The position numbers and the translations under genes are program-made. From Anaerolineae bacterium (GTDB lineage Bacteria > Chloroflexota > Anaerolineae > B4-G1 > SLSP01), in contig JBNGCW010000006.1 of NCBI GenBank assembly GCA_049975525.1, positions 68,702 to 132,701 of the forward strand: a stretch of 64,000 nucleotides of DNA, given 5' to 3'. Positions within the stretch are counted from its first letter, which is position 1. Each line of letters begins with the position of its first letter. The notes under the pieces are model-generated. The model did not search any database. It was given only the letters and a program-made list of their open reading frames with translations, and was not told where the DNA came from. This document shows, piece by piece, positions 1-64,000 of this stretch.

Positions 1-182
1 GGCAGCCGGGGGACTTGATCCTGGATGAGCACCCGCTGCCCGACATCAAGCCGGATCCCGCACGGGATCAGTTGCGCGTGGGGCTCTATCAGAGCGAGAC
101 GGGTGAGCACCTGCCGCTGCTGGACGCGCGCTACCAACCGGTGGCGGAGTGGGTTGAATTGCCGGTGATTCTAGCGGAATGA
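1..182 (+). CDS. 3' end of a gene (5' truncated by the window edge) whose C-terminus resembles that of the next gene; tandem paralog
   Basis: Frame 3 has no stop until TGA at 180-182. The translation ...VGLYQSETGEHLPLLDARYQPVAEWVELPVILAE is similar to the C-terminus of the 321..3815 protein (...VGWYEAETGTRLPAFDSQGE...). GC3 is high. Confidence 0.55.
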   Translation, partial: QPGDLILDEHPLPDIKPDPARDQLRVGLYQSETGEHLPLLDARYQPVAEWVELPVILAE

Positions 183-201
183 AACTAAAATGCCCCAGTC
201 C

Positions 202-223
202 CCGTCCTCGGGGACGGTTTATT
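202..223 (+). terminator. Intrinsic terminator-like hairpin with T-tract after the upstream partial gene
   Basis: CCGTCC (202-207), loop TCGG, GGACGG (212-217), followed by TTTATT. Confidence 0.45.
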
Positions 224-320
224 CGGTGAAATCTGGCTATAATGCCCCCGCGGACGGGGGCTATGAGCCTCAGGAAAGGCTTTTGACTTACCAGGACTCC
301 AAGGTGAATTTCTGCTAACT

Positions 321-3300
321 TTGAAGAGAAGTAAAAGATTCCATTGGTTTAATCTTGTAATTCTCGCGCTGGCGATAGCGCTGGCACTTGTCGCGGCTGC
401 GCCGCTCTGGGGACCGGGCATCGTCAACACGCGGGGCGGCGGCGACAGTCCCTTCCTCCTGCGGCGCACGCTAGAGATGGCGGAGAGCCTGCGCCACGGG
501 ATCTTCCCCGTCCGCTGGATGAGCCACGCAGCCTACGATCTGGGCTATCCGTTCTTCAACCACTACGCGGCGCTGCCCTACTACCTCAGCGGCGGGCTGA
601 CGGCGCTGGGTCTCTCGCCACCGGTCGCCATTCAGGCGACGCAGACGCTGGGCTTTATGCTGGCGGCGCTGACCATGCTGTTCTGGTTCCGGCGGCTTTT
701 CCAAAATCGCGTGGCGGCGCTGCTGGCGACGGCGGCCTATACCTTCGCGCCCTTTCACCTGGTCAACGTCTACGTGCGGGGCGATTCACTTTCCGAGTTC
801 TACGCTTTCGTCTGGTATCCGCTGATTCTGTGGGCGCTGGATCGGCTGGCAGCGCGCTTCACGACCCGGCGCGTGCTCGGCGCGGCGCTGGCTTACAGCG
901 CGCTGATCCTCACGCACAACGTCTCCGCTCTCATCTTCTCCCCCTTCGCCTTTCTCTATGCCCTTGTCGTGACCTGGGATCGAGCAAAGACGTCTCGCCG
1001 GCATCCGGCATCCGCCCTCGACTTTCACGTTTCACGCATCGTCCTTCCTTTTGCCCTCGGCATCTTGCTCAGCGCCTGGTTCTGGCTGCCCGCCATTGCG
1101 GAGATACGCTACGGGCAGATGGGGCCGGCGTTCACCGAGGGTTACTTCAACTACGAGAACCACTTTCGCAGCACGAACCTGGTGCAGCGCTCGTTGCGTT
1201 TCAATTATGAGATCGCGGGTCGCGTCGACGAGGCCGGGCCTTTCGCCATGGGGCTGGCGCAGGCGGGGCTGGCGCTGATAGGAAGTGTTCTTCTATCGTG
1301 GCGGGTTTTACGGCAGGCCAGAAGGCAGAGGTCAGGAGTCGAACGTAAATCCAAAATCCTCGCCCGTGAAGTCTACCTGTTGATCGGGCTTGCGCTGGCG
1401 ACGGTGATGATCACGCCCCTCTCGCGGCCGCTCTGGCGGTATCTTCCGTTGCTGGCGACGACACAGTTCCCCTGGCGCTTTCTCTCCGTCCAGGCGCTCT
1501 TCACCGCCGCCGTCAGCGGCGCGTTGGCAGACCGGAGTGGGGGCCGCCCGATCCACGTTTCAACGCTCATCGGCCTGCTTTGTACCGCCGCGCTCATTCT
1601 CTCCGCGCTGCTCTCCCTACACCCCGACCGCCTGCGCATCACGGCGGAGGACGTGACCTGGGACAACCTGCTGCTCTACGAGTCTTTCACCGGCAACATC
1701 GGCACGACCATCCGGCATGAGTATCTGCCGGCGGACGTGGTCCCGCGCCTTTACATCTCCGGGGCGGTGGTGGACGGTGTGAACAGCATGATGCCGAAGG
1801 TCGACGGTAACGCCCGGCTGCTCGCCACGCTGACGCGCCGCACGCCGGTGCAGCAGGTCTGGCGCGTGACGCTGGACCGCGCGGCGACGGTCGCCTTCCC
1901 GCTGCATTGGTGGCCCGGCTGGCAAGCGCGCATTGACGGCGAGCGCGCCGACGCCCGCCCGCTAACCGGCTCGGGGCGCCTGGCGGTGGACATGCCCGCC
2001 GGCCCGCACGTCGTGACGTTGCGCCTGCGGAATACGCCGCTGCGTACGGCCGCGTTGCTCGTCTCCGCCGCCACGCTGCTGGGCTGTGCCATCTGGCTGC
2101 TCTCCTCCGCTCCCGCTTTGTCATTTTATCCTTTGTCCTTTGTTATTTTATCCCTTGTCATTTCCATCATCCTATGTGCACTCTTTCAACAGCCCCCCAC
2201 CGCCGGGCCCGCGACGTTCTTCGACTTCGTCCAGATGCCCTATCCGCACCGGGGGCCGGTGGACTTCGGCGCGGCGCAGTTGACGACGGTGCGCGCGCCT
2301 GATACCGCTGTGCCCGGGGAGACGCTCAACATTGAGCTGGCATGGGCTGACGTGACGGCGCCGCTGACGGGCACGCTGCGCCTGGTCTCCCCGGCGACGC
2401 CGCGCCACAACGTCCCACTGACGCTGGCGGAGACGTCCTTCGCCGTGAAGGCGGTGCAGACGGCAAGGCTGGCGCTGCCGGGGGATCTGGCGCGCGGCCT
2501 CTATCTGCTGCAACTGCGCGTCCACGACGATGCCGAGGAGCGCTTTGGACAGACGGCGCAGGGGCGGGGGATGGGAGCGTTTTACATCGGGGCGGTGCGC
2601 GTGCCGGGAGGGCCGCCGCTGCCGGCGGACGCGCCGCAGGTCGCGGCGCTGGGCGACGGTGCGCTGACGCTGCACGCCGTCGAGGCCCACCAGGTGGACC
2701 CCCGCACGCTGGCTCTCGCCTTCACCTGGTCGACGAGGGGGACGCCGCGCAACTGGAGTCTTTCGCTGCGCCTGCGCGATGCGACGGGCCGGCAGCTGGT
2801 GCAGATGGATCTGCAGCCGGGCTACGGGTATCTGCCCACGACGCTCTGGACGCCCGGCGAGCAGGTGGTGGATCATCTGCGGATGCCGCTGCCGGAAGGG
2901 CTGGCGCCGGGCGCTTACACGCTTTCCGTGATCACTTATCTGCAGGCGACGATGCAGGAAGGCGGCGAGGTGGACGTGCCCGTTCGGCTGACGGATGCCA
3001 CGCGGCGGGAGCCGCCCGACACGGCGATCTGTGAGGCCGGTGGTCTGCGTCTCACCGAGGTGCGGCTACCCGACGCGGTAGACGAGGGTGAAGCGCTGAC
3101 GTTCGACGCGGTCTGGAGCGCGGTTGAGGTGCCGGAGGTGGCGCTGACGGCGCGCTGGGAGGTGTTGAACGGGCTGGGGAAGGTGGTCGCCTCGCAGGAG
3201 GGAGCGGTGGCGCCCGGATCAGAGACGTCGCTCTGGCCGAAACACGCCTGGGTGCGCGCGCCGGTGCGATTGGAGATGCCGCCGTCGTTGCCCCATTCCC

Positions 3301-3815
3301 CTTATCGTCTGCAGTTGACGTTGCTGGCGGAGGGGAAAGCCCCGGTGACCTGTTCTGTGGTCGAGGGGCTGCCCATCGTCGCCCGCGAGCGCGTCTTCGA
3401 GCCGCCCCCTTTGCCCTTCGCCCAGGAAGCGTTCTTTGGCGAGGTTTTGCGGCTTTTGGGATACGACCTTGTGTCCCAAAAAAATGAAATCCGCCTGACG
3501 CTTTGGTGGCAGGCTGTGCAGACTCCCGCTCGGGACTATAAGCGCTTTGTCCATCTCTACGATGTGGACAGTGGGGTTGTGTTGGCGCAGGACGATGCTA
3601 TGCCGCGCGATTGGACGTATCCCACCGGTGCCTGGGTCGCCGGGGAGGTGGTCAGTGAGACGGTGACGCTGACGACGGAGGGGATTCCGCCCGGCGAGTA
3701 TCGGCTGGGCGTGGGCTGGTACGAAGCAGAGACGGGTACCCGGCTGCCCGCTTTCGATAGTCAGGGTGAGCGGATTCCTGAAGATCGGGTGATGTTGGCA
3801 TGGGGTCCTTATTAA
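321..3815 (+). CDS. Large polytopic membrane protein, GT-C-fold-like putative glycosyltransferase. N-terminal multi-TM domain and about 800 aa of extracytoplasmic repeated beta-rich domains.
   Basis: 1164-aa ORF with a TTG start. The N-terminus holds many hydrophobic helices (MKRSKRFHWFNLVILALAIALALV..., FPVRWMSHAAYDLGYPFFNHYAALPYYL) typical of GT-C/PMT/ArnT-like transferases. The C-terminal part contains three related repeats (LTLAETSFAVKAV..., WSLSLRLRDATGRQLV..., LTLWWQAVQTPARDYKRF...). The exact family is not resolved. Confidence 0.7.
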   Translation: MKRSKRFHWFNLVILALAIALALVAAAPLWGPGIVNTRGGGDSPFLLRRTLEMAESLRHGIFPVRWMSHAAYDLGYPFFNHYAALPYYLSGGLTALGLSPPVAIQATQTLGFMLAALTMLFWFRRLFQNRVAALLATAAYTFAPFHLVNVYVRGDSLSEFYAFVWYPLILWALDRLAARFTTRRVLGAALAYSALILTHNVSALIFSPFAFLYALVVTWDRAKTSRRHPASALDFHVSRIVLPFALGILLSAWFWLPAIAEIRYGQMGPAFTEGYFNYENHFRSTNLVQRSLRFNYEIAGRVDEAGPFAMGLAQAGLALIGSVLLSWRVLRQARRQRSGVERKSKILAREVYLLIGLALATVMITPLSRPLWRYLPLLATTQFPWRFLSVQALFTAAVSGALADRSGGRPIHVSTLIGLLCTAALILSALLSLHPDRLRITAEDVTWDNLLLYESFTGNIGTTIRHEYLPADVVPRLYISGAVVDGVNSMMPKVDGNARLLATLTRRTPVQQVWRVTLDRAATVAFPLHWWPGWQARIDGERADARPLTGSGRLAVDMPAGPHVVTLRLRNTPLRTAALLVSAATLLGCAIWLLSSAPALSFYPLSFVILSLVISIILCALFQQPPTAGPATFFDFVQMPYPHRGPVDFGAAQLTTVRAPDTAVPGETLNIELAWADVTAPLTGTLRLVSPATPRHNVPLTLAETSFAVKAVQTARLALPGDLARGLYLLQLRVHDDAEERFGQTAQGRGMGAFYIGAVRVPGGPPLPADAPQVAALGDGALTLHAVEAHQVDPRTLALAFTWSTRGTPRNWSLSLRLRDATGRQLVQMDLQPGYGYLPTTLWTPGEQVVDHLRMPLPEGLAPGAYTLSVITYLQATMQEGGEVDVPVRLTDATRREPPDTAICEAGGLRLTEVRLPDAVDEGEALTFDAVWSAVEVPEVALTARWEVLNGLGKVVASQEGAVAPGSETSLWPKHAWVRAPVRLEMPPSLPHSPYRLQLTLLAEGKAPVTCSVVEGLPIVARERVFEPPPLPFAQEAFFGEVLRLLGYDLVSQKNEIRLTLWWQAVQTPARDYKRFVHLYDVDSGVVLAQDDAMPRDWTYPTGAWVAGEVVSETVTLTTEGIPPGEYRLGVGWYEAETGTRLPAFDSQGERIPEDRVMLAWGPY
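2101..2170 (+). repeat. AT-rich imperfect tandem repeat (TTTGTCATTTTATCC-like units) embedded in the high-GC ORF; it encodes a TM helix
   Basis: ctttgtcattttatcctttgtcctttgttattttatcccttgtcatttcc is read directly from the sequence and translates to ALSFYPLSFVILSLVISIIL. Confidence 0.5.
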
Positions 3816-3818
3816 GTG

Positions 3819-3846
3819 TTGTATCTTGTTTTAAATCCGTTATAAT
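3819..3846 (+). promoter_or_regulatory. Sigma70-like promoter (TTGTAT-N16-TATAAT) upstream of degV-like gene with a roughly 200-nt leader
   Basis: ttgtat (3819-3824), 16-nt spacer, tataat (3841-3846) in an AT-rich intergenic stretch right after the stop of the 321..3815 gene. Confidence 0.4.
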
Positions 3847-4049
3847 GAGCGATGTTTATTGCCGGCAGGTTGGAGGGTGCGTGATGTTGCTATTATTTTC
3901 CGTTGCTGTATTTTCCATGGCAGAGAATGTCAGTGGTGGCAAGGGGCTGTGGGGGCCGGGGGCTGTGGAGGGCCGGACCTGCAGCAGAACTCAACATCGA
4001 GGTTATCCCCTCCCCTGCGGTGTCGATTTATCTAGGCAAGGGAGGTATC

Positions 4050-4883
4050 ATGATTCACCTGGTGACGGATACGACGGCGTATTTGCCTGAGCAGTTGGAG
4101 AGGCGTTGGCAGATTCAGAAGGTACCGCTGAAAATTAACGTCGATTATGAGGCGGTGGACGAGGATAAAATCGCGCCGGAGGTTTTTTACCGACGGTTGG
4201 CCAGGGTGGAGACGGCACCCAGTACCAGTCAGCCGGCGCCGGGCGAGTTTATGACGCTTTACGAAGCGCTGACACGCAACGGTGATGAGGTGCTTTCGGT
4301 TCACATCTCTGAGGGGTTGAGCGGCACGCCGCTGGTGGCGCAGATGGCGGCCCGCGAGGTGGCACCGGATCGGATCACGGTGGTCGATTCCCAGGCGACG
4401 ACGTGCGCGCTGGCCCTGATGGTTGAGGCGGCTGCGCAGGCGTTGGCAAACGGCGCCTCGCGTGCCGAAGCCGCCGCCGTGGTTGAGGGTATTCGGGCAC
4501 GTTTCGGTAGTGCGTTTCTGGTGGAGGATCTGGAGTATCTGCGCAAGGGAGGGCGGATCAACGGCGCGGCCAAGTTTCTGGGCGCGATGCTCAACGTGCG
4601 GCCCATTCTCTATCTGAAGGAGGGGAAGATCGAGCCACTGGGCTTGGCCCGCACGCGCAAGCGGGGCCTCCGCCAGCTGGTGCAAGAGGTGCGGAAGCAG
4701 GTGGGCGAGGGGCCTGTCCGCGCGGCGGTGACGCACATCCAGTGCCCCGAGGAGGCCCAGGCGCTGGCGGAGCAGGCCCGTGCGCAGTTGAACTGTGTGG
4801 AGCTTTTTATCAATGAGACCGGGCCGGTGATCGGGTCGCACGTGGGGCCGGGCTTCATCGGATTGGCTGCGTATCCGGTATAG
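4050..4883 (+). CDS. DegV family (EDD-fold) fatty-acid-binding protein
   Basis: MIHLVTDTTAYLPEQ... has typical DegV N-terminal and internal motifs. RBS GGGAGGT lies 5 nt upstream of the ATG at 4050. The ORF-track start at 3903 lacks an RBS. Confidence 0.8.
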   Translation: MIHLVTDTTAYLPEQLERRWQIQKVPLKINVDYEAVDEDKIAPEVFYRRLARVETAPSTSQPAPGEFMTLYEALTRNGDEVLSVHISEGLSGTPLVAQMAAREVAPDRITVVDSQATTCALALMVEAAAQALANGASRAEAAAVVEGIRARFGSAFLVEDLEYLRKGGRINGAAKFLGAMLNVRPILYLKEGKIEPLGLARTRKRGLRQLVQEVRKQVGEGPVRAAVTHIQCPEEAQALAEQARAQLNCVELFINETGPVIGSHVGPGFIGLAAYPV

Positions 4884-4982
4884 GTGTCACCTTCCCGGAG
4901 GAGAGCCAACCTTCTTCCAAAGTGATAGGTGGCCGGTTTTCCCAGAAGGTTGGCTTTTAAGTTGCGAGTGCAAAGAGGTGTT

Positions 4983-5537
4983 ATGAGCGAGAATAACAGG
5001 CCGTTGGCGATTGTGTTCGGCAGTTCGCGGACGAAAGACAACGGGCATCTGAACGACGCGGAGTGCTTGGGTCGCTTGTTGGTCGAAGCGGGCTACGATG
5101 TGGGCAGCGGCGGTTACAGCGCTGTGATGGATCGCGTGAGCAAGGGTGCCCACGAGGCCGGAGGGTACGTCGTGGGCTACACGACGGACCAGTTTCCTGA
5201 CGCTGTGCCGTCGCGGTGGCTGACTGAGGAGCGTCGCACGCCCGACGTGCTGCTCCGCATCCGGCGTATGTTGCAGGAAGGCGATGCCTTTATCGCTCTT
5301 TGGGGTGGTATCGGCACGTTGACGGAGGTGGTCGTCACCTGGAGTATGGGGCAGGTACTGGCCGACACCGGTGGGCGCGTCAAGCCGCTGCTGTTGGTGG
5401 GTGCGCACTGGCCCCCGCTGGTCAGGTGTATCGGCGAGCAGACGGAGATCGGCGACGGGGTGCTGGCCTATCCGCAGCTCTGTGCTACGGTGGAAGAGGC
5501 CGTGGTCAGGTTGCGCGACCTTCGAGAAGAGGAGTAG
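4983..5537 (+). CDS. LOG family protein (TIGR00730 Rossmann-fold nucleotide-binding, cytokinin riboside 5'-monophosphate phosphoribohydrolase-like)
   Basis: MSENNRPLAIVFGSSR...GSGGYSAVMDRVSKGAHEAGGYVVGY...ALWGGIGTLTEV matches the LOG signature (PGGxGTxxE-like). The start is chosen at the internal ATG 4983. Confidence 0.75.
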   Translation: MSENNRPLAIVFGSSRTKDNGHLNDAECLGRLLVEAGYDVGSGGYSAVMDRVSKGAHEAGGYVVGYTTDQFPDAVPSRWLTEERRTPDVLLRIRRMLQEGDAFIALWGGIGTLTEVVVTWSMGQVLADTGGRVKPLLLVGAHWPPLVRCIGEQTEIGDGVLAYPQLCATVEEAVVRLRDLREEE

Positions 5538-5541
5538 CGCC

Positions 5542-6867
5542 ATGCCCAATGCGACGTATCACTTTCCGCCGGATTTCAAATGGGGCGTGGCGACGGCCTC
5601 GCATCAGGTCGAAGGGAACAACGAGAACAATCAATGGTGGGCCTGGGAGCAGCAGGAGGGGCGTATCAAGCAGGGACACACTTCGGGCCTGGCCTGCGAC
5701 TGGTGGGAGAACGCCGAGGCGGATTTTGATCGCGCCGCCGATATGGGTCTGAACGCGCTGCGGCTTTCTATCGAGTGGAGTCGGGTGGAGCCGGAGCCGG
5801 GGGCCTTCGACAACGCGGCGTTGGAGCGTTACCGTGAGATGCTCCAGGGGCTGCGAGCGCGTGGCATCGAGCCTATGGTGACGCTACATCATTTTTCCAA
5901 TCCGCTCTGGCTGGAGCAGCAGGGTGGTTGGGAGAACGTGGGCACCATCGCTTATTTCACCCGTTACGTGGAGCGAGTGGTGCGCGCGCTGAGCGAGGAG
6001 ACGCGGCTCTGGTGCACCGTCAACGAGCCCAATGTCTACGCCACCATGGGCTATCTCACAGGGCTCTTCCCGCCCGGCCAGCGAAGCCTCAAGGCCACGC
6101 GGACGGTGCTCCGTAACCTGCTCAGGGCGCACGGCGCAGCCTATCGCGCCATCCATCGCATCCAGCCGGCGGCGAAGGTGGGGCTGGCGCACAACCTGCG
6201 CATTTTCGACCCCGCCAATCCCCGCTCGCTCCTGGATGGGCTGGTGGCGCGCATTCAGGACCTGGGGTACAACCGGAGCACGCTCAGCGCGGTGTGGAAA
6301 GGGTGGTGGGCGCTGCCCATCGGCTTTGGACCGGCCTTCAAGTTGCGCCGCACGTTGGATTGGATCGGCTTAAATTACTACACGCGCGACCTGGTCGCTT
6401 TTGACAGCGGCGCCCATGAGATGCTCTTCGGGCGCGCCACGCACGCCGGCGACGCCGAGATGTTGGACGGCGGCTACGGCGAGCTCTATCCCGAAGGTAT
6501 GGCCCGCGCGCTGAGGCGCCTGGGAAAGCTGGGCCTCCCCATCTACGTCACCGAGAACGGCATTCCCGACAGCGACGACGACCAGCGTCCCCGCGCACTG
6601 CTGCTCCATCTGCATCAGATGTGGCGCGTCATGCAAGAGAATCTACCGCTGCAGGGTTACTATCACTGGACGCTGGTGGACAACTTCGAGTGGGCGGAGG
6701 GCTGGACGCTGCGCTTCGGCCTGATTGCCCTGGATCCGGAGACGCAGGAGCGCATGCGGCGGCCCAGCGCCGACCTCTACGCTGCGATTGCGCGGGGAGG
6801 CGCCATCACGCCGGAGCTGATCGACACTTACGCACCGGAAGCCCGTCCTCTGCTGTTGCCGGAGTGA
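5542..6867 (+). CDS. bglA: GH1 family beta-glucosidase
   Basis: MPNATYHFPPDFKWGVATASHQVEGNN...TVNEPN...ITENGIPD are classic GH1 motifs, including both catalytic Glu contexts (NEP, ENG). RBS GAGGAG sits upstream of the ATG at 5542. Confidence 0.88.
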   Translation: MPNATYHFPPDFKWGVATASHQVEGNNENNQWWAWEQQEGRIKQGHTSGLACDWWENAEADFDRAADMGLNALRLSIEWSRVEPEPGAFDNAALERYREMLQGLRARGIEPMVTLHHFSNPLWLEQQGGWENVGTIAYFTRYVERVVRALSEETRLWCTVNEPNVYATMGYLTGLFPPGQRSLKATRTVLRNLLRAHGAAYRAIHRIQPAAKVGLAHNLRIFDPANPRSLLDGLVARIQDLGYNRSTLSAVWKGWWALPIGFGPAFKLRRTLDWIGLNYYTRDLVAFDSGAHEMLFGRATHAGDAEMLDGGYGELYPEGMARALRRLGKLGLPIYVTENGIPDSDDDQRPRALLLHLHQMWRVMQENLPLQGYYHWTLVDNFEWAEGWTLRFGLIALDPETQERMRRPSADLYAAIARGGAITPELIDTYAPEARPLLLPE

Positions 6868-6873
6868 CGCCAG

Positions 6874-7935
6874 ATGAAGACATCGGCCCTTGACTACGAC
6901 CTGCCTGAAGAGCTGATCGCGCAGGTGGGCGTGGAGCCGCGCGACGCCTCGCGCCTGCTGGTTATCTACCGCGAGACGGGCGAACTGGAGCACCGTATCT
7001 TCCGCGAGATCGGCGACTATCTGCGTCCCGGTGATCTGCTCGTCGCCAACGAGAGCCGCGTGATCCCCGCGCGCCTCTTCGCCCGCAAAGTCCCCACCGG
7101 GGGCAGAGTGGAGATCCTGCTGTTGCGTCGGATTGAGGAGGGACGCTGGCGCGGGCTGATGGGCGGCGCGCGGACGCGTGTCGGCACCCGTGTGCGCCTC
7201 TTCAAGGGGGACGAGCCCACGGAGATCGAAGCCGAGGTAGTCGAAGTGGGCGGGCGCGGCGAGCGCGTGCTGGCCTTCTCCGAGCCGTTGGCGCCGCATC
7301 TGGACGACCTGGGTGCAGTTCCCCTGCCGCCGTACATCCATGAAGAGCTGAAGGATCCGGAGCGCTACCAGACGGTCTACGCGCAGACGCCGGGCAGCGC
7401 CGCCGCGCCGACGGCGGGCCTGCACTTTACACCGGCGTTGATGCTGGAGCTGCGCGAAGCCGGCGTCAAGTTCGCCTTCGTCACGCTCCACGTGGGATTG
7501 GACACCTTCCGCCCTATCGAAGAGGAGACCGTCGAGGGGCATGAGATTCACAGCGAGTGGGCGCGTCTCTCGCCCCACGTCGCCGAGCAGATCAACCAGA
7601 CCAAGGTGAGGGGTGGACGCGTCATCGCCGTGGGGACGACGAGCATGCGTGTGCTGGAGACGGCGGCGCGCAGCGGGCTTTTTCAATCGGAGACGGAGAG
7701 CTGTCCCTGGCGCGCCGTCGCGCCCTACGAGGGCTTCACCGACCTCTATATCACGCCGGGTTTTGAGTTTCGCGTGGTGGACGCGCTGATCACCAACTTC
7801 CACCTGCCCCGCAGTTCACTGCTGGCGTTGGTGATGGCCTTCGCGGGGGTGGATCTCGTCCGCAAAGCCTACGTGACGGCGATAGAAAAACGCTATCGCT
7901 TCTACTCGCTGGGCGACGCCTGTTTGTTCCTCTGA
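6874..7935 (+). CDS. queA: S-adenosylmethionine:tRNA ribosyltransferase-isomerase (queuosine biosynthesis)
   Basis: MKTSALDYDLPEELIAQ...RDASRLLV...VANESRVIPARL...[15 protein letters not shown] is QueA signature sequence throughout. Confidence 0.9.
   Translation: MKTSALDYDLPEELIAQVGVEPRDASRLLVIYRETGELEHRIFREIGDYLRPGDLLVANESRVIPARLFARKVPTGGRVEILLLRRIEEGRWRGLMGGARTRVGTRVRLFKGDEPTEIEAEVVEVGGRGERVLAFSEPLAPHLDDLGAVPLPPYIHEELKDPERYQTVYAQTPGSAAAPTAGLHFTPALMLELREAGVKFAFVTLHVGLDTFRPIEEETVEGHEIHSEWARLSPHVAEQINQTKVRGGRVIAVGTTSMRVLETAARSGLFQSETESCPWRAVAPYEGFTDLYITPGFEFRVVDALITNFHLPRSSLLALVMAFAGVDLVRKAYVTAIEKRYRFYSLGDACLFL
7776..7935 (+). repeat. Direct repeat copy 1 (3' end of queA); it is duplicated at 9695..9854
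   Basis: About 160 bp with about 96% identity to 9695..9854, read directly from the sequence. Confidence 0.85.
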
Positions 7936-7990
7936 GGCGCTTATCCAGTATCCGGCAACCGGATTTCGTCCCTTACTTCTCTCCTATTGC

Positions 7991-8018
7991 TTGACCCCCG
8001 ATCATTGGGGTAAAATAT
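7991..8018 (+). promoter_or_regulatory. Promoter-like element (TTGACC ... TAAAAT) in the AT-rich region upstream of the cassette gene
   Basis: ttgacc at 7991-7996, taaaat at 8011-8016 (short 14-nt spacer; alternative -10 candidates nearby). Strong RBS AGGAG at 8047-8051. Confidence 0.3.
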
Positions 8019-8059
8019 AGGTTAGAACATAATCGGGCGCACAATAAGGAGTCAGGAGC

Positions 8060-9655
8060 ATGCAAGAAAACATATGGATACGGTTTACTGCTGTGGTGCT
8101 TCTACTGGGCATCATGGTGATTGCCTTGTTCATTGCTACGTCTGTATGGAGCCGACCGCTGTCCGCATCCGCGTGGCACGTTGCCCCTCCGCTGAAGGGG
8201 CCGGTGGATCATCGGCCGGCGCCGGTTATCGTTACGCCCCAGGCTCAGCTGCAGTCCGGCGGCTTGAAAGCCATCGCCATCGTAGGTGAGGTCGGAGATG
8301 TCACTCAGCTTTACAAAGACGACATGCAGTACGCGGTAGACGCACTGGAGGATCATGGCGTTACGGTTTATAAGTTTTTCTACGGCGATAGCGCTTTCAC
8401 TTGGAGCGATATTGTCGCAGCAGCCAATGGCGCACATTTTCTCCTCTACATGGGGCACGGCGTTTACTGGGGCGACTCGTGCGTCAATCCAACGGAGGTC
8501 GGTGGTTTCTATCTAGGTAGCGAGTTCGTCTCTCCGGATCAGATCCGCAATGATCTTGGCGGAAAATTAGCCGAGGACAGCGTGGCAATTCTCAGCCACG
8601 CTTGCTTTTCGGCAGGCGATTCAGCCTGCGATCCCGAGGGCACATTGACGCAAGTGGAGGCCGAGCGCCGGGTGCGGATGTACGCTGCGCCCTTTGTGGA
8701 TATCGGCATGGAGGCTTATTACGCCAACAACAACTATTATTCTGCCAGCAATATTGTCAACCAGCTGTTAACGGATCCCAGCCAACGAAAGAGCGTGGGG
8801 GAGATTTTCAAGAGCATCTCCCCCTTCAGCGCCGGCGAGTTCCGCGATCTGACCTATCCCGACAGCGGCTATGATCTGTGGCTGAGTGGGAGCACAGGTC
8901 ACTGGAGCGATGCCTTTGTCGGTATGCCCGGCTATGTCTTCGCCGGTGATCTTACGACGCCCCCAGAATTGGGTGGGTTGCCGGAGACGTTGGCTTTTGC
9001 GTTCAATCAAGCCACCAGCGTTCTTTCACCCGACTCTTACACTGTGACCCCCGAAAACGTCGGCAATAGCGATCCCCTCACCTGGACCATCACTACCGGC
9101 TGTGCCTGGCTCGACTTTTCGCCGGAAACGGCGACGACACCGGAACCGTTTGGGGTGATGCCCAATCAGGCTGCGATTGCGGCATTGCCCGAAGGCCAGC
9201 ACACCGGCACGTTCACCGTGACAGTCACCGACCCGGCGGAGACGCTCAACGCCGTCCAGCGGGTCGAGGTGACGCTGGATATCGTGAGGCCACGGCTGGG
9301 AAACCTTCCGGCGGAGCTCAATTTCACCTATCTTATTTCTGACGCGCTGATGCTGCCGCGCTCCCACGTCGTGACACCGCGCAACGTCGGCTCGGAAGAT
9401 GTGTTGACGTGGGATCTTGAGCAGGCGGGCACCTGGTTCGAGACGTCGGTCACCAGCGGCACGACGCCCGGCGTCTTCACCATCACGCCCATCAGCTACT
9501 CCACGACCCAGTCGATGAGCTATACGGGCTGTGTTACCGTGACGGCGACGGCGCCGATAGGGACGGACGACGCCGTCCAGCGCATCGATCTCACCCTGCA
9601 GGTCCGGGTGGCCGAAGCGGCGCGTGTATTCTTGCCCCTGGTGACCCGAAACTGA
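8060..9655 (+). CDS. Membrane-anchored secreted protein with a putative clan-CD (legumain/gingipain/caspase-like) cysteine peptidase domain and two tandem C-terminal beta-sandwich-like repeats
   Basis: N-terminal TM ([24 protein letters not shown]). KAIAIVGE strand, then FLLYMGHG (His) and, 49 aa later, [14 protein letters not shown] (Cys). The spacing and context match the clan CD His-Cys dyad. Two repeats follow ([17 protein letters not shown]... and [17 protein letters not shown]...). The region is AT-richer than its surroundings. Confidence 0.5.
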
Positions 9656-9694
9656 GGATTGGGCCTCTCCGCAGCATAAAGCAACGTGCGGGGC

Positions 9695-9854
9695 GGTGGA
9701 CGCGCTGATCACCAACTTCCACCTGCCCCGCAGTTCACTGCTGGCGCTGGTGATGGCCTTCGCGGGGGTGGCTCTCGTTCGCAAAGCCTATGCGACGGCG
9801 ATAGAAAAACGCTATCGCTTCTACTCGCTGGGCGACGCCTGTTTGTTCCTCTGA
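9695..9854 (+). pseudogene. Duplicated 3' fragment of queA (direct repeat copy 2); a gene remnant with no start
   Basis: It would encode ...[52 protein letters not shown], near-identical to the QueA C-terminus, with a few substitutions and no upstream start. Confidence 0.8.
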
Positions 9855-9887
9855 TAGGTCAACGGCAAACCGCCGGCGGATGCATCC

Positions 9888-10238
9888 TCACAGGAAGGCC
9901 GAAAGCAGCAAGAAGGCCGCTTCGACGCCCAATGTTTCCGCGAACAGTTTCCAGGACGCGGGCTCCCCGACGTGGCCGTAATGGTACTCTCCCCCACCGA
10001 TGACCACCGCTACGGCGATCAGGCCCAGGAAGAGGGTCAGGAGCTGGCGTATGGCGACGCCCATCTGATAGACTTCGCCGTAGAAGCCATAACTGCCCCA
10101 GAAAGCGGCGTAGATTTTGAGGACGATGTCCAGCACGGTGGGAATGAGCACAACGGCCAACGCCGAGGTCAGTCCCCAGAGGACGAGCGCGCCGACCATG
10201 TTCAGCGGTTCTGCTTGTGCGTTGTGGGTCTCGGTCAT
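9888..10238 (-). CDS. Small 3-TM membrane protein with the conserved GGGEYHYGHVGE motif; paralog of the anti-sigma C-terminal domain
   Basis: 116 aa and hydrophobic. The C-terminal half aligns with residues about 150-254 of the 12410..13174 anti-sigma protein (IGGGE[YH]HY[GR]HVGE..SW[KR]LF..TL..E..L.LS..L). Confidence 0.65.
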   Translation of the reverse strand: MTETHNAQAEPLNMVGALVLWGLTSALAVVLIPTVLDIVLKIYAAFWGSYGFYGEVYQMGVAIRQLLTLFLGLIAVAVVIGGGEYHYGHVGEPASWKLFAETLGVEAAFLLLSAFL

Positions 10239-10257
10239 CTCGGATACCTTTCTCTAA

Positions 10258-12363
10258 TCAGGGCGTGTCATCTGCCGGGTTGCACTGCAGCGGCAGCCAC
10301 GTGGGCACGCCCCTGATCTCGCTGCCGATGAGGCCCAGGTACGGTGTAGGCACCAGCAGGCCGGTCTTTTGCAGATCGTAGGGCAGCGGCGTGTCGCGTT
10401 CGTCGGCGCGGTTGACCAGGGCGGCGGGGAAGGTGCCGTCGGCGCGTGCCGGGGTGATGGCGAAGTGCACGTGTACCCAGAGCGGCCCTTGCCACCAACG
10501 TCCTTGATAGCCCAGCAGCTCGCCTGCTTCCACGGGCACGTTCTCGACGCCCGGCGGGAAGGCCTCGGCGACGAAGGACTGCCGGTTGGCGCTATCGGCC
10601 ATCCCGCCGTAGAAGGTCCACACCTTTTTTCCGGGGTGCAGCGGGTCGTTGTGCTGGATGGCGACGGCGTCATTCCACGTTTCGCGCCGGGTGAGCAGGC
10701 CGTCGGCCACAGCGTAGACGGGCACGCTGTTCTGATGGCCGAGCCCCATGAAGCCCAGGGCTTTGTTGTACCACCACATGCCCAGCTGGCTTGCCGACGG
10801 CAGACGCCAGGGCGCGTCGGGACAGCGGTTGCCTTCCGGCGGCGGGTTCTCCAGGGTGCTGCGCGGCTGGAAGACCAGGGTGTTGGCTTTGAAAGAGGTG
10901 GGCGCATAGGCCGTCACGAGGGCGTTGAGCATCTCCGGCGTCCAGCGCTCCAGATAGACCGGATAGCCCATGAAGTGATGGAGGAAGATGTAGGGGAAGG
11001 CGCCGGCGCGGATCTCCTCGACCAGCGGACGCTGATCCCAGAGCCCGGCCTGCGCCAATTGTGTCATCTCGAAGGGTTGGAGGTAGAGCGGGCGTCCCTC
11101 GAGCGTCAGCAGCCCGGCGTATTCGTCCGCCAGGATGGGGCCCTCGGCGTGATCGATGAGCCAGGTGAGGTCTTTGTAGTTCGCCAGGGGGCCGACGCGC
11201 TGTTTGAGGTCCTCGATGGGGTTTTGCAGCGTCTCACGGATCAGCATCCCGGCCTGCACGGCCAACACCAGCAGGATCGCAGCGTGGAGGTAGGCCCGCC
11301 AGCCGTTTTTGCTTGCCCGTCGTACACCGTCGGCGTGCCCCCGGTTGCCGATGTCGCTCCAGGCGATGAGGCTGCCGGCGGCCAGGCTGAGCGCGGCGGA
11401 GAGCTCCAGCAGGTAGTTGACGTTGGAGCCGATTTTGCCGACGGTGGCCGCGGAGAGCGTCGCGCCGAGGAGATAGGGCGTCAGTAGGGGCCAAAGTTGG
11501 ATCTGACCGGGGAGCAGGAAAAGGAATGCTCCCGCGCCGATGAGCAGCACGGGGGCCAGACTGCTCAGCTCTCGGGCGTAGCGGATCACGGTCTCCCATT
11601 GGAAGGGGTTGACGTTGGCGGTGACGATATTGAAGAAGAAACCGCCGTCGGTGAGCAGTTGCAAGATCAGGAAGAGCAGGAGGCCCGCTCCGGCGACGAG
11701 GCTTGCCAGTTTAAACGCCACGCGCCGTCCGCACCGATGCCACAGCCAGACGAAGGCCGCCAGCGGCGCGGCGAGACCGTAGGATTGGCGGGTGTAGATC
11801 GCACCCAGCAGCAGGAGGGCGGGGATAAGCACGGCGTTGTGTTCCTCGTCAAGACGCGAGACGGCGTAGAGCGCAGCGACGCTCAGCGCCAGTGCCAGCA
11901 TATCGACCCGCGCCAGCGCCGACCAGCCGACGACGTAGCGGAGAGCCAAGAAGAATCCGGCGGCGACCAGCGCAGCTGTGCGGTTTTGTGTCTGCACGTG
12001 CAGGATGAGACCCAGCAGCCCTGCCGTCGCCATGGTGCAGAGCACGGAGATCAAGCGTCCCGGTAGAAATGAAGGGCCGAAGAGGCCTACGAAAGGCGTC
12101 ATCAGCAGCGGGTAGAGCGGGGGGTAGTTGGAGATGGTGTAGGGGGGCTTGGAGAGATCGCGCCGGTAGATGTTTTCCCCCTGTGCCAGCCGCTGCGCCT
12201 GATCGACCAGCGGCGCTTCACCGTAGTCCAGAGGGTAGCGGTGCGCCAGCGCGATGACGCTGTGCGTAAGGAAGATCAGCGCCGCCAGTGCCAGCAAGAC
12301 GAACAGCGTGAGCCGCAAGCCGTGTTCTACGTAGGGTCCCAGATGGGAGAAGAATCGCTTCAT
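10258..12363 (-). CDS. Fusion protein: N-terminal GT-C/GT39-like (ArnT/PMT-type) membrane glycosyltransferase domain plus a C-terminal M23/LytM-like peptidase domain
   Basis: About 13 TM helices in the first 400 aa with GT39-like loops. The C-terminus reads ...SVPVYAVADGLL...AVAIQHNDPLHPGKKVWTFYGGMA...GELLGYQGRWWQGPLWVHVHFAI, resembling the M23 core (G.PV.A...G.V / V.I.H / GPHLHFE). The HxxxD Zn motif is not clear, so the domain may be degenerate. Confidence 0.6.
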   Translation of the reverse strand: MKRFFSHLGPYVEHGLRLTLFVLLALAALIFLTHSVIALAHRYPLDYGEAPLVDQAQRLAQGENIYRRDLSKPPYTISNYPPLYPLLMTPFVGLFGPSFLPGRLISVLCTMATAGLLGLILHVQTQNRTAALVAAGFFLALRYVVGWSALARVDMLALALSVAALYAVSRLDEEHNAVLIPALLLLGAIYTRQSYGLAAPLAAFVWLWHRCGRRVAFKLASLVAGAGLLLFLILQLLTDGGFFFNIVTANVNPFQWETVIRYARELSSLAPVLLIGAGAFLFLLPGQIQLWPLLTPYLLGATLSAATVGKIGSNVNYLLELSAALSLAAGSLIAWSDIGNRGHADGVRRASKNGWRAYLHAAILLVLAVQAGMLIRETLQNPIEDLKQRVGPLANYKDLTWLIDHAEGPILADEYAGLLTLEGRPLYLQPFEMTQLAQAGLWDQRPLVEEIRAGAFPYIFLHHFMGYPVYLERWTPEMLNALVTAYAPTSFKANTLVFQPRSTLENPPPEGNRCPDAPWRLPSASQLGMWWYNKALGFMGLGHQNSVPVYAVADGLLTRRETWNDAVAIQHNDPLHPGKKVWTFYGGMADSANRQSFVAEAFPPGVENVPVEAGELLGYQGRWWQGPLWVHVHFAITPARADGTFPAALVNRADERDTPLPYDLQKTGLLVPTPYLGLIGSEIRGVPTWLPLQCNPADDTP

Positions 12364-12409
12364 CGCGTGCTCCTTGTTTTCTGCGGGATTTCCGTTGCTG
12401 CCTTTGCCT

Positions 12410-13174
12410 TCACAGGAACAATGCCAGGCTCAAGATCAACAGCTCGCCGACGAGGGTCCAGCCGAAGAGGCGCCACGAACGACGTTCCCCAACGTGTCGA
12501 TAGTGGTGTTCCCCTCCACCGATGACCAGGGTGATCCAGCCCAGGGACAGGAAGAAGACGCCCCAGTTGCCCAGCGCGACGGCCGGCCAGGGATCTTGCC
12601 AGAGGCGCGCGTAGACGCGGAAGAAGAGCTCCCGCAGCAAGTAGATTTCGTAAAGGGCCACCACGGCAGTGCCCAGCCAGAGCGTCACGGCCAACGCCGT
12701 GGTGAGTGTGCGGCGCGGTTGCAGCAGGCGGGGATGTTGCCCCCAGCTCATCACCGGGACGAGGAAGAGGATGCAGGCCAGGGTGGGGAACGCCATCGTC
12801 CGCCCCGGCTTGGCGGCGATGAAAGCGGGCTCGACCTGCTGCACGAGGCCTAACAGCGCCGCCAGCAGCCCGATGAGGGCCGCGCCCACGGGCAGAAAGT
12901 CCACGACACGGCGGCGGTGCAGCTGCCGTTGGGGCGCGCGTCCCATGCGTGTCCGGACCGCGGCGAAGGTCATCTCTGCCGGCGGTTTGACGTCGTCAAG
13001 CGCGGTGCGCAGTTCGCGCCGCAGCCGCCGTTGGGTCTCCTCGTGGACGGTCAGCGCGGTACGGCAGGCGGGACAGGCGACCAGGTGTCGGTCCATGTGC
13101 TCCCGTTCCGCATCGGTCAGCGTCTGATGCACGTATCCGATCAGCTCATCTTGGGTGAGGTGTTGCTTCATCGC
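12410..13174 (-). CDS. Anti-sigma factor (zf-HC2 type) with a C-terminal tri-TM GGGEHHYRHVGE domain
   Basis: The start is at MKQHLTQDELIGYVHQTLTDAEREHMDRHLVACPACRTAL (H-x3-C-x2-C zinc finger), overlapping the sigma factor stop as ATGA. A TM segment and a membrane domain paralogous to 9888..10238 follow. Confidence 0.75.
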   Translation of the reverse strand, partial: AMKQHLTQDELIGYVHQTLTDAEREHMDRHLVACPACRTALTVHEETQRRLRRELRTALDDVKPPAEMTFAAVRTRMGRAPQRQLHRRRVVDFLPVGAALIGLLAALLGLVQQVEPAFIAAKPGRTMAFPTLACILFLVPVMSWGQHPRLLQPRRTLTTALAVTLWLGTAVVALYEIYLLRELFFRVYARLWQDPWPAVALGNWGVFFLSLGWITLVIGGGEHHYRHVGERRSWRLFGWTLVGELLILSLALFL

Positions 13175-13752
13175 AGTTCCTCTTCTTTCATCTGATGATA
13201 CAGGGCCGTCGGCGCGAGGCGTGTGCGCAGCTGCTTGTAGGCCAGTCGCACCCGCGACTGAGCGGTCCGCACCGGGCAATTCATGATGTCGGCGATTTCG
13301 CGGTAGGTGTGCCCGGCCCAGTAGCGCAGCACTACCGCCTCGCGCAGTGGTGGACTCAGGGCTTGAAGCGCGTCCCAGACTTCGCGGCGCGTCTCTTGCG
13401 CGAGGGCGCGGTGCTCCGGCCCGGGGCGGCCGGCGCGGGGCTCGTGGCCTCGATCCAGCCAGCGGGTCAACGAGATGACAGGCGCACGCCGTCGGCGATG
13501 GCGATCGCGGCTACGACTCACGGTGATGGTGTGCAGCCACGTCGAGAAGGTAGCGCGCGTGGGGTCGAAGCGGTGGATGTTGGTCAGCGCGTAGGTCAGC
13601 GCGTCCTGCGTCGCTTCCTCTGCATCCTCGGCGTTGCCCAGCAGGCTATAGGCCAGGCGGTAAGTCGAAGCGCGGAATCGCTCGTAAAGCGCCTTCGCGG
13701 CCCGCTCGTCGCCTGTCTGCCAACGTTCAATCCACCGCTCGATCTCGGTCAT
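13168..13752 (-). CDS. ECF-type RNA polymerase sigma-70 family factor
   Basis: Regions 2 and 4 are recognisable (ATQDALTYALTNIHRFDP...FSTWLHTI; LREAVVLRYWAGHTYREIADIMNCPVRTAQSRVRLAYKQLR). It is translationally coupled to the downstream anti-sigma gene. Confidence 0.85.
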   Translation of the reverse strand: MTEIERWIERWQTGDERAAKALYERFRASTYRLAYSLLGNAEDAEEATQDALTYALTNIHRFDPTRATFSTWLHTITVSRSRDRHRRRRAPVISLTRWLDRGHEPRAGRPGPEHRALAQETRREVWDALQALSPPLREAVVLRYWAGHTYREIADIMNCPVRTAQSRVRLAYKQLRTRLAPTALYHQMKEEELR

Positions 13753-14039
13753 GGTTTGATCCTTTTCCGGTCGCTGCTACCTTATTATACGCGAGGACGG
13801 GGGGAGATGATCACGAAAATTGTAGGAGGCTACACACATTTGTGGGGACATGTCGATTAGGTTTGTACCTTCCCAAACGCGACTCCGCAGGTGCGTTGTA
13901 CTTGACCGAACCCGGAGGCCGTAATTTGAGGATGATCCGTGTATCGAGGGGCGGTGGAGAAACGGCGATCCCGCTACACGCTTTGAGGAAAAGGGGGTGT
14001 GATGGGTTTCGTCGGGGTTGGGTGATGCACTGTGGTGTT

Positions 14040-15779
14040 TCAGGCTTCGGCTTTCCGCAGATACCACACGCCGCCCACGACGCCTAACCCCAACAGAGTC
14101 GCGCCCAGCAATGACCCCACCAGAAGTTTGCGGCGGCGTGGACGGGCTTCGGCGCGCCGGGCTTGTGCTTTGACCAACGCGGCTTTCCAATCGGGGATGG
14201 ACGCCTTGGGCGGCAGGCTGTAGCAGCGGTCCCAGAGTTTGAGATACGCGGCAACTTCGCCTTCCCAGCGCGCCTCGTCCCAGCCCAGTTCCGGCTGACA
14301 GAGGGCGCGGACTCTGGGCAGGATCTCCCGTCCCCCGTGGGGGAGCAGCAGGCCGAGGCGCGTGCGGCGCAGCAGCAGATCGTCCAGGTGTTCGACGGCT
14401 TCGCTGCGCGCGGCCCAGCGCAGCTCCGCCCAGAGCGTCTCGGTGCCGGGGATCTCGACGAGCTCGCCGGATTGCGCCGCCTCCGTCAGCGCCGGGGCCG
14501 CCGCGCCGTAGCGCCCCAGCAGACGACGCCGCCGGTCAGGCGTCAGCGCCTCGCCCTGGGGCAGCGGTACGTCCACCGGATCCAGCATCGGTACGTCGTC
14601 CTGCGGCTCAGGCATCGCCGACAACCGGTGCCGCACGGCGCACAGCGCGTCCAGGGCGATACGGCGGAAGGTCGTCAGCTTGCCGCCGGTCACCGTCAGC
14701 AGCCCCTGCTCGTCCCAGACGACGTGGTCGCGTGACTCCTTCGACGGATCAGCCTTGCCGGAGCCGATGACGGGCCGCACGCCGGCGAAGGTGCTGATCA
14801 CGTCGTCCGGCGTCAGGCCGAGGGAGGGGAACTGGGCCTCCACCGCCGCCATGAGATAGGCGACCTCGTCCGGCGTGATCTGCGGTTCCGCGTTCAAGGG
14901 CCGGTCATGGTCGAGGTCGGTGGTGCCCACCAGCGTCACGCCTTCCCAGGGGAAGAGGAAGACGGGCCGCCGGTCGAGGGGATGCAGAAAGCTGATGGCC
15001 TGCGCCAGCGGCAGCCGCCACGCCGGGAAGATCAGGTGGCTGCCCCGCAGCGGACGGATGCGCGGGCGCGCCCCGATCTGCCGGCGCAAGTCGTCGGCCC
15101 AGGCGCCCGTGGCGTTGATGACGACGGAAGCGTACACGTCGGCCCGGCGGTCCCTCACTCGGTCGTGCAGGCGCACGCCGACGACCTGTCCGTCGTCGCA
15201 GAGTACCTGTTCGGCGCGACAGTAGTTCAGCGCGGTCGCCCCGTCGGCGATGGCCTCGAAGATCACGCGCAATACCAGCCGCGCGTCGTCGGTCTGCGCG
15301 TCGCCGTAGCGCCAGCCGCCCACCAGCCCGTTCTTGACGATGTGGGGCGCCAACATCTGGAAATCCTCGGCGCTGTAGTAGCGGTGGCCCCACTGCAGCG
15401 CCAGCAGATCGTAGACCGTCAGCCCGGCGCCGTAGATCCATTTGCCGGGGACATCGCCTTTGTAGGTCGCCAGCAGGAAGCCCAGCGGGTCGATGAGACC
15501 GGGCCCCTCTTCGATCAGCCGCTTGCGCTCCTGCACGGAGGTCAGCGTCAGGTGTACCTTGCCCTCCTTGAGGTAGCGCAAGCCGCCGTGGACCAACTTC
15601 GACGAGCGGCTGGACGTCCCCCAGGCGAAGTCCTGCTGCTCGACGAGCAGCGCCTTCAAGCCCAGGCGCGTCGCCTCCCGCAGAATCCCCGCCCCGGTGA
15701 TCCCGCCCCCGACGACGACAATGTCCCACGCTTGATCCAAACGATCCCAGGCCTCAGCGCGCCAATTTTCCATTAACAT
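14040..15779 (-). CDS. glpD: FAD-dependent glycerol-3-phosphate dehydrogenase (GlpD/GlpA-like) with a C-terminal TM tail
   Basis: DIVVVGGGITGAG dinucleotide-binding motif and GlpD-like sequence throughout. The start is chosen at MLMENW (ATG 15779). The C-terminus LLVGSLLGATLLGLGVVGGVWYL is hydrophobic. Confidence 0.75.
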   Translation of the reverse strand: MLMENWRAEAWDRLDQAWDIVVVGGGITGAGILREATRLGLKALLVEQQDFAWGTSSRSSKLVHGGLRYLKEGKVHLTLTSVQERKRLIEEGPGLIDPLGFLLATYKGDVPGKWIYGAGLTVYDLLALQWGHRYYSAEDFQMLAPHIVKNGLVGGWRYGDAQTDDARLVLRVIFEAIADGATALNYCRAEQVLCDDGQVVGVRLHDRVRDRRADVYASVVINATGAWADDLRRQIGARPRIRPLRGSHLIFPAWRLPLAQAISFLHPLDRRPVFLFPWEGVTLVGTTDLDHDRPLNAEPQITPDEVAYLMAAVEAQFPSLGLTPDDVISTFAGVRPVIGSGKADPSKESRDHVVWDEQGLLTVTGGKLTTFRRIALDALCAVRHRLSAMPEPQDDVPMLDPVDVPLPQGEALTPDRRRRLLGRYGAAAPALTEAAQSGELVEIPGTETLWAELRWAARSEAVEHLDDLLLRRTRLGLLLPHGGREILPRVRALCQPELGWDEARWEGEVAAYLKLWDRCYSLPPKASIPDWKAALVKAQARRAEARPRRRKLLVGSLLGATLLGLGVVGGVWYLRKAEA

Positions 15780-15824
15780 GTCTATCCCGCCTCCGTATTC
15801 ATCACACAACACGCAATACGTTGA

Positions 15825-15853
15825 CTCTACTGAAAAAAGGTTTTTCAGTAGAG
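15825..15853. promoter_or_regulatory. Palindrome CTCTACTGAAAAA-N3-TTTTTCAGTAGAG (candidate operator/terminator hairpin) in the glpD-like upstream region
   Basis: Perfect 13-bp arms read from the sequence. The left arm is part of TTGACTCTACTGAAAAAA, which recurs at 17631-17649. Confidence 0.5.
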
Positions 15854-15865
15854 AAAGGGATACTT

Positions 15866-15901
15866 TATGTTGTGGTTGGGCTGCAGCCCAACCACAACAT
15901 A
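15866..15901. other. 36-nt perfect palindrome TATGTTGTGGTTGGGCTGCAGCCCAACCACAACATA between the FAD-oxidase and glpD-like genes
   Basis: Read directly from the sequence. It lies 60 nt downstream of the stop of the 15960..17549 gene (minus strand), and a T-rich run follows on both strands. It is a possible terminator or attenuator. Confidence 0.5.
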
Positions 15902-15959
15902 TACCCCATATTTTTCTTTGGCTGCCTCTTTTTTCAGGGCAGCCAATACGTTTCACGAG

Positions 15960-17549
15960 TCAGATCAGTTTTCCGGGATTCATAAGTTTTTCAGGGTCGA
16001 AAGTCTCCATGGCGACGTGGAGCGTTTTTACACCCAGCGTGCCTTTCTCCGCCGCCAGATAGGGCTTGTGATCGATCCCCACGCCGTGCTGATGGCTGAT
16101 GGTCGCGCCGTGTTCGACGATAACTTCGCTGGCGGCCCGCTTCATGGCCGACCAGCGGTGCAGGGTTTCCTCCGGTGTCGCCGTCAATCGGAAGACATAC
16201 TGCACGTAGACGCTGGCGCCGTAGGGGTAGAGGTGAGACATGTGGGTGAAGACGTGCACGCGCTCGCCGCCGGGCATGGCCTCACGGATGGCGCGCTCGA
16301 CGGCGGGGATCAGCGCGGCGACGTCGGCCCAATCCGTCGCCGTCTCCAGCGTGTCGATGCCGTAGCCCGCGTCCCAGAGCGCGTTGCGCAGGTAGGGCGA
16401 CGTGAAACGGTGCTTGTGCCACGTTTTGCCGAAGGTCTGGGTGCCGTAGACGCCGTGGTGCGCTCTGGCGATGCGCAGTGCCTCCCGGCGACCCAGGTCC
16501 ACGAGGCGCTCGCGTCCCGTCGCGCCGAAGAGCAGCATGCACTTGCCCGCGCCGACGCCGCGCAGGCGCAGGTAGGCCGAAAGACCGCCCAGCAACAGGG
16601 CGTGCCCCGCCATAGCCAGCGTCGTCTCCGTCTCCGCTGCGGTGCTCAGTCGCACCATGGAGAGAGGGAGGCGCGCCTGCAGCATCTCGCGGACGGCGGC
16701 GCGCCCGTGGTCGAAATCGGGGAAGAAGACGGCGTGGAACTCCTCCTGCTCCGGCAGCGGCGAGACCCGCACCGTCGCCTCGGTGATGATGCCCAACCGT
16801 CCCTCGGAGCCCAGTACCAGTTCGCGCAGGTCCGGCCCCGCCGCCGACGCGGGCAGGTTGGCCGGCAGCTCCAGGGTTCCCGCCGGGGCGACCAGACGCC
16901 CGCCGGCGAAGAGCTGCTCGATGCGCCCGTAGCCCAGCGACTGCTGCCCGCTGCTGCGCGTGGCGATCCAGCCGCCGAGGGTTGAGTATTCGAAGGACTG
17001 CGGGTAATGTCCCAACGTCCGCCCGTGGGCGCGCAATTGCGCCTCCAGATCCGGGCCGCGTGCACCCGCGCCGAAGGTCGCCAGGTTGCTCACCTCGTCC
17101 AGCGCGCAGAGACCGGAGAGCCGCGCCATATCCACGGTGAGTACCGGACGGTCGCCCGGCAGTGGGTTGATATGGCCGACGACGCTGGTCCCACCGCCGT
17201 AGGGGATCAGCCGCGCGCCGGTCTCCGCAGCGTAGTCGAGCAGGGCACGCACGTCGTCTTCACTCTCCGGGAAGGCGACGCCATCGGGGAAGGGGCCCGC
17301 GTTGCCGCTGCGCAGCGCCACCCAATCGGGGAAGCTTTGACCCCGCGCGTGCCGCAGGCGCGTCTCGGCGTCCGTGCAGATCAGCGGGTGGGCCGCCAGT
17401 CGCGATGCCGGTACCGTGGCGATGACATCCGTCAGCGCCGCGTCCTCCGGCGGGTGTCCGGGCCCCAGGAGCGCTTCAAGGAACCGGCGCGCCGAGTCCG
17501 GCAGCGGATAGTCAAAGGTATCGTCGCCCCAGCCGTTCCAACGTCGCAT
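15960..17549 (-). CDS. FAD-linked oxidase (alkyldihydroxyacetonephosphate synthase / GlcD-like FAD-binding oxidoreductase)
   Basis: 529 aa with an FAD_binding_4-like N-terminal half (RLIPYGGGTSVVG) and an AGPS/GlcD-like C-terminal half (ATISHQHGVG, FDPEKLMNPGKL). Confidence 0.7.
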   Translation of the reverse strand: MRRWNGWGDDTFDYPLPDSARRFLEALLGPGHPPEDAALTDVIATVPASRLAAHPLICTDAETRLRHARGQSFPDWVALRSGNAGPFPDGVAFPESEDDVRALLDYAAETGARLIPYGGGTSVVGHINPLPGDRPVLTVDMARLSGLCALDEVSNLATFGAGARGPDLEAQLRAHGRTLGHYPQSFEYSTLGGWIATRSSGQQSLGYGRIEQLFAGGRLVAPAGTLELPANLPASAAGPDLRELVLGSEGRLGIITEATVRVSPLPEQEEFHAVFFPDFDHGRAAVREMLQARLPLSMVRLSTAAETETTLAMAGHALLLGGLSAYLRLRGVGAGKCMLLFGATGRERLVDLGRREALRIARAHHGVYGTQTFGKTWHKHRFTSPYLRNALWDAGYGIDTLETATDWADVAALIPAVERAIREAMPGGERVHVFTHMSHLYPYGASVYVQYVFRLTATPEETLHRWSAMKRAASEVIVEHGATISHQHGVGIDHKPYLAAEKGTLGVKTLHVAMETFDPEKLMNPGKLI

Positions 17550-17630
17550 GATGCATCTCCTTCAAGAAACAGTCAGTTAGTCTTTTCGTCAGATCGTCGC
17601 ATAGTCAATGGATTGAGCGGAGTACAAGGA

Positions 17631-17760
17631 TTGACTCTACTGAAAAAAAGTCCAAAAAATCGGATTTTTAGCAAGACATCCCCTATATCTAGTGGTTTTG
17701 ACCGCGAATTTTCGCACATGTAGTGGCGAGTTCCGGAAAAATCCGATTTTTTCAGTGGAG
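17631..17760. promoter_or_regulatory. Intergenic region with the TTGACTCTACTGAAAAAAA motif and long imperfect inverted repeats (17637-17670 / 17735-17760); candidate operator for the FAD-oxidase/glpD operon
   Basis: aaaaaatcggattttt (17655-17670) is the exact reverse complement of aaaaatccgatttttt (17738-17753). ctactgaaaaaaa (17637-17649) pairs with tttttcagtggag (17748-17760). Confidence 0.45.
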
Positions 17761-17770
17761 TAAAGGGGTT

Positions 17771-18523
17771 TCAGTCTTCGTCTTCAGTTGTGTTCTCTGT
17801 GTCCAATCGTTCCCATAGCTCGATGCTTTTCTGCATTACTTCGCGCGTAATCCGCTCCGCGGCGTCGGCGTCCCCCCGCTCGGCCGCTTCCAGCAGCGCC
17901 GCGTAGAACGCCGCCGACGTCGCCCGCGCTTTTTCCGTGGCGAAGTAGCGCCGTGCCATCTTCTCGTAGAAGCCCGCGAACCCGTTGAGGATCAGGGGGT
18001 AGATGGGATTGCCCGACGCCAGAGTCAGTGTATGGTGCAGTGTCCAGTCGAAGGCAGCGTAGGCCGCCGGCGTCGCGGCCAGATCTGGATGTCCGCTCAG
18101 CCGGGAGATGACGGCCTGAGGATCGTGGGCGACCGCCGCGTGGGTGTAGGCCGGCGCCATGGCGAGACGCACCTCCAGCAGATCCCGCACAAAGGTCGCG
18201 GGCAGGCCCAGGTCATAGCGCACCAGCGTATCGAGGACGTTGAGCCCACCTTCGCGCCAGAAGTCATTGACCACGGTGGATTTGCCATGTTGGATGGTGA
18301 GCCAACCGTCGCGCTCCAGGCGCTGCAGCGCCTCGCGCAGGGTGGGGCGGGTGATGCCCAGCTGCTCGGCCAGCCGGCGCTCGCCGGGCAACGTCGAGCC
18401 GGGGGGATAGGTACCGTCGACGAAGGCGATGACCAGCGTTTCTTCCGCGTACTCGGCGGGTCGTTGAGGTGGCATAGGTCTCCTCTCTACTGGTAAGTGG
18501 TCTGACCAGTTGTATTGTACCAT
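17771..18523 (-). CDS. GntR family (FadR-like C-terminal domain) transcriptional regulator
   Basis: The N-terminal wHTH (LPGERRLAEQLGITRPTLREALQRLERDGWLTIQHGKSTVV) is followed by an all-helical FCD-like domain. Confidence 0.8.
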   Translation of the reverse strand: MVQYNWSDHLPVERRPMPPQRPAEYAEETLVIAFVDGTYPPGSTLPGERRLAEQLGITRPTLREALQRLERDGWLTIQHGKSTVVNDFWREGGLNVLDTLVRYDLGLPATFVRDLLEVRLAMAPAYTHAAVAHDPQAVISRLSGHPDLAATPAAYAAFDWTLHHTLTLASGNPIYPLILNGFAGFYEKMARRYFATEKARATSAAFYAALLEAAERGDADAAERITREVMQKSIELWERLDTENTTEDED

Positions 18524-18540
18524 AGGAAAGGGGGGAAGGC

Positions 18541-18580
18541 AAGGGGGTAAAAAGAGACGAGCACCTGCCGGTGCTCGTCT
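18541..18580 (-). terminator. Rho-independent terminator closing the NTPase/GNAT/radical-SAM transcription unit
   Basis: Perfect 10-bp stem GACGAGCACC/GGTGCTCGTC with loop TGCC (18556-18579). On the minus strand it is followed by TCTTTTTACCCCC. Confidence 0.6.
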
Positions 18581-18606
18581 GAGAGTATAAGAGCGTGATG
18601 GCTACG

Positions 18607-20133
18607 TCAGTGGCACCACCTCAGAAGACGCAGTCCCTCCAGGCGCAGGAGCGCAGGGAAGAGCGCGCGGTAAATGGCACAATAGGGGGAGGGGCCGGGC
18701 CTGGCCTGGACTGAGCGTGCCAGGAGTGGGCAGCCACCGGCACACCAGTAGCGCCAGGGGCACGTGTGGCATTGCAGCTTATCGTCCACGGGGACGTTTT
18801 GGAAGTTGGCATCAGCCGCCCGGATGGCATCGAGGGGGTCGTCGTTCTTGACGGTGCTCACGGTGTCATCCATGCGCATCTGGCAGCGGGACACGTTGCC
18901 CTGGGGGCCAATGACCAGGTAGCTGCGTCCGGCACCGCAGGGGTAGGCGTGGGGGCTGCTGAACAGGCTGCGATCCAGCAACCCATCGATAAAGCGCTCT
19001 CTGGGTAGATTTGCTTCGATGGTAGAGAGGGCGTTTTGCAACCCTGCGATCCAGCGCTGTTGGGCGTGGGGCTCTGCCAGGCGTGATATGCGCTCAGGAT
19101 CGCGCACAAAGTTGAGATTGAAGCGCAGATCGCGTTCCAGCGCAAAGGCGACTACCTCGCCGAGGTGATCGATGTTATGCTCGGTCACGGTGATGGAGAG
19201 ATAGGGAGCGAGGCCACGGTCTAACGCCCGATCGATAGTGCCGGCGACCTGTGCAAAGGAGCCCCGTCCATCGCTGAAAGGGCGTTGGGCATCGTGCGGC
19301 GCACCGACGCCGTCCAGCGAGATCATCAAGCGCACGTTTTGGTCCTGCAGCCAGGCGATCATGGCGTCGGTGAGACGGGTGCCGTTGGAGAGGAGGGTGG
19401 CGTGCAGTCCCAGACCACGGTGGTCCGTCAACGTCCGCGCATAAGCGTGCAGCGTGCTCACCAGGGGCCAGCGCAGTGTCGGCTCCCCGCCGGCGTACTT
19501 GAGTTTGACAGCCCGGAAGCCGTGCGCCTCGGCGGATCGAACGACGGCCTTGATGGCAGCGCGACCGGTGGCGACGTCCATCTCGCGTCCACGCTTGCGG
19601 ACGTAACAGTAGGGACAGCGGAGATTGCAGGCGTCGGTCACGTGCAGCCAGACGGTGAGGAGTTGCGGAGGCGCGTGCAAATGCTCGCCGGGTCCGCAGT
19701 CTGAGCTCAGCAGGCCCAGGGCGGCGAATTGCTCATCGGTTTCCGTCTTCAGGGGTCGGGGCTCCGTAAAGTGCGCGAACCGCTGCTGCGCGGCTGCGTT
19801 GAGCACCGCCACGGTGGCAGCGCCCTGGGTGTTGAAGAGTAGCGTATGGCCCTCCGGGAGCGGCGCTCGGTAGAGTGATGGGGGGATCTGCCAGAGAGCG
19901 TTGGTGCACGAGGGGGGTAGGCCCAGGGCAATCACCTCTGGGGCGCAGGCGCAGTCAGAGGCGGCTGTAGAATCCTTTAGCCAAATTCCACAGAACGATA
20001 GCGTCTCTGGGTACGCGCAGTCAGATTCGTTGTTCTCACCCAGGAGAGACCAAAAGAGCCGGGGGCGTTGCTTATTAAGCAAGGGTTTGTTCCCCCAATC
20101 GTAAACTACAAATCGTGTATCATCACCATCCAC
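18607..20133 (-). CDS. Radical SAM/SPASM-domain enzyme with an N-terminal roughly 150-aa extension containing a PqqD/RRE-like segment; a putative peptide-modifying maturase
   Basis: CNLRCPYCYV (CxxxCxxC), and C-terminal Cys clusters (CQMRM...CHTCPWRYWCAGGCP...YCAIY) typical of SPASM. The N-terminal HTLLFNTQGAATVAVLNAAAQQRF resembles the RRE/PqqD strand-helix. The start codon is uncertain, and the 5' end overlaps the GNAT gene by 28 nt. Confidence 0.75.
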   Translation of the reverse strand: MDGDDTRFVVYDWGNKPLLNKQRPRLFWSLLGENNESDCAYPETLSFCGIWLKDSTAASDCACAPEVIALGLPPSCTNALWQIPPSLYRAPLPEGHTLLFNTQGAATVAVLNAAAQQRFAHFTEPRPLKTETDEQFAALGLLSSDCGPGEHLHAPPQLLTVWLHVTDACNLRCPYCYVRKRGREMDVATGRAAIKAVVRSAEAHGFRAVKLKYAGGEPTLRWPLVSTLHAYARTLTDHRGLGLHATLLSNGTRLTDAMIAWLQDQNVRLMISLDGVGAPHDAQRPFSDGRGSFAQVAGTIDRALDRGLAPYLSITVTEHNIDHLGEVVAFALERDLRFNLNFVRDPERISRLAEPHAQQRWIAGLQNALSTIEANLPRERFIDGLLDRSLFSSPHAYPCGAGRSYLVIGPQGNVSRCQMRMDDTVSTVKNDDPLDAIRAADANFQNVPVDDKLQCHTCPWRYWCAGGCPLLARSVQARPGPSPYCAIYRALFPALLRLEGLRLLRWCH

Positions 20134-20585
20134 ATCGTATCACAAATCTCAAACTTAGTAAAGCTGTACTTCTTGAAGACATGAATGGCGCGCCGGTTGT
20201 CACGACGCGTTGTCAGTTTCAAGCGAGATAAACCACGGTGCTCAGCCCACGTCATGGCGTGTTGGATCAGGCAGGTGCCGAGCCCCTGATTTCGGTATGG
20301 GGGCAGCAACCCAAGCCCCAGTTCCGCTTCCTTTGGGGCATCCGTGGGAAAAACGCGGCACCAACCGATGGGACGTCCCTCTACCCTGGGCACCATCAAC
20401 AGATGGTCAGGACACTCCGGGTGGGAGAGCGCATGCGCCCACCTGGGGGTTGCTTTGAAACGAGCGGTGTGCATCCACTTACGCTCTCCGCAGACTGTAT
20501 CAATCACGGTGATAAGAAGATCTTGATCCTCAAGTCGATATCGAGAAACGATGAAGGTGTTGTAGCGCTCGAAGATGATATTCAC
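20106..20585 (-). CDS. GNAT family N-acetyltransferase
   Basis: The acetyl-CoA binding motif region is present (RNQGLGTCLIQHAMTWAEHRGLSRLKL...NRRAIHVFKKYSF). The start is apparently GTG. Confidence 0.8.
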   Translation of the reverse strand: MNIIFERYNTFIVSRYRLEDQDLLITVIDTVCGERKWMHTARFKATPRWAHALSHPECPDHLLMVPRVEGRPIGWCRVFPTDAPKEAELGLGLLPPYRNQGLGTCLIQHAMTWAEHRGLSRLKLTTRRDNRRAIHVFKKYSFTKFEICDTMWMVMIHDL

Positions 20586-20603
20586 GCCGAATAACTTCTT
20601 ATT

Positions 20604-23600
20604 TTATGTCAAAGAAACGTTACCCAGTTGCCTGGAGGCGAGCATCGTGTAGTGTTCATAAGACCCGAAAGTGTTTTCGAGCTCACGCCACAAGCGATTC
20701 TCCTCGGCTATAGTTGCCCATTCCCGGGCCATGTCACGGATAGTATTAAAGGCGGCAACCATCTCCTGCACATTCAACCCTTTCAGGCGTCTATGAATAG
20801 TGTTGAGCGCTCTGCGAATGCCCTGATATTCCTTACCCACCAATTCATTATATTCCATCGCCAGTACAAACTCTCGAATAGCTGTACAAAGGTTGGGATA
20901 GGGGGCTTCTTTTGTTCCTGCATCGAAGCTATCCATGGCCATCACGCCCCGCAAGACGTGTAATCGCCCCAATTGACTGAAGATGTCGATGAGAGTATCA
21001 TCGTTGATCTCCGGCTTCCGCTCTTTAGTGAGGAAATAGTCTCCAAAATTTCGCCTGGTTTCTTCCCCAAGTATTTCAAGGAAAGTCTCCGTATCCTCCC
21101 ACTCTTGTTCCGCGGCTCTCTCCGGTTGCTCTCTTTGCAGATAGTAGTACGTCCAGGCCAGACCCAGTGAAGCATCTAGATATTTCTGCCAGAGGTTTTC
21201 CTCTATAGCGATCTTCCTTGAGGCTTCCAGATTTTGAATCGCTGCTTTGGCGTGTTCTAAAGCGTGATCCTCTTCAGACAGAATAAGTTGCCGGTGGGTC
21301 AAGCCCTGTTCGTAAAGGGCAACCATGCGCCGCTCCGGTTCTCCATCTTTGAAGTGCTTCAATGCTTCTTTGGCTTCTTCTAAGGATTGCTGTAAAAGCC
21401 TAGGTCTCTCTCGCGCCGGTGTCTCTGGATCCTCACTCAAGAAGCGATGTAATCGACTTAGCGTCAGAAGAGATAGCCCTATGCCTCGCTTGAAATTCAG
21501 CGTTTGGGAAATCTCCAGAGATCTGGCTGCGTAGGGCTCTGCTTCACGGTAACGTCCTGCCTGGACTTCGACAGCAGCCCGCGTATTGTAGGTCAACGCT
21601 AATGGCAGGCGCGTGCCCAGCTTCTTACGCAGATTTAACGCATCTTTTACTTGATGACGGGCTACCTCGAATTCCCCGCTTAGCGCCAATGCGTATGCCA
21701 GATTTGTCAGCGTGTTCGCCTGCTCCGCTTCCAGTTTGGTAAGTCGCCAGTGCGGTAAGGCGTCTTGATAGGCTTCTGAGGCTGCGATAAATTGTCCCTG
21801 CACCCGGCGTAAATAGCCCAGATTGTTGTAGTTCCGTGCCAAAAGGGCGCTCCAGCGGATGAATTGGGAAGCGGGAACATCATATTCTTTTAGCTGCTTA
21901 TTGGCTGTGAGTAGAATATCTCCTGCCCGTTCGAGATCGTTTTGTTCGCTGTCTCCGCGGTAAATGCGAACCAATGCCTCCCATGTATTCAGTTCTGCTT
22001 CCGCCAGAACGCCACCATCAGCGACTAAGTCGCGTCCTCCATCGCGTAGCATCTGTACAATGCGCCAGGCTTCATCGAGGTTTTGTCGCTCGACGTACCG
22101 TTTTACCCACCGGATGGCCGCATCAGCCTCAAGATCGGCGCGTCTCAAGCCGTCGGCGATGATCTCCTGCTTGCCAGATGGATCCTGTTCGGCTACAAAA
22201 GTCAGGAGCTCGGCCCGCAATTGCATATCCAGATTCTCGTCGTGGGTGGCAATGGCCTCTTCTGCATAAAGGAAGTATGTCTGAAAACCCGCAGAGGGAT
22301 TCCAGCGCAGGCGATAATGCAGGTCTTCCACCAAAGCGTCTTCGAGGTACGCGCGAGCCTCCGCAACCTTTAAGGTATCAGGCAGTTCTTTTTCCAGGGC
22401 AGGATAGAGACCCGCGATGGCCTCCCGCGCCTCTTGGATGCGTTGCTTATAATAAGCCCGGATCTCCCGATAAACGCGCTCCCGCTCTTTATCTGCAATA
22501 TCTTTCAAGGCATGTTGGAACAACAAGTCGTACATCTCATCGTGCAGAAAGAGCCAGTCATCCTCAGGGCGGCGCTTGACGAAGGAGAGATCGCGGATCT
22601 GCTCCAGAGCATCTTCGACTTCTTCGAGCGTCAGGTCGGCAACGCGAGCCAGCAAAGCCGGTGGGCCACCTTTACGTAACCAGCCCAGTGCGATGATCAC
22701 CTCGTCGCCCGGACGGCGGTTCTCGCGCAGGGCCTGCACGAGACGCCTCCCTAGCTCGTCCCGTATCTCTTCTCGTCGATGGGTGGAGTATTGACGGGCT
22801 TCGTCCAGGGTGCTGCCAAAGGCTTCCAGCGGCCTGCCATCGATCACCAGGTGATCGATGGCGAGGGCCAACCAGATGGGCGGAATGGTCGGTGGATCTC
22901 CTCCATCGTGCAGACAATGAAAAATAGCGCGCCGTCTCTCTTGACCGAGGTGTTGAATGGCTTCTGCTGTCCTACGATCATGGGGGTTGTCGCTGTCCTG
23001 TGCAGCGGCAATAACGGCATCGAAATACGCTCGCGCTGCTTTTTCCTTCAAGCCTGATAGCTTCAAGGGTAGTATCTCCTGCCGTTCACTCAGACGGGCT
23101 TTCAATGTGGTGGCTAGATCCGGTTGATAAGGGCGTCCCGATAAGATCAGCACGACGTTTTGCACCTGTGGTAGGAACGTATTCAGCAACCACTTCAGTA
23201 CGTCGGGTTGCTCTTCCGTGATATGCAGATCGGCGGCGGCCAAATCCTCTTGTTGAAAAAGCTTCTCCACGGTGTCCAGCACCAACACCACACGCTGTTG
23301 ATCGGTAAGATTCTTTAGATCAGCGAAGAAAGCTTTTTGCAAGGCTTGGCGTTCGGCGGAAGGTATGGGTTCACCACGAGTGTAACGCTCACGAAGCTCT
23401 CGCCGCTTTTCTTGATAGCGCTCAAACTCAGTCGGTAAGACCGCCTGAATGCGTTCCATCAGCCCTGCAGCAGTACGCGCCGAGGTATGGTAAAGATCAA
23501 TGATGTCTGAGGCGACCAGCGGCTTGATCTCGAGTTGAGGGACATGTTCCAACACGTGTTGGACCAGGCGCGTTTTGCCGATACCTCCGGGGCCGGTGAT

Positions 23601-23720
23601 ATAGATGACGTAAGCGTTTGCGGTGTCAAGAATTGCTTGGTTGATCTGCAATACTTCTTTCTCACGTCCTACCAACTCAGGCGTGGCACGAACGCTCTCA
23701 TAGGTCTCGCGGTATGTCAT
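20604..23720 (-). CDS. STAND-type (AAA_16-like) P-loop NTPase with long C-terminal TPR repeat region (1038 aa)
   Basis: ELVGREKEVLQINQAILD...YVIYITGPGGIGKTRL (Walker A) and VVLVLDTVEKL (Walker B). The C-terminal half has multiple TPR-like repeats (LGYLRRVQGQFIAASEAYQDAL..., LTNLAYALALSGEFEVARHQ...). The region is about 50% GC versus about 67% in the flanks. RBS GGAGGG is upstream. Confidence 0.8.
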   Translation of the reverse strand: MTYRETYESVRATPELVGREKEVLQINQAILDTANAYVIYITGPGGIGKTRLVQHVLEHVPQLEIKPLVASDIIDLYHTSARTAAGLMERIQAVLPTEFERYQEKRRELRERYTRGEPIPSAERQALQKAFFADLKNLTDQQRVVLVLDTVEKLFQQEDLAAADLHITEEQPDVLKWLLNTFLPQVQNVVLILSGRPYQPDLATTLKARLSERQEILPLKLSGLKEKAARAYFDAVIAAAQDSDNPHDRRTAEAIQHLGQERRRAIFHCLHDGGDPPTIPPIWLALAIDHLVIDGRPLEAFGSTLDEARQYSTHRREEIRDELGRRLVQALRENRRPGDEVIIALGWLRKGGPPALLARVADLTLEEVEDALEQIRDLSFVKRRPEDDWLFLHDEMYDLLFQHALKDIADKERERVYREIRAYYKQRIQEAREAIAGLYPALEKELPDTLKVAEARAYLEDALVEDLHYRLRWNPSAGFQTYFLYAEEAIATHDENLDMQLRAELLTFVAEQDPSGKQEIIADGLRRADLEADAAIRWVKRYVERQNLDEAWRIVQMLRDGGRDLVADGGVLAEAELNTWEALVRIYRGDSEQNDLERAGDILLTANKQLKEYDVPASQFIRWSALLARNYNNLGYLRRVQGQFIAASEAYQDALPHWRLTKLEAEQANTLTNLAYALALSGEFEVARHQVKDALNLRKKLGTRLPLALTYNTRAAVEVQAGRYREAEPYAARSLEISQTLNFKRGIGLSLLTLSRLHRFLSEDPETPARERPRLLQQSLEEAKEALKHFKDGEPERRMVALYEQGLTHRQLILSEEDHALEHAKAAIQNLEASRKIAIEENLWQKYLDASLGLAWTYYYLQREQPERAAEQEWEDTETFLEILGEETRRNFGDYFLTKERKPEINDDTLIDIFSQLGRLHVLRGVMAMDSFDAGTKEAPYPNLCTAIREFVLAMEYNELVGKEYQGIRRALNTIHRRLKGLNVQEMVAAFNTIRDMAREWATIAEENRLWRELENTFGSYEHYTMLASRQLGNVSLT

Positions 23721-23735
23721 GATTTCCCTCCACTC

Positions 23736-24914
23736 TCAAGACAGTGCCATCACAGATGTGCAATCTGCTTCACGGTGTTGCAGCTGCTGCTGGTGATATT
23801 GATACGCTTTCTGCCAGTGTTCTTGGGTGCGCTTATATTTTTGGGCCCATCCCTGGTATAGATTGGCTGCCGCACATTGCAGGCGTTCCCAGGTGGCTGG
23901 TCTGTTGTTTCTCATGTACTGCTCAACCAGCTGGCGGACAGGTTCGTCCAGCGCGTATGCGCTTTCTTCGGAGTCCCAGCGTGCGAAACCTGTCTCGACC
24001 AACGCTTCGCGGACCTGACGCGCTTGTGCGTGGGACCAGTGATGATATTGGGAATTGTTGTGGTAGGCGGCTAACATGACCGGGATCCGCGCCTCATCGA
24101 AGACCTGCAGGACGCACAGAGCCTCAAGGTACTCGCGTACGCTCTGCCGTCGGCCTGGATCCTTGATGCTCTTCAACATCTCGTGGATGACTTGGCCGAG
24201 GGCTTCTCCTGGATCCTCGTGTTCGGCTAAGAGGTAAGTTGCCAGGGGATTCCCTTTGCTGATCTTATAGATCTCCTGTGCGCGTGAGACGGCTCGTTTG
24301 CGTTGTCGCTTCAATTGTTCGTGCGTCGCGGACTTGGAGAACGGCTCTAAATCGACAAATTCTGCATCAAACCTCAGTTCCGGCGTGGTAAAGGGATATG
24401 GACGTCCACGTCCTGCCAGGACAATCAGCGTTTGCGGTTCAACGGCCAGGGGGCCCAAGACGTACTCTTCCAGTGCGTCCAGCAGATCCCAACCGGCTTC
24501 GTAGACGTGATCAACCAGCAATACCAATACCCGGGCATTCAGTTGCTTGGTCACCTGTGCCAAAAAGCGCCGGCTCATCTCGGAAGGTTCATCGGTCTGC
24601 AGTTTGAGATTCAAGGTTTTTGCCAGGTGCTGCAGAATGTCGGTGACGGCGATCAAGGGATTCCAGTCCTCGTATGCCGTGAGATCCAGCCCACAAGGGA
24701 TGACCCCCCGCATACTGTCGAGTACCGTCTGCAGGTGTTTGAGCAGCCACGTTTTGCCGGTCCCTCGTTCTCCCAGGAAGATCACCGTCCGCTTAGGGAC
24801 CGATTTACCCTCAGCCAGACGGTGGGCTCTATCGATAACCTCCTCGATTTTATCTTCTCGGTCCACGAAGAGTTCCTTTTTGTATTCAAGTAGGGTAATT
24901 TCTTTGTTATTCAT
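23736..24914 (-). CDS. AAA_16/STAND-like P-loop NTPase (about 390 aa)
   Basis: FVDREDKIEEVIDRAHRL...VIFLGERGTGKTWLLKHL (Walker A) and VLVLLVDHV (Walker B). The start is chosen at the second ATG (MNNKEI) preceded by a purine-rich RBS. A 15-nt gap separates it from the downstream gene. Confidence 0.7.
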   Translation of the reverse strand: MNNKEITLLEYKKELFVDREDKIEEVIDRAHRLAEGKSVPKRTVIFLGERGTGKTWLLKHLQTVLDSMRGVIPCGLDLTAYEDWNPLIAVTDILQHLAKTLNLKLQTDEPSEMSRRFLAQVTKQLNARVLVLLVDHVYEAGWDLLDALEEYVLGPLAVEPQTLIVLAGRGRPYPFTTPELRFDAEFVDLEPFSKSATHEQLKRQRKRAVSRAQEIYKISKGNPLATYLLAEHEDPGEALGQVIHEMLKSIKDPGRRQSVREYLEALCVLQVFDEARIPVMLAAYHNNSQYHHWSHAQARQVREALVETGFARWDSEESAYALDEPVRQLVEQYMRNNRPATWERLQCAAANLYQGWAQKYKRTQEHWQKAYQYHQQQLQHREADCTSVMALS

Positions 24915-24965
24915 CTCGATTCTCCCTTCCATACAAAGCGGCGAGCGAACGCGGTTGGCGGCGTC

Positions 24966-26189
24966 TCACTCGCCTTGGTATGCGGGTGTTCCCCCTCGGT
25001 TGTGTTGATAGCGTTCTATAGCTTGCTCGATGTCCTTTTCTTCCAAATAGCCCTCACGGCCCGCGCGTCGCAAGTGAAACTGCAACATATCGCGGGTCAG
25101 CACAAGCATCTCGCGCGGCAGGGGCTCAACAGCTTCGGCTAACAGCGTCTCCACGTCGCGCAGTCCCGGGGACGCGATGGCATCCAGACTGCCAAAGGCT
25201 CCCTCACTGGCTACGTAGACGCGACGGCGAACGACCTCGCTCAACAGCGCCGGTGACCACGTCAGAAAAGCACAGCGCTGCGCAGCAAAGGCTTCGGGAC
25301 ATCGCTGCTGTAAGGTTCGATGCGTCGCCAGCGGGAGAAAGCCCTTGACGTAGATGCCTTGCTCCGCCCACGTGAAGAGGTGAGGTATCCAGGGGTCCAG
25401 AACGGCGACGACGTTATCGGCGTCCAGATACGTCTCCGGGACAGCGTCCAGACCATCCAGCAGGATGTACAAAGAGCGCACGTGTAGGGTGTCCAACAGC
25501 GCTGCAAGCAAAGCCTCCCAGCGGGTCGCTGCACTCTCAGGCCTGTCCTCCGCAGAGGGCGTCGCTTCTATTGCCCGGCACCACTCACGCAACGTATCGG
25601 GTTTTGGCGGGTCGGGCAAGGCGAAGGCCGGCCCCAGGTTCAACGCTCTCCGCACCTGCGTTAAACTGCCCGTTTCCCGGCAGAGCTCAACATATGTGGA
25701 CAGCGGTCCCGGCAGATTCCACGCCAACGCTCTGCGGAGTACACGCCGGTCTTCACCTTGCAGGTTCATGAACCAGTGAGGGCGATAGGCCAGCGTCATG
25801 AGTAGGGCGCGAGCGCCAGCACGTCCCAATGCCAGGAGATGGTCGTCCCACGAAGGCGGCAGCCGCTCCCAGCGTAAATAAGGAGGATTATACGGGATGG
25901 GAAAGGGGCGGTTGGGTGCCTGTCCAACCCAACAGGCGCGTGTGGTACGGACGCGCATAGCCGTCTTACCTCCGCCGGCCGGTGCGAAAAGCCAGGCAAT
26001 CCAGTCGCCCCAGACGTGCGCAAACTGCTCGTGCCCGACGAGGTATTGACTCAAATGGGGATCTTCAGCCGCATTGAGGACGGCAAACGGATCAAAACGC
26101 AGTCCCCGATCGCGCAGCCAGTGCCACAGGGATGCCTCGTCTGCTCGCAATGTAGCCTGGGTAGTGCTTGATAAAGATGACATCTTCAT
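24966..26189 (-). CDS. P-loop NTPase (407 aa), family unresolved
   Basis: WLFAPAGGGKTA (Walker A) and LYILLDGLDAVPE (Walker B-like). There are no other recognisable domains. Confidence 0.6.
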   Translation of the reverse strand: MKMSSLSSTTQATLRADEASLWHWLRDRGLRFDPFAVLNAAEDPHLSQYLVGHEQFAHVWGDWIAWLFAPAGGGKTAMRVRTTRACWVGQAPNRPFPIPYNPPYLRWERLPPSWDDHLLALGRAGARALLMTLAYRPHWFMNLQGEDRRVLRRALAWNLPGPLSTYVELCRETGSLTQVRRALNLGPAFALPDPPKPDTLREWCRAIEATPSAEDRPESAATRWEALLAALLDTLHVRSLYILLDGLDAVPETYLDADNVVAVLDPWIPHLFTWAEQGIYVKGFLPLATHRTLQQRCPEAFAAQRCAFLTWSPALLSEVVRRRVYVASEGAFGSLDAIASPGLRDVETLLAEAVEPLPREMLVLTRDMLQFHLRRAGREGYLEEKDIEQAIERYQHNRGGTPAYQGE

Positions 26190-26413
26190 CTAAGCGGTTT
26201 GATCATACGTTCACTAGGCCATCTGACTATATCAAAACTCGCTTCTAAGGTGTGCAAATGCAACGGGCAAACCCCACAGCTTGAGGACTACCTCAATCAG
26301 GTTAACAAACATTATATGTCAAACACAAGAAGATACTTTTATCATAACGGGTATTTGCTCACTGCTATGCCACAATTCTCTAACTTAGATGTCACGTATA
26401 TCTCACGACAATC

Positions 26414-27796
26414 TCACCAGCGCACATGGAGCCTGATGCCGTATCCGCGAACTGTCTCCAGCAGCACGGGATGGGAGGGGTCCGGTTCAATCGCCTTCCG
26501 CAGCCGCCACAAGTTGGTGTCGATAACACCCTCGTAATTGTGTGTATCTTCGTACTTCTCCTCATGCTGAGCTGGAATCCGCTTCAGTTCGCGATATCCA
26601 AGGTAGTAGAGTTCCTTCTTTGGAATGACCTCGTCCGCTCGTTGGTAAAGATACCGCAGCATCGCATACGCCTTAGCCGGAACCTTGGAGAGGTCGATGT
26701 CCCGTCCACCCACCAGGATGCGACGGGCCTGCTCGTCCAGATAGAGCCGAGGCGGGTGTTCTTCTCGCAACGTCAACCAGGTGGTTTCGTCAATGGGTAG
26801 ACGGTTTTGCCGGACGGCATGGCGCGCCAGCGGCGCGACCTGATCCAACCAGTGCCGGGGGGAGTGACCCCCTGCTTTCTTCAGCCAGGGGAGGAACTCG
26901 GGGGAGGCACACAGTGCTTCCAGCGAGACCTTTTCTTTATCAAGCACCAGAGCCAGACGGCGCTCAACAACGCGCCGGAGCGAGCCCGTGTCCCAGCGGA
27001 GATGCATGCTATCCAACCGTCGGCGGGCTATGCCCCCGGCGTGACTCAATATCGGCGCCAGATGGGTGGGAGCCCAGAGTTTGTAGATCAAGCCGGCTTG
27101 TTCAAAGAGGGCCAGGGTTGAAAGAAAAGCGCCTAAACCACGAACGACGTGTTCAGTATCTACCGGAGCCCAGCCCGCCAAGCCGTCGCTCATAATCCAA
27201 ATTCCATCCAGCTCTATGCCATGTAAGGTGGTGACCAACTCTGCAAGGATCTGATCAGGGTCTGCGTCGTCATGGAGGACATCTTTCACCGGTGCTTCTA
27301 GAAGATCATTGATAACCTCCGCGCCCTGAGGGTACTGTTGTGTCAGCGGCTCAAGCCGCAGACGAGCATCTCCGTGTAGAAACCGACAAATGAACCAGCG
27401 CAGGCGTGTTTTCACCCAATCGGGGGCTTCTCGGTAGTCCGTCGGATGAGCGGCGAGATGGCCCACCAGTGCCTTCGCGCATTTGTCGAAAATCTCGAAG
27501 ACTTGTCGCCGGACCCAGCCGAGATTGGCTTCAACGCCGGGGGGGAGCGGTGCAGGGCGCCAGTCCACCAGGAGGCGCAACGGGTGCCCCTCGGTGGTGT
27601 GACTGCGGCGGCGGAGCTCGCGATAGAGCGCCGTCTTGCCGGAGCCGGGACCGCCGAAGACGATGATAGAGCGGGGAGCGAGTATCCGCTCAAAGCCCGG
27701 CGGCGGCACGAAGCAGGCAGACAGCCAGGGCTCGGCCTCGGCCCGCAGGTCGTTAAAGGCCGCCTCGTAGGTCACGGGTGGAGTCTCGGTTTTCAT
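26414..27796 (-). CDS. P-loop NTPase fused to a C-terminal OmpR/PhoB-type winged-helix DNA-binding domain
   Basis: IIVFGGPGSGKTALYREL (Walker A) and IWIMSDGLAGW (Walker B-like). The C-terminus NLWRLRKAIEPDPSHPVLLETVRGYGIRL matches the trans_reg_C consensus (hIsrLRkKl.dp...I.TVRGvGYrl). Confidence 0.75.
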   Translation of the reverse strand: MKTETPPVTYEAAFNDLRAEAEPWLSACFVPPPGFERILAPRSIIVFGGPGSGKTALYRELRRRSHTTEGHPLRLLVDWRPAPLPPGVEANLGWVRRQVFEIFDKCAKALVGHLAAHPTDYREAPDWVKTRLRWFICRFLHGDARLRLEPLTQQYPQGAEVINDLLEAPVKDVLHDDADPDQILAELVTTLHGIELDGIWIMSDGLAGWAPVDTEHVVRGLGAFLSTLALFEQAGLIYKLWAPTHLAPILSHAGGIARRRLDSMHLRWDTGSLRRVVERRLALVLDKEKVSLEALCASPEFLPWLKKAGGHSPRHWLDQVAPLARHAVRQNRLPIDETTWLTLREEHPPRLYLDEQARRILVGGRDIDLSKVPAKAYAMLRYLYQRADEVIPKKELYYLGYRELKRIPAQHEEKYEDTHNYEGVIDTNLWRLRKAIEPDPSHPVLLETVRGYGIRLHVRW

Positions 27797-29793
27797 GCTG
27801 CGGTCTCTTCCGGAGGATCTCCCAGGATGTCGATAAGATCATCCATATTTAGCAGTGCCTGCTTTTGACCGATCCGTCGGATAAGATCATTCCCCAATTG
27901 GAACATCCGGCCCAGTTTTCCCTCGGCGGCGTGAACGATCCACGCCTCGAGATCAGGAAGCGAGGGTCTTATCACCGGATCACACCACTCCCGGAGGGCG
28001 CTTTCACCGCTGTGTTTTAATCTTTGCTCTAGAATCGCCTTCAGTTTGGCTGGCGAGAGGGTTAAATCATAATGGGGAATGTCGAGGCTTTCGGTTAACA
28101 TCGTCATCGCCGAAGCCTGCACAGGCGGCATAAACACCTTGATAAACACACCGGCATGGCCTAACTTTTCACACCAGATCGATAGTCTCCTACCCCATAG
28201 ACGGGGATCCTGGGGTGTACTCTGTACATCTAATAACATCAAAGTGGCCTCAAAGGGTCGGGGGCGCGCTTGACGCAGTAGGATCAGCAGCTCGTTTTCT
28301 GATAGCGGCGCATCGGTGGGTGCAGATTGCGCCAGAGTCTCGATTTCCTGCACCATCTGAGCACCCTCTCCGACTTCCGGCACGCCGGCTCTCCGGAAAT
28401 GATAGGTCAGCCGGGGCGTGAAGTATCTGCCCAGCAAATGGGCCATGGATGCTTTTTTGTCAATTGATGACTTGAGAAAATCCTCCGGGGTTACCGCGAG
28501 GTAATGTAACAACGTGTAGGCCAGGGAACGGCTCAGGGTTTCAAATTGCAGTTGAACCGGTGTTCCGCGCCAGTAGACCGGGAAGACCGATCGGTCAGCC
28601 GTAAGTGCGTCGCGGGCTATCCACAGCGCTGTGGCCGTCTTGCCCGCGCCTTTGTCACCGGTGTACAAAGCGGTTTCAAACAAACGGATGTCTTTCCACC
28701 AGTTTGGCGAAATGCGCGTTTTGAGCAGAGCAGAGTCGGTTTCTGCGACCGCATTCCCAAAAGGCGGAACGTGGAGGCCTACGTAACGCAGGCCGGAGGC
28801 CAGGGCCGTATCAGGTGTTGGAGGGAGCCTGTGCCAGAGTGAAATCTGTGGAGAACATCGTAAAATCTGCACCCACTGTCGCTGCTGTGCTTGCTGTAAT
28901 CGGCGGCCGTCAATATGTATCGCATAGGCCGGAAGATCGCTTAAGGATAAGAACCCCGGCCATGCCTTTTGACGCCAGTCGTCGTCCAGATTCTCCAGTG
29001 TCCATTCCAAGACGTGAGCCGGACGGGATTCCTCCATCTCCCCCGCGATTTTCTTGAAGCGCTCCGCTTCGTCGACACAGGCTAACAGTCTCACGGCATC
29101 GCGAAGGTCAGCCGGCGCAGTGGTTTGCCAGGCTTCCTTCAACCCGCTCTGGATCCGCTCTTTTTTCCATACCCCATCATTTCTTCTCAACAAACTCAAG
29201 TAGCGGCGTGCGCCTTTCGAATAATCGTCCTGCAATAACCGCCGCCATTCTTCGATCTCGTTCCTGGCATCACGAAGATGCTTTTTGCGTTCCTCTTCAC
29301 CCGACGAGATTATTTTCCACTGTTGAATGCCAAATCCTGCCAGGGTCGTGATCAGGGTGCCAATGAGAGCAGTCGATGACTGACCTGTGGCTTTTTCGAG
29401 TAAAGTGTAGACAACATAAGCAATAAGTAGCCATAATCCTAACAACGGCAGCGCCTTGACAAAGACCAGCACGGAGGTCAACGGCCAGTCTTCAGACCAA
29501 CGCCACCAATGATGTGCTACCCTCTTCCAGAGACGGAAACGTTCTCTGAAGTTAACGAAATCGATGGATAGGAGACTTAAAGTGATGATCAGTGCTATCT
29601 GCAGTGCTAGCGACCGCTCAACTTGGAGAACGGCTAATAGAATCAGACATGACAAGTAGAATAATACGGCTCTAGCGAACCACGTTGTTACATGGGGTAA
29701 ATCCCAGAGTAGTGCATAGAGTGAGTGTAAGAACGAGACGGCCTCTTCCCACACTGGTTGTAGCCACTCCCGCACATCAAAGCGCTTTCGCAT
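27793..29793 (-). CDS. Membrane-anchored P-loop NTPase (about 4 N-terminal TM helices)
   Basis: TM helices (VLFYLSCLILLAVLQV, LALQIALIITLSLLSI, VLVFVKALPLLGLWLLIAYVVY, LIGTLITTLAGFGI), then TALYTGDKGAGKTATALWIARDA (Walker A) and TLMLLDVQ (Walker B-like). The start is chosen at MRKRF (ATG 29793) with a GGAGGAG RBS; the ORF could extend to 29910. Its stop overlaps the downstream gene's start (27793/27796). Confidence 0.65.
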   Translation of the reverse strand: MRKRFDVREWLQPVWEEAVSFLHSLYALLWDLPHVTTWFARAVLFYLSCLILLAVLQVERSLALQIALIITLSLLSIDFVNFRERFRLWKRVAHHWWRWSEDWPLTSVLVFVKALPLLGLWLLIAYVVYTLLEKATGQSSTALIGTLITTLAGFGIQQWKIISSGEEERKKHLRDARNEIEEWRRLLQDDYSKGARRYLSLLRRNDGVWKKERIQSGLKEAWQTTAPADLRDAVRLLACVDEAERFKKIAGEMEESRPAHVLEWTLENLDDDWRQKAWPGFLSLSDLPAYAIHIDGRRLQQAQQRQWVQILRCSPQISLWHRLPPTPDTALASGLRYVGLHVPPFGNAVAETDSALLKTRISPNWWKDIRLFETALYTGDKGAGKTATALWIARDALTADRSVFPVYWRGTPVQLQFETLSRSLAYTLLHYLAVTPEDFLKSSIDKKASMAHLLGRYFTPRLTYHFRRAGVPEVGEGAQMVQEIETLAQSAPTDAPLSENELLILLRQARPRPFEATLMLLDVQSTPQDPRLWGRRLSIWCEKLGHAGVFIKVFMPPVQASAMTMLTESLDIPHYDLTLSPAKLKAILEQRLKHSGESALREWCDPVIRPSLPDLEAWIVHAAEGKLGRMFQLGNDLIRRIGQKQALLNMDDLIDILGDPPEETAA

Positions 29794-30005
29794 CGTCTCC
29801 TCCGCAAGGGGTAATGGGGACATCTTTATCTTACTACAACTCCACGCAAAGCACAACTTTCCCCGTGAGATTGCTGTGAGATTCGGGTGGGAGAAGAGTA
29901 TGCCCACCAACAGGAAGCGGTTGGGTAGCTGTATGCGGGTCGCGGCCTAAAGATGCTTTAATAAGATCAGATTACTTCTCAGACCCACCAATGAAGGAGG
30001 CAGCC

Positions 30006-31535
30006 ATGCACACAGAATCCCCCCAAGGGGCTGGGCGCCGGGATGAAGTCGTCGCCATCGTCGACCGCTATCAGCTCCAAGAGCGCAGCAAACGCCGCAA
30101 TGTCAAGGTCGATCCCGCACGCGAGGCCGAGATGTTACGGCTGCTGTTGGGCGTCTACGGGCGGAACAAGCGTCTAATCGCCGTCCTCAACGAGGACGAC
30201 CGCGACGCCATCAGCGCTTACAAGAAGCACGCCTATGAGGTCAAGCCGATGAACGGAGATCGTCCCAATGCGCTCCGGCGCCTGATCAAGGAGGAGTTCG
30301 ATCGCCCCTCGCCTAAGCACCTCGTCGTCATCAGCGACGACCCCGCGTTCTCCACGCTCTGCACCTTCGCCGCCCGCAACAACACCCAGGTCTCCGTCTG
30401 GTCCCCTACCAGCCGCATCCCCGAGGACCTGCGCGACGCCCGCTTCGACGTCCGCTATCTCAACGAGCTCCTCCCCGATACCTACATCCAGCTGGGCGTG
30501 GCCGTCGTCTGGCTGGATATCGAGAACTTGCTCATCGGCCTGAAGGAAAAGGGCGTCATCCCGGACATCAAAACCTTCGTCGATGCCATTCGCCAGGAGG
30601 TCAGCGACCTGGGCGACGTGACCAGCATCATCGCCTACGGCGACTTCGGGCTCCTGCGCAAGATCTTCGGCACCGACGTGCAGCGCAAGTTGGAGCAGCT
30701 CGGCGTCCGCACCCGCTACCAGGTCAACGTGCACGGCAAGAACAGCGCCGACATGGAGATCGCCGGCGACATCCACACGTATCTGGAGCGTGACCCCAAC
30801 GTCGAGACGGTCATCATCGGCACCGGCGACCGCGACTTCCGTCCCTCCGTGGACGCTGCCCACGGCAAGGGCAAGAAGGTCATCATCCTGGCCCTCAAGG
30901 AGAGCCTCAGCCGCGACCTCCGCCAGGCCGCCGACGACGTGCGCTTTCTCGACAAGTACTTCACCGCCGACACCCCTTCGCCGACGCCGGTGACCGCCGA
31001 GCTGCGCAACCGCTGGGTCCCCATCCTCCTGCGTTTCGCCGACCGGCTCCACAGCCGCCGCTGGCGCTGGGCTTACCGTGACAAGGTAAGTGACCTGTTC
31101 TCCAGCGACGAGATCCGCGAGGCCCTGGAGGCCGGACTGCTCAAGCACGGACGCGACGGCGATCCCCGCACCCTCACCTTCGACTTCAACCATCCGCTGG
31201 CCTGTCAGGTTTATCACATGGCCTGGTGGATCGTTGAGCGCGTGGAGTACCTCGTCAACGAGAAAGGCATGCCCTACGTCGATACCCACTACCTCGCCCG
31301 AGGCATGCGCCGGGATGCAAAGTGCCGGGATCTGGACATCGGTCAGGATCGTGCCGACGCCGAAGCGTGGCTCCACGCCGCGGCGGCCGCCGACCTCATC
31401 GTCAAGCGCACTCAACCGCATCCCAAGGCGCCGCACAAACAGATCGACACTTGGTGGCCGCAGGCGCCCCTCCTCCCGACCCCGGCGATCTTCCGTCAGC
31501 GCGAGGAACGCCCCCCCGCCCCCACCGAGGTCTGA
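30006..31535 (+). CDS. NYN (LabA-like, PIN-related) domain nuclease with possible additional N-terminal degenerate NYN and C-terminal OST-HTH/LOTUS-like region
   Basis: VAVVWLDIENL...GKNSADMEIAGDIHTYL...VIIGTGDRDFRP match NYN catalytic motifs. The start is chosen at ATG 30006, 6 nt after GGAGG. It is divergent from the NTPase array. Confidence 0.7.
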   Translation: MHTESPQGAGRRDEVVAIVDRYQLQERSKRRNVKVDPAREAEMLRLLLGVYGRNKRLIAVLNEDDRDAISAYKKHAYEVKPMNGDRPNALRRLIKEEFDRPSPKHLVVISDDPAFSTLCTFAARNNTQVSVWSPTSRIPEDLRDARFDVRYLNELLPDTYIQLGVAVVWLDIENLLIGLKEKGVIPDIKTFVDAIRQEVSDLGDVTSIIAYGDFGLLRKIFGTDVQRKLEQLGVRTRYQVNVHGKNSADMEIAGDIHTYLERDPNVETVIIGTGDRDFRPSVDAAHGKGKKVIILALKESLSRDLRQAADDVRFLDKYFTADTPSPTPVTAELRNRWVPILLRFADRLHSRRWRWAYRDKVSDLFSSDEIREALEAGLLKHGRDGDPRTLTFDFNHPLACQVYHMAWWIVERVEYLVNEKGMPYVDTHYLARGMRRDAKCRDLDIGQDRADAEAWLHAAAAADLIVKRTQPHPKAPHKQIDTWWPQAPLLPTPAIFRQREERPPAPTEV

Positions 31536-31669
31536 GATTCGGGCGAGCCCCGATGTCCTCACCCTTGGGGCGCGTCACCACAAGATCTGAGAGGCACCTG
31601 CTTCCCGTGACGCCGGCTCCTGAGGGTGCATCTCTCCAACGTGTCGCGTGAGATGGGTTCCCCCTGATT

Positions 31670-32551
31670 TTACCCCGCCTGCGCGAAGGCTAACAGCTCC
31701 TCGAAAGGTGCCGTCGCCAGACCGATAAGGCGGTCGGCGCCACCGTAGTAGACGTAGACTATGCCGTCTACCACGGGATTCGCCGTGGAGAAGACGACGT
31801 TAGGCACGTCGCCCTTGATCTCCCATGTCACCTCCGGCTCCAGGATAAAAGGCTTCGGGCGGGCCAACACGCGGGTGGGATCCTCGAGGTCGAGCAGACA
31901 GACGCCCAAGCGGTAGACGTGGTCGAAGTCGTAGGCATGATAGATAACCAACCAGCCGTGCTCCGTTTCGATGGGCACGCCCCCGGCTCCAATCCGTTTG
32001 CAATCCCAGCCTTCCGCGCGCGGCTCCATCACCTCCACAAAGTCGCCCCAATGCACCAGATCGTTGCTGTAGGCGAGCCAGATGGAGGGCGGACGGCGGT
32101 GGAAGGCGACGTAGCGTCCGCCGATCTTGCGGGGGAAGAGCACGTGATCTTTGTTGTCCTCTCCCGTGACCAGGGGCCCTAAACGTCGCCAGCTGATGAG
32201 ATTGGTGCTTTCGGCGAAGAGGGGGGTGATGCCTTCAGGGCCGTAAGCCGTGTAAGCCATGACGAAGCGCGCCTCGTCCGTCAGATAGGTCACGCGGGGG
32301 TCCTCCACGCCCCAGCGCTCCCGGTCGTCCTGCGGCGTGAAGACGGGTTTCCGCAGGCGGTTGAAGTGCACTCCATCCTCGCTGACAGCGTAACCAATGC
32401 GGCTGACGTAATCCACGCCCTGGGCGCGGTAGAGCATGTGAAACAGTCCCCCGTGATGAACGACCGCGCAGTTGAAGACGTTCAACGCTTCCCAGGCGTT
32501 GAGGGGGTCGGGGATGAGAATTGGATTCTCAGCGTGACGTTGCAGTTTCAT
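31670..32551 (-). CDS. GH130 family glycoside phosphorylase/hydrolase (beta-mannoside-active family; DUF377)
   Basis: [31 protein letters not shown]..., five-bladed propeller GH130 signature including conserved Asp/His-containing segments. Confidence 0.8.
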
Positions 32552-32675
32552 CGATCTCCTTTCCGGTATACAAGCTGTATGCTACGGGCCGCCACAGCGG
32601 CGGTTGAGTTGTTCGATGGCCATTTCCAAGGGGAGACGTTGATGGTTACCGTCGACGTGGCCTCACGCACGCCGG

Positions 32676-35177
32676 TTATGGCGTCTCCTCCCAGTGCGTT
32701 GCTCCGGTGAGTGCGTCGTAGCAGAGCGTCAACGTGTGCCCTCTGTCGTCGACGTGCGTCTTGCAGAGCAGGCGGGGGACGATCTCGAAGGCATCGATCA
32801 CGGCCCGGCGATCCGTTTGCTTTCCGGCGAAGGTGACGGTGAGCGTGTGTTCACCGGCCTCCAGGAAAAACGCTCCGTCATCCAAGGGCTCCAGCCACAG
32901 GTAATCTCGATCGGGGGAGACGGCCTGCGGTACAAGGATCTCAGGCTCATCGTCCAGGGCGACGGTGAACGCGACGTCCTCCGGCGCCTGCTCCGCCGCC
33001 TCGGCGGGCCGGGCGGCGGCGGGCGAGCGCTGCGTCACGAACGCCAATGGCGCCAGGTTGCCCGGTATGTCGGGATCGTGCCCCGTCCAATCGATGAAAC
33101 CACCTGTGAAGCCCATCCCCGCTTCAAACCGCATCTGCTTGCCGGCGGCGGGGCTCAGACGAGGGAGGCTTTCCAGGGGCAGTGCTGCTTCGTAGACGTA
33201 GCCGTCCCCGGTGGGCGCCCAGGCCAGCTCGGCGCCGGGCAGGAAGGACTGCGCCACCCAGTTCCAGACCTGGGGGCCGTCGGGCGTCTGCGCCAGCGTC
33301 AGCTTCACGTCGATGCGCTCGCCGCGCCCCTGTGTATCCAGGTAGAGCCAGAGCGCGTCTCCCCGCCAGGCGGAAGGTCCCGTTTCCTCCTGGACGTGTT
33401 GGGGATCGCGGACGCGGGCGGCGACGTAGAGGTGCGTCGTGTCCCACATCCAGTAGAGAGTGAAGCCGGCCTCCTCGGGGCCGGGCCAGGCGGCAGCGCC
33501 CCGCAGGATCTGCGCCCGCGTGTTGACCTCCAGGGGCTGCGCGGCGTCCCATTCCGCGAGATCACCGTCGATGGTGACGGAAGCGGGCGCGCGGACAGCC
33601 TCGGCGACAGATGCGAGGCGGGGCGCGGCACGTCGCAGGTGCGCCACAGAGATGACGTATGCCGCCGTCGTCGGCACGCGGAAGGGCAGGGCTACAGCGT
33701 CGCCCGGCCCCAGTGCGTAGTAGCGTTCGTTGGAAAAACGCGCCTCCCCCGTCCAGACCTGACGTCCGTACTTGGCCTCTCCGGCGATCTTCTCCCCATT
33801 CTCCATCTCCACGACGAGGTGCGGCGGCGTCTCGACGGCCCGGTAGGTGAGATAGGGCTGGGCCTCCGGCGTGCGCTCGAGCCGAAGCAGTGTGTAGAGT
33901 GCCTCGATAGTGGATTCGGCGCCGGCGTTGCGGTTGACCTGCGCCATGTTGGGGCCACCGATGCCGTCGAAGCAACGCCCCGTCTCGGGATCGTACATCG
34001 GCACAGCGGCGATATTGTTGCCGAAAAACCAGGACGCCGCCAGGCCGGCGTAGCGGGCGTAACGCGCCTCCCCGGTGGCTTCGTAGAGCGCCTGAAAGCC
34101 CAGGGCGATGACCTGGGTGCCGTAGGCGATTTGCCCACCCGGCATGGGCAGCGGTGTCATCTCGTTGAGGAAGCGCGTAGCGAGCAGGCGCACAAAGAAG
34201 TCGTCGGCGGCCTGTTGCGCAGAGGCGATCCAGTCCTCCCGCTCCAGCAGCTGGCCTGCCACCGCCAGCGCGTGCACCTGATGGCTGCCCCAGGCGTGCC
34301 AGAGGGCCAACGACGTGGTGGTGGAGGGATGCGCGCCGTAGGGATAGACGCCCGCTTCGCTCAGCTGATAGGCGGCGACGCCGTTGGCGAGGTTGGTGAG
34401 CAGCTGTCGCGTCCCGCTGTTGGGCTCCGCCTCGTAATAGGCTGCCAGGCCCAATACCGCCAGCGCCGAGAGATCGGAACCGTTGTGCAACAGCCACGCC
34501 GGAACGCGCACGCCGTGTAGCACATCGTAGGCGCCCACAGGCCCCAGGGTGCGACGGAGCGCCTGCTCGCCACGCAGGTAGTGCGTCTGCAGGCGCGCAG
34601 CGTAGTCGGCGTCCACCGCACGGAAGACGGCGTAGCCTCGCGCCAGTGCCCATTGCCCCCGCGCCGCCCACCAACTCCAGGATTTGTAGCTGGTGCGCCC
34701 TTCGCGGTTGATGGTCCCCGCGCGGTCAAAGACGAAATTGTAGTACTCTCCGTCCTCGGCCTGGAGGCGCATCACGAAGTTGAGAGAGACTCGGGCCAAC
34801 TCCAGCGCCCGTTTGTCGCCCGTCCGTGCGTAGAAATCCAGATAGACCAGGGCGGCGCGGGCCACGTCGTCCACAGCGGCGATGCCCTCTCCCGGCGCAT
34901 CGACCCAATTGTAGTTGGGGTGCTCGGAGTAGATATGCACCAGTGCGACCGGTTCCTCCTCCCACCTCACGACCTCCGTCAGCCGCTGCAGGTGGGCCAG
35001 ATTGACAAGCCCGTCGCGCAACGGCTCCGTCACGGGAGAGGGACGGGGGAGGGGCGTGGCCACCGAGGTGGGCGCCATCTTTGCACCTGGGGGGAGAGCG
35101 GGCGTGCCGAGGTCCGCGCACCCTGCGAGAAAAACACCGAGCCAGAGAGACGCCAGAAGCCGTCGTGGTCGCAGCAT
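32676..35177 (-). CDS. Secreted lipoprotein with (alpha/alpha)6-barrel glycoside-hydrolase-like domain and C-terminal CBM9-like carbohydrate-binding domain
   Basis: Signal peptide plus lipobox LWLGVFLAGCAD. The central region resembles six-hairpin glycosidases. The C-terminus (DGDLAEWD...YLDTQG...) is like family 9 CBM / sugar-binding domain. Confidence 0.6.
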   Translation of the reverse strand: MLRPRRLLASLWLGVFLAGCADLGTPALPPGAKMAPTSVATPLPRPSPVTEPLRDGLVNLAHLQRLTEVVRWEEEPVALVHIYSEHPNYNWVDAPGEGIAAVDDVARAALVYLDFYARTGDKRALELARVSLNFVMRLQAEDGEYYNFVFDRAGTINREGRTSYKSWSWWAARGQWALARGYAVFRAVDADYAARLQTHYLRGEQALRRTLGPVGAYDVLHGVRVPAWLLHNGSDLSALAVLGLAAYYEAEPNSGTRQLLTNLANGVAAYQLSEAGVYPYGAHPSTTTSLALWHAWGSHQVHALAVAGQLLEREDWIASAQQAADDFFVRLLATRFLNEMTPLPMPGGQIAYGTQVIALGFQALYEATGEARYARYAGLAASWFFGNNIAAVPMYDPETGRCFDGIGGPNMAQVNRNAGAESTIEALYTLLRLERTPEAQPYLTYRAVETPPHLVVEMENGEKIAGEAKYGRQVWTGEARFSNERYYALGPGDAVALPFRVPTTAAYVISVAHLRRAAPRLASVAEAVRAPASVTIDGDLAEWDAAQPLEVNTRAQILRGAAAWPGPEEAGFTLYWMWDTTHLYVAARVRDPQHVQEETGPSAWRGDALWLYLDTQGRGERIDVKLTLAQTPDGPQVWNWVAQSFLPGAELAWAPTGDGYVYEAALPLESLPRLSPAAGKQMRFEAGMGFTGGFIDWTGHDPDIPGNLAPLAFVTQRSPAAARPAEAAEQAPEDVAFTVALDDEPEILVPQAVSPDRDYLWLEPLDDGAFFLEAGEHTLTVTFAGKQTDRRAVIDAFEIVPRLLCKTHVDDRGHTLTLCYDALTGATHWEETP

Positions 35178-35184
35178 GGGACAG

Positions 35185-36090
35185 TTATCCTTTCACCGCC
35201 CCCACCTGGATGCCCTCGATGAAGTAATCCTGCGCGATGAAGTAGAGCGTCAGAATGGGCGCGGTCATCACCGTGGACATCGCCATCATGTAGTGCCACT
35301 TCGGCGCCTCCTTGGAGAGGGATTCCTGGAAAAACTTGAGAGCGACCGACATGGGGAACTTCTGGGTCGTGTTCAGGTAGATCAGCGGTCCCTGGAAGTT
35401 GTTCCAGTTGGCCTGGAAGATCATCACACCCAGGGCCAGCAGCGCCGGTTTCACCAGCGGCAACATGATGTGATAATAGATCTGGAAGGTGTTGGCCCCG
35501 TCGATGATGGCGGCTTCTTCCATCTCCCGGGGAACGGTGAGGAAGAATTGCCGCAGCATGAAAACGGCCCAGGCGCCGCCCCCAAACCAGATGGGGATCA
35601 CCAGCGGGTCGTAGGTGTCGATGCGCCCCAACCAGCGCCAGATGAGAAAGGTGGGAATGAGTGTGATAATCCCCGGCAACATCATGGTCGAAAGCATCAC
35701 GATGAAGAGCGTGTCGCGGCCCGGGAAGCGGAAGCGGGCGAAACCGTAGGCTACCAGGGTCACGGCGATGAGCTCCGCCGTCATCGCCAGCATGGTGATG
35801 AAGAGCGTGTTGCCCAGAATGCGCCAGAAGGTCAGGCCGGGGGCGATAGAACTGAGCTCGCGGAAGGCCTGTGGGTAGTTCTCCCAGGCCACAGGATTGG
35901 GGATCCAGCGGATGGGCCAGTCGAAGAGTTGCTCTTCGGTCTTCAGAGAGGTAGAGAGCATAAAGGCGAAGGGGACGAGGACTAAAAGAGAACAAAGCGC
36001 CAGCAGCGCGTAGGTGAGGGCGTTGCCCAGGGATTGGCGCATCTTCTGACTCAGGAAAGGCTTGTGCATCTGAATCTCTGTCGTCGCCAT
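35185..36090 (-). CDS. Carbohydrate ABC transporter permease (MalG/UgpE-like)
   Basis: Six TM helices and an EAA-like loop ([17 protein letters not shown]..., [31 protein letters not shown]). The start is chosen at MATTEIQ with RBS GGAGGCTCC. Confidence 0.85.
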
Positions 36091-36100
36091 GGAGCCTCCT

Positions 36101-37102
36101 TTATGCCTTCTCACCGGCGTAGAAGACCCAAAGCGCCGATGAGCGGAAGACAAGCAGGGTCAAGAGGAGAATAATCACCAGCAGAAACCAGGCCATGGCC
36201 GAAGCGTAGCCCATGTGGCGAAAGGAGAAGGCTTCTTCGTAAATACGGACGTTGAAGAAGGTCCCGGCGCGTTGGGGGATGCTGATGAAGAACGCTACCG
36301 TGAAGATCTGCAGGGCGCCGATGATGCCGGTGACGACATTGTAGAACATGGTGGAGCTGAGCATGGGGAGGGTCACGTGCCAAAACTTCTGCCAGCCGTT
36401 AGCCCCGTCCAGCTCAGCGACCTCGTAGAGCTGGCGGGGGATGTTCTTGAGACCCGCTAAGAGGATCACCGAGTTGGTGCCGAAGACACCCCACATTCCC
36501 ATGATGATGAAGGCGGGCAACACCAGGTCAGGATTGGTGAACCAGGCCAGGGGCTCCATGTTCAACAGGTTGTAAAAGGGTTGCAGGATAAAGTTGATCA
36601 GACCGGATCGCGGGCTAAACATCCAGCGCCAGAGGAGGGCCACGGCGGCGCCGGGCAGCACGGCGGGCAGGTAGTAGATGGTTCGCCAGACGCCGATGCC
36701 TTTGACGTTGCGGTTGAGGAGCAGGGCGACGCCCAGAGACCCCACCAGGCCCAGTGGCACGTTGAAGAGCGCATAGAGTAAAGTAAGACGCAGGGAGCGC
36801 CAGAACTGGGGGTCCTCCGTGAACATTTTCACGTAGTTGCGCACGCCCACCCACTGCGGTGGCTGGAAGATGTTGTATTCCGTGAAACTGAGGTAGAAGG
36901 AGCGTACGAAAGGGTAGAGGGTCCAGATAAGAAAGCCCAACATCCAGGGCAAAACCAGGGAATAGCCCGTCGCTGCCTCGCGCTTGACGCCCACCAGCAC
37001 CAGGAACTTCTGCAAAAGCAGCATCAAAAGGATAATCCCGCCTCCGACGAGGATCCAACGCCAAAACGTGGAGACGTAGCTTTCCCAGGCGGAAACATCC
37101 AT
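36101..37102 (-). CDS. Carbohydrate ABC transporter permease (MalF/UgpA-like)
   Basis: A typical binding-protein-dependent transport inner-membrane component, ...[29 protein letters not shown] (EAA motif). Confidence 0.85.
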
Positions 37103-37236
37103 CGTTTCACTCCTTTCGGTTATCCGACCTTTGAAGCCCGCCGCGGAGAAGGCTGCTGTCGTCGCCTCCGTTGCGCGTCGGCGGCTCCAAAGGGAGGCGA
37201 GGCCGGAGGTCCGACCTCGCCTCGGAGGATACTTCG

Positions 37237-38544
37237 TTAAGGTAACAAGGCCTCCAGCTCCGGCTTGACCTCCGCCGCCAGCTCCGCAGCCGTACCCTCA
37301 CCATGGAAGAGGGGATCCATGAACTGACCCCAGAAGATGCTGTCCCACTCCTGATGCTGAGGAATGATGTTGAAGGCGCGCATGTAGGGGACGGCCTCGG
37401 CGATGGCCTCGGCGCTGGCCGCCTTGCGCGGCTCGATCTCGGAGATCATCTCGGCGGTCGCCAGCGACTTGCGCGGTGGTACGATCTTCCAGTGATGGAT
37501 GCCCTCGGTTAGCAGCACCAATGCCTCGTAAGCGGCATCGGGGTGCTTGGTATCTGCCGCGATGACGGTGGAGGCGTTCCAAGCAAAGGTGGCGCGGCTC
37601 GCGGGCCCGGCGGGCACGGCCACGACGCCCACGTCAAGCCCTTCGACGCGGTCCAGGTCGTCGGCAGCGCCGCCCATGAACATGGCGATCTTGCCGGCCT
37701 TGAACATCTCGCCGAAACCTTGCTCTTGAATCACCGCCTCGGGCGGCGTGTGGACGTCATCGTAGATCATGTCGGCGTAGAACTCGAAGCCTTTGATGGC
37801 CTCCGGCGTGTCGATGGGCACGCTGGAGAGATCCTCAGAGATCACGTCGCCGCCGGCTTGCCAGACGAACATCTGCGGTGGAGGCCAGCCGTTCATGGTG
37901 AAGCCCCACTGGTCGTTTTGGCCGTCACCGTCAAGGTCTTGGGTCATCTCGGCCGCCGCCTGCTTGAAGTCATCCCAGGTCCAATCCATGGTGGGGTAGT
38001 CTATCCCGGCCTCGTCGAAGAGCGCCTTATTGTAATAAAGGACGACGGGCTGTGCAATCCAGGGCAGGCCGTAGTAGCGTCCTTCGTACATGGCGGTCAT
38101 GATGATGTCCTCGAAGTAGTCGTCGAGGTCGGCAGCGGGATGGGTGGTATCGGCCTCAAGGTAATCGGTGATATCCAGCAGGGCGCCCTGCGCCGCCATG
38201 CCCCGGATCCACTCCTGCGAAAGCCAGAACAGATCCGCCGAGGTGCCGCCCGCCAGTGCCGTCTGAATCTTGGTGTAGTAGTCGTCGGGTGCCGGTTCGT
38301 GGACGATGGTCAGGGTGTCGGAGCTGGCGTTGATCTCGTCGAGAACTTCCTGTAGCTCCGCCGCCTCCTCCACGCCTGCCCAGGTGCTCAGCCGGATGGT
38401 GATCTTCTCTGCCGGTTCCTCTTCCGTCGTTTCGGGTTCCTCTACCTCGGCGCCGCCGCCGCCATTGCAGCCGGTGATCAGCAGGCTGAACACAACCAGC
38501 GCCGAGAGCCACACAAACCATACACGTTTAGCGTTCATCTCCAT
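37237..38544 (-). CDS. ABC transporter extracellular solute-binding protein (family 1, sugar) lipoprotein
   Basis: Signal peptide plus lipobox [11 protein letters not shown]. The SBP_bac_1-like sequence is present ([14 protein letters not shown]...). RBS AGGAGG is upstream. Confidence 0.85.
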
Positions 38545-38931
38545 CCTCCTGGAATGTATTTAATCATGACTCTGATCGGGAATTAGGTGAAGCCCTGGAT
38601 CTGCTTCTATGCGAGCTATGGAAGCATCCGCAGATTAACGCGGATTTTCACAGATGACATCGTTTTTGGCCGTGTTTAGGCGTGCAAGCCGTGCGCAGTT
38701 TTAAGCCGTCCAGGACCCTTCACCTGAAAACCTCTAAGAGCCTTAATCATCCATGCATCCAACGCCTGGTATCTGTAGCAACTTTTTTTCGGGTTCACCT
38801 CCTTATGACTCTGACCATCGGCGAAAAAAAATCCCTTCTCAGGCGCGGGCGTGGCGCCTTCCACCTGGATCGAGCCGTTACGACTTCACAAACAGCGGCT
38901 TCGTACGCCTGCCGGATAGGTTGGATACCCT

Positions 38932-39963
38932 CTACTTCTCTTCCAGCACGCTGCACGTTTTACGCTGGATCAACTTCGTCGCCACCAGGGTCTTGATGGG
39001 GGGGAGATCCGGAGATTTGATGGTTTCCAGAAGGCGTTGAGCGGCCAGCACCCCTATCCGGCGTTTGAAGACGTGGATCGTTGTCAGGGGCGGGTCACTC
39101 ATCTGCGCCCAGCTGATGTCGTCGAAGCCTACGACGCAGAGGTCCTGTGGCACGCGCCGGCCCAACGACGCGGCGGCGCGCATAGCCCCGATGGCCATGG
39201 AGTCGTTGGCAGCGCAGACCGCCGTGGTGTCGGGCCACTGTTCCAGAGCTTGCGGCAGGAGCCTTTTGCCGCTCTCAATGGTGGTTTCCTCAGCGTAGAA
39301 GATGAGCGGCTCGCATTCCCACTCGCGCATCGCTCGACGGTAGCCGCGCGTCCGCTCGCGGTTGCTGATCCAGTCGGAGGGACCCGAGAGATAGAGAATG
39401 CGCCGGTGACCGTGTTCCAGGAGATGGCGCGCCGCCGTGTAAGCGCCGCCTTCGTCGTCGCTGAGCACGCAGTTGACAGAGGTCTGGGAGAGCGCGTTGT
39501 CCACCAGCACCACCGGGAACCCCATGCCGACCACCCGCAGGATAAAGGAGGCCGGGATCTGAGGCCCGGCCAGGATCAGCCCGTCGATACGGTTGCTGTT
39601 GAGCACCGGCAGGCGTTCTGGGTGATCCAGGGCTTCCTCGTCCAGGGTGGTGAGCAGCACGTGATAGCCGTAGTCGGAAAGGTGCGATTCCACGCCTTCC
39701 ATGATCAGCGGATAGAAGGGATCCGCTGCGGCGGAGAGGTTTGTCTTGGGAATGACAAACGCCACGGTGTGGGTCTTGGCACCCGCCAGGCTCCGGGCCG
39801 AAAGATCCGGCACGTAGCCCATGCGCCGGGCGGTCTCCAAAATCTGTTGTCGCACGGCGTCGCTGACGCCGGGCTGATCGTTGAGCGCTCGGGAGACGGA
39901 GGCCGTTGAAACGCCGACCGCCTCGGCGATGGATTTGAGGGTCACGTTCTGCTTGGGAGACAT
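38932..39963 (-). CDS. LacI family transcriptional regulator
   Basis: N-terminal HTH (VTLKSIAEAVGVSTASVSRALND) plus periplasmic-binding-protein-like sugar-binding domain. Confidence 0.9.
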   Translation of the reverse strand: MSPKQNVTLKSIAEAVGVSTASVSRALNDQPGVSDAVRQQILETARRMGYVPDLSARSLAGAKTHTVAFVIPKTNLSAAADPFYPLIMEGVESHLSDYGYHVLLTTLDEEALDHPERLPVLNSNRIDGLILAGPQIPASFILRVVGMGFPVVLVDNALSQTSVNCVLSDDEGGAYTAARHLLEHGHRRILYLSGPSDWISNRERTRGYRRAMREWECEPLIFYAEETTIESGKRLLPQALEQWPDTTAVCAANDSMAIGAMRAAASLGRRVPQDLCVVGFDDISWAQMSDPPLTTIHVFKRRIGVLAAQRLLETIKSPDLPPIKTLVATKLIQRKTCSVLEEK

Positions 39964-40368
39964 CCCCGGGTACCTCGCATAAGTTAAACTCAGCGTAAGC
40001 GCTTACGTAAATTATACGTCAACTTACCCTCTGTTGTCAAGAGGTTGGCGGACGAATTTTACGATTTCCCGGCAGATTGATACGCTCCCTCGGTCCAGAT
40101 AATAGAAAAGGTAGCGCCTCATGGAATCGGGGTGAGTGGGAATCGCCCCACCAATGATGAGCCCTCTTGTTTACCACGTTGAAATGGCCCTGGAGCGTGC
40201 TATACTGATATGCGTCGGTTGTGCTGCGCGGGTGAAGGGTGCCCAGGGTGCTGAGAGCGGCTCTCGGATAGAGGGTTGCTGTCTCTCAACCCGATGGAGC
40301 AGCTCACACGCTGGCGTGAACGCAGCCGATGAGACGTTCCGGCAGACGCAGGGGGAGCGAGGGAAAGC

Positions 40369-40770
40369 ATGAGCCAACAGAAGACCGGGCGCAAGATCAA
40401 GCACCTCTCTTGGGTGCTTTGGGGGTTGTTCATTGTTTTAGGGGTTCTGCTGTTTGCTGCTTTTTCCCGGGCCTGGGCTTTGCAGCGGGCGCTGCGGGAA
40501 AAAGAGGCCCGCTTGCAGCCCATGCTCACCGCGCAGGCCCACGAGCATGCGACGCTGGAGGCTCAATTGACTTACGTGCAAAGCGAGGGCTACGTCGAGG
40601 CCTGGGCCCGGGAGGAAGCCAAGATGGTGTATCCCGGCGAAACGCTTGTCGTTCCTCTGCTCCCAACGGCGACCGCTACCCCAACGCCCGCACCCACGTA
40701 CACACCTACTCCCACGCCGACGCCTCAGGCTTTCTGGCGGCGGTGGTGGGATCAACTTAGAGGAAGATGA
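40369..40770 (+). CDS. Septum formation initiator (FtsB/DivIC-like) with Thr/Pro-rich tail
   Basis: TM segment, coiled coil, and (EGYVEAWAREEAKMVYPGETLVV) the FtsB/DivIC signature, then TATPTPAPTYTPTPTPTP. Confidence 0.6.
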   Translation: MSQQKTGRKIKHLSWVLWGLFIVLGVLLFAAFSRAWALQRALREKEARLQPMLTAQAHEHATLEAQLTYVQSEGYVEAWAREEAKMVYPGETLVVPLLPTATATPTPAPTYTPTPTPTPQAFWRRWWDQLRGR

Positions 40771-40777
40771 TGGGGTT

Positions 40778-41605
40778 ATGAACGACATCGAGAAGATTCT
40801 GGACATTGCCGTGGAGATCGCTTACGAAGCCGGTGAGATCGTCCGTGAAGGGTTCGGCAGGACACACAAGGTGGATTACAAAGGCGAGGTCAATCCGGTC
40901 ACCGAAACCGACCGCGCTTCCGAGGCCCATATCGTCAAGCGCCTGCACGCTGCTTTCCCGCGCCATCACATTCTGGCGGAAGAGGAAGGCGGGGATGCGC
41001 TGCACAGCCCGGGAGCCATCTGGATCGTCGATCCTTTGGATGGCACCAACAACTTCGCCCACCACTTCCCGCACATCGGCGTCTCCATCGCGTTGCTCCG
41101 CGACGGCGTGCCCCAGGTCGGCGTCATCTACGATCCGCTGCGCGACGAGCTTTTCGCCGCCCGGCAAGGTGCCGGGGTGACGCTCAACGGTGCGCCTATC
41201 CGCGTCTCCCCCATCTCCCGTCTGGCCCATGCCTTCCTGGCGACCGGCTTTCCCTACGACCGCCGGGTCGCCGAGGACAACAACGTCCGTCGTCTCGACC
41301 ATTTCCTGCGTCGTTCCCTGGGCGTGCGCCGCGCGGGCGCCGCTGTTCTGGACCTGGCCTACGTCGCCTGTGGACGCTTTGACGGCTTCTGGGAACCGGG
41401 GCTCAGTCCCTGGGATGTTGCGGCGGGTATCTTGCTGGTCGAGGAGGCCGGCGGTCGGGCCACCGATTTCGATGGGCACCCCCGTCCCCTGGACGGGCGG
41501 CGGATCGTCGTCAGCAACGGGCGTCTTCACGAGGCCATGTTGCGCGTGATCCGGGAGGGGGAGCGGGCGCCCCACCCGGACTTCGACCCGGACCAGGCGC
41601 TTTGA
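40778..41605 (+). CDS. suhB: Inositol monophosphatase family protein (SuhB-like)
   Basis: WIVDPLDGTNNF and ...GAAVLDLAYVACGRFDGFWE motifs are present. The ATG at 40778 is 8 nt after the upstream stop. Confidence 0.88.
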   Translation: MNDIEKILDIAVEIAYEAGEIVREGFGRTHKVDYKGEVNPVTETDRASEAHIVKRLHAAFPRHHILAEEEGGDALHSPGAIWIVDPLDGTNNFAHHFPHIGVSIALLRDGVPQVGVIYDPLRDELFAARQGAGVTLNGAPIRVSPISRLAHAFLATGFPYDRRVAEDNNVRRLDHFLRRSLGVRRAGAAVLDLAYVACGRFDGFWEPGLSPWDVAAGILLVEEAGGRATDFDGHPRPLDGRRIVVSNGRLHEAMLRVIREGERAPHPDFDPDQAL

Positions 41606-41624
41606 ACTCCGGGAGGCTGCAGCC

Positions 41625-42356
41625 ATGCCTTACTACCGGGCTCCACGCAGCGATGGGAAGCGTCTGCGCTTCCTCCGCAAGACGCTGAAGGCGGATTTTC
41701 ACGACCGGCAGCGAGGACAGCCTTATCTCCATCCCCTTCTGCGCGCCGAGGTACGCGCTCTCGTCCCTGCCTTTGAGCGGGCGTTGCAGGCTTTGAAGAC
41801 GCAACAGGAGGTGCGATCCCGGCGGATTGAGGCCCGCAACCGTGCTTTGGACGAGATGGAGCTCTATCTCCGCGATTTCTGGGAGGTGCTCAAGCGTCGG
41901 GTGGCCCGGGAAGCCCAACCGCTTTCCTTGCTCAAGACCTACGGACTGCCGAGCAGCGGGCGGGTGCCCAAGCCTACGACCTACGAGGGATGGTTGGACG
42001 CGGCTGCCCAGGTGGTGCAGGGGGATGTTGAGGCCACGGCGGTCGGTTATGCGCCCATGGTCAATCCCAGTGCCGAGGAGGTGCGCCTCCGACTCGACGA
42101 GGTCTACCGACGCGCCGCCGCCGTCGCCGCCGCCGAGCGTGCGTATGACGCCGCACAGGCGCGGCTCGTCCAACTGCGCGCCGAGGTCGATGAGGCTATC
42201 CAGGACGTCGTCGAGACGCTGCGTTTTCGTTTGCGGAAGTACGATGCGGCGGAGCAACGCCGGATTATGCACCGCTACGGTGCTGCTTTTCGCTATCGCA
42301 AAGAGGAGCAGCCCGCCTACGCCGTCACCTCCGAAGGTGAGAAGGAGCCCGGATGA
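41625..42356 (+). CDS. Hypothetical protein (helical, Arg/Ala-rich)
   Basis: 243-aa ORF with high GC3. Its stop overlaps the next gene's start (ATGA at 42353). No recognisable motif. Confidence 0.5.
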   Translation: MPYYRAPRSDGKRLRFLRKTLKADFHDRQRGQPYLHPLLRAEVRALVPAFERALQALKTQQEVRSRRIEARNRALDEMELYLRDFWEVLKRRVAREAQPLSLLKTYGLPSSGRVPKPTTYEGWLDAAAQVVQGDVEATAVGYAPMVNPSAEEVRLRLDEVYRRAAAVAAAERAYDAAQARLVQLRAEVDEAIQDVVETLRFRLRKYDAAEQRRIMHRYGAAFRYRKEEQPAYAVTSEGEKEPG

Positions 42357-43891
42357 ACCGAGAGATTCTACCTGCGAGACTGTACGTCGCCGCTTTCGTG
42401 GGGGGGCTGGTCTCCCTGGCCCTGGAGCTGGCGGCCGCTCGCCTGCTCGCGCCGGCCTTTGGCACCTCAGAGCTGGTCTGGTCGGCTATCATTGGCCTGA
42501 TTCTGCTCTACCTTTCGGTGGGCTACGTCGTCGGCGGACGGTGGGCCGACCGCTCGCCGCGCCGGGCTACGCTCTACACGTTGCTGGTGGGCGCGGGGTT
42601 GGCTATCGGCGTGATCCCCTTCGTTGCCCAGCCGGCGCTGCGTTTAGCCGCGCGGGGCATGTTGCAGTGGAACGCGGGGCAAGTCGTCGGCCCCTTCATC
42701 GCCGTGTTGATCCTCTTCGCCGTGCCGGTGACGCTGCTGGCCTGCGTCTCCCCCTTCGTTATCCGCCTGGGCATGCGCGACCTCCACACCTCCGGCGTCA
42801 CCGCCGGGCGCGTCTACGCCATTTCCACCGCCGGCAGTTTCCTGGGGACCTTTCTGCCTAACCTTGTCCTCGTTCCCTTGATCGGCACGCGACGCACGTT
42901 CCTGCTGCTGGCCATGGTCGCCGCTGCGACGGGCGTCTGGGGGCTGTGGCGGGCCGACCGGCGGCGCTTCTGGCTGCTGATCTGGACGCTCCCGCTGCTG
43001 GTGGGCCTGCTGCTGCTGAAGCCCGGCGCCATCAAGCCGCGCCCCGGCTTGATCCACGAGGAGGAGTCCGCGCATAACCTGATCCAGGTGGTGGAAAACG
43101 AGCGCGGGGCGCGCTTCCTGCTGTTGAACGAGGGCCAGGGTGTGCACTCTGTCTACGTTCCCGACGGCGTGCTGACCGGCGGAACGTGGGACTACTTCCT
43201 CATCGCGCCCTATTTCAACCCACCGCCTTATCGCCCCCAGGACGTGGACTCGTTGCTGGTCATCGGTTTGGCCGCGGGGACGATCCCCGATCAGTACACC
43301 GAAATCTATGGCCCCATTCCCATCGACGGGGTGGAGATCGACCCGGCGATTATCGAGGTCGGGCGTGAGTACTTCGAGATGACCCAGCCCAATTTGAACG
43401 TCTACGCTGCCGACGGACGCGCCTTCCTGCAGTGCACCGAAGGGTCCTACGACGTGGTGGCCGTGGACGCCTACCGCTTGCCTTACATCCCCTGGCACCT
43501 GACCACCGTCGAGTTTTTCCAGGAGATCGCTGCCCACCTGACGGCGGAGGGCGTCGTCGCCATCAACGTAGGGCACACGCCGGAGGACTGGCGGTTGGTC
43601 GCGGCCATGGTGGCGACGCTGGAGCAGGTCTTTCCCTCGACGCACGTCGTCGCCGTGCCTGAGACCTTCAACGCCATCGTGGTGGCGACCGCGCAGCCCA
43701 CCAGGGCAGGGCATCTGGAGGCGAACCTCGTGCACCTCGAGGAACCGCACCTGCGCGCCGTCGCCGGGCGGGCCCTCGCTAACCTGGTGGAGATCGCGCC
43801 GGGTCGTCCGATCTTCACCGACGACCGCGCGCCCGTGGAGTTGCTCACCGACGCGCTGGTGTTAAACTACGTGTTAGGAGCGAGACCATGA
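42353..43891 (+). CDS. Membrane-fused spermidine synthase-like (polyamine aminopropyltransferase) protein
   Basis: About 7 N-terminal TM helices, then a SpeE-like class I methyltransferase fold region (LVIGLAAGTIP...VVAVDAY..., GVVAINV). Confidence 0.65.
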   Translation: MNREILPARLYVAAFVGGLVSLALELAAARLLAPAFGTSELVWSAIIGLILLYLSVGYVVGGRWADRSPRRATLYTLLVGAGLAIGVIPFVAQPALRLAARGMLQWNAGQVVGPFIAVLILFAVPVTLLACVSPFVIRLGMRDLHTSGVTAGRVYAISTAGSFLGTFLPNLVLVPLIGTRRTFLLLAMVAAATGVWGLWRADRRRFWLLIWTLPLLVGLLLLKPGAIKPRPGLIHEEESAHNLIQVVENERGARFLLLNEGQGVHSVYVPDGVLTGGTWDYFLIAPYFNPPPYRPQDVDSLLVIGLAAGTIPDQYTEIYGPIPIDGVEIDPAIIEVGREYFEMTQPNLNVYAADGRAFLQCTEGSYDVVAVDAYRLPYIPWHLTTVEFFQEIAAHLTAEGVVAINVGHTPEDWRLVAAMVATLEQVFPSTHVVAVPETFNAIVVATAQPTRAGHLEANLVHLEEPHLRAVAGRALANLVEIAPGRPIFTDDRAPVELLTDALVLNYVLGARP

Positions 43892-44280
43892 ACGAGAAAA
43901 AGCAGGTTGAAGTCATCGGGGTCTATCACGTGCCCGAGCACAAAGGCCTCTCCATGGTCGAGATGCGGGTCAACGCGCGTTACGCCAGCTTCGACCCGGA
44001 GGGCTTTCTCAAGCCGGATCCAGAAGCGCCACCGGATCGGTGGGAGGCCGCCGACGACGTGCGCTACCTCAATCCGCAGGGCGATCTGATGATCGGCGAC
44101 CGTTTTCAGCGTCCGCTGGAGGAGCACGAAACGACGCGGCTGGTTATGTTCTTCCACGACCTGGATATCCGGGGGCCGCTGGTGACGCCCTTTGGTCTCG
44201 TCGAGCTGCCTAAACGCCGGCCCATCCCTGAACGGTTGCGCTCCATTATCCAGTACCATCCGGTTGAGGAGCAGTCTTGA
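43888..44280 (+). CDS. Hypothetical protein
   Basis: 130-aa ORF, overlapping the upstream gene's stop (ATGA). Confidence 0.5.
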   Translation: MNEKKQVEVIGVYHVPEHKGLSMVEMRVNARYASFDPEGFLKPDPEAPPDRWEAADDVRYLNPQGDLMIGDRFQRPLEEHETTRLVMFFHDLDIRGPLVTPFGLVELPKRRPIPERLRSIIQYHPVEEQS

Positions 44281-44369
44281 TTTCACTTGAAATAGCACCT
44301 GAAAATCGGATTTCTCCAAAACTTACCCCCATCTGTAGGAGACTTAAATTGCGGTATTAGACTGTGGCC

Positions 44370-44384
44370 AGGTGCGACGCACCT
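44370..44384. promoter_or_regulatory. 15-bp perfect palindrome AGGTGCGACGCACCT (member of a recurrent motif family)
   Basis: Read from the sequence. Related copies are at 44455-44469, 62870-62884 and 62939-62953. Confidence 0.55.
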
Positions 44385-44454
44385 TCGAATGTTTGAAAAT
44401 AGCCATTTCGTGCACGCTAGGATAGGCTTTTAGCCAACATGATCGGGTAATCGC

Positions 44455-44469
44455 AGGTGCGTTGCACCT
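44455..44469. promoter_or_regulatory. Palindrome AGGTGCGTTGCACCT (6-3-6)
   Basis: Same family as above; upstream of the DUF3048 lipoprotein gene. Confidence 0.5.
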
Positions 44470-44666
44470 TATACCGTAATTTCAAGTAGGAGAATTCGCG
44501 TCAAAACCACCGGATATAGGGGGTGGCCGACTATCCACCTTTTTTCAGGTGAGTCAATCTTAACGGATTCGGCGGTTTGGAAAGAAGGCCGTTTGTGCAT
44601 CTTCTATAAACAAGATGGTGACTATCTGACTCATTGACTACTCAACTATCCTGAGGAGAAAGTCCT

Positions 44667-45860
44667 ATGCCCAGACCAAAATCTTTGTTCACGTTGGTGG
44701 TGTTAACCATGTGGCTGATCAGCGGCTGTAGCGCCGCGACGCCGGCTGCGACCCCCACGCCCACTCGCACGCCGGAACCCTCGGCGACGCCCATTCCTCC
44801 CACGCCCACCGCCACCGCAACGTCGGTCCCACCGACACCGACGCCGACGCCGGAAATCGTCGAGGTCACGCCGTACCCGCCGGATGTCAACCCGCTGACC
44901 GGGCTGAAGGTTGAGGATGCGTCTATGCTGGATCACGCGCCGCTGGCGATCAAGGTCTCCAACTCACCGGAAGTCCGTCCCCAATCCGGCCTGGCGTTAG
45001 CGGATATCGTTTACGAGCATTACGCTGAGGGCGGCATCACACGCTTCACCGCCGTCTTCTATGGGACGTACCCGGAGCGGGTAGGCTCGGTGCGCAGCGG
45101 ACGCCTCATCGACCTGGAGATTCCGGCGATGTATCATAGCCTCTTTGCTTTCTCCGGTATGAGCGGCGGCGTCAAAGAGCGCTTCCGTCAGTCCGACCTC
45201 TTCCCCGATCAGGTGGCCACGCCGGACTTCGGTGTGGGGCAGCCGTATTTCTATCGCGTGCCCCGTGAGGGCCTGGCCTTTGAGCATACCCTTTTCGCTG
45301 ATCCCATGGCGCTACGGGATCTGGCTCAGGAGCGCGGCATCGACGAGCGACCGGAGTTTCCCAAGCTGATGGCCTTCAGTGAGACGCTGCCGGAGGGCGC
45401 GGTAGTGGATGACGTCGGCTACGTGGAAGTCAACTATCTACCCACCGTCTGCACTGCTCAGTGGACGTACGACGCGGAAACAGGGCGCTGGGCGCGTCAG
45501 ACCGCCGGCGCCGTGCACACCGACTACCTCACCGGTGAACAGCTGACGGCGGCCAATGTCGTGCTGGTCTTCGCCAACCACGTGGAATCGGAGATCTGGG
45601 AGGAGATGATCGGTGATCAGAGCAACTGGAAACGCTCCATTCAGATCCAGGTCTGGGGCAGCGGGCCGGCGTTGATCTTCCGCGACGGCAAGATGTTGCA
45701 GGCCTACTGGAAACGTGAGGCTCGCGATCACATGCTCACCTTCTGGGACGGCAATGGGTATCCGCTGCCGCTGAAGCCCGGTAACAGTTGGTTCCAGATG
45801 GTCCCCCTGGACGTCCCCGCCGAGGAATTCGAAGAGGGGCGCTATCGGTTTAACCCGTAA
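44667..45860 (+). CDS. DUF3048 (YerB-like) family lipoprotein
   Basis: Signal plus lipobox (LISGCSA) and a Pro/Thr-rich linker. The conserved DUF3048 segments are present (APLAIKVSNSPEVRPQSGL..ADIVYE...GITRFTAVF...VRSGR). Confidence 0.7.
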   Translation: MPRPKSLFTLVVLTMWLISGCSAATPAATPTPTRTPEPSATPIPPTPTATATSVPPTPTPTPEIVEVTPYPPDVNPLTGLKVEDASMLDHAPLAIKVSNSPEVRPQSGLALADIVYEHYAEGGITRFTAVFYGTYPERVGSVRSGRLIDLEIPAMYHSLFAFSGMSGGVKERFRQSDLFPDQVATPDFGVGQPYFYRVPREGLAFEHTLFADPMALRDLAQERGIDERPEFPKLMAFSETLPEGAVVDDVGYVEVNYLPTVCTAQWTYDAETGRWARQTAGAVHTDYLTGEQLTAANVVLVFANHVESEIWEEMIGDQSNWKRSIQIQVWGSGPALIFRDGKMLQAYWKREARDHMLTFWDGNGYPLPLKPGNSWFQMVPLDVPAEEFEEGRYRFNP

Positions 45861-45895
45861 CCCTGCTCGCAGGGAGTGTCTTGGTTCTGTGTTGT
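45861..45895 (+). terminator. Weak intrinsic terminator after DUF3048 gene
   Basis: CCCTG-CTCG-CAGGG hairpin followed by a T-rich run tgtcttggttctgtgttgtgtg. Confidence 0.35.
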
Positions 45896-46166
45896 GTGCC
45901 AGATGAACGTCGCGGCGTCGCGTCCAGGCGACATTCCGCCTGACGGCATTTGAGCATCACGTTCAGGTATACCCCGTTCGGGTGCTCTCTGACGCCACGC
46001 CACCTAAAGGCGGACCTATGGGGCTGCTTTCCCAAACGCGACTCCGCTGACGCTGCGTCGCCGACGACGAGCGGAAGGCTTGTCGTCAAGCGTGCAGATG
46101 TCGGCCAGCGCGAAGCGACAAAGCAGGGAAGGGGCCGATTTACGATGAGCAAGACGGTACGCCGAT

Positions 46167-46949
46167 GTGTTCAGAGGTGTGATGATGTTATTGGCTGTCG
46201 ATATCGGTAACTCCAACATCGTCTTCGGTGTTCACGATGGGGAGCGCTGGTGCCATCACTGGCGCGTGCGCACGGTGCGCGATAAGATGCCCGACGAGTA
46301 CGTGGTGCTTTTTCTCGCCTTTCTGAGGGAGGCGGGACTGGACGTCGGGTGCTTTGAGCAGGTGGCTCTCAGTAGTGTGGTTCCTCCGCTCACCGGCGGT
46401 TTTGGGGAGATGTTGGCCGCGCAGACCGGCGTCGCGCCGTTGATTCTCAATCACGAGACGGCGACAGGGTTGGCCTTCGCTGTGGACGATCCCGCCGAGG
46501 TGGGAGCTGACCTCATCGCCAATGCGGTGGCGGCCCACGCTCGCTGTGGCGGCGCGTGCATCGCCGTGGATTTCGGCACGGCCTCGACGTTCACGGTGGT
46601 TTCGGATGCGCCGACCTTTTTGGGCGTCGCCATCGCCCCAGGGCTGAACCTGGTGGCCTCGGCGTTGGCCGGAGGGACGGCGCAGTTGCCGCAGGTTGAG
46701 TTGGCGGCGCCGCCCGGTCCCATCGGCACCAACACCGTCACCGCTATCCAGGCGGGCGTGGTGTTAGGATACGTGGGGCTGGTGGAAGGGTTGATCGACC
46801 GTCTGCACGGGGCGTTGGGTTTCTCGACGCCTGTCTTCGCCACCGGTGGTCTCTCCCGCGTCATCGCCCCGCTGACCGACCGTTTCACGGCTGTCGACCC
46901 CTGGTTGACGTTGGAGGGCATCCGCCTGATCGCGCTGCGCAATCGCTGA
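46167..46949 (+). CDS. coaX: Type III pantothenate kinase
   Basis: LLAVDIGNSNIVFGV...; ASKHA-fold CoaX motifs are present (DFGTASTFTVV, ATGGLSRVIAPL). Alternative start at 46182. Confidence 0.85.
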   Translation: MFRGVMMLLAVDIGNSNIVFGVHDGERWCHHWRVRTVRDKMPDEYVVLFLAFLREAGLDVGCFEQVALSSVVPPLTGGFGEMLAAQTGVAPLILNHETATGLAFAVDDPAEVGADLIANAVAAHARCGGACIAVDFGTASTFTVVSDAPTFLGVAIAPGLNLVASALAGGTAQLPQVELAAPPGPIGTNTVTAIQAGVVLGYVGLVEGLIDRLHGALGFSTPVFATGGLSRVIAPLTDRFTAVDPWLTLEGIRLIALRNR

Positions 46950-46965
46950 ACGGCGGGGCCAGGGG

Positions 46966-48450
46966 ATGAAGAGGTCGCACCACGCTCGCCTCCTCCCTCC
47001 GCTGCTTCTGCTGCTGACGGCGTTGGTGCGGACAGCGTGGTTGGCCCGTTTTCCTCAGGATCCGCTCGGTGCGGTGGACGCCGAGGGGTATCATCTTTTG
47101 GCCCGCAACTGGTTGGCAGGACGCGGATTCTCCATGAGGTGGGAGCCGTCCTTTTGCCCTACCACGGTGCGCACTCCGCTCTATCCGCTCTTCCTGGCCG
47201 CCATCTACAGCGTTCTGGGACTCGATCCGGCGCGGGTGGTGCCGATCCAGGTGCTTCTGGAAGTAGTGACGACGGCCTGGGTGCTGCGGCTGGGAGGCGA
47301 GGTGGCGGGGCGACGGGCCGGGGCGCTGGCCGGGTTGCTCTACGCGCTCAACGGAACGACGCAGCGTTACACGGGGGTGCTCTACGCCGAGACGTTGTTG
47401 CTGCCGCTGTTCACGACGGCGCTCTGGGTCACGGTCCGAGGGCTGCGGTCGGCGCGGAACGGTACCGTCCTGGCGGCGGGTGTGCTGTGGGGGCTGGCGG
47501 CGTTGACCAAGCCCAACGTCCAGTATCTGGCGTTGGGCGCCGGCCTCTCGCTCGCCGTCTGGCCAGCGCGCTCCACGCTTTGTAGGCGCTTCATGTCTCA
47601 TGTTTCTCGTGCGCTGCTTTTCGCTCTGGGCTTGCTCATGGTGGTGTTTCCCTGGTTGACGCGCAACTACGCGCTCCTGGGGCGCGTCACGCTCTCCACG
47701 GCTTTCGAGGAGAACGCGGCGCGGGTCAGCGCGGTAGCGGCGTTGGCCGAGGCGCGGGACCTGGAGGTGGAACCGTGGACGGCGTCGTGGGAGGTGTTGT
47801 ATGGGGAGTTGGTCGTTGAGGCGGCGCAGCGCTACGGCTGGGAGCGGCGCGCTGGAACGGAGACGGTCTGTGCAGAAGAGCGCCGGCGGCATCGCGAGGT
47901 GGCGCAGGTGGCCCGTGAAGTGCTGTGGACGCATGGTCAGGCGGCGCTGACGGCGCATCTGCGCGGCGTGGCGCGTTCGCTTCTGGATCCGGGGCACCGT
48001 ACCTGGTATCCGGCGCTCACCGGGCGCGGGTGGGAGACGACGGGGGTGGTGGCGGATGTGTGGCGGCGGATGGGGGCGTCGCTGCGCATCGGGGCGGTGG
48101 GCGACGCGCTGCATGCGCTCTGGTTGGAGCGCGTTGTGCGCCCGCCGGGGGAGGCAGCGCTGCTCTGGTGGGGGCTGTTTTCAGCCCGGCTCACGCTTTG
48201 GGGGGCGGGCCTGCGGGGATGGCGATGGCTCCGTCGCCGTGGGCGCGGTGGGGCAGACTTCCTGGTGGGAAGCGTGGGCTACGTGTTGCTGTTACCCGGC
48301 CCCATCGCCTATGAGCGATTCTATCTACCCGCCATTCCTCTTGTGGTGATCCTGGTGGGTATCGGCCTGACCGGGAGACGTCACAGCGGAAGGGGGGGCG
48401 CGAGTCAGGTGCGCTTGGATTCGATCTGCAGGCCGGGGATGTGGAAGTAG
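46966..48450 (+). CDS. GT39/GT83-like (ArnT/PMT family) membrane glycosyltransferase
   Basis: Multi-TM protein with the ArnT-like N-terminal DE motif region (AVDAEGYHLLARNWLAGRGF...). Its 3' end overlaps the convergent permease gene by about 46 nt. Confidence 0.7.
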   Translation: MKRSHHARLLPPLLLLLTALVRTAWLARFPQDPLGAVDAEGYHLLARNWLAGRGFSMRWEPSFCPTTVRTPLYPLFLAAIYSVLGLDPARVVPIQVLLEVVTTAWVLRLGGEVAGRRAGALAGLLYALNGTTQRYTGVLYAETLLLPLFTTALWVTVRGLRSARNGTVLAAGVLWGLAALTKPNVQYLALGAGLSLAVWPARSTLCRRFMSHVSRALLFALGLLMVVFPWLTRNYALLGRVTLSTAFEENAARVSAVAALAEARDLEVEPWTASWEVLYGELVVEAAQRYGWERRAGTETVCAEERRRHREVAQVAREVLWTHGQAALTAHLRGVARSLLDPGHRTWYPALTGRGWETTGVVADVWRRMGASLRIGAVGDALHALWLERVVRPPGEAALLWWGLFSARLTLWGAGLRGWRWLRRRGRGGADFLVGSVGYVLLLPGPIAYERFYLPAIPLVVILVGIGLTGRRHSGRGGASQVRLDSICRPGMWK

Positions 48451-49127
48451 CGCTCGATTTTGCCCATGCTCCAGGTGATGAGGAGCACCAGGAGCAGGTA
48501 GACCAGGCCCACGAAGGGTAACATCACCATCTGGTTGTAGTGGGCGCTCATGATGCGTCGGGCTTCACCGAAGAAGTCCTGGACGGCGATGATGTAGACG
48601 ACGGAGGTGTATTTGACCATGTAGGCGGCCTCGTTAGACCAGGGGGCGATAACGAGACGCAGCGCCTGAGGCATGACGATGTGGAGGATAGCCTGAAGTC
48701 GGGTGAGGCCCAGAGCACGGGCCGCCAGCATCTGTCCACGCTCTACGGCCTGCAAAGCGCCTCGAAAGTACTCGGCCTGATAGGCGCCGCTGTTGAGGCC
48801 CAACGTTATGTAGGCCGCCGTCATGGCGTCCAGGACCAGCAAATCAGGCGGGAGTCCCACCTTGGCGAGAAGGTCGCTGACGTTGGGGTCCGCCAGGCCG
48901 TAGTAGATGAAGAAGAGCTGCACCAGCAGGGGGGTGCCCCGGAAGATGTCCACGTAGGCGGTGGCCAGGCGTTGAAGCCAGCGAGAGCCGTAGACCCGCG
49001 CCAGGGCGGTGGGGAAGCCTACGCCCAGGCCGATGAGCAGGGCGCCACCGCTGAGGCGAAGGGTGATAAGCAGGCCGCGTCCCAGTTCCGGCCAGATCAT
49101 CTCCCAGAAGTTGACGAGCCAGGTCAT
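48405..49127 (-). CDS. Amino-acid ABC transporter permease (polar amino acid/HisMQ family)
   Basis: The His/Gln/Glu/Arg-family permease signature is present ([20 protein letters not shown]; EAA-like [18 protein letters not shown]). Confidence 0.85.
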
Positions 49128-49885
49128 GTCGGTTGTTCCTCGCCATAGAGTTTGGTGATTTTACCCAGGAACTCGCCGGTGCGCCGGTGTTGGGGGTTGT
49201 AGAAGAGCTGTTGGGGCGGGCCTTCTTCGACGATTTTGCCTTTTTCCATGAAGATGATGCGGTTGGAGACCTCTTTGGCAAAGCCCATCTCATGGGTGAC
49301 AACGAGCATGGTCATGTGCTCGCGGGCCAGTTTTTTCATCACTTCCAGCACTTCTCCAATGAGCTCAGGATCCAAGGCCGAGGTGGGCTCGTCGAAGAGC
49401 ATGACTTTGGGGTTCATGGCCAGCGCGCGGGCGATGGCGACGCGCTGTTTCTGGCCGCCCGAGAGTTGGCCGGGATAGGCGTCGGCTTTGTCGGCCAACC
49501 CTACCCGCTCCAGTTCGAACAGCGCCAGGTCCCGCACCTGTGCCTTGGGCATCTTTTTGACTTGGACCGGGCCGATCATCACGTTGTCCAGGGCCGTCAT
49601 GTGGGCGAAGAGGTTGAAGTCCTGGAAGACCATGCCCACCTGGGCGCGGACTTTGTTGATGTCGGTCTCGGGATGGGTGACCTCAACGCCGTCAACCCAG
49701 ATGCGTCCCTGGTCGGGGTAGGTGAGCAGGTTGATGCAGCGCAGAAGGGTGCTTTTCCCTGTGCCGCTGGGGCCGATGATGACCAGGACTTCGCCTTTAT
49801 CGACTTCCAGGCTGACGCCTTTGAGAACTTCAAGGTCGCCGTAGGTTTTGTGCAGGTTTTCGATCCGTACGATGGGTGCGTTCAT
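49124..49885 (-). CDS. Amino-acid ABC transporter ATP-binding protein (GlnQ-like)
   Basis: GPSGTGKST (Walker A), [15 protein letters not shown] (signature) and [11 protein letters not shown] (Walker B). Confidence 0.9.
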
Positions 49886-49933
49886 GGGGGTTTAGGCTCC
49901 GTGTGGGTTAGCCGCCGGCGTTCCTTCGGTCTT

Positions 49934-50428
49934 TTACGCAACGGCATGAGAAAAGTTCATAGATTGCTGGCCGGCCACGCGCCGGATGTTGAGGTTGGCG
50001 GTGCGTAGTTTTTCCATCAGATCGGCTGCCATGCGGCGCATGATGTAGAAGCCGATTTCGGGGTAGTCTTCAACCGTCTGGAGGAGACGCTTGCGAGGCA
50101 AACGCACCAGTGAGACGTTGGTGCGACAGCGGGCGGTGGCGCTGCGTGCACCTTCTTCGATGAGGACGGCCTCGCCAAAGGTATCGTGTTCTTTCAGCAC
50201 TGCCAGTTCCATGGGCTTCTCTTCATCTTCGGTTTCCAGAATGATCTCCACTTCTCCCCGGGCGATGATGTACAGGGCGTCGCCGGGATCGTCTTGATGG
50301 AAGATGATCTCACCGCTCTGATAGTTGAGCTCCTCACAGGTCATCAGCACCAGGTCAAGGTGCGTGTCGTGTAGATCTTGGAAGAGGTGCGAGTTTCTCA
50401 GCACTTGTTTGCTTTCTTCGAAGTGCAT
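49934..50428 (-). CDS. Cyclic nucleotide-binding domain protein
   Basis: cNMP-binding beta-roll motifs are present (GEIIFHQDDPGDALYIIARGEVEI...FGEAVLIEEGARSATARC). Confidence 0.75.
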   Translation of the reverse strand: MHFEESKQVLRNSHLFQDLHDTHLDLVLMTCEELNYQSGEIIFHQDDPGDALYIIARGEVEIILETEDEEKPMELAVLKEHDTFGEAVLIEEGARSATARCRTNVSLVRLPRKRLLQTVEDYPEIGFYIMRRMAADLMEKLRTANLNIRRVAGQQSMNFSHAVA

Positions 50429-50602
50429 TGTTCAACCTCCTGTGTGCACACAGCCCGCTCCGACGCGGCTCCGATGGGATGAGAGTCGGAGGTCTTAGCC
50501 GGATTTATTCAGTGACTTCATTATAGAGAACAACGGGGGTAATGCAAGTTCAAGCCGCCGGCGAGCCCCCGTCCGCGTTTTCTGCCTTCGGCTTTTCGGC
50601 CC

Positions 50603-51091
50603 TCAGATGGAAAGGGTCGTCAGTTCACCGCTGTCCAGGTCAAGGATGGCAAAGGTGCTGGAGCGCCACGGTGGATTTCCGACGGCCCCGGGATTGAGGC
50701 GGCGCGTGCCTTGTATCTGTTGGTCCTCCGGCACGTGCGTGTGCCCGCACACAACGTAGTCGTAATGTTGCGCGTAGCTCACGCCTTGCAACATCTGGCG
50801 GTCGTGACCGTGGAGCAGGGCGATGGGGTGATCGTCGAAGAGGAGGTCGTGAAAGGGGGCGAAGCGTCCGGCACCAAAGAGGTCTGTGGCGGTCTCGATG
50901 AGGGCCTCGGCGCGATCCATGTTGCCTTGAGCGATCCACAAGTTGAAATCCCGTAACATCTCCAACGTGTGTGGGGAGGTGAGGTCGCCGGCGTGTAAAA
51001 CGACCTCGATGCCGCTCGCCTGCAAGTAGGCGACCACGGACTCGAGGTGCTCGAAGTGATCGTGGGTGTCGGAGATTAAAGCGAGACGCAT
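50603..51091 (-). CDS. Metallophosphoesterase (MJ0936/YfcE family phosphodiesterase)
   Basis: SDTHDHFEH...HAGDL...GNMD...LHGHD...CGHTHVP are canonical metallophosphatase motifs I-V. Confidence 0.85.
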   Translation of the reverse strand: MRLALISDTHDHFEHLESVVAYLQASGIEVVLHAGDLTSPHTLEMLRDFNLWIAQGNMDRAEALIETATDLFGAGRFAPFHDLLFDDHPIALLHGHDRQMLQGVSYAQHYDYVVCGHTHVPEDQQIQGTRRLNPGAVGNPPWRSSTFAILDLDSGELTTLSI

Positions 51092-51106
51092 GGCAAAGGG
51101 AAAGGG

Positions 51107-51745
51107 TTAGCGGAGGTCTTCGATCTGAACCTCGATGTCCTTCATGGCACGACGTGCTGTGGTCTCGTCAACGCCACGGATCTTGAGGATCACGAGGCCG
51201 GTGGAGCGATCTTCTCCGTAGAAAGTTCCCAGGGTGATGATATCTGCGCCCACCGCAGCGAGACTGCCGGCAATTTTGGCGAAGGCGCCTTTCTCGTTCT
51301 TTACCCGGAGGGTCAGGCGGATGCCTTCCTCGCGGGCGCCCAACATCTCCAGCACCGTCTTGAAGATATCTGTCTCTGTGATGATGCCGACCAGCTCCTC
51401 TCCCTCCATGACGGGCAGGCCGCTGACCTGGCGATCGATCATGATACGCGCAGCCTCCTCCAGGGGAGCGTCGGCGTCGACGGTGATCGGATCTTTGGTC
51501 ATGATCTCGCGGACTTTGAGCTTGGCGAGCAGATAGCCCACCTCGTAGACGCTGAGGCTGGTGGCGGGGGAGGGCGAAGCGTAGAGCAGGTCTTTCTCGG
51601 CGACGATGCCGATCATCTTGCCGTGTTTGTTGACGATGGGCAGACGGCGCACCTGATTCTGGCGCATAAAGCTGAGCGCCTCGGCAACGGGTGTCTCCGG
51701 GGTAATGGTAATGGGTTTGGGGGTCATGCGGTGTCGTACCAACAT
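51107..51745 (-). CDS. CBS-pair plus ACT domain protein (AcuB-like)
   Basis: Two CBS motifs (MTPKPITITPETPVAEALSFMRQNQVRRLPIV; IMTKDPITVDADAPLEEAARIMIDRQVSGLPVM) and C-terminal ACT-like region. Confidence 0.8.
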   Translation of the reverse strand: MLVRHRMTPKPITITPETPVAEALSFMRQNQVRRLPIVNKHGKMIGIVAEKDLLYASPSPATSLSVYEVGYLLAKLKVREIMTKDPITVDADAPLEEAARIMIDRQVSGLPVMEGEELVGIITETDIFKTVLEMLGAREEGIRLTLRVKNEKGAFAKIAGSLAAVGADIITLGTFYGEDRSTGLVILKIRGVDETTARRAMKDIEVQIEDLR

Positions 51746-52044
51746 CTTTTCTCTCCTTCAGTCGCTTTCGTGCATCTTCATCGTCGATAGCCGCTTGAGA
51801 GGGATGGGCATCGAGAGACAGCCCCTTGAAAGCCGGACGCTCAAACGCACCTCAAGGACGTGCCCCCCCTCGACCAGTGGATACCTTATCATAGCACAGA
51901 TTTGTATCTTCTCAATGTGAGAGTGGCGTTAAAACGGCACCTCACTGCCTTCCGTGCCTGACTACGAGCTGCATTTAAAACTAAAAGATGAGGCTCTCCG
52001 AGGTCAATTGACCTCGGAGAGCCCGGGTGTCGCCTGCTACAGGA

Positions 52045-53496
52045 TCACTCCACCGGCTCGATCCAGAAGTTGTCGAAGCGGGATTCGACAGGGGTAAGGT
52101 CCCAGGAACCGGTGTCCAGGCCCACCCGTCGATGATTTCGCAGGGCGTCGTCGGTGAATTCTTTGACTTTCACCTTGGTGTCGCCGTCCATCACGTAGAT
52201 GGTCGCTTTGTTGTCCCGCACCTCGACCAGCAGGTGGTTGTTGGCATTGTACCCTCCTTCGAGCTTAAAGGCGTCGCAACTTCGCCAATCCATGAGGATG
52301 TGCGATTGCAGGTCGGAGTCTTCGTATATCGTGACGGGGTAATCCACGTTGGTGTACTTGTAGACGGCGCAGTTGCCTTCGTAGTTCCATTCAAAGGTGT
52401 AGATGGTGGAGAAAGCATCGTTGGCGCCGAAGATCAGGCCCGCTTTGCCAAACTCTGGCGCCACCACTTGATCGGAGGCTTGTACGAAGCTGTGGTTGAC
52501 TTGAACGTCGTAGTTGGTATGCGCTTCCGCGTAGGGCGCCTTGGTCAAACCCATCAGGCGGTTGTTACGTCCGTCGTAATTCAGAAGGATTTTCATGCGG
52601 TAGGTGCCGTCGACGTAGCCTACGCGCATCAAATCCACCCCGTCGGCGTGGTCGTAGAGCTGATCACGCCAGCCGCTTTCGGGATCGGAGAAGTCATCGT
52701 AGAAGCCCTGGACCTCGGGGGTGGTGGACCACTTATTGGCGACGATGGGCAAGTAGACCGTGCCGCCGTAGTTGGCCCACAGCTCCAGGTGATCCAACCA
52801 CACGCCCTGATCAACGTTGTCGTCCTCGTTGCTGGTGAAACCGAAGGCCACCCAGAGTTGTTCGTTCCCCCGGTTGACCGCCCAGTCCAAACGGGCGCCG
52901 CCCCACATGTTGGGGTTCATTTTCAGGCTGTGGATGCGCAGCCCCTCGAAGTTGACGCCGTCGGTGGAATAGCCGGCGTAGAAGAAATCCCCCTCGCCCA
53001 GCGAGATAAAGTAGTCGAATGTCAAGCGCAGGTCCCAGATTTTCTCGCTGTCCTCGAGGGGCCCGTAGACCAGCCAGGTGTCCATGTTGGGTGTGTAGGT
53101 GTAGATGGTGCTGGAACTGAGATCGGCCCACACGGCACCGCCGCGCACCCAGGCGCCCCGGTTGCCTTCGCTGATGAGCCCAACGCCCCAGGTGTCGGCG
53201 GGCGTGGCGCTGTAGCTGACGGAACTCCAATCACCCAGATCGTTGATGGGGAAGTCCTCGGTCTCGACCAGCTTCCAGCCGCTCAGGTTCGAGGTGAGGT
53301 GGGTCGCCGGGGTGACCGTTTTGTCAGGAGCAGACGGCAGGGATAGCGTAAACCGATAGGGTTCGGCGTATTCGTCCAGGGGACCTTCGGACGCGGATAA
53401 CGAGGTTTCCGGCGATAAGCCGCTGCCCAACAGCAACGCCGGTAAGAGAACGAGCAGGCCAAACCGCAGCAGCGAATACCGAGGTGTTTTCAACAT
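52045..53496 (-). CDS. Secreted hypothetical protein (signal peptide; beta-rich)
   Basis: N-terminal signal (LLRFGLLVLLPALLLGSG). 483 aa, rich in Trp/Tyr/Asn/Asp. No recognisable catalytic motif. Confidence 0.55.
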   Translation of the reverse strand: MLKTPRYSLLRFGLLVLLPALLLGSGLSPETSLSASEGPLDEYAEPYRFTLSLPSAPDKTVTPATHLTSNLSGWKLVETEDFPINDLGDWSSVSYSATPADTWGVGLISEGNRGAWVRGGAVWADLSSSTIYTYTPNMDTWLVYGPLEDSEKIWDLRLTFDYFISLGEGDFFYAGYSTDGVNFEGLRIHSLKMNPNMWGGARLDWAVNRGNEQLWVAFGFTSNEDDNVDQGVWLDHLELWANYGGTVYLPIVANKWSTTPEVQGFYDDFSDPESGWRDQLYDHADGVDLMRVGYVDGTYRMKILLNYDGRNNRLMGLTKAPYAEAHTNYDVQVNHSFVQASDQVVAPEFGKAGLIFGANDAFSTIYTFEWNYEGNCAVYKYTNVDYPVTIYEDSDLQSHILMDWRSCDAFKLEGGYNANNHLLVEVRDNKATIYVMDGDTKVKVKEFTDDALRNHRRVGLDTGSWDLTPVESRFDNFWIEPVE

Positions 53497-53891
53497 GGAA
53501 TACCTCCTTTTTGTGTGTTCTCCAGATTTGACGGTTGAAATGTAGCACGCAGCCAGCCTTTAAGACGTCGGGAGTGCGTCAAAAGTTCCGCCGCTCCGCG
53601 ACATCTATGCAACCTCATCCTTTTGAAGGCGAGGAATTTCTCGGGGCGTTTCTTCCGCCGCCACGTTTCCGCCCGGCGCTTGAACTTGAGCACTTTGCGG
53701 TCGTAGTTGCCGATGACGCTCAGAGCCTGTCGGCGACGCAGCTGCTGGACGATCTCATTGGGAAAAGCGCCATAGCCGGGGAAGTCACCGATGTGCCAAA
53801 TGTGCGCGACGCCCTGCTTTTCGGCGTGCGTGATACCTGCCAGCAGCGCCGGCAGGTTGGCGTGTACGTCCCCGATCAACGCGATTTTCAT
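53490..53891 (-). pseudogene. Truncated metallophosphoesterase-family gene remnant
   Basis: The first roughly 60 aa match metallophosphoesterase motifs I-III (IGDVHANLPAL...HIGDFPGYGAFPNE...IGNYD). The remainder is basic and low-complexity, and the ORF is terminated by or overlaps the start of the 52045..53496 gene. A full-length protein (over 160 aa of fold) cannot fit. Confidence 0.4.
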
Positions 53892-53995
53892 GCTCTGGGT
53901 GTCAGAAGCGTGATGGGATTGCGACGGAGTCTAAGTCTGCCCCAGGGGACGCCGCACACAGGGCCTGGGGGTTTCTTGCAGACGAGACGTGGGTC

Positions 53996-56164
53996 TCAGC
54001 CCTCACTGTGCCAAATACCCCGGTGCTCGACCATCCAGAGCTGGGAGTTGAGCTCCGGCTCCCCGGGTGCCGGCGCGACGCGCTCGTACTCCCCACTGGA
54101 GAGCAAACGACGGGCCTGCACATTGTCCTCCAGGTGCTTGAAAAGAATGTGCTCCCGAATGTGTTCGCGCAAAGAGGTGTCTTCCACCGGGAAGAGCAGC
54201 TCCACGCGGCGGTCCAGGTTCCGGGGCATGAGGTCCGCGCTGCCGATCAGGAGCTCCTCGTCACCGCCGTTGTGGAAGTAATAGATGCGCGGATGCTCCA
54301 GAAAGCGGCCCACGATGGAGGTGACCTCGATGTGCTCGCTTACCCCGACCACGCCGGGCCGCAGGCAGCAGATGCCACGCACGGAGAGGTCCACGCGGAC
54401 GCCTGCCTGTGAAGCGCGGTACAGCGCCTGGATACAGGCTTTGTCCACCAGCTGGTTCATCTTGAAGGCCAGATACCCGTCCCCGTGCTTCTCGTGCCGT
54501 TTGATCTCACGTTCGATGCGGGCGATAATCTGTTCTCGCATGCGACCCGGCGCCACCAGCAGCTTACGATACCGATCCTGTCGCGAGTAACCGGTCAGGG
54601 CGTTGAACAGATCGGAAACGTCGGCCCCGATGTCCTCGTCCGAGGTGAGGAAGCCCAGGTCGGTGTAGATGCGGGCCGTGACCGCGTTGTAGTTGCCGGT
54701 GCTCATGTGCACGTAGCGCCGGATGCCGTTGCTTTCCCGACGCACCACCAGGCACATCTTGGCGTGGGTCTTCAGGCCGACCAGGCCATAGACCACGTGG
54801 ACGCCGGCCTGCTCCAGCGCTTTGGCCCAGACGATGTTGTTTTCCTCGTCAAAGCGGGCTTTGAGCTCCACCAGCACCGCGACCTGCTTGCCGTTCTCGC
54901 GTGCCTTGAGAAGCGCATCCACCACGGGTGAGTTCTGTCCCACGCGGTAGAGCGTCTGTTTGATAGCGATGACGTGGGGGTCTTCGGCCGCCTCGCGGAT
55001 AAAGTCGACCACCGGCGTGAAGCTGTCGTAGGGGTGATACAATAGGATGTCCTCGCGCTGAATGGCGGAGAAGGTGCTGACGGAGCGTGCCAGCTGCGGG
55101 GGCACCGAGGGCATAAAATGCTGGTCTTTGAGGTCGGGGCGCTTGACTTTCAGCAGCTCCATGAGGTCACTCATCCCCAGCGGTCCGTCGGTCGTGTAGA
55201 CTTGGTAGGGGGCCAGATCCAGGTTGGCGATCAGGATTTCGCGCACGTTGTGCGGCATGGTTTCACTGATCTCCAACCGCACGACGGAGCCGAACTCCCG
55301 CAGGCTGACGCTCTCCTCGATAGCGGCGAGCAGGTCGGCCGCTTCATCCTCCTCGATCTCCAGGTCGGCGTCCCGCGTCACCCGGAAGGGATACACGGCT
55401 TTGATCTCCAGGCCGGGGAAGAGCATATCCAGGTTGGCCGCGATCACTTCCTCGATCCATACAAAGTTGTTGGAGACGATGTTGGTGAGCCCCAGGTTTT
55501 CGAAGGAATCGGCGTCGTCATCCTGGGGGATGGAGAGGAAGCGGGGGAAGAGAGAAGGCACCTTCAGGCGGGCGAAGCGTTCGCCCTTCAAGGGATCGTC
55601 GATGACGATAGCCAGGTTTAGACTCAGGTTGGAGATGTGAGGGAAGGGATGCGCGGGATCGAAGGCCAGGGGGGTGAGGGCGGGAAAGATCTCATGGGCG
55701 AAATAGCGGCGCAGTGCCTTTTGTTGCTTGCCCTTCAGCTCGCTGTAGTGCAGGACTGCCACCCCCTGCTGTTTGAGCTTGGGAAGCACGTCGTATTGCC
55801 AACACTCCGTGTGACGTCGCAGCTGGGGTTTCAGCTCCCGGCGGATGGCGGCCAGCTGTTCGGCGGGCGTCATGCCGTCGGGTGGCGTTTCCAGAATGCC
55901 CGCCAGGAGCTGTTTGCGCAAGCCGGAGACGCGCACCATGAAGAACTCGTCCAGATTGTTGGAGAAGATGGAAAGGAACTTGACCCGCTCCAACAGCGGG
56001 TGGCGCGGGTCAAGCGCCTCCTCCAGCACCCGCTCGTTGAACTTCAACCAGCTTAGCTCGCGGTTGATAAAAAGATGGGGCGAATCCAGGTCCACGATTT
56101 CGACTGCCGAGGGTGCTTTTTCCGTCGCCTCGGGCTCTTTCACCTTGGTTTTGGTCTTTGGCAT
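53996..56164 (-). CDS. ppk: Polyphosphate kinase 1
   Basis: PPK1 N, H, C1 and C2 domain sequences are present (FINRELSWLKFNERVLEEA; MVRVSGL; HAKMCLVVRRE...; two PLD-like HxK motifs). The start is chosen at MPKTKTK with an upstream RBS. Confidence 0.9.
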   Translation of the reverse strand: MPKTKTKVKEPEATEKAPSAVEIVDLDSPHLFINRELSWLKFNERVLEEALDPRHPLLERVKFLSIFSNNLDEFFMVRVSGLRKQLLAGILETPPDGMTPAEQLAAIRRELKPQLRRHTECWQYDVLPKLKQQGVAVLHYSELKGKQQKALRRYFAHEIFPALTPLAFDPAHPFPHISNLSLNLAIVIDDPLKGERFARLKVPSLFPRFLSIPQDDDADSFENLGLTNIVSNNFVWIEEVIAANLDMLFPGLEIKAVYPFRVTRDADLEIEEDEAADLLAAIEESVSLREFGSVVRLEISETMPHNVREILIANLDLAPYQVYTTDGPLGMSDLMELLKVKRPDLKDQHFMPSVPPQLARSVSTFSAIQREDILLYHPYDSFTPVVDFIREAAEDPHVIAIKQTLYRVGQNSPVVDALLKARENGKQVAVLVELKARFDEENNIVWAKALEQAGVHVVYGLVGLKTHAKMCLVVRRESNGIRRYVHMSTGNYNAVTARIYTDLGFLTSDEDIGADVSDLFNALTGYSRQDRYRKLLVAPGRMREQIIARIEREIKRHEKHGDGYLAFKMNQLVDKACIQALYRASQAGVRVDLSVRGICCLRPGVVGVSEHIEVTSIVGRFLEHPRIYYFHNGGDEELLIGSADLMPRNLDRRVELLFPVEDTSLREHIREHILFKHLEDNVQARRLLSSGEYERVAPAPGEPELNSQLWMVEHRGIWHSEG

Positions 56165-56301
56165 GCCGCTCCCACCTGTGTAATGGCTGAACCGTTGTTC
56201 GACCGACGACCTCAACCCCATTTTAGCAAATCAGGGAAAGTAATGCAAGGTGCACCTTCCGAGACGCCGAAACGCCTCGGAGGGCGCGTGAGAGTCGGCG
56301 C

Positions 56302-59300
56302 TTACGGTTGGATGCGCAGAACGTCTCCGTCCGTCCGTCCCCAGACCTCGGGGAAGTATGTCTCTGAAGCCGTCGCCGGCAAGACGCGATATTCGCCGGG
56401 CAAGGTGGCCCGCAGCAGGTAACGCACCTGGTAGACGCCGGGGGAGAGGGTTTGGGCGAAGAACACCGCCCGCTCGTCCCGCAGCTCGCGGTGTTCGAAG
56501 GGGTCCCACCACCAGTCCCACTGCGATCTTGACGCCGGCACCGGCCCGGGCTCCGGCAGATCCTGCTGCTCGGTGAGTAATGTGGGGTCCACCGGCTCCA
56601 TGCCCGCCGGATAGACATCTTCCAGCACCACAAAATGACGCGGCTCCGGCACTGTCAGCGTCAGGCGCACCTCCACCAGATCGCCCGGGGTCACGGTCTC
56701 CGGTGGCTCGCAGGGCTGTGGTCGGGTGGTTTCTTCGGTGACGGTGCAGTAGGCTCGCTCCACGGTCAAACCACGGCTTTCGGCCTCCAAATCCTCCACC
56801 GGTCGGTAGAGGGAAAGGTGCGCACTGTAGTAGAGCCGTCCTTCCCCCTCGCCTCGGGCGATTTCCAGAGCGTTGGTACGCTCCTGGGCCAGCCCTTCGG
56901 CGGGATCGTCGGCCTGCTCGAAGCGCAGCTCTACAGACTTCGCCAGGGTCGCCGGGGAGGCGACGCCGGTCGCCTTTTCCAGACCGTTGAGCGCCACCCC
57001 CCATTCGTACTCGGCCTGGATCTCGCCCGTCATCGCCATGTAATCCGTCAGCGCGATGAGGGTCCAGGCGACCTCCTGCGTGGTTGTCCAGCGGTCGGCG
57101 CGGCGCGCTGTCATCAACCAGCGCACCGCTTCCTTCGCCAGCCCGTCCTCCGGCGCCAGTCGTACCAGGGCCTCCAGCACCACGGCGGTAGCCCGCACGT
57201 CCGTCGACCAGGAGGAGGTGTGGGTGTCATGCCACTGAACGCCTGTCGCCGTGATTTCGGCTGCATCCCGCAACTCATTCAACAGCGTCGTGACGCGCCG
57301 GTCGGCGGGATCGACGGTGCCCAGCCCCAGCGCCAGGAACGCCTGCCCGGTGGTGCCCAGCTCGTCGCGTGCTGCGTAAAGCAGACCTGCTGCCTCATCG
57401 GGCCACGGCTCGCCCGCCAGACTGAGGACGTAAAACGCCATGGCGTGGGAACGGGTCCAGTTGTGCGGGGATGCCTGGACCTCCACCGTCAACGCGTTCG
57501 TCAGGTAGTCGAGGCTCTGATGCAAGGCGTCGGTTCGCACGGTGAACCCGGCCCGCTGCGCTTCCAGCAGCCCCAGGGTGACGTAGGCCGTCACTTGCAG
57601 ATGGCTGCGATTCGACCACCAGCCCCACCCGCCGTCCTCGTGCTGCCGACCGTAGAGACGGTCCAGTGCGTCGCGCACCAGCAGGTCAAGCTCCTCTTTC
57701 AGCTCTGGCGTCTCGATCTCCAGATCCTGCAGTGTTCGATAGGTGAGCAGGTTAGGCAAGAAACGGCTCACAATCTGCTCCGTGGAATGATAGCCGGCCG
57801 TCTCCAGGTAGGTGAGAGCGTCGAGCAGGCCGGCCGCCAGCGAGGGTTGCACCTGAACGGTGAGCGCGGTCTCCGCGCCGGACTCCGGCGGCAGAGCGAT
57901 GGCTTCCAGACGACTGCCGGCTTCGCTCAGCACGCCGGCGGTGCCCATCACGTCGGGGCTTTCGTAGCGGTAGATGGGTAATGTCTGATCCGGCGGGCGA
58001 CCCAGGGTGGGGCGCGTTGCGTCGGCGTACCCGCCACCCTCGGCGGAGAAGGTGAGCAGGGCTGTGTCGCTGCCTCGCGTCGGCACCTCCACGTTCCAGG
58101 CTACGCGGGTCCGACCGCCCGCGGGCACGTTTATCTGTTTCTCGGGCTCATCTGTCACCGAGAGGCCCGAGGCGTCCAGGCGCGTGGTGACGTCGAGAGC
58201 CTGCTCTGTCGTGTTGTGCACCACGGCGGCCAGCTGCAGGCGGTCACCCGCCACGAAGAAGCGCGGCGTGACGGGCTGCACCAGCAGCGGCTTGCTGACC
58301 ACCAGCTCTGTCTGCGCTTGCCCAACCCTGGTGTCGGCGGTGACCGCCCGCGCGTCGGCCACCCAGGTGGTCAGAGAATCCGGCAGCTCAAAGCTCACCT
58401 GCGCCTCACCGGAGGGCCCGGTGCGGATTTGCGTCTTCCAGAGTGCTGTGTCGGGGAACTCCTGGCGGATCTCCGTCTCGGCCGGGGCCGCGCCTCCACC
58501 TCCGCCCCCGATCCCACCCATGGAGAGCTCCTCGGCCAGCCTGTCGGCTTGCTCGTTGAGCGCTTCCAGGTCGGCCGAAATTCTGTTGAAGAGCACCAAC
58601 AAGGAGTTGCCGGTCATCACGCCCAGGGGTTGTTCACCGTAGAAGCTCTTCTCTATGGAGGGGGCGTTGGGTGGCATGAGGTTCAGCGCGGCCTTGTCCA
58701 CCACGGCCAACCCCACCTCGGCGTCCACGGTGCGGCCTTCGCTATCGATGGTGCGCACCGTCAGCTCGACCTCGTCGCCGGGCGTGTAGGTCGTGGTGCG
58801 GTCGGCGGTCAGCGTCACGGTGAGCGTCTGTGCTACCGGTTCCACCGGTAGTTTCACCAGGCCGAGGCGCACGTCGGGCGCGGCGCCTCCCTCTGTCTCC
58901 TCGTCCGGCGTGATGCCTTTCACGATGACGAAGGAGACGTAGACGTTGGGTGCGTAGCTGCTTTCGATGGGCAGTTCCACGACGGGATTGGCCTCCTCGA
59001 TAACGAGGCGTTGCGCTTCCAAGACGCCGCCGCGCTCCACCGTCATTAACATCTGGAAGGGGCCGTCGAAGGGTGTGGGCACGAAAATGGAAGCCGTGTC
59101 GCCGGGGCGGTAGCGCTCGGCGTTGGCCACCGGCGTGACGGTGCCCTCGGGTATGCGCCAGGCCTGTCCCTCCGGACCGCTGACCCAAAGCGAGGTCTCC
59201 GAACGCACCGGGTTGCCTTCGGCGTCAACCGCCGTGGCCTTGACGACGTAGGGGCTGGCGGTGGGTGGCGTGACCACGGCTTCGGCTCGACCGTCGTCTC

Positions 59301-62300
59301 CTGTTGTCACGCGCAGCGTGGAGACCACGGTGTCGGTGTAGGCCCATGTGGTCTCGGCAAAGGGTTTGGATGCGGGGATCTGATACCAGGTTCGCTCCGC
59401 CAGCGTGATCTCTACCTCCTGATCGCTGACGGGGTCCGCAGCCCAGTCCAGGGCTGCCACGTCCACCGTCGTCTTCTCGCCGGCGAGCACCACCCAGTTG
59501 CGAGGGCGCAATCCCAGGTAGAAGCGCGCCGGATGCACGTTCACGGCAGCCCGTGCGCTGACAGGGAAGCCGCTCTCGTCGGTCACCGTGGCCTCCAACG
59601 TCCACCTCTGGGGACCGTCCAGGGGTGTTTCGTCCTTCATCGCGGCGGAGAGGTCGGCGGGCAGCTCGATGAGGAAGTGGCCCCCGGCATCGGTGACACC
59701 CTCACCTTCGGCGAGGGGCTCTTTGTACCTATAGTCTTGCCGGGGTGGCGTCTGCCATTGCCAGCGACCTGGTGTCTGGGGGGTGAAGGTGGTGGGATGT
59801 GCCCGCACCTCCCACTGCACCCGCGCGTCTCTCACCGGGTTGCCGAAAAAGTAGGCCGTCTCCACCAGGGCCCGGATGTTTTCGCCGTCCAACACCTCGT
59901 CGCGTTCCGGGGTTACGGTGACCTCGAACTTGGGCTTGCGATAGGCGGCGACAGTGAGGGGCAGCTCCCAGGTGCGCTGTACGTCTTCCAGCTCGGCGAT
60001 GACGGCGTAGGAGCCTAATGGAGCCTCCGGGGAGAGATAAAAGGATTCGGCAAAGCCACCCAGATTCGAAAGAGAGGTCGTGGTGGTGTAGACGACGTTC
60101 CACCGGGGATCCCGCAGGCTCAACGTCACTTCGCGTCCCGGATCGGTGAGGGTGTAACGGGCGTCGTTGACGGCGCGCAGGATGCCACGGACGTGTATCA
60201 TCTGGCCGGGGCGGTAGAGGGGGCGGTCGGAGTAAAGGTAGACGTGGTAGGGGGCAAAGTCTCCGTACTGCACCGCAATGTCAAAGTTCCAGGGAGAGGC
60301 GCCCTCGAACCACTGGTTGAGGGTTATGCCGAAGCCGGGCGCGCCGGGTTGTCCTACGACGGCGGCGACGCGCTCCCAGAGTGAGTTCCGACGCTCGATG
60401 GGGATACGGGCCACGCCGTCGGCGTCGGTGGTGCCGGCGGCGATCAACGTCGCTGTTTCGTCGAGCAAACGCACCTCTGTTGCGGTCACCGGCTCGCCGC
60501 TGCGCAGCTCCGTCACCCAGACCAATGCCTCGGTTGCGCCCAGCTTGAGGGTCACGTGACGGTCTACGACGGCGATGCGCATCTCGGTGCGCCAGCCAGG
60601 CTCCTCACCTGCGTCCCAGGTGAGGCCGTAGTAACCGGTGGGGAGGGGGGTCGCCCGCCGGGTGAGCATCACGGGGGATATCTCTGTGACGTTAGGGTCG
60701 TTTCTGAAATACTCCACCCAGGAGCGCAGCTGTGTCCCCTCCACGGAGCCGCTGTCGATAAAGGCGCGTTCGTTCATCTGCAACAGGGTCAGGGAGGCCA
60801 GATCGACGTTACGCGAGAGCACGTAGATTTCCGGCGGCTCCGCTGCGTCCAGGGTGATGGCCGAAAGTGGGGTGGCCGGCGCAAAGACGGGGCGGAGGTC
60901 GCCGGTGGTGAAGCAGCTTTCAACCCCCGTCTCCAGCGTGTTGCCGTAGCGGTCGGGGAGGTCGGGGGCGACGCCGACGCAGTACTCGGTGCGCGGTTCC
61001 TTGTCCCACGCCAGTCGGAGGACGTTTCCGTCCCAATAGGAGTAGAGATCGTCGGCGGAGACGGTCGGGGTGATGGTTACGTAAGTGTCGGCGACCTGAC
61101 GGTCGATGGCGCCGGCGAAGGCGATGTGCACAGGGCGGGAGATGTCGTAGCCGCGCACACCGTCGGCGGGACTTATGCTTTCCACCGCCGGATAGGGCAC
61201 GGTGGTAAACGACCAACGCCGGGGGGTTTCGACCGGTGCGCCCGTCAGCGCGCGGGCCCCTTCGTTGATGGCGGCGGTGTAGCGGGTGTCCAACGCCAGG
61301 GTCTGGGTGGGGGTGAAGACCATCTCGGTTTCTTCCTCCTGCCAGGTAATGGCGCCCGGCACCGGCTCACCGTTTTCGGAGAGGAGGGTGAAGGCGCTGC
61401 CGGTGGCTTCGGGATCCATGGGGGTGTTGAAGATCACGCGAAGCCCGCTTTCCACCAGGACGTCTTGCGCTTCCTGTTGGGGGGAGACGGAAAGGACGCG
61501 CGGCTGGGCGAAAGTGAAGGACCAGCGGTAAGGCTCTCTCAGGAGGGCGCCATTGACGGCGGTGAGCCCGGCGGACAGCTCCACGGTGTAGCGTTCGCCG
61601 GCTTCCCATCCCAGGCGAGGGGTAAAGCGGTAGAGGGCGGTGTTCACCCAAAAGCCTTCTCCGCTGATGTAGGGGGTGATGTTCAGCGGAAGGTCCGGGC
61701 ACGAAGGCGTTTTCCCCGCCGGCGCACCGCTGCAGGCGAGGGGGATCACGGGGCGGTTAAAAGCGATGAGCAGCGGGGAGTCCAGACGCAGATCGGTTGC
61801 GCCGTCGGCCGGCGTGACGTGGGTCACCACCAATCCTCCCGTCGTCGAAAAGGAGAAAGCCAGAGGATGACTCAACGCTCGCCCTTCGGTCGAACGGGCC
61901 TCGGTGCTCAGCGTGACGCGATACCGCGTGGCGGAGGAGAGATCTCGGGGTCTGAAGTGCACGAGCCGGTCGTTCTCCCAGCGCGCTTCAGTTTCAACCT
62001 TAGGGGTGATCTGGAGCGCCTGCTCCACCGTGGTGTGATCCATGGCTTGGTCGAAGCGCACGGTAAGGAGGGCGTCCTCGGGGACCAGCTCCTGTCCGGG
62101 CTTCGGGCTGAACTCGACCACCGTCGGCGGCAGTTCCATCTCCGCGAGAGGAGAATGTAGGGGTGTCGCCGTCGGTTCGAGGGTTTCTGTCGCCGTCGGC
62201 TCGGGCGTGGAGACGGGGAGGAACCGGGAACATGCTGTGGTGATCAGCAGAAGACCGACCAACAGGCGTCGAAGTTTCACATAAGCATTCAGGGAAAACA

Positions 62301-62301
62301 T
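56302..62301 (-). CDS. Alpha-2-macroglobulin family lipoprotein (about 2000 aa), thioester motif not conserved
   Basis: Signal plus lipobox (LLLITTACS), N-terminal Ig-like repeats, and MG/A2M domains (FPDTALWKTQIRTGPSGEAQVSFELPDSLTTWV). At the position of CxEQ the sequence reads AGYHSTEQ, with no Cys. The start is chosen at MFSLNAY (ATG 62301) with RBS AGGAGGAAGG. Confidence 0.85.
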   Translation of the reverse strand: MFSLNAYVKLRRLLVGLLLITTACSRFLPVSTPEPTATETLEPTATPLHSPLAEMELPPTVVEFSPKPGQELVPEDALLTVRFDQAMDHTTVEQALQITPKVETEARWENDRLVHFRPRDLSSATRYRVTLSTEARSTEGRALSHPLAFSFSTTGGLVVTHVTPADGATDLRLDSPLLIAFNRPVIPLACSGAPAGKTPSCPDLPLNITPYISGEGFWVNTALYRFTPRLGWEAGERYTVELSAGLTAVNGALLREPYRWSFTFAQPRVLSVSPQQEAQDVLVESGLRVIFNTPMDPEATGSAFTLLSENGEPVPGAITWQEEETEMVFTPTQTLALDTRYTAAINEGARALTGAPVETPRRWSFTTVPYPAVESISPADGVRGYDISRPVHIAFAGAIDRQVADTYVTITPTVSADDLYSYWDGNVLRLAWDKEPRTEYCVGVAPDLPDRYGNTLETGVESCFTTGDLRPVFAPATPLSAITLDAAEPPEIYVLSRNVDLASLTLLQMNERAFIDSGSVEGTQLRSWVEYFRNDPNVTEISPVMLTRRATPLPTGYYGLTWDAGEEPGWRTEMRIAVVDRHVTLKLGATEALVWVTELRSGEPVTATEVRLLDETATLIAAGTTDADGVARIPIERRNSLWERVAAVVGQPGAPGFGITLNQWFEGASPWNFDIAVQYGDFAPYHVYLYSDRPLYRPGQMIHVRGILRAVNDARYTLTDPGREVTLSLRDPRWNVVYTTTTSLSNLGGFAESFYLSPEAPLGSYAVIAELEDVQRTWELPLTVAAYRKPKFEVTVTPERDEVLDGENIRALVETAYFFGNPVRDARVQWEVRAHPTTFTPQTPGRWQWQTPPRQDYRYKEPLAEGEGVTDAGGHFLIELPADLSAAMKDETPLDGPQRWTLEATVTDESGFPVSARAAVNVHPARFYLGLRPRNWVVLAGEKTTVDVAALDWAADPVSDQEVEITLAERTWYQIPASKPFAETTWAYTDTVVSTLRVTTGDDGRAEAVVTPPTASPYVVKATAVDAEGNPVRSETSLWVSGPEGQAWRIPEGTVTPVANAERYRPGDTASIFVPTPFDGPFQMLMTVERGGVLEAQRLVIEEANPVVELPIESSYAPNVYVSFVIVKGITPDEETEGGAAPDVRLGLVKLPVEPVAQTLTVTLTADRTTTYTPGDEVELTVRTIDSEGRTVDAEVGLAVVDKAALNLMPPNAPSIEKSFYGEQPLGVMTGNSLLVLFNRISADLEALNEQADRLAEELSMGGIGGGGGGAAPAETEIRQEFPDTALWKTQIRTGPSGEAQVSFELPDSLTTWVADARAVTADTRVGQAQTELVVSKPLLVQPVTPRFFVAGDRLQLAAVVHNTTEQALDVTTRLDASGLSVTDEPEKQINVPAGGRTRVAWNVEVPTRGSDTALLTFSAEGGGYADATRPTLGRPPDQTLPIYRYESPDVMGTAGVLSEAGSRLEAIALPPESGAETALTVQVQPSLAAGLLDALTYLETAGYHSTEQIVSRFLPNLLTYRTLQDLEIETPELKEELDLLVRDALDRLYGRQHEDGGWGWWSNRSHLQVTAYVTLGLLEAQRAGFTVRTDALHQSLDYLTNALTVEVQASPHNWTRSHAMAFYVLSLAGEPWPDEAAGLLYAARDELGTTGQAFLALGLGTVDPADRRVTTLLNELRDAAEITATGVQWHDTHTSSWSTDVRATAVVLEALVRLAPEDGLAKEAVRWLMTARRADRWTTTQEVAWTLIALTDYMAMTGEIQAEYEWGVALNGLEKATGVASPATLAKSVELRFEQADDPAEGLAQERTNALEIARGEGEGRLYYSAHLSLYRPVEDLEAESRGLTVERAYCTVTEETTRPQPCEPPETVTPGDLVEVRLTLTVPEPRHFVVLEDVYPAGMEPVDPTLLTEQQDLPEPGPVPASRSQWDWWWDPFEHRELRDERAVFFAQTLSPGVYQVRYLLRATLPGEYRVLPATASETYFPEVWGRTDGDVLRIQP

Positions 62302-62542
62302 AGCCTTCCTCCTGCAATCTGGCTTATCGGAAGCGGTCTTATCGCTCTCGTTACGTCCCTTGTTACGTTCTTCTGTGGCTGCCTTGAACAAACGGGACAG
62401 TCAAGCAGAATCTTCATTGGCGCCACTGAGATAACTCATAAACATCAGATTTCTCCAGCGCTTACCACTAGGTAGTGTCCCTGGACAATTGAGATAATGG
62501 CCGGCATATTATCAGCAAAACATCATCTTTGAAAGGAGGTAA

Positions 62543-62668
62543 ATGATGAAGCTGATAGCATGCCTGCGTATATTGTCGCTGATCTTTGTCTTTTGGTCAA
62601 GCGTTCCCCGCGGAGCGAGCCCAAGAGATGACGCCGATACGAGCCGATGGGACGGACAATGTCGATAG
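62543..62668 (+). CDS. Candidate small ORF (41 aa: MMKLIACLRILSLIFVFWSSVPRGASPRDDADTSRWDGQCR) with strong SD
   Basis: GAAAGGAGGTAAATGATG is a near-perfect RBS with spacing. The N-terminus is hydrophobic. It lies in the AT-rich intergenic region upstream of the A2M gene. Confidence 0.3.
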   Translation: MMKLIACLRILSLIFVFWSSVPRGASPRDDADTSRWDGQCR

Positions 62669-62869
62669 GACTTGAACCATTCCGGCGGCGTTGTACGCGT
62701 AGGTGAAGATGCCGTGCGGGGTTTGTAGTCACGCGCTTGAGGGCGGTCAATGGCGCTGAAGCGTCTTACTACGAACTGGGCTGGTGCCTTGTCAATCTTA
62801 ACGGATGGACGAAAGTGGCTACCGGTACACCCATCTGTCCATCATATCACGCCTGACGGAACAGTAGTC

Positions 62870-62884
62870 AGGTGCGTCGCACCT
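62870..62884. promoter_or_regulatory. 15-bp perfect palindrome AGGTGCGTCGCACCT
   Basis: Same family as 44370-44384, differing by one central base. Confidence 0.55.
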
Positions 62885-62980
62885 TAACATTGCCCACTAC
62901 GTCCGGCTAATGAAAAGCGATGGCATTAGGAGGTAACAAGGCGCAACGCACCTTTTGAGTACCATATACCACAATTTCGT

Positions 62981-63448
62981 TTACAGCCACTCGCCCAGGA
63001 AGCGCACGTCAGGGTCGGCGCCGGCGAACCGCCGCACCAACGTCTCGTCGGCGGTGACCAGCGGCAGTGATAGGCGCCACGCCAGCGCGACGTAAGCCGC
63101 GTCGTAGGCCGTGCTGCCGTGTTCGAGCGCCAGGGCCAGCGCGTCCGAGGCCAGCGTCGCCGTGGAGACGCTCTGCAGCGGCAACCGACTCAGATCGATG
63201 ACGTCCTGCTGTGCGGCCTCCATCGGATAGTCGAAGTGGCGTACGTACTTCCAGAGGATGTTGCCGCACTCGATGAAGAAAAGATCCGGGACGTAGAAAC
63301 GTGCGGGCGGCGTGTCGCTCAGATGATCAAAGAGCGCGTCGGCGCGCTCTGAGAGCGGCTCGACGAGAAAGAGCTTGATGCCGACGCTGGCGTCGACCAC
63401 GCAGTCGAAGGCGCCGGGTGGCACCGGTGGCGAATCCACCGGCGTCAT
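62981..63448 (-). CDS. vapC: Type II toxin-antitoxin system VapC-family toxin (PIN domain)
   Basis: PIN acidic residues are present in context (CVVDASVGIKLF...; ...TAYDAAYVALA...; LVTADE). Confidence 0.85.
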   Translation of the reverse strand: MTPVDSPPVPPGAFDCVVDASVGIKLFLVEPLSERADALFDHLSDTPPARFYVPDLFFIECGNILWKYVRHFDYPMEAAQQDVIDLSRLPLQSVSTATLASDALALALEHGSTAYDAAYVALAWRLSLPLVTADETLVRRFAGADPDVRFLGEWL

Positions 63449-63690
63449 CGTCCGCGATCTTCCCGTAACAGCGTTGTGCTATCGGGCGCGCCGGTAGCGT
63501 CAGGCGTGAAGAAGCGCCGCTCCCGAATGGATGCCAACGTCGTGTCCGTAGACGCGCGCTCGGCCTCGGTGACGGCCCACTCCAGCAGCGTGATCACCTC
63601 GGCGCTGAGTGAACGGCGCTGCGCGTCAGCCCGCTCCTTCAAGCGGGCGTGCAGTTCCTCGGGCACATTGCGTACGTGTAGAATAGGCAT
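63445..63690 (-). CDS. vapB: VapB-type antitoxin (ribbon-helix-helix/FitA-like)
   Basis: MPILHVRNVPEELHARLKERADAQRRSLSAEVITLLEWAV is an RHH/Arc-like N-terminus. RBS GGAGGTG is upstream. Its stop overlaps the vapC start (ATGA). Confidence 0.8.
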   Translation of the reverse strand: MPILHVRNVPEELHARLKERADAQRRSLSAEVITLLEWAVTEAERASTDTTLASIRERRFFTPDATGAPDSTTLLREDRGR

Positions 63691-63714
63691 ACTCTCACCT
63701 CCACCTTCATTATA

Positions 63715-63747
63715 CGTCTTATGGTTGCACTCTGCAACCATAAGACG
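63715..63747. promoter_or_regulatory. 33-bp palindrome (15-3-15: CGTCTTATGGTTGCA-CTC-TGCAACCATAAGACG); a putative VapB/VapBC operator
   Basis: Perfect inverted repeat 25 bp upstream of the vapB start, read from the sequence. Confidence 0.6.
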
Positions 63748-63842
63748 GCACAACTTGACAACCATGTGATGAAAAGCATCCGACTTGGAGAAAGACAAGG
63801 TCTTGCACACGAAACGAGCCGGCCGCTGGCGGAGGGGATGGA

Positions 63843-64000
63843 TCATCGTTCCATGTGAGCGGTCTCGCCACTTTCTTTGCCCGCGCAGCGATACGTTGCG
63901 CCGGGGAAGACCTTCCGGTACGCTTCCCAGACAGCGCTAAAACTCAAACTCAGGCAGCGCTTGTACTCCTCAGGGATCTTGTTCCACAGGCGACGACAGG
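63843..64000 (-). CDS. 3' end of a minus-strand ORF whose 5' part lies beyond the window edge (unknown function)
   Basis: The reverse-strand frame is open from the window edge to TGA at 63843-63845 and has high GC3 (...AVWEAYRKVFPGATYRCAGKESGETAHMER*). Confidence 0.3.
   Translation of the reverse strand, partial: CRRLWNKIPEEYKRCLSLSFSAVWEAYRKVFPGATYRCAGKESGETAHMER

Follow-up and report, generated by a model that had tools for sequence, protein, structure and literature searches.

What does a radical SAM/SPASM enzyme act on when it lies at the 3' end of an NTPase operon and has the architecture of a peptide maturase, with no precursor peptide gene in sight? The question is raised by a 64,000-nucleotide stretch of Chloroflexota DNA (hereafter the window), in which two minus-strand open reading frames, 18607 to 20133 and 20106 to 20585, are present as originally predicted and encode this enzyme (gene G) and a GNAT acetyltransferase (gene F).

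Gene order and the start of gene G

18607 to 20082, minus strand: gene G, enzyme with RRE, radical SAM and SPASM parts, 491 aa if counted from the probable TTG (the longest open reading frame reaches GTG 20133)
20106 to 20585, minus strand: gene F, GNAT acetyltransferase (Acetyltransf_1), accessory, only in one subclade
20604 to 23720, minus strand: gene E, AAA_16 STAND NTPase with C-terminal TPRs, directly upstream of G (Pfam, synteny)
18555 to 18580, minus strand: intrinsic terminator ending the C-D-E-F-G transcription unit, 11-bp stem with 7 G-C pairs, 4-nt loop, T-run

The start of G is likely TTG 20082, which has a GGGGGA Shine-Dalgarno sequence 8 nt upstream and fits the public annotation (P0001, 491 aa) and the N-termini of all homologues. 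GTG 20133 was discarded as a start codon: it lacks a Shine-Dalgarno sequence, and the extra 17 residues have no counterpart in any homologue. The predicted 28-nt overlap of F and G holds for the longest open reading frame from GTG 20133, whereas TTG 20082 leaves a 23-nt spacer after the GNAT gene. Because TTG 20082 is the likely start, the overlap is probably an ORF-calling artefact. In L006, L013, L023 and L034 the F and G genes overlap by ATGA. The likely start places 151 residues ahead of the first cluster cysteine, in line with the approximately 150 expected. The extension is conserved in the family and translated, so that a start further downstream is not indicated. The 18-nt distance between the STAND-TPR stop codon and the GNAT gene was confirmed, as was the terminator 3' of G, expected at 18541 to 18580 and found at 18580 to 18555 on the minus strand. 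An Rfam scan of the whole window returned no match.

Gene G is closest to thioether-forming peptide maturases

19606 to 19629, minus strand: CxxxCxxC radical SAM cluster motif, C152/C156/C159 (sequence and alignments)
18679 to 18939, minus strand: SPASM region with seven invariant cysteines, C382, C400, C438, C441, C447, C451 and C468, in CteB-like spacing (alignments)

G belongs to the radical SAM superfamily (Pfam Radical_SAM, PF04055, 62.3 bits against a cut-off of 29.5), and both the core and the C-terminal cysteine cluster named in the original prediction are present. The cluster motif reads CNLRCPYC, and its three cysteines are invariant among 90 homologues, as are all those of the SPASM pattern C-x17-C ... 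C-x2-C-x5-C-x3-C-x16-C. Because the Pfam SPASM score lies under its cut-off (18.8 against 21.5 bits), SPASM membership rests on the motif, which is of the CX9-15GX4C ... CX2CX5CX3C ... C class, and on the predicted fold. Relatives of G occur in 540 places among 185,579 species-representative genomes.

G has its closest kin among peptide maturases that form thioethers (CteB, PapB, nif11-type and QhpD), and not in anSME. Its nearest PDB relative by sequence is CteB (5wgg, E 7e-37), and the Foldseek alignment of the G model with CteB (E 4e-19) spans the whole chain; the anSME fold matches too. The highest NCBIfam matches are to peptide maturases only, all of them below the equivalog cut-offs: nif11 rSAM (TIGR04064, 126.5 against 518.7 bits), PapB (NF047865, 122 against 340), QhpD (TIGR03906, 117.8 against 453) and the SCIFF maturase (TIGR03974, 101.7 against 425). 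Scores are lower for anSME (TIGR03942, 75.2 against 349) and FxsB (TIGR04269, 55.2 against 370). No NCBIfam model covers G or the cassette described below, and PADLOC likewise has none. A viperin-like identity was discarded, as the PADLOC pVip matches (E 8e-17) cover the generic radical SAM core only, and peptide substrates are indicated by the RRE, by the SPASM region and by the closest relatives alike.

In CteB, PapB and Tte1186, auxiliary cluster 1 (AC1) has three Cys ligands and AC2 has four, and the open AC1 site takes a substrate Cys or Sec (PMC10177961). The seven SPASM cysteines of G are spaced as in these enzymes, and because of this 3+4 pattern AC1 of G is predicted to have a free site at which a substrate thiolate can bind. 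By sequence and model, G looks like a cysteine-directed peptide-crosslinking maturase of the CteB/PapB type with an N-terminal RRE.

The N-terminal extension contains an RRE-like domain and a cysteine-bearing tail

19708 to 19899, minus strand: RRE-like domain, residues 62-125, three strands plus helices (predicted structure)
20044 to 20058, minus strand: short hydrophobic, leader-like strand, residues 9-13 (LFWSL; family consensus P-x-I-L-W-S; alignments, AF2)
20011 to 20022, minus strand: degenerate first copy of the Cys motif, DCAY (DCAC in homologues; sequence and alignment)
19945 to 19956, minus strand: intact DCAC motif, D43-C46, in the disordered tail, invariant in 90/90 homologues

The RRE-like segment suspected in the N-terminal extension is predicted with high confidence to be a domain of RRE fold, a winged helix whose three-stranded sheet binds leader peptides. 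All six top Foldseek matches are RRE-bearing enzymes. A Pfam scan of residues 1-140 at E values up to 10 gave no PqqD/RRE match, and a profile of the N-terminal region gave chance matches only among PDB sequences; the assignment therefore rests on the predicted structure.

An extra tail of approximately 60 residues, disordered and of low AF2 confidence, precedes the RRE. Its hydrophobic strand is conserved in family alignments and is predicted by AF2 in both the full-length model and that of isolated residues 1-138 (pLDDT 57-69); in the short model its partner could be residues 31-32 and not the RRE sheet. In homologues the strand is followed by one to four copies of DCAC (Asp-Cys-Ala-Cys), variably spaced in disordered, low-complexity linkers and set in a conserved Asp/Glu context (E-x-D-C-A-C). 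Some homologues also have copies between the RRE and the catalytic core, and the tails of L051 and L060 carry CxC runs (QCDCNCDCAC, four times). In a six-frame translation of the loci (approximately 1.3 Mb), DCAC is nearly confined to the N-terminus of G. Thus, we infer from the sequence and the model that the DCAC repeats on its own N-terminal tail are the best candidate substrate of G.

A separate precursor peptide gene was not identified

The absence from the window of a precursor open reading frame of at least 60 aa was confirmed, and it extends to small open reading frames of 15-130 aa in 80 related loci, where no family occurs in more than five of the 80 and none of the predicted small frames is a conserved precursor candidate. 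The search used all-against-all blastp clustering of 3,210 small frames from approximately 80 loci, which peptides that are too short or too divergent can escape. The largest clusters (five loci) were set aside: their conservation, seen downstream of G within a single clade, extends to both strands, and they look like non-coding or unrelated DNA. Within the window only two intergenic gaps could fit a peptide gene, and these hold promoter boxes and non-conserved, Cys-free frames; two of 25 and 26 aa in the gap from 26190 to 26413 were rejected as precursors on these grounds. The Cys motif is absent from the clustered small frames except in three loci (L063, L068 and L080), each with a free DCAC-containing frame of approximately 70 aa between two E paralogues. 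By sequence these frames look like truncated duplicates of the N-terminus of G that include the start of the RRE. The RiPP-maturase reading of the original prediction is upheld by the architecture, the RRE and the maturase kinship of G. It does not extend to a classical RiPP cluster, in which a separate precursor gene lies beside the maturase.

G is part of a conserved cassette with a STAND-TPR NTPase

23736 to 24932, minus strand: gene D, AAA_16 ATPase (second, STAND-like; Pfam, synteny)
24966 to 26189, minus strand: gene C, P-loop ATPase, distant kin of the DS-41 anti-phage ATPase (NCBIfam, synteny)
26414 to 27796, minus strand: gene B, Sll1717-like P-loop ATPase with C-terminal OmpR-type wHTH (Trans_reg_C; Pfam)
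27793 to 29793, minus strand: gene A, four predicted TM helices plus P-loop ATPase (annotated ATG 29793; longest open reading frame to 29910)
29991 to 31535, plus strand: linked NYN-domain gene, predicted RNase (Pfam NYN, 86.6 bits)

G is a fixed part of a Chloroflexota-conserved cassette with a STAND-TPR NTPase core. E lies directly upstream of G in 55 of 58 loci, and most loci have the whole array (membrane ATPase, ATPase-wHTH, ATPase, AAA_16 STAND-like ATPase and STAND-TPR, with or without the GNAT), in an order kept at protein identities of approximately 40-55%. The pairing of a peptide-modification module with an NTPase array, considered unusual at the outset, is thus real; it is not mere neighbourhood, being the defining conserved context of the G family.

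E is a STAND-TPR protein by its AAA_16 (46.6 against 32.6 bits) and TPR_12 (47.4 against 30.1) matches and its Walker A motif GPGGIGKT. The GNAT assignment of F also holds (Acetyltransf_1, PF00583, 65.2 bits against a cut-off of 20.7); in the PDB it matches 2ge3 best (E 1e-14), and next RimI and N-terminal acetyltransferases of the Naa50 type. Identity of F with the RiPP acetyltransferase HaaN was rejected (15.8 against 250), and matches to HaaN and HaaT (cyclophane RiPP GNAT and TPR proteins) are weak throughout and far under the cut-offs. Proteins C and B are distant kin of the validated DS-41 defence ATPase; scores with the DS41_1 model are 67 and 43 bits (cut-off 370). PADLOC 2.0 gave no system-specific match for any of the eight proteins. 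Its generic matches are pVip (radical SAM core), PtuA (P-loop), mad8 and RtcR_PspF1, those other than pVip at E > 1e-3.

In distant loci, counterparts of D carry an N-terminal EAD7 domain (L064 and L006) or a TIR domain (L074); the gene in the D position of L051 has a Peptidase_C25-like match only, with no ATPase domain detected. In L021, L028, L036 and L073 a homologue of the NYN gene (E 1e-37 to 1e-66) follows closely after G and is itself preceded by GTGAG boxes. By its TIR, EAD7 and NYN domains, the cassette bears hallmarks of STAND-based conflict systems. The GC and GC3 of the NTPase genes are below those of G and the flanks in many genomes. Lacking is a conserved cassette gene for a protease able to release the tail. 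In locus L004 a second copy of G is preceded by a NACHT-HEAT / AAA_35-wHTH / CHAP-Ricin array. No description of the cassette was found in the literature searched.

Phased boxes precede the operon

26356 to 26417, minus strand: six GTGAGAT-like heptamers in 11-bp phasing, the first overlapping the B stop codon, putative site of the B wHTH
26341 to 26346, minus strand: conserved -10-like hexamer TATGAT, internal promoter of C-D-E-F-G (alignment and flanks of 30 loci)
29865 to 29893, plus strand: second set of GTGAGAT boxes, between the divergent A and NYN genes, facing the NYN gene (motif scan)

The box pattern has three matches in the window against zero expected, and the repeats precede the genes from C to the radical SAM enzyme and the linked NYN gene. 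Boxes are present in 24 of 36 loci with B, compared with 1 of 17 without it. OmpR/PhoB-type winged-helix factors recognise direct repeats spaced by one helical turn. Given this co-occurrence and the domain type (Trans_reg_C, 32.2 bits against a cut-off of 26.2), the boxes are probably the binding sites of the B wHTH.

Proposed function and alternatives

The domain architecture, fold predictions, motif conservation, synteny and co-occurrence of boxes with B are best explained overall, at somewhat below an even chance, by G acting as an in-cis maturase of its own tail within a STAND-TPR conflict cassette that is controlled by B through the boxes. B would bind the 11-bp-phased GTGAGAT boxes and so control the C-D-E-F-G and NYN promoters. 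G may then work on its own disordered tail, with the P-x-ILW-S strand docking on the RRE like a leader peptide. A DCAC cysteine could bind the open iron site of auxiliary cluster 1, leading to a thioether-type crosslink, and the GNAT may acetylate the tail. The TPR domain of E would read the modification state of the tail, attached or released, resulting in NTPase oligomerisation and effector output (NYN here, TIR elsewhere). Coupling of this kind is typical of STAND conflict and immune systems. The more specific proposal, in which G would modify itself, its own leader and core peptide being crosslinked in cis and the tail serving as a signal or licensing ligand for the neighbouring STAND-TPR NTPase in an immune-like system widespread among Chloroflexota, is unlikely as a whole.

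A substrate in trans is somewhat unlikely. It could be an overlooked, fast-evolving small peptide, a Cys motif in a cassette protein or an invader protein; the tail would then serve only in docking or regulation, for example as an autoinhibitory pseudo-substrate or as a short linear motif that E recognises through its TPRs. Short peptides are ligands of TPR domains, and E adjoins G in 55 of 58 loci; precursors may also be too short or divergent for blastp clustering, and the free frames between the E paralogues do carry DCAC. Those frames, however, resemble truncated duplicates of the N-terminus of G, no small frame is conserved in the 80 loci, the two suitable gaps of the window are taken up by boxes and non-conserved, Cys-free frames, and DCAC is practically restricted to G. 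We consider it improbable that the DCAC/CxC repeats form an unconsumed appendage for sensing metal, iron-sulfur or redox state, with an unrelated true substrate. The runs in L051 and L060 are metallothionein-like, radical SAM/SPASM enzymes need three Fe-S clusters, and DCAC between the RRE and the core would suit this role, but one to four copies at variable spacing in disordered linkers are unusual for a structural metal site. The E-x-D-C-A-C context with a hydrophobic strand upstream has a leader-core-like layout, and the 3+4 cysteine pattern predicts an AC1 open to a substrate thiolate.

Still more improbable is a secondary-metabolite (RiPP) cluster in which the NTPases are regulators of the AfsR/SARP or MalT/LAL type with no immune role. 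AfsR-like regulators share the domain set of the cassette (ATPase plus OmpR-type wHTH, as in B, and STAND ATPase plus TPRs, as in E), phased boxes lie ahead of the radical SAM operon, and GNAT enzymes are common in RiPP tailoring, with weak HaaN and HaaT matches here. Those matches fall far under the cut-offs, however, and five NTPases for one enzyme go far past any known pathway regulator. Also against it are the TIR or EAD7 domains of D counterparts, the co-regulated NYN nuclease, the lack of a transporter, protease or immunity gene, and the lower GC and GC3 of the NTPase genes, which are common for fast-turnover conflict genes. Formation of formylglycine from Cys or Ser of a full-length protein by an anSME-type enzyme is disfavoured, with hardly any likelihood. 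The defining features of an anSME include fully ligated auxiliary clusters, a sulfatase partner and no RRE. While anSME ranks second among PDB relatives in both sequence and fold, its alignments span only the radical SAM/SPASM core (query 152-476, approximately 380 Foldseek columns) and leave out the RRE, which those of CteB include. G has seven SPASM cysteines and not eight, scores far below the anSME model (75 of 349 bits), and has no sulfatase gene or C-x-[PA]-x-R partner in any locus.

Significance and comparison with known systems

STAND NTPases play a central part in the innate immunity of bacteria, plants and animals, and to our knowledge their licensing by small ligands is largely open. 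In this cassette a STAND-TPR protein is coupled to a radical SAM/SPASM peptide maturase with an RRE. If G modifies its own tail, it would be the first self-modifying RiPP-type enzyme of the radical SAM superfamily. The fused-precursor principle of borosins and BURP proteins would then reach radical SAM chemistry, peptide chemistry would be coupled to STAND immunity in a new way, and a bacterial STAND sensor would have a concrete, testable ligand. The phased GTGAGAT boxes provide a handle on how an ATPase-wHTH protein turns such a system on. For genome mining, a radical SAM/SPASM enzyme with an RRE and without a precursor gene may be no natural-product cluster.

CteB, PapB and Tte1186 (SCIFF-type, ranthipeptide; 5wgg) share with G the RRE, the radical SAM core and the seven-Cys SPASM region, and act on Cys-containing peptides. 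G differs from them in its identity of approximately 18%, in scores below the equivalog cut-offs, in the lack of a SCIFF/PapA-like precursor gene, in its extra DCAC tail and in its setting, an NTPase array and not a small RiPP cluster. Avs, bNACHT and EAD/TIR-coupled STAND systems resemble the cassette in their many STAND/P-loop NTPases and TPR sensors, and the G family has TIR, EAD7 and NYN domains. Unlike these defence systems, the cassette has no PADLOC match, the NTPases of the window have no fused effectors, a radical SAM/SPASM enzyme is the constant partner, and one NTPase carries a transcription factor domain.

If the tail of G is the substrate, borosins (OphMA) and plant BURP cyclases would be comparable in having the core in cis and acting autocatalytically (PMC7878506, PMC10107690). 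Unlike what is proposed for G, borosins use an N-methyltransferase and BURP chemistry is copper-dependent; the core of borosins is C-terminal (PMC7878506). No radical SAM enzyme with a fused in-cis core was found in the literature searched.

The FxSxx-COOH/FxsB peptide-processing system, reportedly described by Haft and Basu in 2011, is the closest described analogue, with a radical SAM-SPASM enzyme genomically coupled to STAND/AP-ATPase-TPR proteins, sometimes with TIR, in multicellular bacteria. Section 24 of Kaur et al. (2020, PMC7159879) presents these actinobacterial systems as radical SAM-SPASM peptide processing coupled to TIR-AP-ATPase-TPR proteins, and proposes that the modified peptide is a toxin or signal in a conflict system. 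The G cassette differs in its radical SAM family and in lacking the FxSxx precursor, the zincin peptidase and the vWA-MoxR core; its host is a member of the Chloroflexota, its candidate substrate motif is fused to the enzyme, and its partners are A, B, C, the NYN gene and the boxes.

Gene G and its class

Both reading frames of the original prediction are present on the minus strand, as is the intrinsic terminator that had been claimed. G encodes an RRE, radical SAM and SPASM enzyme, and F a GNAT acetyltransferase of solid identity (Pfam Acetyltransf_1, 65 bits; cut-off 20.7). Four more P-loop NTPase genes lie beyond E, extending to about 29.8 kb.

18580-18555, minus strand: strong intrinsic terminator 3' of G (11-bp stem with 7 G-C pairs, T-run)
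18607-20133, minus strand: longest ORF of G, 508 aa from GTG
20106-20585, minus strand: ORF of F (GNAT), 159 aa
20604-23720, upstream of F and G: E, a 1038-aa AAA_16 and TPR gene

The TTG at 20082 (491 aa) agrees with the public annotation of an identical protein (P0001, from an Anaerolineae MAG) and, in the alignment, with the N-termini of all G homologues. It has a GGGGGA Shine-Dalgarno sequence 8 nt upstream. Starting at GTG 20133 would add 17 residues that lack a counterpart in any homologue. Thus, the predicted 28-nt overlap of F and G holds for the longest ORF but is probably an artefact, with 23 nt separating the genes when G starts at the TTG. In several other genomes (L006, L013, L023 and L034, among the related loci that carry L numbers here) F and G overlap by ATGA, and therefore their close coupling is real.

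The CxxxCxxC motif is present (Pfam Radical_SAM, 62 bits against 29.5), and the predicted SPASM cluster is complete (C382-x17-C400 ... C438-x2-C441-x5-C447-x3-C451-x16-C468, 491-aa numbering). All of these cysteines are invariant among 90 homologues. Subfamily classification with NCBIfam gave peptide maturases only as top matches (nif11-type, PapB, QhpD, SCIFF and DynA); all score far under the equivalog cut-offs, so the family lacks a curated model. The closest solved relative by sequence is CteB (5wgg), a thioether-forming SCIFF maturase (E 7e-37), which outranks anSME, SkfB, TigE, ChlB and PqqE. An AlphaFold2 model built from the 90 homologues is confident (mean pLDDT 86.6, pTM 0.87), and Foldseek with this model also ranks CteB first (E 4e-19), over 452-466 columns that span the entire CteB chain including its N-terminal domain.

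The RRE escapes sequence methods but is clear in the structure prediction. Pfam PqqD did not match G even at E up to 10, and a profile of the N-terminal region found no meaningful match among PDB sequences. In AlphaFold2 models of both the full-length protein and isolated residues 1-138, residues 62-125 form three strands followed by helices (pLDDT >90). The best six Foldseek matches of this region are all RRE-bearing RiPP enzymes, with E-values short of significance for a domain of this size. The predicted fold thus upholds the RRE-like extension proposed originally, and with it the RiPP-maturase architecture: the extension is translated and resembles an RRE, and the enzyme does not fall in the anaerobic sulfatase maturase class. 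We consider the peptide-maturase class and the RRE, taken together, very well founded.

G shares the spacing of its seven SPASM cysteines with CteB, PapB and Tte1186. Auxiliary cluster 1 of those three enzymes is held by three protein ligands only, and the fourth iron site binds a substrate cysteine or selenocysteine (PMC10177961). By analogy only, the shared spacing supports Cys-directed crosslinking as the putative chemistry of G.

A conserved NTPase cassette

The original prediction called the pairing of a peptide-modification module with NTPase genes unusual. It is the rule for the G family: a same-strand E-like STAND-TPR gene ends no more than 1.1 kb upstream of G in 55 of the 58 non-redundant loci with enough upstream sequence. 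Rather than a lone RiPP module next to NTPase genes, the region is a conserved cassette, of which we are all but certain. Its order is A (four TM helices and a P-loop), B (P-loop and OmpR-type wHTH), C (P-loop), D (AAA_16), E (AAA_16 and TPR), sometimes F, and G. G homologues at 40-55% identity in other Chloroflexota share this order; hosts include Anaerolineae, Thermoflexales, Caldilineales, Ardenticatenales, Roseiflexus, Chloroflexus and one Asanoa. There are 540 relatives of G among species-representative genomes, and F is limited to the subclade nearest the G of the window.

Walker A is retained in all five NTPases. The array is probably membrane-anchored, since four TM helices are predicted before the P-loop of A. 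In distant loci the cassette is reduced to a D-position gene, E and G, and the D-position gene carries EAD7 (L064, also L006), TIR (L074) or a Peptidase_C25-like segment (L051). Both C and B show a distant relationship to the NCBIfam model of DS-41, an ATPase defence system that consists of one gene and has been validated in E. coli (PMC13092281). PADLOC recognised no known system in the cassette. On balance we lean slightly towards a conflict or immune role.

Both GC and GC3 are markedly lower in the NTPase genes, above all A, D and E, than in G and in the flanking DNA, here and in many other genomes, which points to quicker turnover or exchange for the NTPase part than for the enzyme. Values (GC/GC3) are 0.53/0.56-0.62 for the NTPase genes and 0.64/0.76 for G, with flanking housekeeping genes also higher; the contrast spans 20100-29900 and recurs in L007, L010, L012, L028, L031 and L084. 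A and B overlap by 4 nt (26414-27796 and 27793-29793). A second G paralogue (L004:735-9748, GCA_964575455 contig CAZNRX010000001) lies behind a different array, comprising NACHT-HEAT (1530 aa), AAA_35-wHTH, a 74-aa ORF, AAA_35 and a CHAP/Ricin-B lectin protein, hinting that other terminal genes can pair with related ATPase-wHTH arrays.

Phased boxes and neighbouring genes

Phased GTGAGAT-like boxes occur at two places in the window.

26417-26356, minus strand: six heptamers with exact 11-bp spacing, directly after and overlapping the stop codon of B
29865-29893, plus strand: box match in the intergenic region between the divergent A and NYN-domain genes, facing the NYN gene

A pattern of three units with up to 3 mismatches matched three times in the 64-kb window, against 0 expected from 100 shuffles; two of these matches are the site after B. 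A -10-like TATGAT about 10 nt past the last heptamer is conserved across loci. Across loci, boxes follow B, precede A or lie 60-100 nt 3' of G (51 matches, against 3 per 1.2 Mb shuffled). Those 3' of G precede homologues of the window's NYN gene (L021, L028, L036 and L073; E 1e-37 to 1e-66), a TM/coiled-coil protein of about 200 aa in 8 loci, and elsewhere SWIM-like small proteins. Boxes are present in 24 of 36 loci with B and in 1 of 17 without it. Direct repeats one helical turn apart, in place of a -35 element, are classic sites of OmpR/PhoB-type winged-helix activators. Because the repeats co-occur with B and match this architecture, B is probably the activator of the NYN gene and of the operon running from C to G.

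The SWIM-zinc-finger-like proteins (W-x-CDC ... C-x-H; L006:11698-12006 and 12238-12528, L065:11750-12097, L071:2551-2838) lie just 3' of G and have a CxC signature loosely similar to the motif in the tail of G. The TM/coiled-coil protein (~180-290 aa, a charged coiled coil between two TM segments; L005:11609-12256, L006:12545-13165, L018:3887-4417, L030:11987-12688 and four more loci) may serve the system as a membrane effector or anchor; its gene is absent from the window. In one clade the DNA 3' of G is conserved on both strands (L018:4484-4708, L019:5834-5965, L032:3062-3199, L035:2164-2316, L039:2504-2728), and the ORFs read there, such as LAPCTEPAIIYIAGGPNERR, are artefacts; either a non-coding RNA or the beginning of the leader of the neighbouring S1-domain gene may account for it. 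Past the terminator in the window, the gene at 17771-18523 (minus strand) exceeds the NCBIfam equivalog threshold of FadR (229.5 against 189 bits; FadR_C domain), and a separate extended -10 promoter-like site (18542-18514) belongs to it. This family, a gammaproteobacterial-type fatty-acid regulator, is unexpected in an Anaerolineae genome.

The N-terminal tail and the substrate

The absence of a precursor ORF noted originally extends to smaller ORFs and other genomes: an all-against-all comparison of 3,210 small ORFs (15-130 aa, outside cassette genes, about 80 loci) found no separate precursor and no family in more than 5 loci. The first ~60 residues of G are predicted to be disordered, yet they are non-random. 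A hydrophobic strand near the N-terminus is conserved in the alignment (consensus P-x-I-L-W-S), and residues 9-13 form a beta strand in both AlphaFold2 models, at low pLDDT (57-69). Next come one to four repeats of a ~22-residue unit with an invariant DCAC (consensus E-x-D-C-A-C) in hypervariable surroundings.

20011-20022, minus strand: degenerate first copy (DCAY) in the G of the window
19945-19956, minus strand: intact second copy (DCAC)

Copy number varies among close relatives; L051 and L060 have four QCDCNCDCAC units each, and in some homologues further copies follow the RRE, ahead of the catalytic core. DCAC is nearly confined to this position when the window and 88 loci (about 1.3 Mb) are translated in six frames. 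The sole free DCAC-bearing ORFs (~70 aa, between two E paralogues in L063, L068 and L080) look, from their sequence, like truncated copies of the G N-terminus. They are conserved (L063:6614-6880, L080:6608-6946, L068:6581-6793) and read MDxMVLL..E[ED]DDCAC..LRLHAGG..LKTVPVN, which comprises the DCAC motif and the beginning of the RRE; each would be either a truncated duplicate or a free-standing substrate peptide.

The most economical reading would place a leader-like strand, core motif, RRE and catalytic domains on one polypeptide. Of the candidate substrates of G, its own cysteine-bearing tail is the likeliest; that the tail is modified in cis and read out by the TPRs is a tentative proposal, which we rate, as a whole, well below even. 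Alternatively, the TPRs may dock on the tail, or it may act as a pseudo-substrate or bind metal.

Comparison with described systems

Full-text literature searches combining SPASM with STAND NTPase, and radical SAM or RiPP with Chloroflexi or Anaerolineae, found no description of the cassette. We conclude that a STAND-TPR NTPase has G as its constant partner enzyme in an apparently undescribed Chloroflexota cassette with immune-system hallmarks. Core peptides fused in cis to the enzyme are known from borosins and BURP cyclases; the literature search found none fused to a radical SAM enzyme.

Kaur et al. (2020; PMC7159879) treat conflict systems of multicellular bacteria that depend on NTP, and section 24 of that paper contains the nearest described analogue. 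In this peptide-processing module a zincin peptidase and an rSAM-SPASM enzyme accompany an FxSxx-COOH peptide. Its coupling to AP-ATPase/TPR proteins is invariable, TIR domains are present in some cases, and the processed peptide is proposed to be a toxin or amplifying signal. In contrast, G belongs to another enzyme family (FxsB model, 55 bits against 370), and the present cassette lacks a separate precursor, a peptidase and the vWA-MoxR core; its phylum and partner genes also differ.

Follow-up and report, generated by a model that had tools for sequence, protein, structure and literature searches.

The window, a stretch of 64,000 nucleotides of Anaerolineae DNA, contains seven genes on the minus strand in the order g1-g2-g3-g4-g5-(GNAT)-rSAM, where g1 to g5 encode P-loop ATPases, GNAT an N-acetyltransferase and rSAM a radical SAM enzyme (Table 1). 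The unit ends with a terminator-like hairpin that, judged by its stem and T-run, marks the end of the operon. Two blocks can be distinguished, g1-g2 and g3-g4-g5-GNAT-rSAM, with a 224-nt gap containing GTGAG repeats between them. The g3-g4 spacing is 33 nt, or 51 nt with the g4 start placed at the ATG of the public gene call, and the 15-nt gap between g4 and g5 contains the sequence GGAGGG. An earlier note on this DNA had described the five ATPase genes, and their reading frames, orientation, spacings and the Shine-Dalgarno sequence of the 15-nt gap were all recovered. Its five-gene extent was too short, since the GNAT and rSAM genes belong to the same conserved unit. The longest g1 open reading frame spans positions 27793-29910; an internal ATG at 29793 is preceded by a GGAGGAG Shine-Dalgarno sequence and is probably the true start. 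The GC content of individual cassette genes is 53–61% (GC3 0.56–0.68), compared to 62–69% in the flanks (GC3 0.74–0.87). The low-GC island of the earlier note is therefore real as a contrast, though overstated there as 50 versus 67%. Cassette GC is below that of the flanks in 20 of 25 loci.

Table 1. Features of the cassette and its surroundings (positions in the window).
Feature	Position	Strand	Description
Hairpin	18555..18580	-	Terminator-like; 11-bp stem followed by T-run, 27 nt past rSAM stop codon
rSAM	18607..20082	-	Radical SAM/SPASM peptide-maturase-type enzyme with RRE-like domain; most conserved cassette gene
rSAM N-terminal tail	19945..20061	-	Two 'hydrophobic-W-S ... E/S-x-DCAC' units: first degenerate (DCAY), second intact (DCAC, 19945-19956)
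GNAT	20106..20585	-	GNAT N-acetyltransferase; frequent but optional member
g5	20604..23720	-	B-type AAA_16/STAND NTPase with C-terminal TPR/helical-repeat region of ~580 aa
g4	23736..24914	-	B-type AAA_16/STAND NTPase without repeat array; longest ORF to 24932
g3	24966..26189	-	Stand-alone A-type ATPase (Walker A GGGKT)
Direct repeats, g2-g3 gap	26385..26417	-	GTGAGATTGTC GTGAGATATAC GTGACATCTAA; three copies, 11-bp period, beginning at g2 stop codon; predicted g2 operator ahead of g3-rSAM unit
g2	26414..27796	-	A-type ATPase with C-terminal OmpR/PhoB-type winged helix; overlaps g1 by 4 nt
g1	27793..29793	-	N-terminal membrane module (3-4 hydrophobic helices and helical region) with C-terminal A-type P-loop ATPase
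Second repeat copy	29865..29897	+	GTGAGATTGCT GTGAGATTCGG GTGGGAGAAGA; operator-like, in divergent g1/NYN intergenic region, pointing towards NYN
NYN	30006..31535	+	NYN-domain (RNase-type) protein, divergent from g1; NYN E 3e-24

A Walker A motif was read in all five ATPases (GDKGAGKT in g1, GGPGSGKT in g2, APAGGGKT in g3, GERGTGKT in g4 and GPGGIGKT in g5), as had been claimed. The earlier description of five distinct, independent NTPases did not survive profile-profile comparison with hhalign. The C-terminal part of g1 (g1C), the N-terminal part of g2 (g2N) and g3 are paralogous, with probabilities of 99.2–99.8% over ~310 columns (99.7–99.8% for g1C against g2N and g3). The g4 protein and the N-terminal part of g5 (g5N) are likewise paralogues (98% over 324 columns), and between the two groups the P-loop alone matches. 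The comparisons show, at the level of sequence profiles, an A-type set that is DS-41/Sll1717-like (g1C, g2N and g3) and a B-type set of AAA_16/STAND NTPases (g4 and g5). Earlier domain calls were confirmed: g1 has 3-4 hydrophobic segments, g4 matched AAA_16 with 34.1 bits (cut-off 32.6), and g5 was above cut-off for AAA_16 (46.6 bits), NPHP3_N (27.5 bits) and TPR_12 (47.4 bits). The lid regions of g1 and g2 share a conserved cysteine-containing '(W/L)C(D)xP' motif.

The five-ATPase group is part of a larger, strictly conserved seven-gene cassette of Anaerolineae. No phage or plasmid sequence matched this cassette, and no description of it was found in the searchable literature, in line with the earlier note, which knew of no such described system. 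The full gene order, with GNAT as an optional member, was kept in all eight genome or assembly loci of sufficient length and in 17 of 17 metagenome loci, only those with at least 8.8 kb of sequence after g2 being scored. With dozens of independent loci sharing this order, the adjacency far exceeds what chance would give. The earlier note had looked to co-occurrence elsewhere as the observation on which its multi-gene system depended, and the system stands. All named sources of cassette loci are Chloroflexota, while genes flanking the cassette are unrelated from locus to locus; we read the cassette as horizontally spread among Chloroflexota (class Anaerolineae and relatives). Judged by bit scores across loci, g1 is the most divergent component and by far the fastest-evolving, and rSAM and GNAT are the most conserved. 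The g3 and g4 genes form one open reading frame in locus L015, as do g4 and g5 in L016.

These data bear on the view that ordinary paralogous LuxR/AfsR/MalT-type regulators have become neighbours by chance. AAA_16-TPR and ATPase-wHTH proteins are indeed individually common in Chloroflexota and Actinobacteria, as judged by Pfam matches. The gene order, however, is kept at every related locus with enough sequence, the genes are tied by translational coupling, fusions and a shared operator, and nowhere in the cassette are a DNA-binding domain, an NTPase and TPRs joined in one protein, as they are in AfsR and MalT. The chance-neighbour reading is refuted by the synteny data, and we assign it a negligible probability.

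The repeats of the g2-g3 gap were compared across loci. A GTGAG-N6-GTGAG arrangement was found in 11 of 38 non-redundant g2-g3 gaps compared to 0.005 in shuffles, and GTGAG pairs with a period of 10 or 12 never occurred in these gaps. The density of GTGAG repeats was 1.9/kb in g2-g3 gaps and 0.023/kb elsewhere, a difference of about 80-fold. The phased repeats are likely to be the operator of the OmpR-type domain of g2; binding of g2 to them is proposed solely from this co-occurrence and from the DNA binding typical of the OmpR family. In the second copy, upstream of the NYN gene, the first 18 nt are identical to the g2-g3 site at 16 positions. In L007 an NYN orthologue sits at the equivalent place, and in L013 a shorter NYN gene lies after rSAM; each of the three loci with an NYN gene (this one, L007 and L013) has operator-like repeats upstream of that gene. 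GTGAG repeats are also present upstream of genes for small TM proteins in several other loci. The NYN gene is a probable accessory member of the g2 regulon in this lineage, and the cassette's transcription switch is predicted to be g2. The DNA-binding output of the earlier note is matched by the winged helix of g2 and can be put more precisely: the conserved operator-like repeats are predicted to connect g2 with the g3-rSAM unit and with accessory genes, among them that of the NYN RNase.

The rSAM protein carries a CNLRCPYC motif and SPASM cysteine motifs. Its best NCBIfam matches, rSAM_nif11, PapB and QhpD, were all below cut-off (at best 126 versus 519 bits). An AlphaFold2 model (pLDDT 86) had the sactisynthase CteB as its top Foldseek match (E 4e-20, 466 columns), with QhpD and anSME also among the best sequence or structure matches. 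ExDCAC units like those of the N-terminal tail are present in one to three copies in 109 of 120 rSAM family members, and the DCAC element is invariant. No free-standing open reading frame with the ExDCAC motif was found across ~70 loci, and no separate precursor gene was found. GNAT genes occur in 10 of the 17 complete metagenome loci and in the majority of genome loci but are missing from L005, L013 and L016. In L015, an analogous cassette of a different ATPase family (AAA_35-wHTH, AAA_35-TM and NACHT-HEAT) lies beside the same type of rSAM.

The main rival reading of the cassette, to which we give less than an even chance, is a peptide-signal or RiPP-like module with regulators of its own. 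The rSAM and GNAT proteins would produce a modified peptide, its source being either the ExDCAC tail of the enzyme or a precursor whose gene lies elsewhere. The TPR-STAND and ATPase-wHTH proteins would regulate transcription on sensing this peptide or a different cue. Such a module would serve cell-cell signalling, kin recognition or secondary metabolism of filamentous Anaerolineae rather than immunity. The full RRE-rSAM-SPASM architecture, with PapB, QhpD, nif11-type maturases and CteB as best matches, the particular conservation of rSAM and GNAT, and the pointer to gene regulation given by g2 with its conserved operator all agree with such a module. Cyclophane RiPP clusters also have GNATs and TPR proteins, and weak HaaT and HaaN matches were found in the cassette. 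Yet no conserved precursor gene, protease or exporter was found in or beside the cassette, five ATPases in fixed order with fusions far exceed the needs of known RiPP regulators, and domain swaps in g1 and g4, the NYN and small TM proteins and the DS-41 homology point to conflict.

We consider a role of the cassette in maturation or assembly unlikely. In this reading rSAM would post-translationally modify a protein of the cassette or of the cell, in the manner of QhpD and anSME, with the ATPases serving as assembly chaperones or in quality control and the operon autoregulated by g2. Here the presence of these two modifiers of proteins, rather than small peptides, among the best matches would be explained, as would a substrate-like motif that sits within a protein, rSAM itself, and the conserved cysteine motif of the g1 and g2 lids. 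Flanks that differ at every locus, however, offer no conserved candidate for a client enzyme; low GC, patchy distribution and fast divergence of g1 are unlike a housekeeping pathway, and EAD7 and nucleoside-phosphorylase fusions are unexpected in an assembly system.

The cassette most resembles an anti-phage or cell-death system. Our best explanation, which we hold to have about an even chance of being right, is an NTP-gated conflict system of anti-phage or programmed cell-death type with transcriptional output. It is based on the DS-41 homology, on domain swaps in g1 and g4 and on the NYN RNase and small TM proteins of the regulon. Also in its favour are the conserved gene order between unrelated flanks, the lowered GC, the gene fusions and the two paralogue families, the fast evolution of g1, the winged helix of g2 with the enriched GTGAG repeats, the terminator-like hairpin and the analogous cassette of L015. 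In place of the g1 membrane module, a nucleoside-phosphorylase domain (PNP_UDP_1) is found in L016 and an EAD7 adaptor in L013, and g4 of L017 has EAD7 at its C-terminus. These variants are a minority, two of ~35 g1 proteins and one g4, which counts against this explanation.

In such a conflict system, the TPR-STAND pair would detect a trigger, with g5 as the predicted sensor or scaffold, and NTP-dependent assembly with the A-type ATPases would activate g2. The g3+g4 and g4+g5 fusions suggest that the ATPases are physically coupled. Once bound to the repeats, g2 would turn on the second block together with accessory genes for effectors, which are the NYN RNase at this locus and small membrane proteins at others. 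The g1 membrane module may serve as a tether, sensor or membrane effector. The rSAM enzyme, with a fold nearest to thioether-forming maturases, probably cross-links cysteines in the ExDCAC repeats that its own N-terminus carries, and GNAT would add an acetyl group. The modified tail could be a signal, a toxin precursor or an autoinhibitory pseudo-substrate.

While we infer a defence function, several further observations count against the conflict-system reading. In the 64-kb window the cassette has housekeeping genes around it rather than a defence island, integrase or tRNA gene. No PADLOC model matched the cassette. Scores with the NCBIfam DS-41/Sll1717 models were far below the curated cut-offs. 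The combination of rSAM/SPASM, GNAT and a TPR protein is typical of RiPP biosynthesis and not of known defence systems; the searchable literature describes no SPASM enzyme in such a system. ATPase-wHTH and STAND-TPR proteins also fit ordinary MalT/AfsR-like regulation.

Of the known systems closest to the cassette, one is DS-41 ('AAA2', WP_033812887.1), a single-gene E. coli anti-phage ATPase validated in the DefensePredictor study (PMC13092281). The g3 protein, the closest relative of DS-41 within the cassette, matched the NCBIfam model DS41_1_antiphage over its full length with an E-value of 1e-18, below cut-off. With the DS-41-related models, NF053860 and NF047389 (Sll1717 family), cassette scores were 67 versus a cut-off of 370 bits and 49 versus 75 bits. 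Homology to DS-41 is full-length in g3, g1C and g2N; besides g3, it takes up two-thirds of g1, at the C-terminus, and three-quarters of g2, at the N-terminus (hhalign probabilities of 97.4% over 340 columns for g3, 96% for g1C and 93% for g2N, over 300-340 columns). It takes in an N-terminal 'NPF..AE.EP.L' motif, Walker A, an hhhhD-x-LD Walker B and a C-terminal 'SPRE' region. Whereas DS-41 stands alone, the cassette has three diverged paralogues (16% identity to DS-41) within a seven-gene operon, one with a membrane module and another with a wHTH.

The rSAM enzyme was compared with the RRE-dependent rSAM/SPASM maturases CteB, PapB, QhpD and nif11-type enzymes, and with FxsB- and HaaB-type clusters that have TPR and GNAT partners. 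It shares with RiPP maturases the CxxxCxxC motif, complete SPASM cysteine motifs and an RRE-like N-terminal domain, and superposes on CteB over its full length. PapB and QhpD form thioethers between cysteine and aspartate or glutamate, and acidic residues beside cysteine in the candidate substrate motif match this chemistry. In contrast to these maturases, the enzyme reached the cut-off of no NCBIfam maturase family and has no separate precursor gene; the sole conserved cysteine-rich motif (ExDCAC, one to three copies) is fused to its own N-terminus, and its partners are five ATPases instead of a protease or exporter.

STAND-type transcription regulators, namely MalT, AfsR and other SARP-NB-ARC-TPR proteins, are also among the closest known systems. 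In MalT and AfsR all modules lie in one polypeptide, the DNA-binding domain of AfsR being N-terminal. In the cassette the wHTH follows a DS-41-like ATPase without repeats, and the TPR array belongs to another, non-homologous ATPase, with three more ATPases as obligatory partners.

NTP-dependent conflict systems of multicellular bacteria include VMAP, iSTAND and FtsH ternary systems and GAP1 GTPase systems (Kaur, Burroughs, Iyer and Aravind 2020, PMC7159879). PMC7159879 lists both EAD7 adaptors and a nucleoside-phosphorylase domain for them. One of these systems is also described as having a radical SAM enzyme, with a peptide effector as its predicted target. The cassette shares with these systems several NTPase 'thresholding' components beside repeat-containing STAND proteins, swappable effector positions, EAD7 and nucleoside-phosphorylase domains and filamentous Chloroflexota hosts. 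The likeness to them seen in the earlier note is strengthened by the EAD7 and nucleoside-phosphorylase variants and the three DS-41-homologous ATPases. Pfam scans of the cassette found no vWA-MoxR pair, VMAP, FtsH or GAP1/DO-GTPase component. Unlike those systems, the cassette has a core of three DS-41-like ATPases, two AAA_16 ATPases and a SPASM maturase, together with an explicit transcription-factor component and a putative operator.

Five co-oriented ATPase genes (g1-g5) had been proposed from the sequence alone, and five long minus-strand ORFs were found to fill window positions 20604-29910 exactly. The spacings were likewise borne out: g1 shares 4 nt with g2, 224 nt separate g2 from g3, and a 15-nt gap with GGAGGG inside it lies between g4 and g5; the g3-g4 gap is 33-51 nt, as set by start codon choice. 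Gene starts are predicted and transmembrane (TM) calls are based on hydropathy. The true g1 start is most likely ATG 29793, which is preceded by GGAGGAG and is also the start in the public gene call. Residues 77-197 of the longest g1 ORF include four hydrophobic segments, three of them clear and one weaker. As claimed, each of the five proteins has a P-loop, with a Walker A motif in all of them. Pfam search revealed no significant domain in g1 or g3. AAA_16 was detected in g4 (34.1 bits, cut-off 32.6) and in g5 (46.6 bits), where NPHP3_N (27.5 bits, cut-off 24.8) and TPR_12 repeats (47.4 bits, cut-off 30.1) were also found. The g2 protein, identical to an entry on record as uncultured Anaerolineae bacterium (Chloroflexota), combines an N-terminal AAA+/STAND-like ATPase with a C-terminal OmpR/PhoB-type winged helix (wHTH), for which Trans_reg_C scores above the Pfam cut-off and the high-confidence AlphaFold model (pLDDT 92) predicts a matching fold. 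No N-terminal receiver domain with a phospho-acceptor Asp, the hallmark of two-component response regulators, was found in g2. Genes for a GNAT acetyltransferase and a radical SAM/SPASM enzyme (rSAM) follow g5 and are in turn followed by a strong terminator-like hairpin.

The drop in GC content over the five genes is real but smaller than the earlier note stated, with 53-61% in the five genes against 62-69% in flanking genes. GC3 is 0.56-0.68 in the five genes and 0.74-0.87 in flanking genes.

Several features of the surrounding DNA were recorded. Rfam search of window 17000-32000 gave no RNA element, and no tRNA genes are present anywhere in the window. Immediately downstream of the hairpin lies a gene for a FadR-type GntR regulator (17771-18523, minus strand) scoring 229.5 bits on the PRK04984 FadR NCBIfam model, above its cut-off of 189; since this model was built on gammaproteobacterial FadR, so high a score is unexpected in a Chloroflexota genome. 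A 2029-aa bacterial alpha-2-macroglobulin-like protein (Big_5, MG2, bMG3, A2M_BRD, A2M, TED and bMG10 domains) is encoded at 56302-62391 (minus strand) and adjoins a polyphosphate kinase gene (53996-56221), an ordinary chromosomal context. Two ORFs of ~500 aa, 8060-9655 (plus strand) and 52045-53496 (minus strand), have no Pfam match; the former sits in a local GC dip (55.5% at 8001-9000).

Coordinates of the cassette-associated features; L-numbers denote related genome or metagenome loci, other positions are those of the window
Feature	Coordinates	Strand or direction	Remark
GNAT acetyltransferase	20106-20585	-	same strand as and directly downstream of g5
Radical SAM enzyme	18607-20082	-	same strand, downstream with GNAT
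Terminator-like hairpin, strong	18555-18580		after GNAT and rSAM
Repeat site at g2 stop	26417-26385	-	GTGAGATTGTC GTGAGATATAC GTGACATCTAA
Repeat site in g1/NYN divergent intergenic region	29865-29897	towards NYN	first 18 nt 16/18 identical to g2-stop site
Accessory ORF	L012:13156-13284
Accessory ORF	L054:18579-18755
Accessory ORF	L077:10341-10523
Accessory ORF	L013:7237-7335
Accessory ORF	L002:7508-7741	-
Accessory ORF	L004:19587-20135
Accessory ORF	L017:12545-13165
GTGATCTACCAGTGAGGGCTTGCCC site	L008:8072
GTGATCTACCAGTGAGGGCTTGCCC site	L020:393
GTGATCTACCAGTGAGGGCTTGCCC site	L023:790
GTGATCTACCAGTGAGGGCTTGCCC site	L029:7179
GTGATCTACCAGTGAGGGCTTGCCC site	L032:59
GTGATCTACCAGTGAGGGCTTGCCC site	L037:7221
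GTGATCTACCAGTGAGGGCTTGCCC site	L065:784

The g2 protein has 85 full-length homologues with 30-78% identity. Neighbourhoods of diverse g2 homologues were compared, along with 8 genome loci and 63 metagenome loci, all annotated with profiles from the window proteins and their orthologues. The metagenome scan was run with the wHTH half of g2 only; an earlier query of the genome collection had been swamped by the Walker A pattern. Every sufficiently long locus (8/8 in the first set, 17/17 in the metagenome set) has the order g1-g2-g3-g4-g5-(GNAT)-rSAM, with GNAT present in 10 of these 17 metagenome loci and the rSAM gene inverted in one subgroup. The g1 position is always occupied by a gene overlapping g2 by 4 nt, which the g1 profile sometimes misses because the gene is so divergent. 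Even a distant g3 relative with 29% identity has the same arrangement around it. The earlier note had named a lack of co-occurrence elsewhere as the finding that would weaken its view that these genes belong together; the genes clearly do co-occur, since their order recurs in every long-enough locus, and chance adjacency is excluded. The interval of five genes was, however, too short, as GNAT and rSAM belong to the conserved unit. One metagenome locus has an extra g4-like AAA_16 gene between g1 and g2 (L022:7770-9104).

Flanking genes beyond the cassette vary between loci, and cassette GC is below that of its flanks in 20 of 25 loci. An IMG/VR scan and a plasmid tblastn search for mobile elements were negative, and none of the five ATPases had a match in PHROGs. 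The related loci all come from metagenome-assembled or unassembled environmental data, with hot-spring mats and anaerobic digesters as habitats of the related contigs, and the named sources, to which the taxonomy applies, are all Chloroflexota (Anaerolineae, Anaerolineales, Ardenticatenaceae and Thermoflexales). The g3 family is rare: an exhaustive HMMER search of 1.84 billion representatives gave 148 clusters at 50% identity with E <= 1e-30. Taken together, the comparison shows a conserved, mobile, multi-protein system. Because the g3 family is rare and the cassette has so far come from uncultured lineages only, screens centred on E. coli would miss it.

The earlier note treated the five ATPases as independent types. 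Profile-profile comparison of orthologue alignments revealed two groups of paralogues instead. The C-terminal ~335 aa of g1, the N-terminal ~345 aa of g2 and g3 are paralogues (99.2-99.8% probability over ~310 columns), as are g4 and the N-terminal part of g5 (98% probability, 324 columns); across the two groups alignment is limited to the P-loop. The first group matches the NCBIfam families "P-loop ATPase, Sll1717 family" and "DS41_1 anti-phage protein" well under their cut-offs: g3 and g2 reach 67.4 and 43.3 bits with NF053860 (cut-off 370 bits), and g2, g1 and g3 reach 48.8, 26.5 and 19.5 bits with NF047389 (cut-off 75 bits). DS-41 is encoded by one E. coli gene (AAA2, WP_033812887.1), and its protection from phage was demonstrated in the DefensePredictor study (PMC13092281). 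The first 399 aa of WP_033812887.1, taken from the supplement of that paper, were compared with the orthologue alignments using hhalign, which gave 97.4% probability for g3 (340 columns), 96.2% for the C-terminal part of g1 (300) and 93.2% for the N-terminal part of g2 (304), the alignment taking in a common N-terminal "NPF..AE.EP.L" motif. On these sequence comparisons, the three are homologues of DS-41/Sll1717 and not equivalog members. Phage protection is on record for E. coli DS-41 only (PMC13092281), the cassette members being linked to it by this homology.

Natural fusions join neighbouring members of the cassette. In locus L015, g3 and g4 form one 774-aa protein, and in L016 g4, which bears no repeats, is joined to g5 in one 1388-aa protein; such fusions predict contacts between the counterparts of the fused partners. 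The variable position of the system is the N-terminal part of g1, for which a profile search gave at least 14 close matches. In most versions this part consists of hydrophobic helices and, after them, a conserved "GFGxQQW...EExRR" region. Instead of these, g1 has a PNP_UDP_1 nucleoside-phosphorylase domain in L016 (E 9e-19) and with an EAD7 domain in L013 (E 1.7e-10). In L017, g1 is absent and g4 bears a C-terminal EAD7 (E 1.6e-23). Within 10 kb of this g1 and this g4, no further protein with an EAD7 domain was found. By far the least conserved protein is g1 (70 bits in L004, compared to 298 for g2 and 474 for rSAM), and three g1 orthologues have lost either the lysine of Walker A or the entire motif. 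In L010:7610-9877 and one member of alignment A4 the g1 N-terminal membrane region marginally matches DUF6535 (26.4 bits, cut-off 23.9), a TM domain family otherwise known from the N-terminal end of NLR-like proteins in fungi.

Only between g2 and g3 does the cassette have a sizeable gap, which is present in all loci and is ~90-630 nt long. A k-mer count over 38 non-redundant gaps singled out GTGAGA/GTGAGG, and inspection revealed GTGAG units in tandem, spaced by exactly 11 nt and usually running from the g2 stop codon on. GTGAG-N6-GTGAG is found in 11 of the 38 gaps (shuffle mean 0.005); half-sites spaced by 10 or 12 nt are found in none of the 38. Its density is 1.9 per kb in the gaps versus 0.023 per kb across the other 1.1 Mb of the loci. 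The window contains three exact matches, where 0.18 are expected: one at the g2 stop, one in the divergent intergenic region between g1 and an NYN-domain RNase-type gene (NYN), and one inside an unrelated coding region that is probably due to chance. The motif is also upstream of NYN in both other NYN-bearing loci, L007 and L013.

In the seven loci of the table with accessory ORFs, the motif is upstream of genes beside the cassette that encode either small hydrophobic proteins (32-77 aa, one or two TM helices) or TM/coiled-coil proteins of ~180-206 aa. These ORFs lie 120-450 nt downstream of extra GTGAG-N6-GTGAG copies, the pairing of motif and gene being based on non-blind inspection of 17 sites. 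Proteins of both kinds may be membrane effectors under such regulation. Domains of the OmpR/PhoB family usually recognise direct repeats spaced by roughly one helical turn. Given this habit and the placement of the repeats, we infer that g2 binds the GTGAG sites and would control g3-g4-g5-GNAT-rSAM together with the accessory effector-like genes. Two side observations were made. Just upstream of g1 in one sub-clade, GTGATCTACCAGTGAGGGCTTGCCC, a weaker GTGAT-N6-GTGAG variant, is conserved and may be an autoregulatory site. Downstream of rSAM in L017, two paralogous ~100-aa proteins with a SWIM-like "W-x-C-D-C ... W-C-x-H" motif are encoded (11698-12006 and 12238-12528), each gene following a GTGAG repeat site.

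The rSAM protein has a CNLRCPYC motif and a full SPASM cysteine set (C-x13-G-x4-C ... C-x2-C-x5-C-x3-C ... C), the Cys residues being invariant in 70 homologues. Its best family matches, nif11-type, PapB, QhpD and SCIFF, are peptide and protein maturases, and all are far under their NCBIfam cut-offs (rSAM_nif11, the best, 126.5 bits versus 518.7; PapB 122 versus 340). Since every named maturase family is that far below its cut-off, rSAM represents a family of its own. A protein-maturation role for the whole system is one of the weaker readings, and we consider it improbable. In the rSAM model (pLDDT 86), residues 70-121, ahead of the barrel, are predicted to form an RRE-like (PqqD-like) domain of three strands plus helices. 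The best full-length PDB match of the model by Foldseek is CteB, a thioether-forming RRE-containing sactisynthase (466 columns), followed by anSME, TigE, SkfB, ChlB and SuiB. Viperin-like nucleotide chemistry was rejected: the core barrel alone matches viperin, and SPASM and RRE match peptide maturases.

Ahead of the RRE-like domain, one to three copies of a unit with the consensus "ILWS-x6-E-x-DCAC" stand in tandem at the rSAM N-terminus, repeating every ~22-24 aa. Of 120 homologues, 109 have such units; the 11 without them are the shortest sampled (398-442 aa among those inspected), in which the N-terminal region is apparently absent. DCAC is invariant in the 70-sequence alignment. Of the two units in the window enzyme, one is degenerate (DCAY) and the other intact, and the tail of this enzyme is modelled as disordered save for a short low-confidence strand at the "LFWS" motif. 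PapB and QhpD form Cys-Asp/Glu thioethers. By analogy with this chemistry, the acidic-Cys motif, its variable copy number and the adjacent RRE suggest the hypothesis that the ExDCAC tail may be an in-cis substrate or pseudo-substrate. Whatever the role of the cassette, substrate-like repeats carried by a SPASM maturase itself would be of interest for RiPP enzymology.

With a maturase, a GNAT and a TPR protein encoded next to a transcription factor, the cassette could be a RiPP-like peptide-signal module under STAND-type regulators. The cassette lacks a precursor, a protease and an exporter, which weakens this reading, and effector-type fusions also speak against it; we regard it as the main rival, though less likely than not. 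Small intergenic ORFs of the loci were compared all against all; none that could be a separate precursor gene was conserved within or beside the cassette, and the matches were low-complexity and antisense artefacts. A six-frame search of the loci found the DCAC motif at rSAM N-termini only, and ad hoc ORFs in L005 and L013, both without GNAT, and in the L010 gap share nothing.

A different-ATPase cassette adjoins an ExDCAC-type rSAM at L015:735-11515, with the window-type cassette next in tandem. It encodes a 1530-aa NACHT-HEAT protein, a CHAP-ricin lectin protein and two paralogous AAA_35 ATPases, one bearing a Trans_reg_C wHTH and the other two TM helices at its C-terminus; a low-complexity ORF of 74 aa is also part of it. 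Homology of the two L015 cassettes was rejected; the AAA_35 cassette is analogous. Its position beside the same type of rSAM supports a general design principle.

The reading that we favour, at about an even chance, is an NTP-gated conflict system with transcriptional output, a function supported by the homology to DS-41, the swappable effector and adaptor modules, the rapid divergence of g1, a predicted regulon that includes an RNase and small membrane proteins, and the compositional and positional signs of horizontal spread. If it holds, filamentous Chloroflexota would have in this cassette a multi-component immune or cell-fate system not described before, one that unites three subjects usually studied apart: switch ATPases (STAND/AAA+, kin of a validated anti-phage protein), inducible transcription with an identifiable operator and RiPP-type rSAM chemistry. 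More specifically, and in our estimate quite doubtfully, the five ATPases could form one hetero-oligomeric switch, a DS-41-like trio docked on a STAND-TPR pair, that couples recognition of an invader to g2-driven effector transcription and to a membrane effector, while rSAM cross-links its own ExDCAC repeats to yield an enzyme-borne RiPP-like peptide serving as signal, fuse or TPR ligand. Such a switch might be organised like ORC and RFC, five-subunit AAA+ assemblies that the g2 fold resembles. This would constitute a new class of immune or cell-fate systems and the first fused-substrate SPASM maturase in a defence context. The predicted operator, the predicted in-cis substrate motif ExDCAC, the natural gene fusions and the natural effector swaps provide experimental handles.

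The earlier note did not recognise the cassette as a described system, and no paper on it was found in the searchable literature. The check for known defence systems that the note proposed gave no match to any PADLOC system model; nothing in PADLOC-DB 2.0 scored better than E 1e-3, and matches were confined to the P-loop. Both EAD7 and the PNPase domain are among the adaptors and effectors of NTP-dependent conflict systems of multicellular bacteria (PMC7159879), and the cassette resembles these systems in drawing on the same pool (EAD7 in L013 and L017, PNP_UDP_1 in L016). In contrast, the cassette proteins include no vWA-MoxR pair, VMAP/iSTAND/FtsH or DO-GTPase-GAP1, and the absence of these core components sets the cassette apart from the vWA-MoxR and GAP1 systems (PMC7159879). 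It also falls outside the PADLOC systems, the DS-41/Sll1717 equivalogs, the named rSAM maturase families and the single-polypeptide STAND regulators. We rate it as an NTPase-centred multi-component conflict or signalling system assembled from parts of known superfamilies. What is unusual is a SPASM maturase with fused substrate-like repeats and, as a member of the cassette itself, an ATPase-wHTH regulator whose predicted operator is recognisable.

Follow-up and report, generated by a model that had tools for sequence, protein, structure and literature searches.

An AAA+ ATPase joined to an OmpR/PhoB-type winged helix, and its probable operators, in a conserved gene cassette of the Anaerolineae

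Gene B, described here, encodes an AAA+ ATPase that ends in an OmpR/PhoB-type winged helix. To our knowledge, OmpR/PhoB effector domains are the commonest output of two-component signal transduction, and are gated almost always by phosphorylation; in B, the gate would instead be an ORC/Cdc6-like ATPase. B is part of a conserved and wholly uncharacterized module of seven to eight genes from the Anaerolineae, a poorly studied, mostly uncultured class. Within the window (the entire 64-kb stretch of DNA analyzed), the module is accompanied by two arrays of 11-bp-phased repeats. The reading that we favor, and hold to be rather probable, is that B is an NTP-switched activator that binds these repeats in the style of PhoB on pho boxes, with its paralogues A and C as modulators. 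The cis-elements are legible from the sequence, so the system is directly testable, from the operator and promoters to the regulator and its likely partners, each of which is defined.

26414..27796, minus strand: gene B, AAA+ NTPase with a C-terminal OmpR/PhoB winged helix (460 aa)
26759..27757, minus strand: AAA+ core of B, ORC/Cdc6-STAND-like, plus helical lid (residues ~14-346)
27632-27655, minus strand: Walker A of B, GGPGSGKT (residues 48-55)
27173-27202, minus strand: Walker B of B (hhhhDGLA)
26417..26749, minus strand: OmpR/PhoB effector domain of B (residues 350-460; beta platform, three helices, hairpin)

The earlier note on this DNA read the carboxyl terminus of B as a Trans_reg_C domain, and profile and fold agree with it. 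The Pfam Trans_reg_C model (PF00486) scores 32.2 bits on B, above its gathering cut-off of 26.2 (E 1.1e-7), and is present in all homologues. The match is confined to profile positions 39-77 (residues 418-456) because the α2-α3 loop is some 16 residues long; this conserved "transactivation" loop sets B apart from PhoB and OmpR. With the profile of the B family, alignment to RegX3 (3e-12), WalR, and PhoB extends over the entire domain (profile positions 352-462), and Foldseek matches the winged helix to the effector domains of PhoB, YycF, and OmpR (TM 0.73-0.80, rmsd 2-4 Å). DSSP assigns strands to residues 351-367 and 446-456 of the model, and helices to 374-385, 393-401, and 418-436. Recognition-helix residues D426, T427, W430, R431, and R433 are invariant or nearly so across the family, which comprises at least 263 clusters at 50% identity. 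Pfam and NCBIfam searches detected no other DNA-binding domain in the cassette. We infer that B is a sequence-specific transcription factor of the OmpR/PhoB DNA-binding class, gated by an AAA+ module and previously uncharacterized.

In the AlphaFold model of B (pLDDT 92.2, pTM 0.88), the amino-terminal ~345 residues match the AAA+ ATPases TnsC, BrxC, Orc1, and RdrA by Foldseek, with lid helices at residues 270-346. The resemblance to TnsC, BrxC, and Orc1 is one of fold alone (TM about 0.3-0.5, 12-14% identity), and the Pfam ORC-CDC6-like model reaches 22.4 bits, below its cut-off of 27. As judged from the modeled fold, B is a member of the ORC/Cdc6-STAND-type AAA+ clade, outside any curated family. 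The NCBIfam Sll1717 family (NF047389, cut-off 75 bits) includes distant relatives only (B, 48.8 bits; A, 26.5; C, 19.5), and the model for the DS-41 antiphage protein, or "AAA2" (NF053860, equivalog cut-off 370 bits), scores 67.4 bits on C and 43.3 on B. In sequence, no families match the A, B, and C ATPase domains better than these two and the EAD-coupled NTPase conflict systems (Kaur et al. 2020), with all scores far below cut-offs; none of these families carries an OmpR-type winged helix, and the present gene set is absent from the papers concerned. The B Walker A motif is unchanged across 46 homologues. Walker B follows the pattern hhhhDGL[E/A] in the family, with DGLE as the consensus; the B of the window has DGLA instead, a motif with which it may bind ATP but would hardly hydrolyze it.

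The earlier note also thought the domain order unusual. What is unusual is the joining of an AAA+ module to an OmpR-type winged helix; the order itself is ordinary, both for response regulators (input domain, then C-terminal winged helix) and for ORC/Cdc6 (AAA+, then C-terminal winged helix). Its proposal that an NTPase replaces the receiver, with no histidine kinase involved, holds up: Pfam finds no Response_reg match in B, where a P-loop AAA+ domain forms the amino terminus instead, and no histidine kinase was found within the cassette. B shares with PhoB/OmpR regulators the C-terminal DNA-binding fold behind an N-terminal input domain, but has neither receiver, nor phospho-acceptor Asp, nor kinase; its input is the ~345-residue NTPase.

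OmpR-type winged helices also function outside two-component signaling, in regulators that lack a receiver: SARP/AfsR proteins, EmbR, HilA, and CadC/ToxR. There the winged helix is N-terminal (followed by BTAD in the SARPs), whereas in B it is C-terminal and Pfam detects no BTAD, which places B outside the SARP/AfsR class. AfsR, like the cassette, combines an OmpR-type winged helix with a STAND ATPase and TPRs, although here the STAND and TPR portion resides in a protein of its own, E. In MalT/LAL regulators (STAND plus LuxR HTH) and enhancer-binding proteins (AAA+ plus Fis-type HTH), an NTPase likewise gates a C-terminal DNA-binding domain. B differs from these in its ATPase clade and DNA-binding domain; in its lack of sigma-54 hallmarks (no Sigma54_activat or Fis-type HTH match in Pfam or NCBIfam, and cassette promoters that are sigma-70-like in appearance); and in having sensor repeats on a separate protein. 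MalT is kept inactive by the membrane-transporter ATPase MalK, a precedent for control of an NTPase regulator by a membrane-associated partner.

In its layout, an AAA+ core followed by a lid and a (winged) helix domain at the C-terminus, B recalls Orc1/Cdc6, BrxC, TnsC, and DnaA, which undergo ATP-dependent oligomerization on repeated DNA elements. In B, however, the winged helix belongs to another type, and the predicted targets are promoters of its own operon rather than origins, transposon targets, or phage DNA. The succession of AAA+, lid, and winged helix is canonical for ORC/Cdc6 and BrxC (bioRxiv 10.1101/2025.10.09.681413), so the B winged helix could be a generic contact of that kind for loading on or sensing DNA, foreign DNA for instance, with the repeats bound by some other factor or non-functional. 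We consider this highly improbable: the winged helix is specifically OmpR/PhoB-type, beta platform included, and the arrays are cassette-specific, kept at 30% identity, tied to the B stop codon, and promoter-phased.

The remaining genes of the cassette, and their neighbor, are as follows.

27793..29793, minus strand: gene A, paralogue of B, with N-terminal TM-like segments, helical linker, and AAA+ domain
about 29419-29682, minus strand: TM-like segments of A
27796-28761, minus strand: AAA+ domain of A (Walker A, 28636-28659)
24966..26189, minus strand: gene C, third paralogue, stand-alone ATPase
23736..24932, minus strand: gene D, short NTPase of the STAND (AAA_16) type, paralogous to the N-terminal part of E
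20604..23720, minus strand: gene E, STAND (AAA_16) NTPase with TPR sensor-like arm
20106..20585, minus strand: GNAT acetyltransferase, in most cassettes
18607..20082, minus strand: radical-SAM/SPASM peptide-maturase-like enzyme (rSAM)
20011-20022 (DCAY) and 19945-19956 (DCAC), minus strand: leader/core-like repeats in the rSAM N-terminus
18555..18580, minus strand: intrinsic-terminator-like hairpin ending the operon (11 pairs plus T run)
29991..31535, plus strand: NYN-domain (RNase-type) gene, downstream of array 1; its likely start is ATG 30006, after AAGGAGG

The order A-B-C-D-E-(GNAT)-rSAM is kept in every sufficiently long locus, and the cassette was found only in Anaerolineae; a metagenome scan contributed at least four loci. 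In the literature searched (Sll1717, DS-41, EAD7, Trans_reg_C/AAA_16, ORC-CDC6-like, AAA_35), no published description of the B family or the cassette was found.

The translational overlap of B with a membrane-anchored NTPase, pointed out in the earlier note, is real: the A stop codon overlaps the B start (ATGA), and does so in relatives as well. The two-protein system proposed on that basis proved too small, since A, B, and C are mutually paralogous (hhalign 99.3-99.8%) and lie inside the conserved cassette. Nor is the role of membrane sensor supported for A. In the window, A has 3-4 hydrophobic TM-like segments and the Walker A sequence GDKGAGKT; in several relatives its ATPase motifs are degenerate. 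The TM region is not universal: in locus L016, an effector-associated domain, EAD7, takes its place (41 bits, cut-off 32), and A of L006 has a weaker, sub-threshold match to EAD7. Judged by sequence, the A amino terminus looks less like a dedicated sensor than like an exchangeable module that serves as anchor, adaptor, or effector. In C, the Walker A motif is strictly conserved, and Walker B (LLDGLDAxPE) is NACHT-like; in L022, C and D form a single fused protein.

Both intergenic regions that the earlier note had singled out (26190-26413 and 29911-30005) hold OmpR-type direct repeats. The boundary of the second was misplaced: this gap reaches down to about 29794, because A probably starts at ATG 29793 (preceded by the Shine-Dalgarno sequence GGAGGAG) and not at TTG 29910.

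26341..26417, minus strand: array 2, 11-bp-phased GTGAGAT/GTGAGAT/GTGACAT/GTTAGAG/GTGGCAT/GTGAGCA
29865..29962, plus strand: array 1, GTGAGAT/GTGAGAT/GTGGGAG plus five weaker 11-bp units
29828..29856, minus strand: A-B promoter, TTGTGC-17 nt-TAAGAT

The first unit of array 2 overlaps the B stop codon, and the array ends in a -10-like TATGAT (26341-26346), part of an internal promoter that precedes C and has a poor -35. Array 1 ends in TGcTTTAAT (29954-29962) and is oriented toward the NYN gene, with its first units immediately upstream of the divergent A promoter. Transcription is predicted to start some 7 nt beyond 26341 (minus strand), 29962 (plus strand), and 29828 (minus strand). The sequence GTGAGATN4GTGAGAT (two mismatches at most) occurs four times in 64 kb, always inside the two arrays, as against 0.29 occurrences expected by chance; none of 100 shuffles reached four. 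Tandem GTGAG units, 11 bp apart, stand at the B stop in 15 loci (30-100% protein identity); in a 16th they begin 15 nt downstream of it. Loci in which B ends with TAA have a unit that reads GTAAGrT. (The first unit is partly dictated by conserved C-terminal Trp-stop codons.) Units 4-6, which were left out of matrix construction, keep the period, with G at unit position 1 in 27/39 as compared with 5-14/39 at other offsets. Moreover, arrays are followed by 23 -10-like hexamers, of which 14 sit at index 11n+4 (P=1e-9); in all four loci with a divergent array the A-B promoter -10 lies at +32..37 from the array edge. Two further arrays (one in L010, after the rSAM gene; one in L015) fit the -10 register inexactly, a point against the favored reading. 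Genes additional to the cassette also adjoin arrays and would be driven by them: in the window, L010, and L016 an NYN RNase, and in L008, L015, and L016 small hydrophobic ORFs preceded by strong Shine-Dalgarno sequences. The co-occurrence of B and the arrays makes the latter probable binding sites of B.

Other candidate elements were rejected. An 8-mer, GTATAGAC, apparently common to both L003 control regions, is within chance. Neither a small ORF nor a precursor peptide is conserved in the B-C gap. An RNA element in that gap finds no Rfam family at E<=1 across 18-31 kb of the window, and folding of the putative C 5'UTR is unremarkable against shuffles (z=0.17).

PhoB-activated pho-box promoters consist of 7+4 bp units phased to the -10, without a good -35. 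The arrays share their 7-bp core, 4-bp spacer, 11-bp phasing, and tandem position upstream of a -10 that is missing a good -35, but are longer (5-8 units), and one begins in the regulator's own stop codon. This suggests activation. The opposite sign has its attractions: B might sit on the arrays at rest as an autorepressor or roadblock, to be removed on signal via A, C, or ATP turnover, so that the genes are derepressed. Arrays approach the -10 hexamers to within a few bp, where bound protein could occlude RNA polymerase; array 2 sits where A-B read-through would enter C, with no terminator between B and C; and many defense and toxin operon regulators are repressors. Repression nevertheless seems unlikely to us. 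The array promoters have a poor -35 (2-3/6 in most), whereas the A-B promoters have a good one; the strict -10 phasing and the 7+4 bp units mirror the PhoB-activated promoters; and conservation is strongest in the distal units rather than in the units that cover the -10.

The activator model can be drawn as follows. The AAA+ ATP-binding module would be the switch of B, replacing a phosphorylatable receiver. The TTGTGC-17-TAAGAT promoter, with its recognizable -35, would give basal expression of A and B, which are translationally coupled. Active B, presumably ATP-bound and oligomeric, would bind the GTGAGAT repeats head-to-tail, as PhoB does on pho boxes. Array 2, in helical phase with the internal -10, would then turn on C-D-E-GNAT-rSAM, and the bidirectional region at array 1 would drive the NYN RNase gene; the position of array 1 at about -47/-58 of the A-B promoter would allow autoregulation. 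Finally, B would be controlled by A, which is tethered to the membrane or through EAD7 and whose catalytic motifs are often degenerate, and by C, whose catalytic motifs are intact, most likely through hetero-oligomerization of the homologous AAA+ domains. A bolder version, which we offer tentatively, is a kinase-free machine: an A/B/C AAA+ hetero-oligomer, with A tethered to the membrane or an EAD adaptor and C as the motor, would free or activate B, which would polymerize in phase along 5-8 helical turns, from within its own stop codon onward, and fire the poor -35 promoters. Its output would be the D/E STAND sensors as a second tier, a self-modifying rSAM, and toxic accessories (the NYN RNase or small membrane peptides). 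If this is true, filamentous Chloroflexota would possess an inducible switch, for conflict or for differentiation, of a type not recognized before.

What the cassette is for can be asked separately from how B works. It could be an NTP-dependent conflict system of a filamentous bacterium, anti-phage or for programmed cell death, in which B, as the transcriptional trigger, would induce toxic effectors, namely the NYN RNase and small membrane peptides, with the TM module of A as a possible further one. EAD7, carried by A of L016 and more weakly matched in L006, is a hallmark adaptor of NTPase conflict systems (Kaur et al. 2020, PMC7159879); a resemblance, far below cut-off, to the ATPase DS-41, which is validated as antiphage (PMC13092281), is seen in C and less strongly in B. 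Several STAND and ORC-like NTPases are present, and arrays adjoin the NYN RNase or small hydrophobic ORFs. Moreover, the A-E block is lower in GC than its surroundings, and transposases, a caspase, and a PIN toxin occur near the L003 and L005 cassettes. These points make a conflict role a real possibility, but one toward which we lean less than halfway. A PADLOC scan of six cassette proteins gave nothing meaningful (best E 0.001-0.03, P-loop segments only); tblastn found no B homologue on plasmids or phages; the flanking genes are mostly housekeeping and differ between loci; confinement to one bacterial class is unusual for mobile defense; and the NTPases have no fused classical effector. Should the conflict role be the right one, the cassette would offer a clear example of a response triggered at the level of transcription by an NTPase-winged helix fusion.

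The radical-SAM enzyme points in another direction, toward regulated peptide or cofactor maturation. Here B, D, and E together would be the functional counterpart, split over three proteins, of a SARP/AfsR or LAL regulator, controlling an rSAM that modifies its own N-terminal DCAC peptide, with the GNAT as tailoring enzyme. The enzyme resembles RiPP maturases (nif11-type, PapB, and QhpD in NCBIfam); rSAM proteins carry 1-3 tandem leader/core-like repeats, the last an invariant DCAC, found nowhere outside the rSAM N-terminus; and the model has a short N-terminal strand, a disordered DCAC segment, and then an RRE-like domain. The rSAM gene is always the last of the array-controlled operon, and SARPs unite the OmpR-type winged helix, STAND ATPase, and TPRs. 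Set against this, neither a protease nor a transporter turned up with the rSAM, and no separate precursor gene did; five NTPases are extravagant control for one enzyme; and NYN and EAD7 are hard to accommodate. On these grounds a maturation role strikes us as conceivable but doubtful. An rSAM/SPASM enzyme with its own leader/core-like peptide would, if confirmed, be unusual for RiPP-type chemistry. (Small ORFs that precede the rSAM gene in L003 and L005 were rejected as precursors: they are mutually unrelated, and none was found in L016.)

The pairing of A with B has a counterpart in another Anaerolineae genome. There (L023, 5320-6606), an AAA_35-Trans_reg_C protein, also uncharacterized, is paired with an AAA_35-TM paralogue. 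Like B, it has an NTPase followed by a C-terminal OmpR-type winged helix, a membrane-anchored paralogue, and a host of the same class, but its ATPase family is unrelated (PF14516). No GTGAGAT array follows the stop codons of this pair, whose neighbors are a STAND protein of large size and a DCAC radical-SAM enzyme that is a sister of the one described here. The recurrence, in an unrelated ATPase family, of a membrane-anchored ATPase alongside a paralogous ATPase-winged helix protein supports the view that the two form a functional pair.

Between about 20 and 30 kb, the window forms a lower-GC block (GC 0.51-0.58, versus about 0.64 in the flanks) that carries a row of minus-strand genes, A-B-C-D-E-GNAT-rSAM:

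27793-29910 as called (start corrected to ATG 29793), minus strand, A, ATPase paralogue of B
26414-27796, minus strand, B, AAA+ NTPase with winged helix
24966-26189, minus strand, C, ATPase paralogue of B
23736-24932, minus strand, D, STAND NTPase
20604-23720, minus strand, E, STAND NTPase
20106-20585, minus strand, GNAT gene
18607-20133 as called (also given as 18607-20082), minus strand, rSAM, radical-SAM/SPASM gene

A strong terminator-like hairpin lies downstream of rSAM. In all nine loci compared, the A-E block (window 20604-29793) has a GC content 1-10 points below that of the adjacent radical-SAM gene, and in most of the nine also below the flanks; candidate causes are horizontal transfer, low expression, and amino-acid composition.

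The earlier note had described B, which is identical to "hypothetical protein ACP5HM_03790" from an Anaerolineae MAG, as an NTPase fused to a C-terminal OmpR/PhoB-type winged helix and overlapping a membrane-anchored NTPase upstream. Several lines of evidence confirm this observation: the Walker A motif GGPGSGKT; a Pfam Trans_reg_C match (32.2 bits; gathering score, 26.2) in the profile search that the note had proposed; a two-part fold; and a real ATGA overlap with A, which has three to four TM-like segments and a Walker A motif. The AlphaFold model of B, with 46 homologues as input, is confident (pLDDT 92.2, pTM 0.88). In Foldseek searches of the PDB, the first 346 or so residues are similar to AAA+ ATPases (TnsC, BrxC, Orc1/Cdc6, and RdrA), and residues from about 350 to 460 superpose on the effector domains of PhoB, YycF/WalR, RstA, and OmpR (TM 0.73-0.80). 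The Pfam match is confined to the C-terminal half of the profile because the α2-α3 loop is about 16 residues long (402-417), a feature kept across the family; with the family profile, the alignment to RegX3 (E 3e-12) and to PhoB spans the entire effector domain.

The start of A was reassigned through comparison with locus L008. ATG 29793 is preceded by a conserved promoter, TTGTGC/TTGTCT-17-TAAGAT, and by a Shine-Dalgarno sequence; it is probably the true start, and TTG 29910 is not. The N-terminus of A is a variable module, TM-like in most loci. In L016 (7812-9953) an EAD7 effector-associated domain replaces the TM region (41 bits; cut-off, 32), and A of L006 (6173-7570) has a weaker EAD7 match at its N-terminus.

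A first search recovered 85 clusters of B at 90% identity, all of about 450-490 residues with PF00486; at 50% identity there are 263 representatives (E<=1e-30), nearly all matching end to end. The family is coherent. All named members are Chloroflexota: Anaerolineae, Anaerolineales, Thermoflexales, or Ardenticatenaceae. (The only match outside the phylum, L017 10001-10285 from a Clostridia MAG, covers the winged helix part alone, with 29% identity over residues 345-456.) The order A-B-C-D-E-(GNAT)-rSAM is retained at every sufficiently long locus, down to 30% identity. The cassette appears broken in L005 (7631-17154), where A, D, and E each fall into two or three ORFs; either pseudogenisation or assembly frameshifts could explain the splits. 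Its neighbours are transposases, a TnsA-like gene, a caspase, and a PIN/PhD pair.

By profile-profile comparison, the cassette ATPases form two paralogue groups: A/B/C, comprising the C-terminal ATPase of A, the N-terminal part of B, and C (probability 99.3-99.8%, E 1e-21 to 1e-29, alignments longer than 310 columns); and D/E, in which D matches the N-terminal portion of E (98.1%). In NCBIfam, A, B, and C fall near two families, Sll1717 (P-loop) and the antiphage ATPase DS-41, but score far below the cut-offs. In C, Walker A is strictly conserved and Walker B is NACHT-like (LLDGLDAxPE). In B, Walker A is invariant and Walker B is DGLE in the family, DGLA in the window. Several relatives carry degenerate catalytic motifs in A: GGGRT, GSGHS, or none at all. 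In one genome a single 774-residue protein (L022 3940-6264) fuses C to D, which argues for physical interaction between the two.

Direct repeats, which the note had suggested seeking in two intergenic regions, are present in both. Their positions, with that of the adjoining NYN gene, are:

from 26417, minus strand, array 2 (between B and C), GTGAGAT tgtc GTGAGAT atac GTGACAT ctaa GTTAGAG, then continuing
from 29865, plus strand, array 1 (between A and the NYN gene), built like array 2 and ending TGcTTTAAT (index 92), 28 nt upstream of the start of the NYN ORF (29991)
29991-31535, plus strand, NYN gene, Pfam NYN match at residues 172-320

The motif GTGAGATN4GTGAGAT (<=2 mismatches) occurs four times in the 64 kb, always inside these two arrays (chance expectation 0.29; none of 100 shuffles reaches four), and no further arrays were found in the window. 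Unit 1 of array 2 includes the B stop codon (tgG-TGA-gat). In 15 loci, two or more GTGAG/GTAAG units follow each other at 11-bp spacing at this stop codon; a 16th locus has them 15 nt farther downstream. Where B ends in TAA, the unit is GTAAGrT. The consensus is G-T-[GA]-A-G-[AG]-T-A-n-n-T. The 11-bp periodicity extends to units 4-6, which were left out of the matrix: G stands at unit position 1 in 27/39, versus 5-14/39 at other offsets.

Downstream of the arrays, -10-like hexamers stand at index 59, 70-72, or 80-81, which corresponds to a register of 11n+4 and recurs in most additional arrays; 14 of 23 candidates hold this register exactly (P=1e-9). The -35 elements are poor (2-3/6 in most), and 8/19 array promoters have a TGn extended -10. 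PhoB pho boxes are in-phase direct repeats of a 7-bp core and 4-bp spacer that replace the -35, an arrangement common to the arrays here. Equivalent divergent arrays occur in L008, L010, and L012, and their -10 is likewise at index 92. On the array's other side, the A-B promoter, with a recognisable -35, places its -10 at exactly +32..+37 in 4/4 loci (these three and the window); this makes it a fixed bidirectional control region. In the B-C gap, TTGACA abuts TATAAT with zero spacer (window 26311-26322, minus strand), some 25 nt beyond the phased -10; this TATAAT is another consensus -10, which lies at index 101, outside the register.

B is best read as an NTP-gated OmpR/PhoB-type activator. 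One promoter with a recognisable -35 would yield A and B together, basal expression being assumed; activated B would oligomerise head-to-tail on the arrays, fire the second-tier promoters with their poor -35 elements, and feed back on the A-B promoter. B may instead act on the arrays as a repressor or roadblock. For the activator, paralogy, translational coupling, and gene order suggest control by A (tethered, often catalytically dead) and C (an intact ATPase), presumably via AAA+ hetero-oligomerisation. An independent pair in GCA_964575455.1 reinforces this suggestion. Its members are an AAA_35-Trans_reg_C protein of 428 residues (44.8 and 49.2 bits) and an AAA_35 paralogue with a TM segment at its end; the loci are:

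L023 5320-8116, AAA_35-Trans_reg_C locus
L022 13114-14400, AAA_35-Trans_reg_C locus

The domain order is that of B, but the ATPase families are unrelated. The pair adjoins a NACHT-HEAT protein, a CHAP/ricin-lectin protein, and a sister DCAC radical-SAM enzyme. The AAA_35 genes in L022/L023 are not followed by a GTGAGAT array.

B has the type of DNA-binding domain found in PhoB and OmpR and probably follows their promoter logic as well. It is not a response regulator, because receiver and kinase are absent, nor a SARP, because the winged helix is not N-terminal and BTAD is absent. Orc1/Cdc6 and BrxC have the same layout of AAA+, lid, and winged helix, but the winged helix of B is of a different type. 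Functionally, B groups with the NTP-gated activators MalT/LAL and enhancer-binding proteins. Read as an OmpR-class regulator with AAA+ input, B sits inside an undescribed multi-NTPase cassette. A literature search found no paper describing the family or cassette.

Array 2 is predicted to control C-D-E-GNAT-rSAM. An NYN RNase-type gene follows an array in the window, L010, and L016. (In the window its likely true start is ATG 30006. N-terminal to the Pfam match, the segment HLVVISDDPAF... resembles, by eye, another NYN-type half-domain in degenerate form; no match covers the last 190 or so residues.) At other loci, the arrays are followed by small ORFs that have strong Shine-Dalgarno sequences and in several cases are very hydrophobic:

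L015 about 13156-13284, 42 aa
L016 7237-7335, 32 aa
L008 7508-7941, minus strand, two ORFs, 51 and 77 aa
L012 6822-6992, minus strand, 56 aa

These could be membrane-active effectors or merely unannotated genes. The cassette may be a conflict system, as its array-driven NYN and small membrane peptides, the EAD7 on some A orthologues, several STAND and ORC-like NTPases, the distant DS-41 similarity, and the transposon and toxin neighbours of some loci would fit. However, a PADLOC search gave no match, homologues were not found on plasmids or phages, the flanks are mostly housekeeping genes, and the cassette is limited to one class.

Alternatively, the cassette may be a maturation pathway: the terminal gene encodes a relative of SPASM-type radical-SAM maturases. 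Its N-terminus carries one to three tandem repeats of about 23 residues, "ILWSxP...E[SQ]DCAC" (among 120 homologues, two copies in 70, one in 35, and three in 5), and the last DCAC is invariant (44 sequences). The window copy (18607-20082) has two such motifs, "LFWS...ESDCA[CY]":

20011-20022, minus strand, DCAY
19945-19956, minus strand, DCAC

DCAC could alternatively be an auxiliary-cluster ligand. The AF2 model places a short N-terminal strand (residues 9-12) before a disordered DCAC segment (pLDDT 27-49) and an RRE-like strand-helix domain; as modelled, the N-terminus resembles a leader/core peptide joined in cis to the maturase itself.
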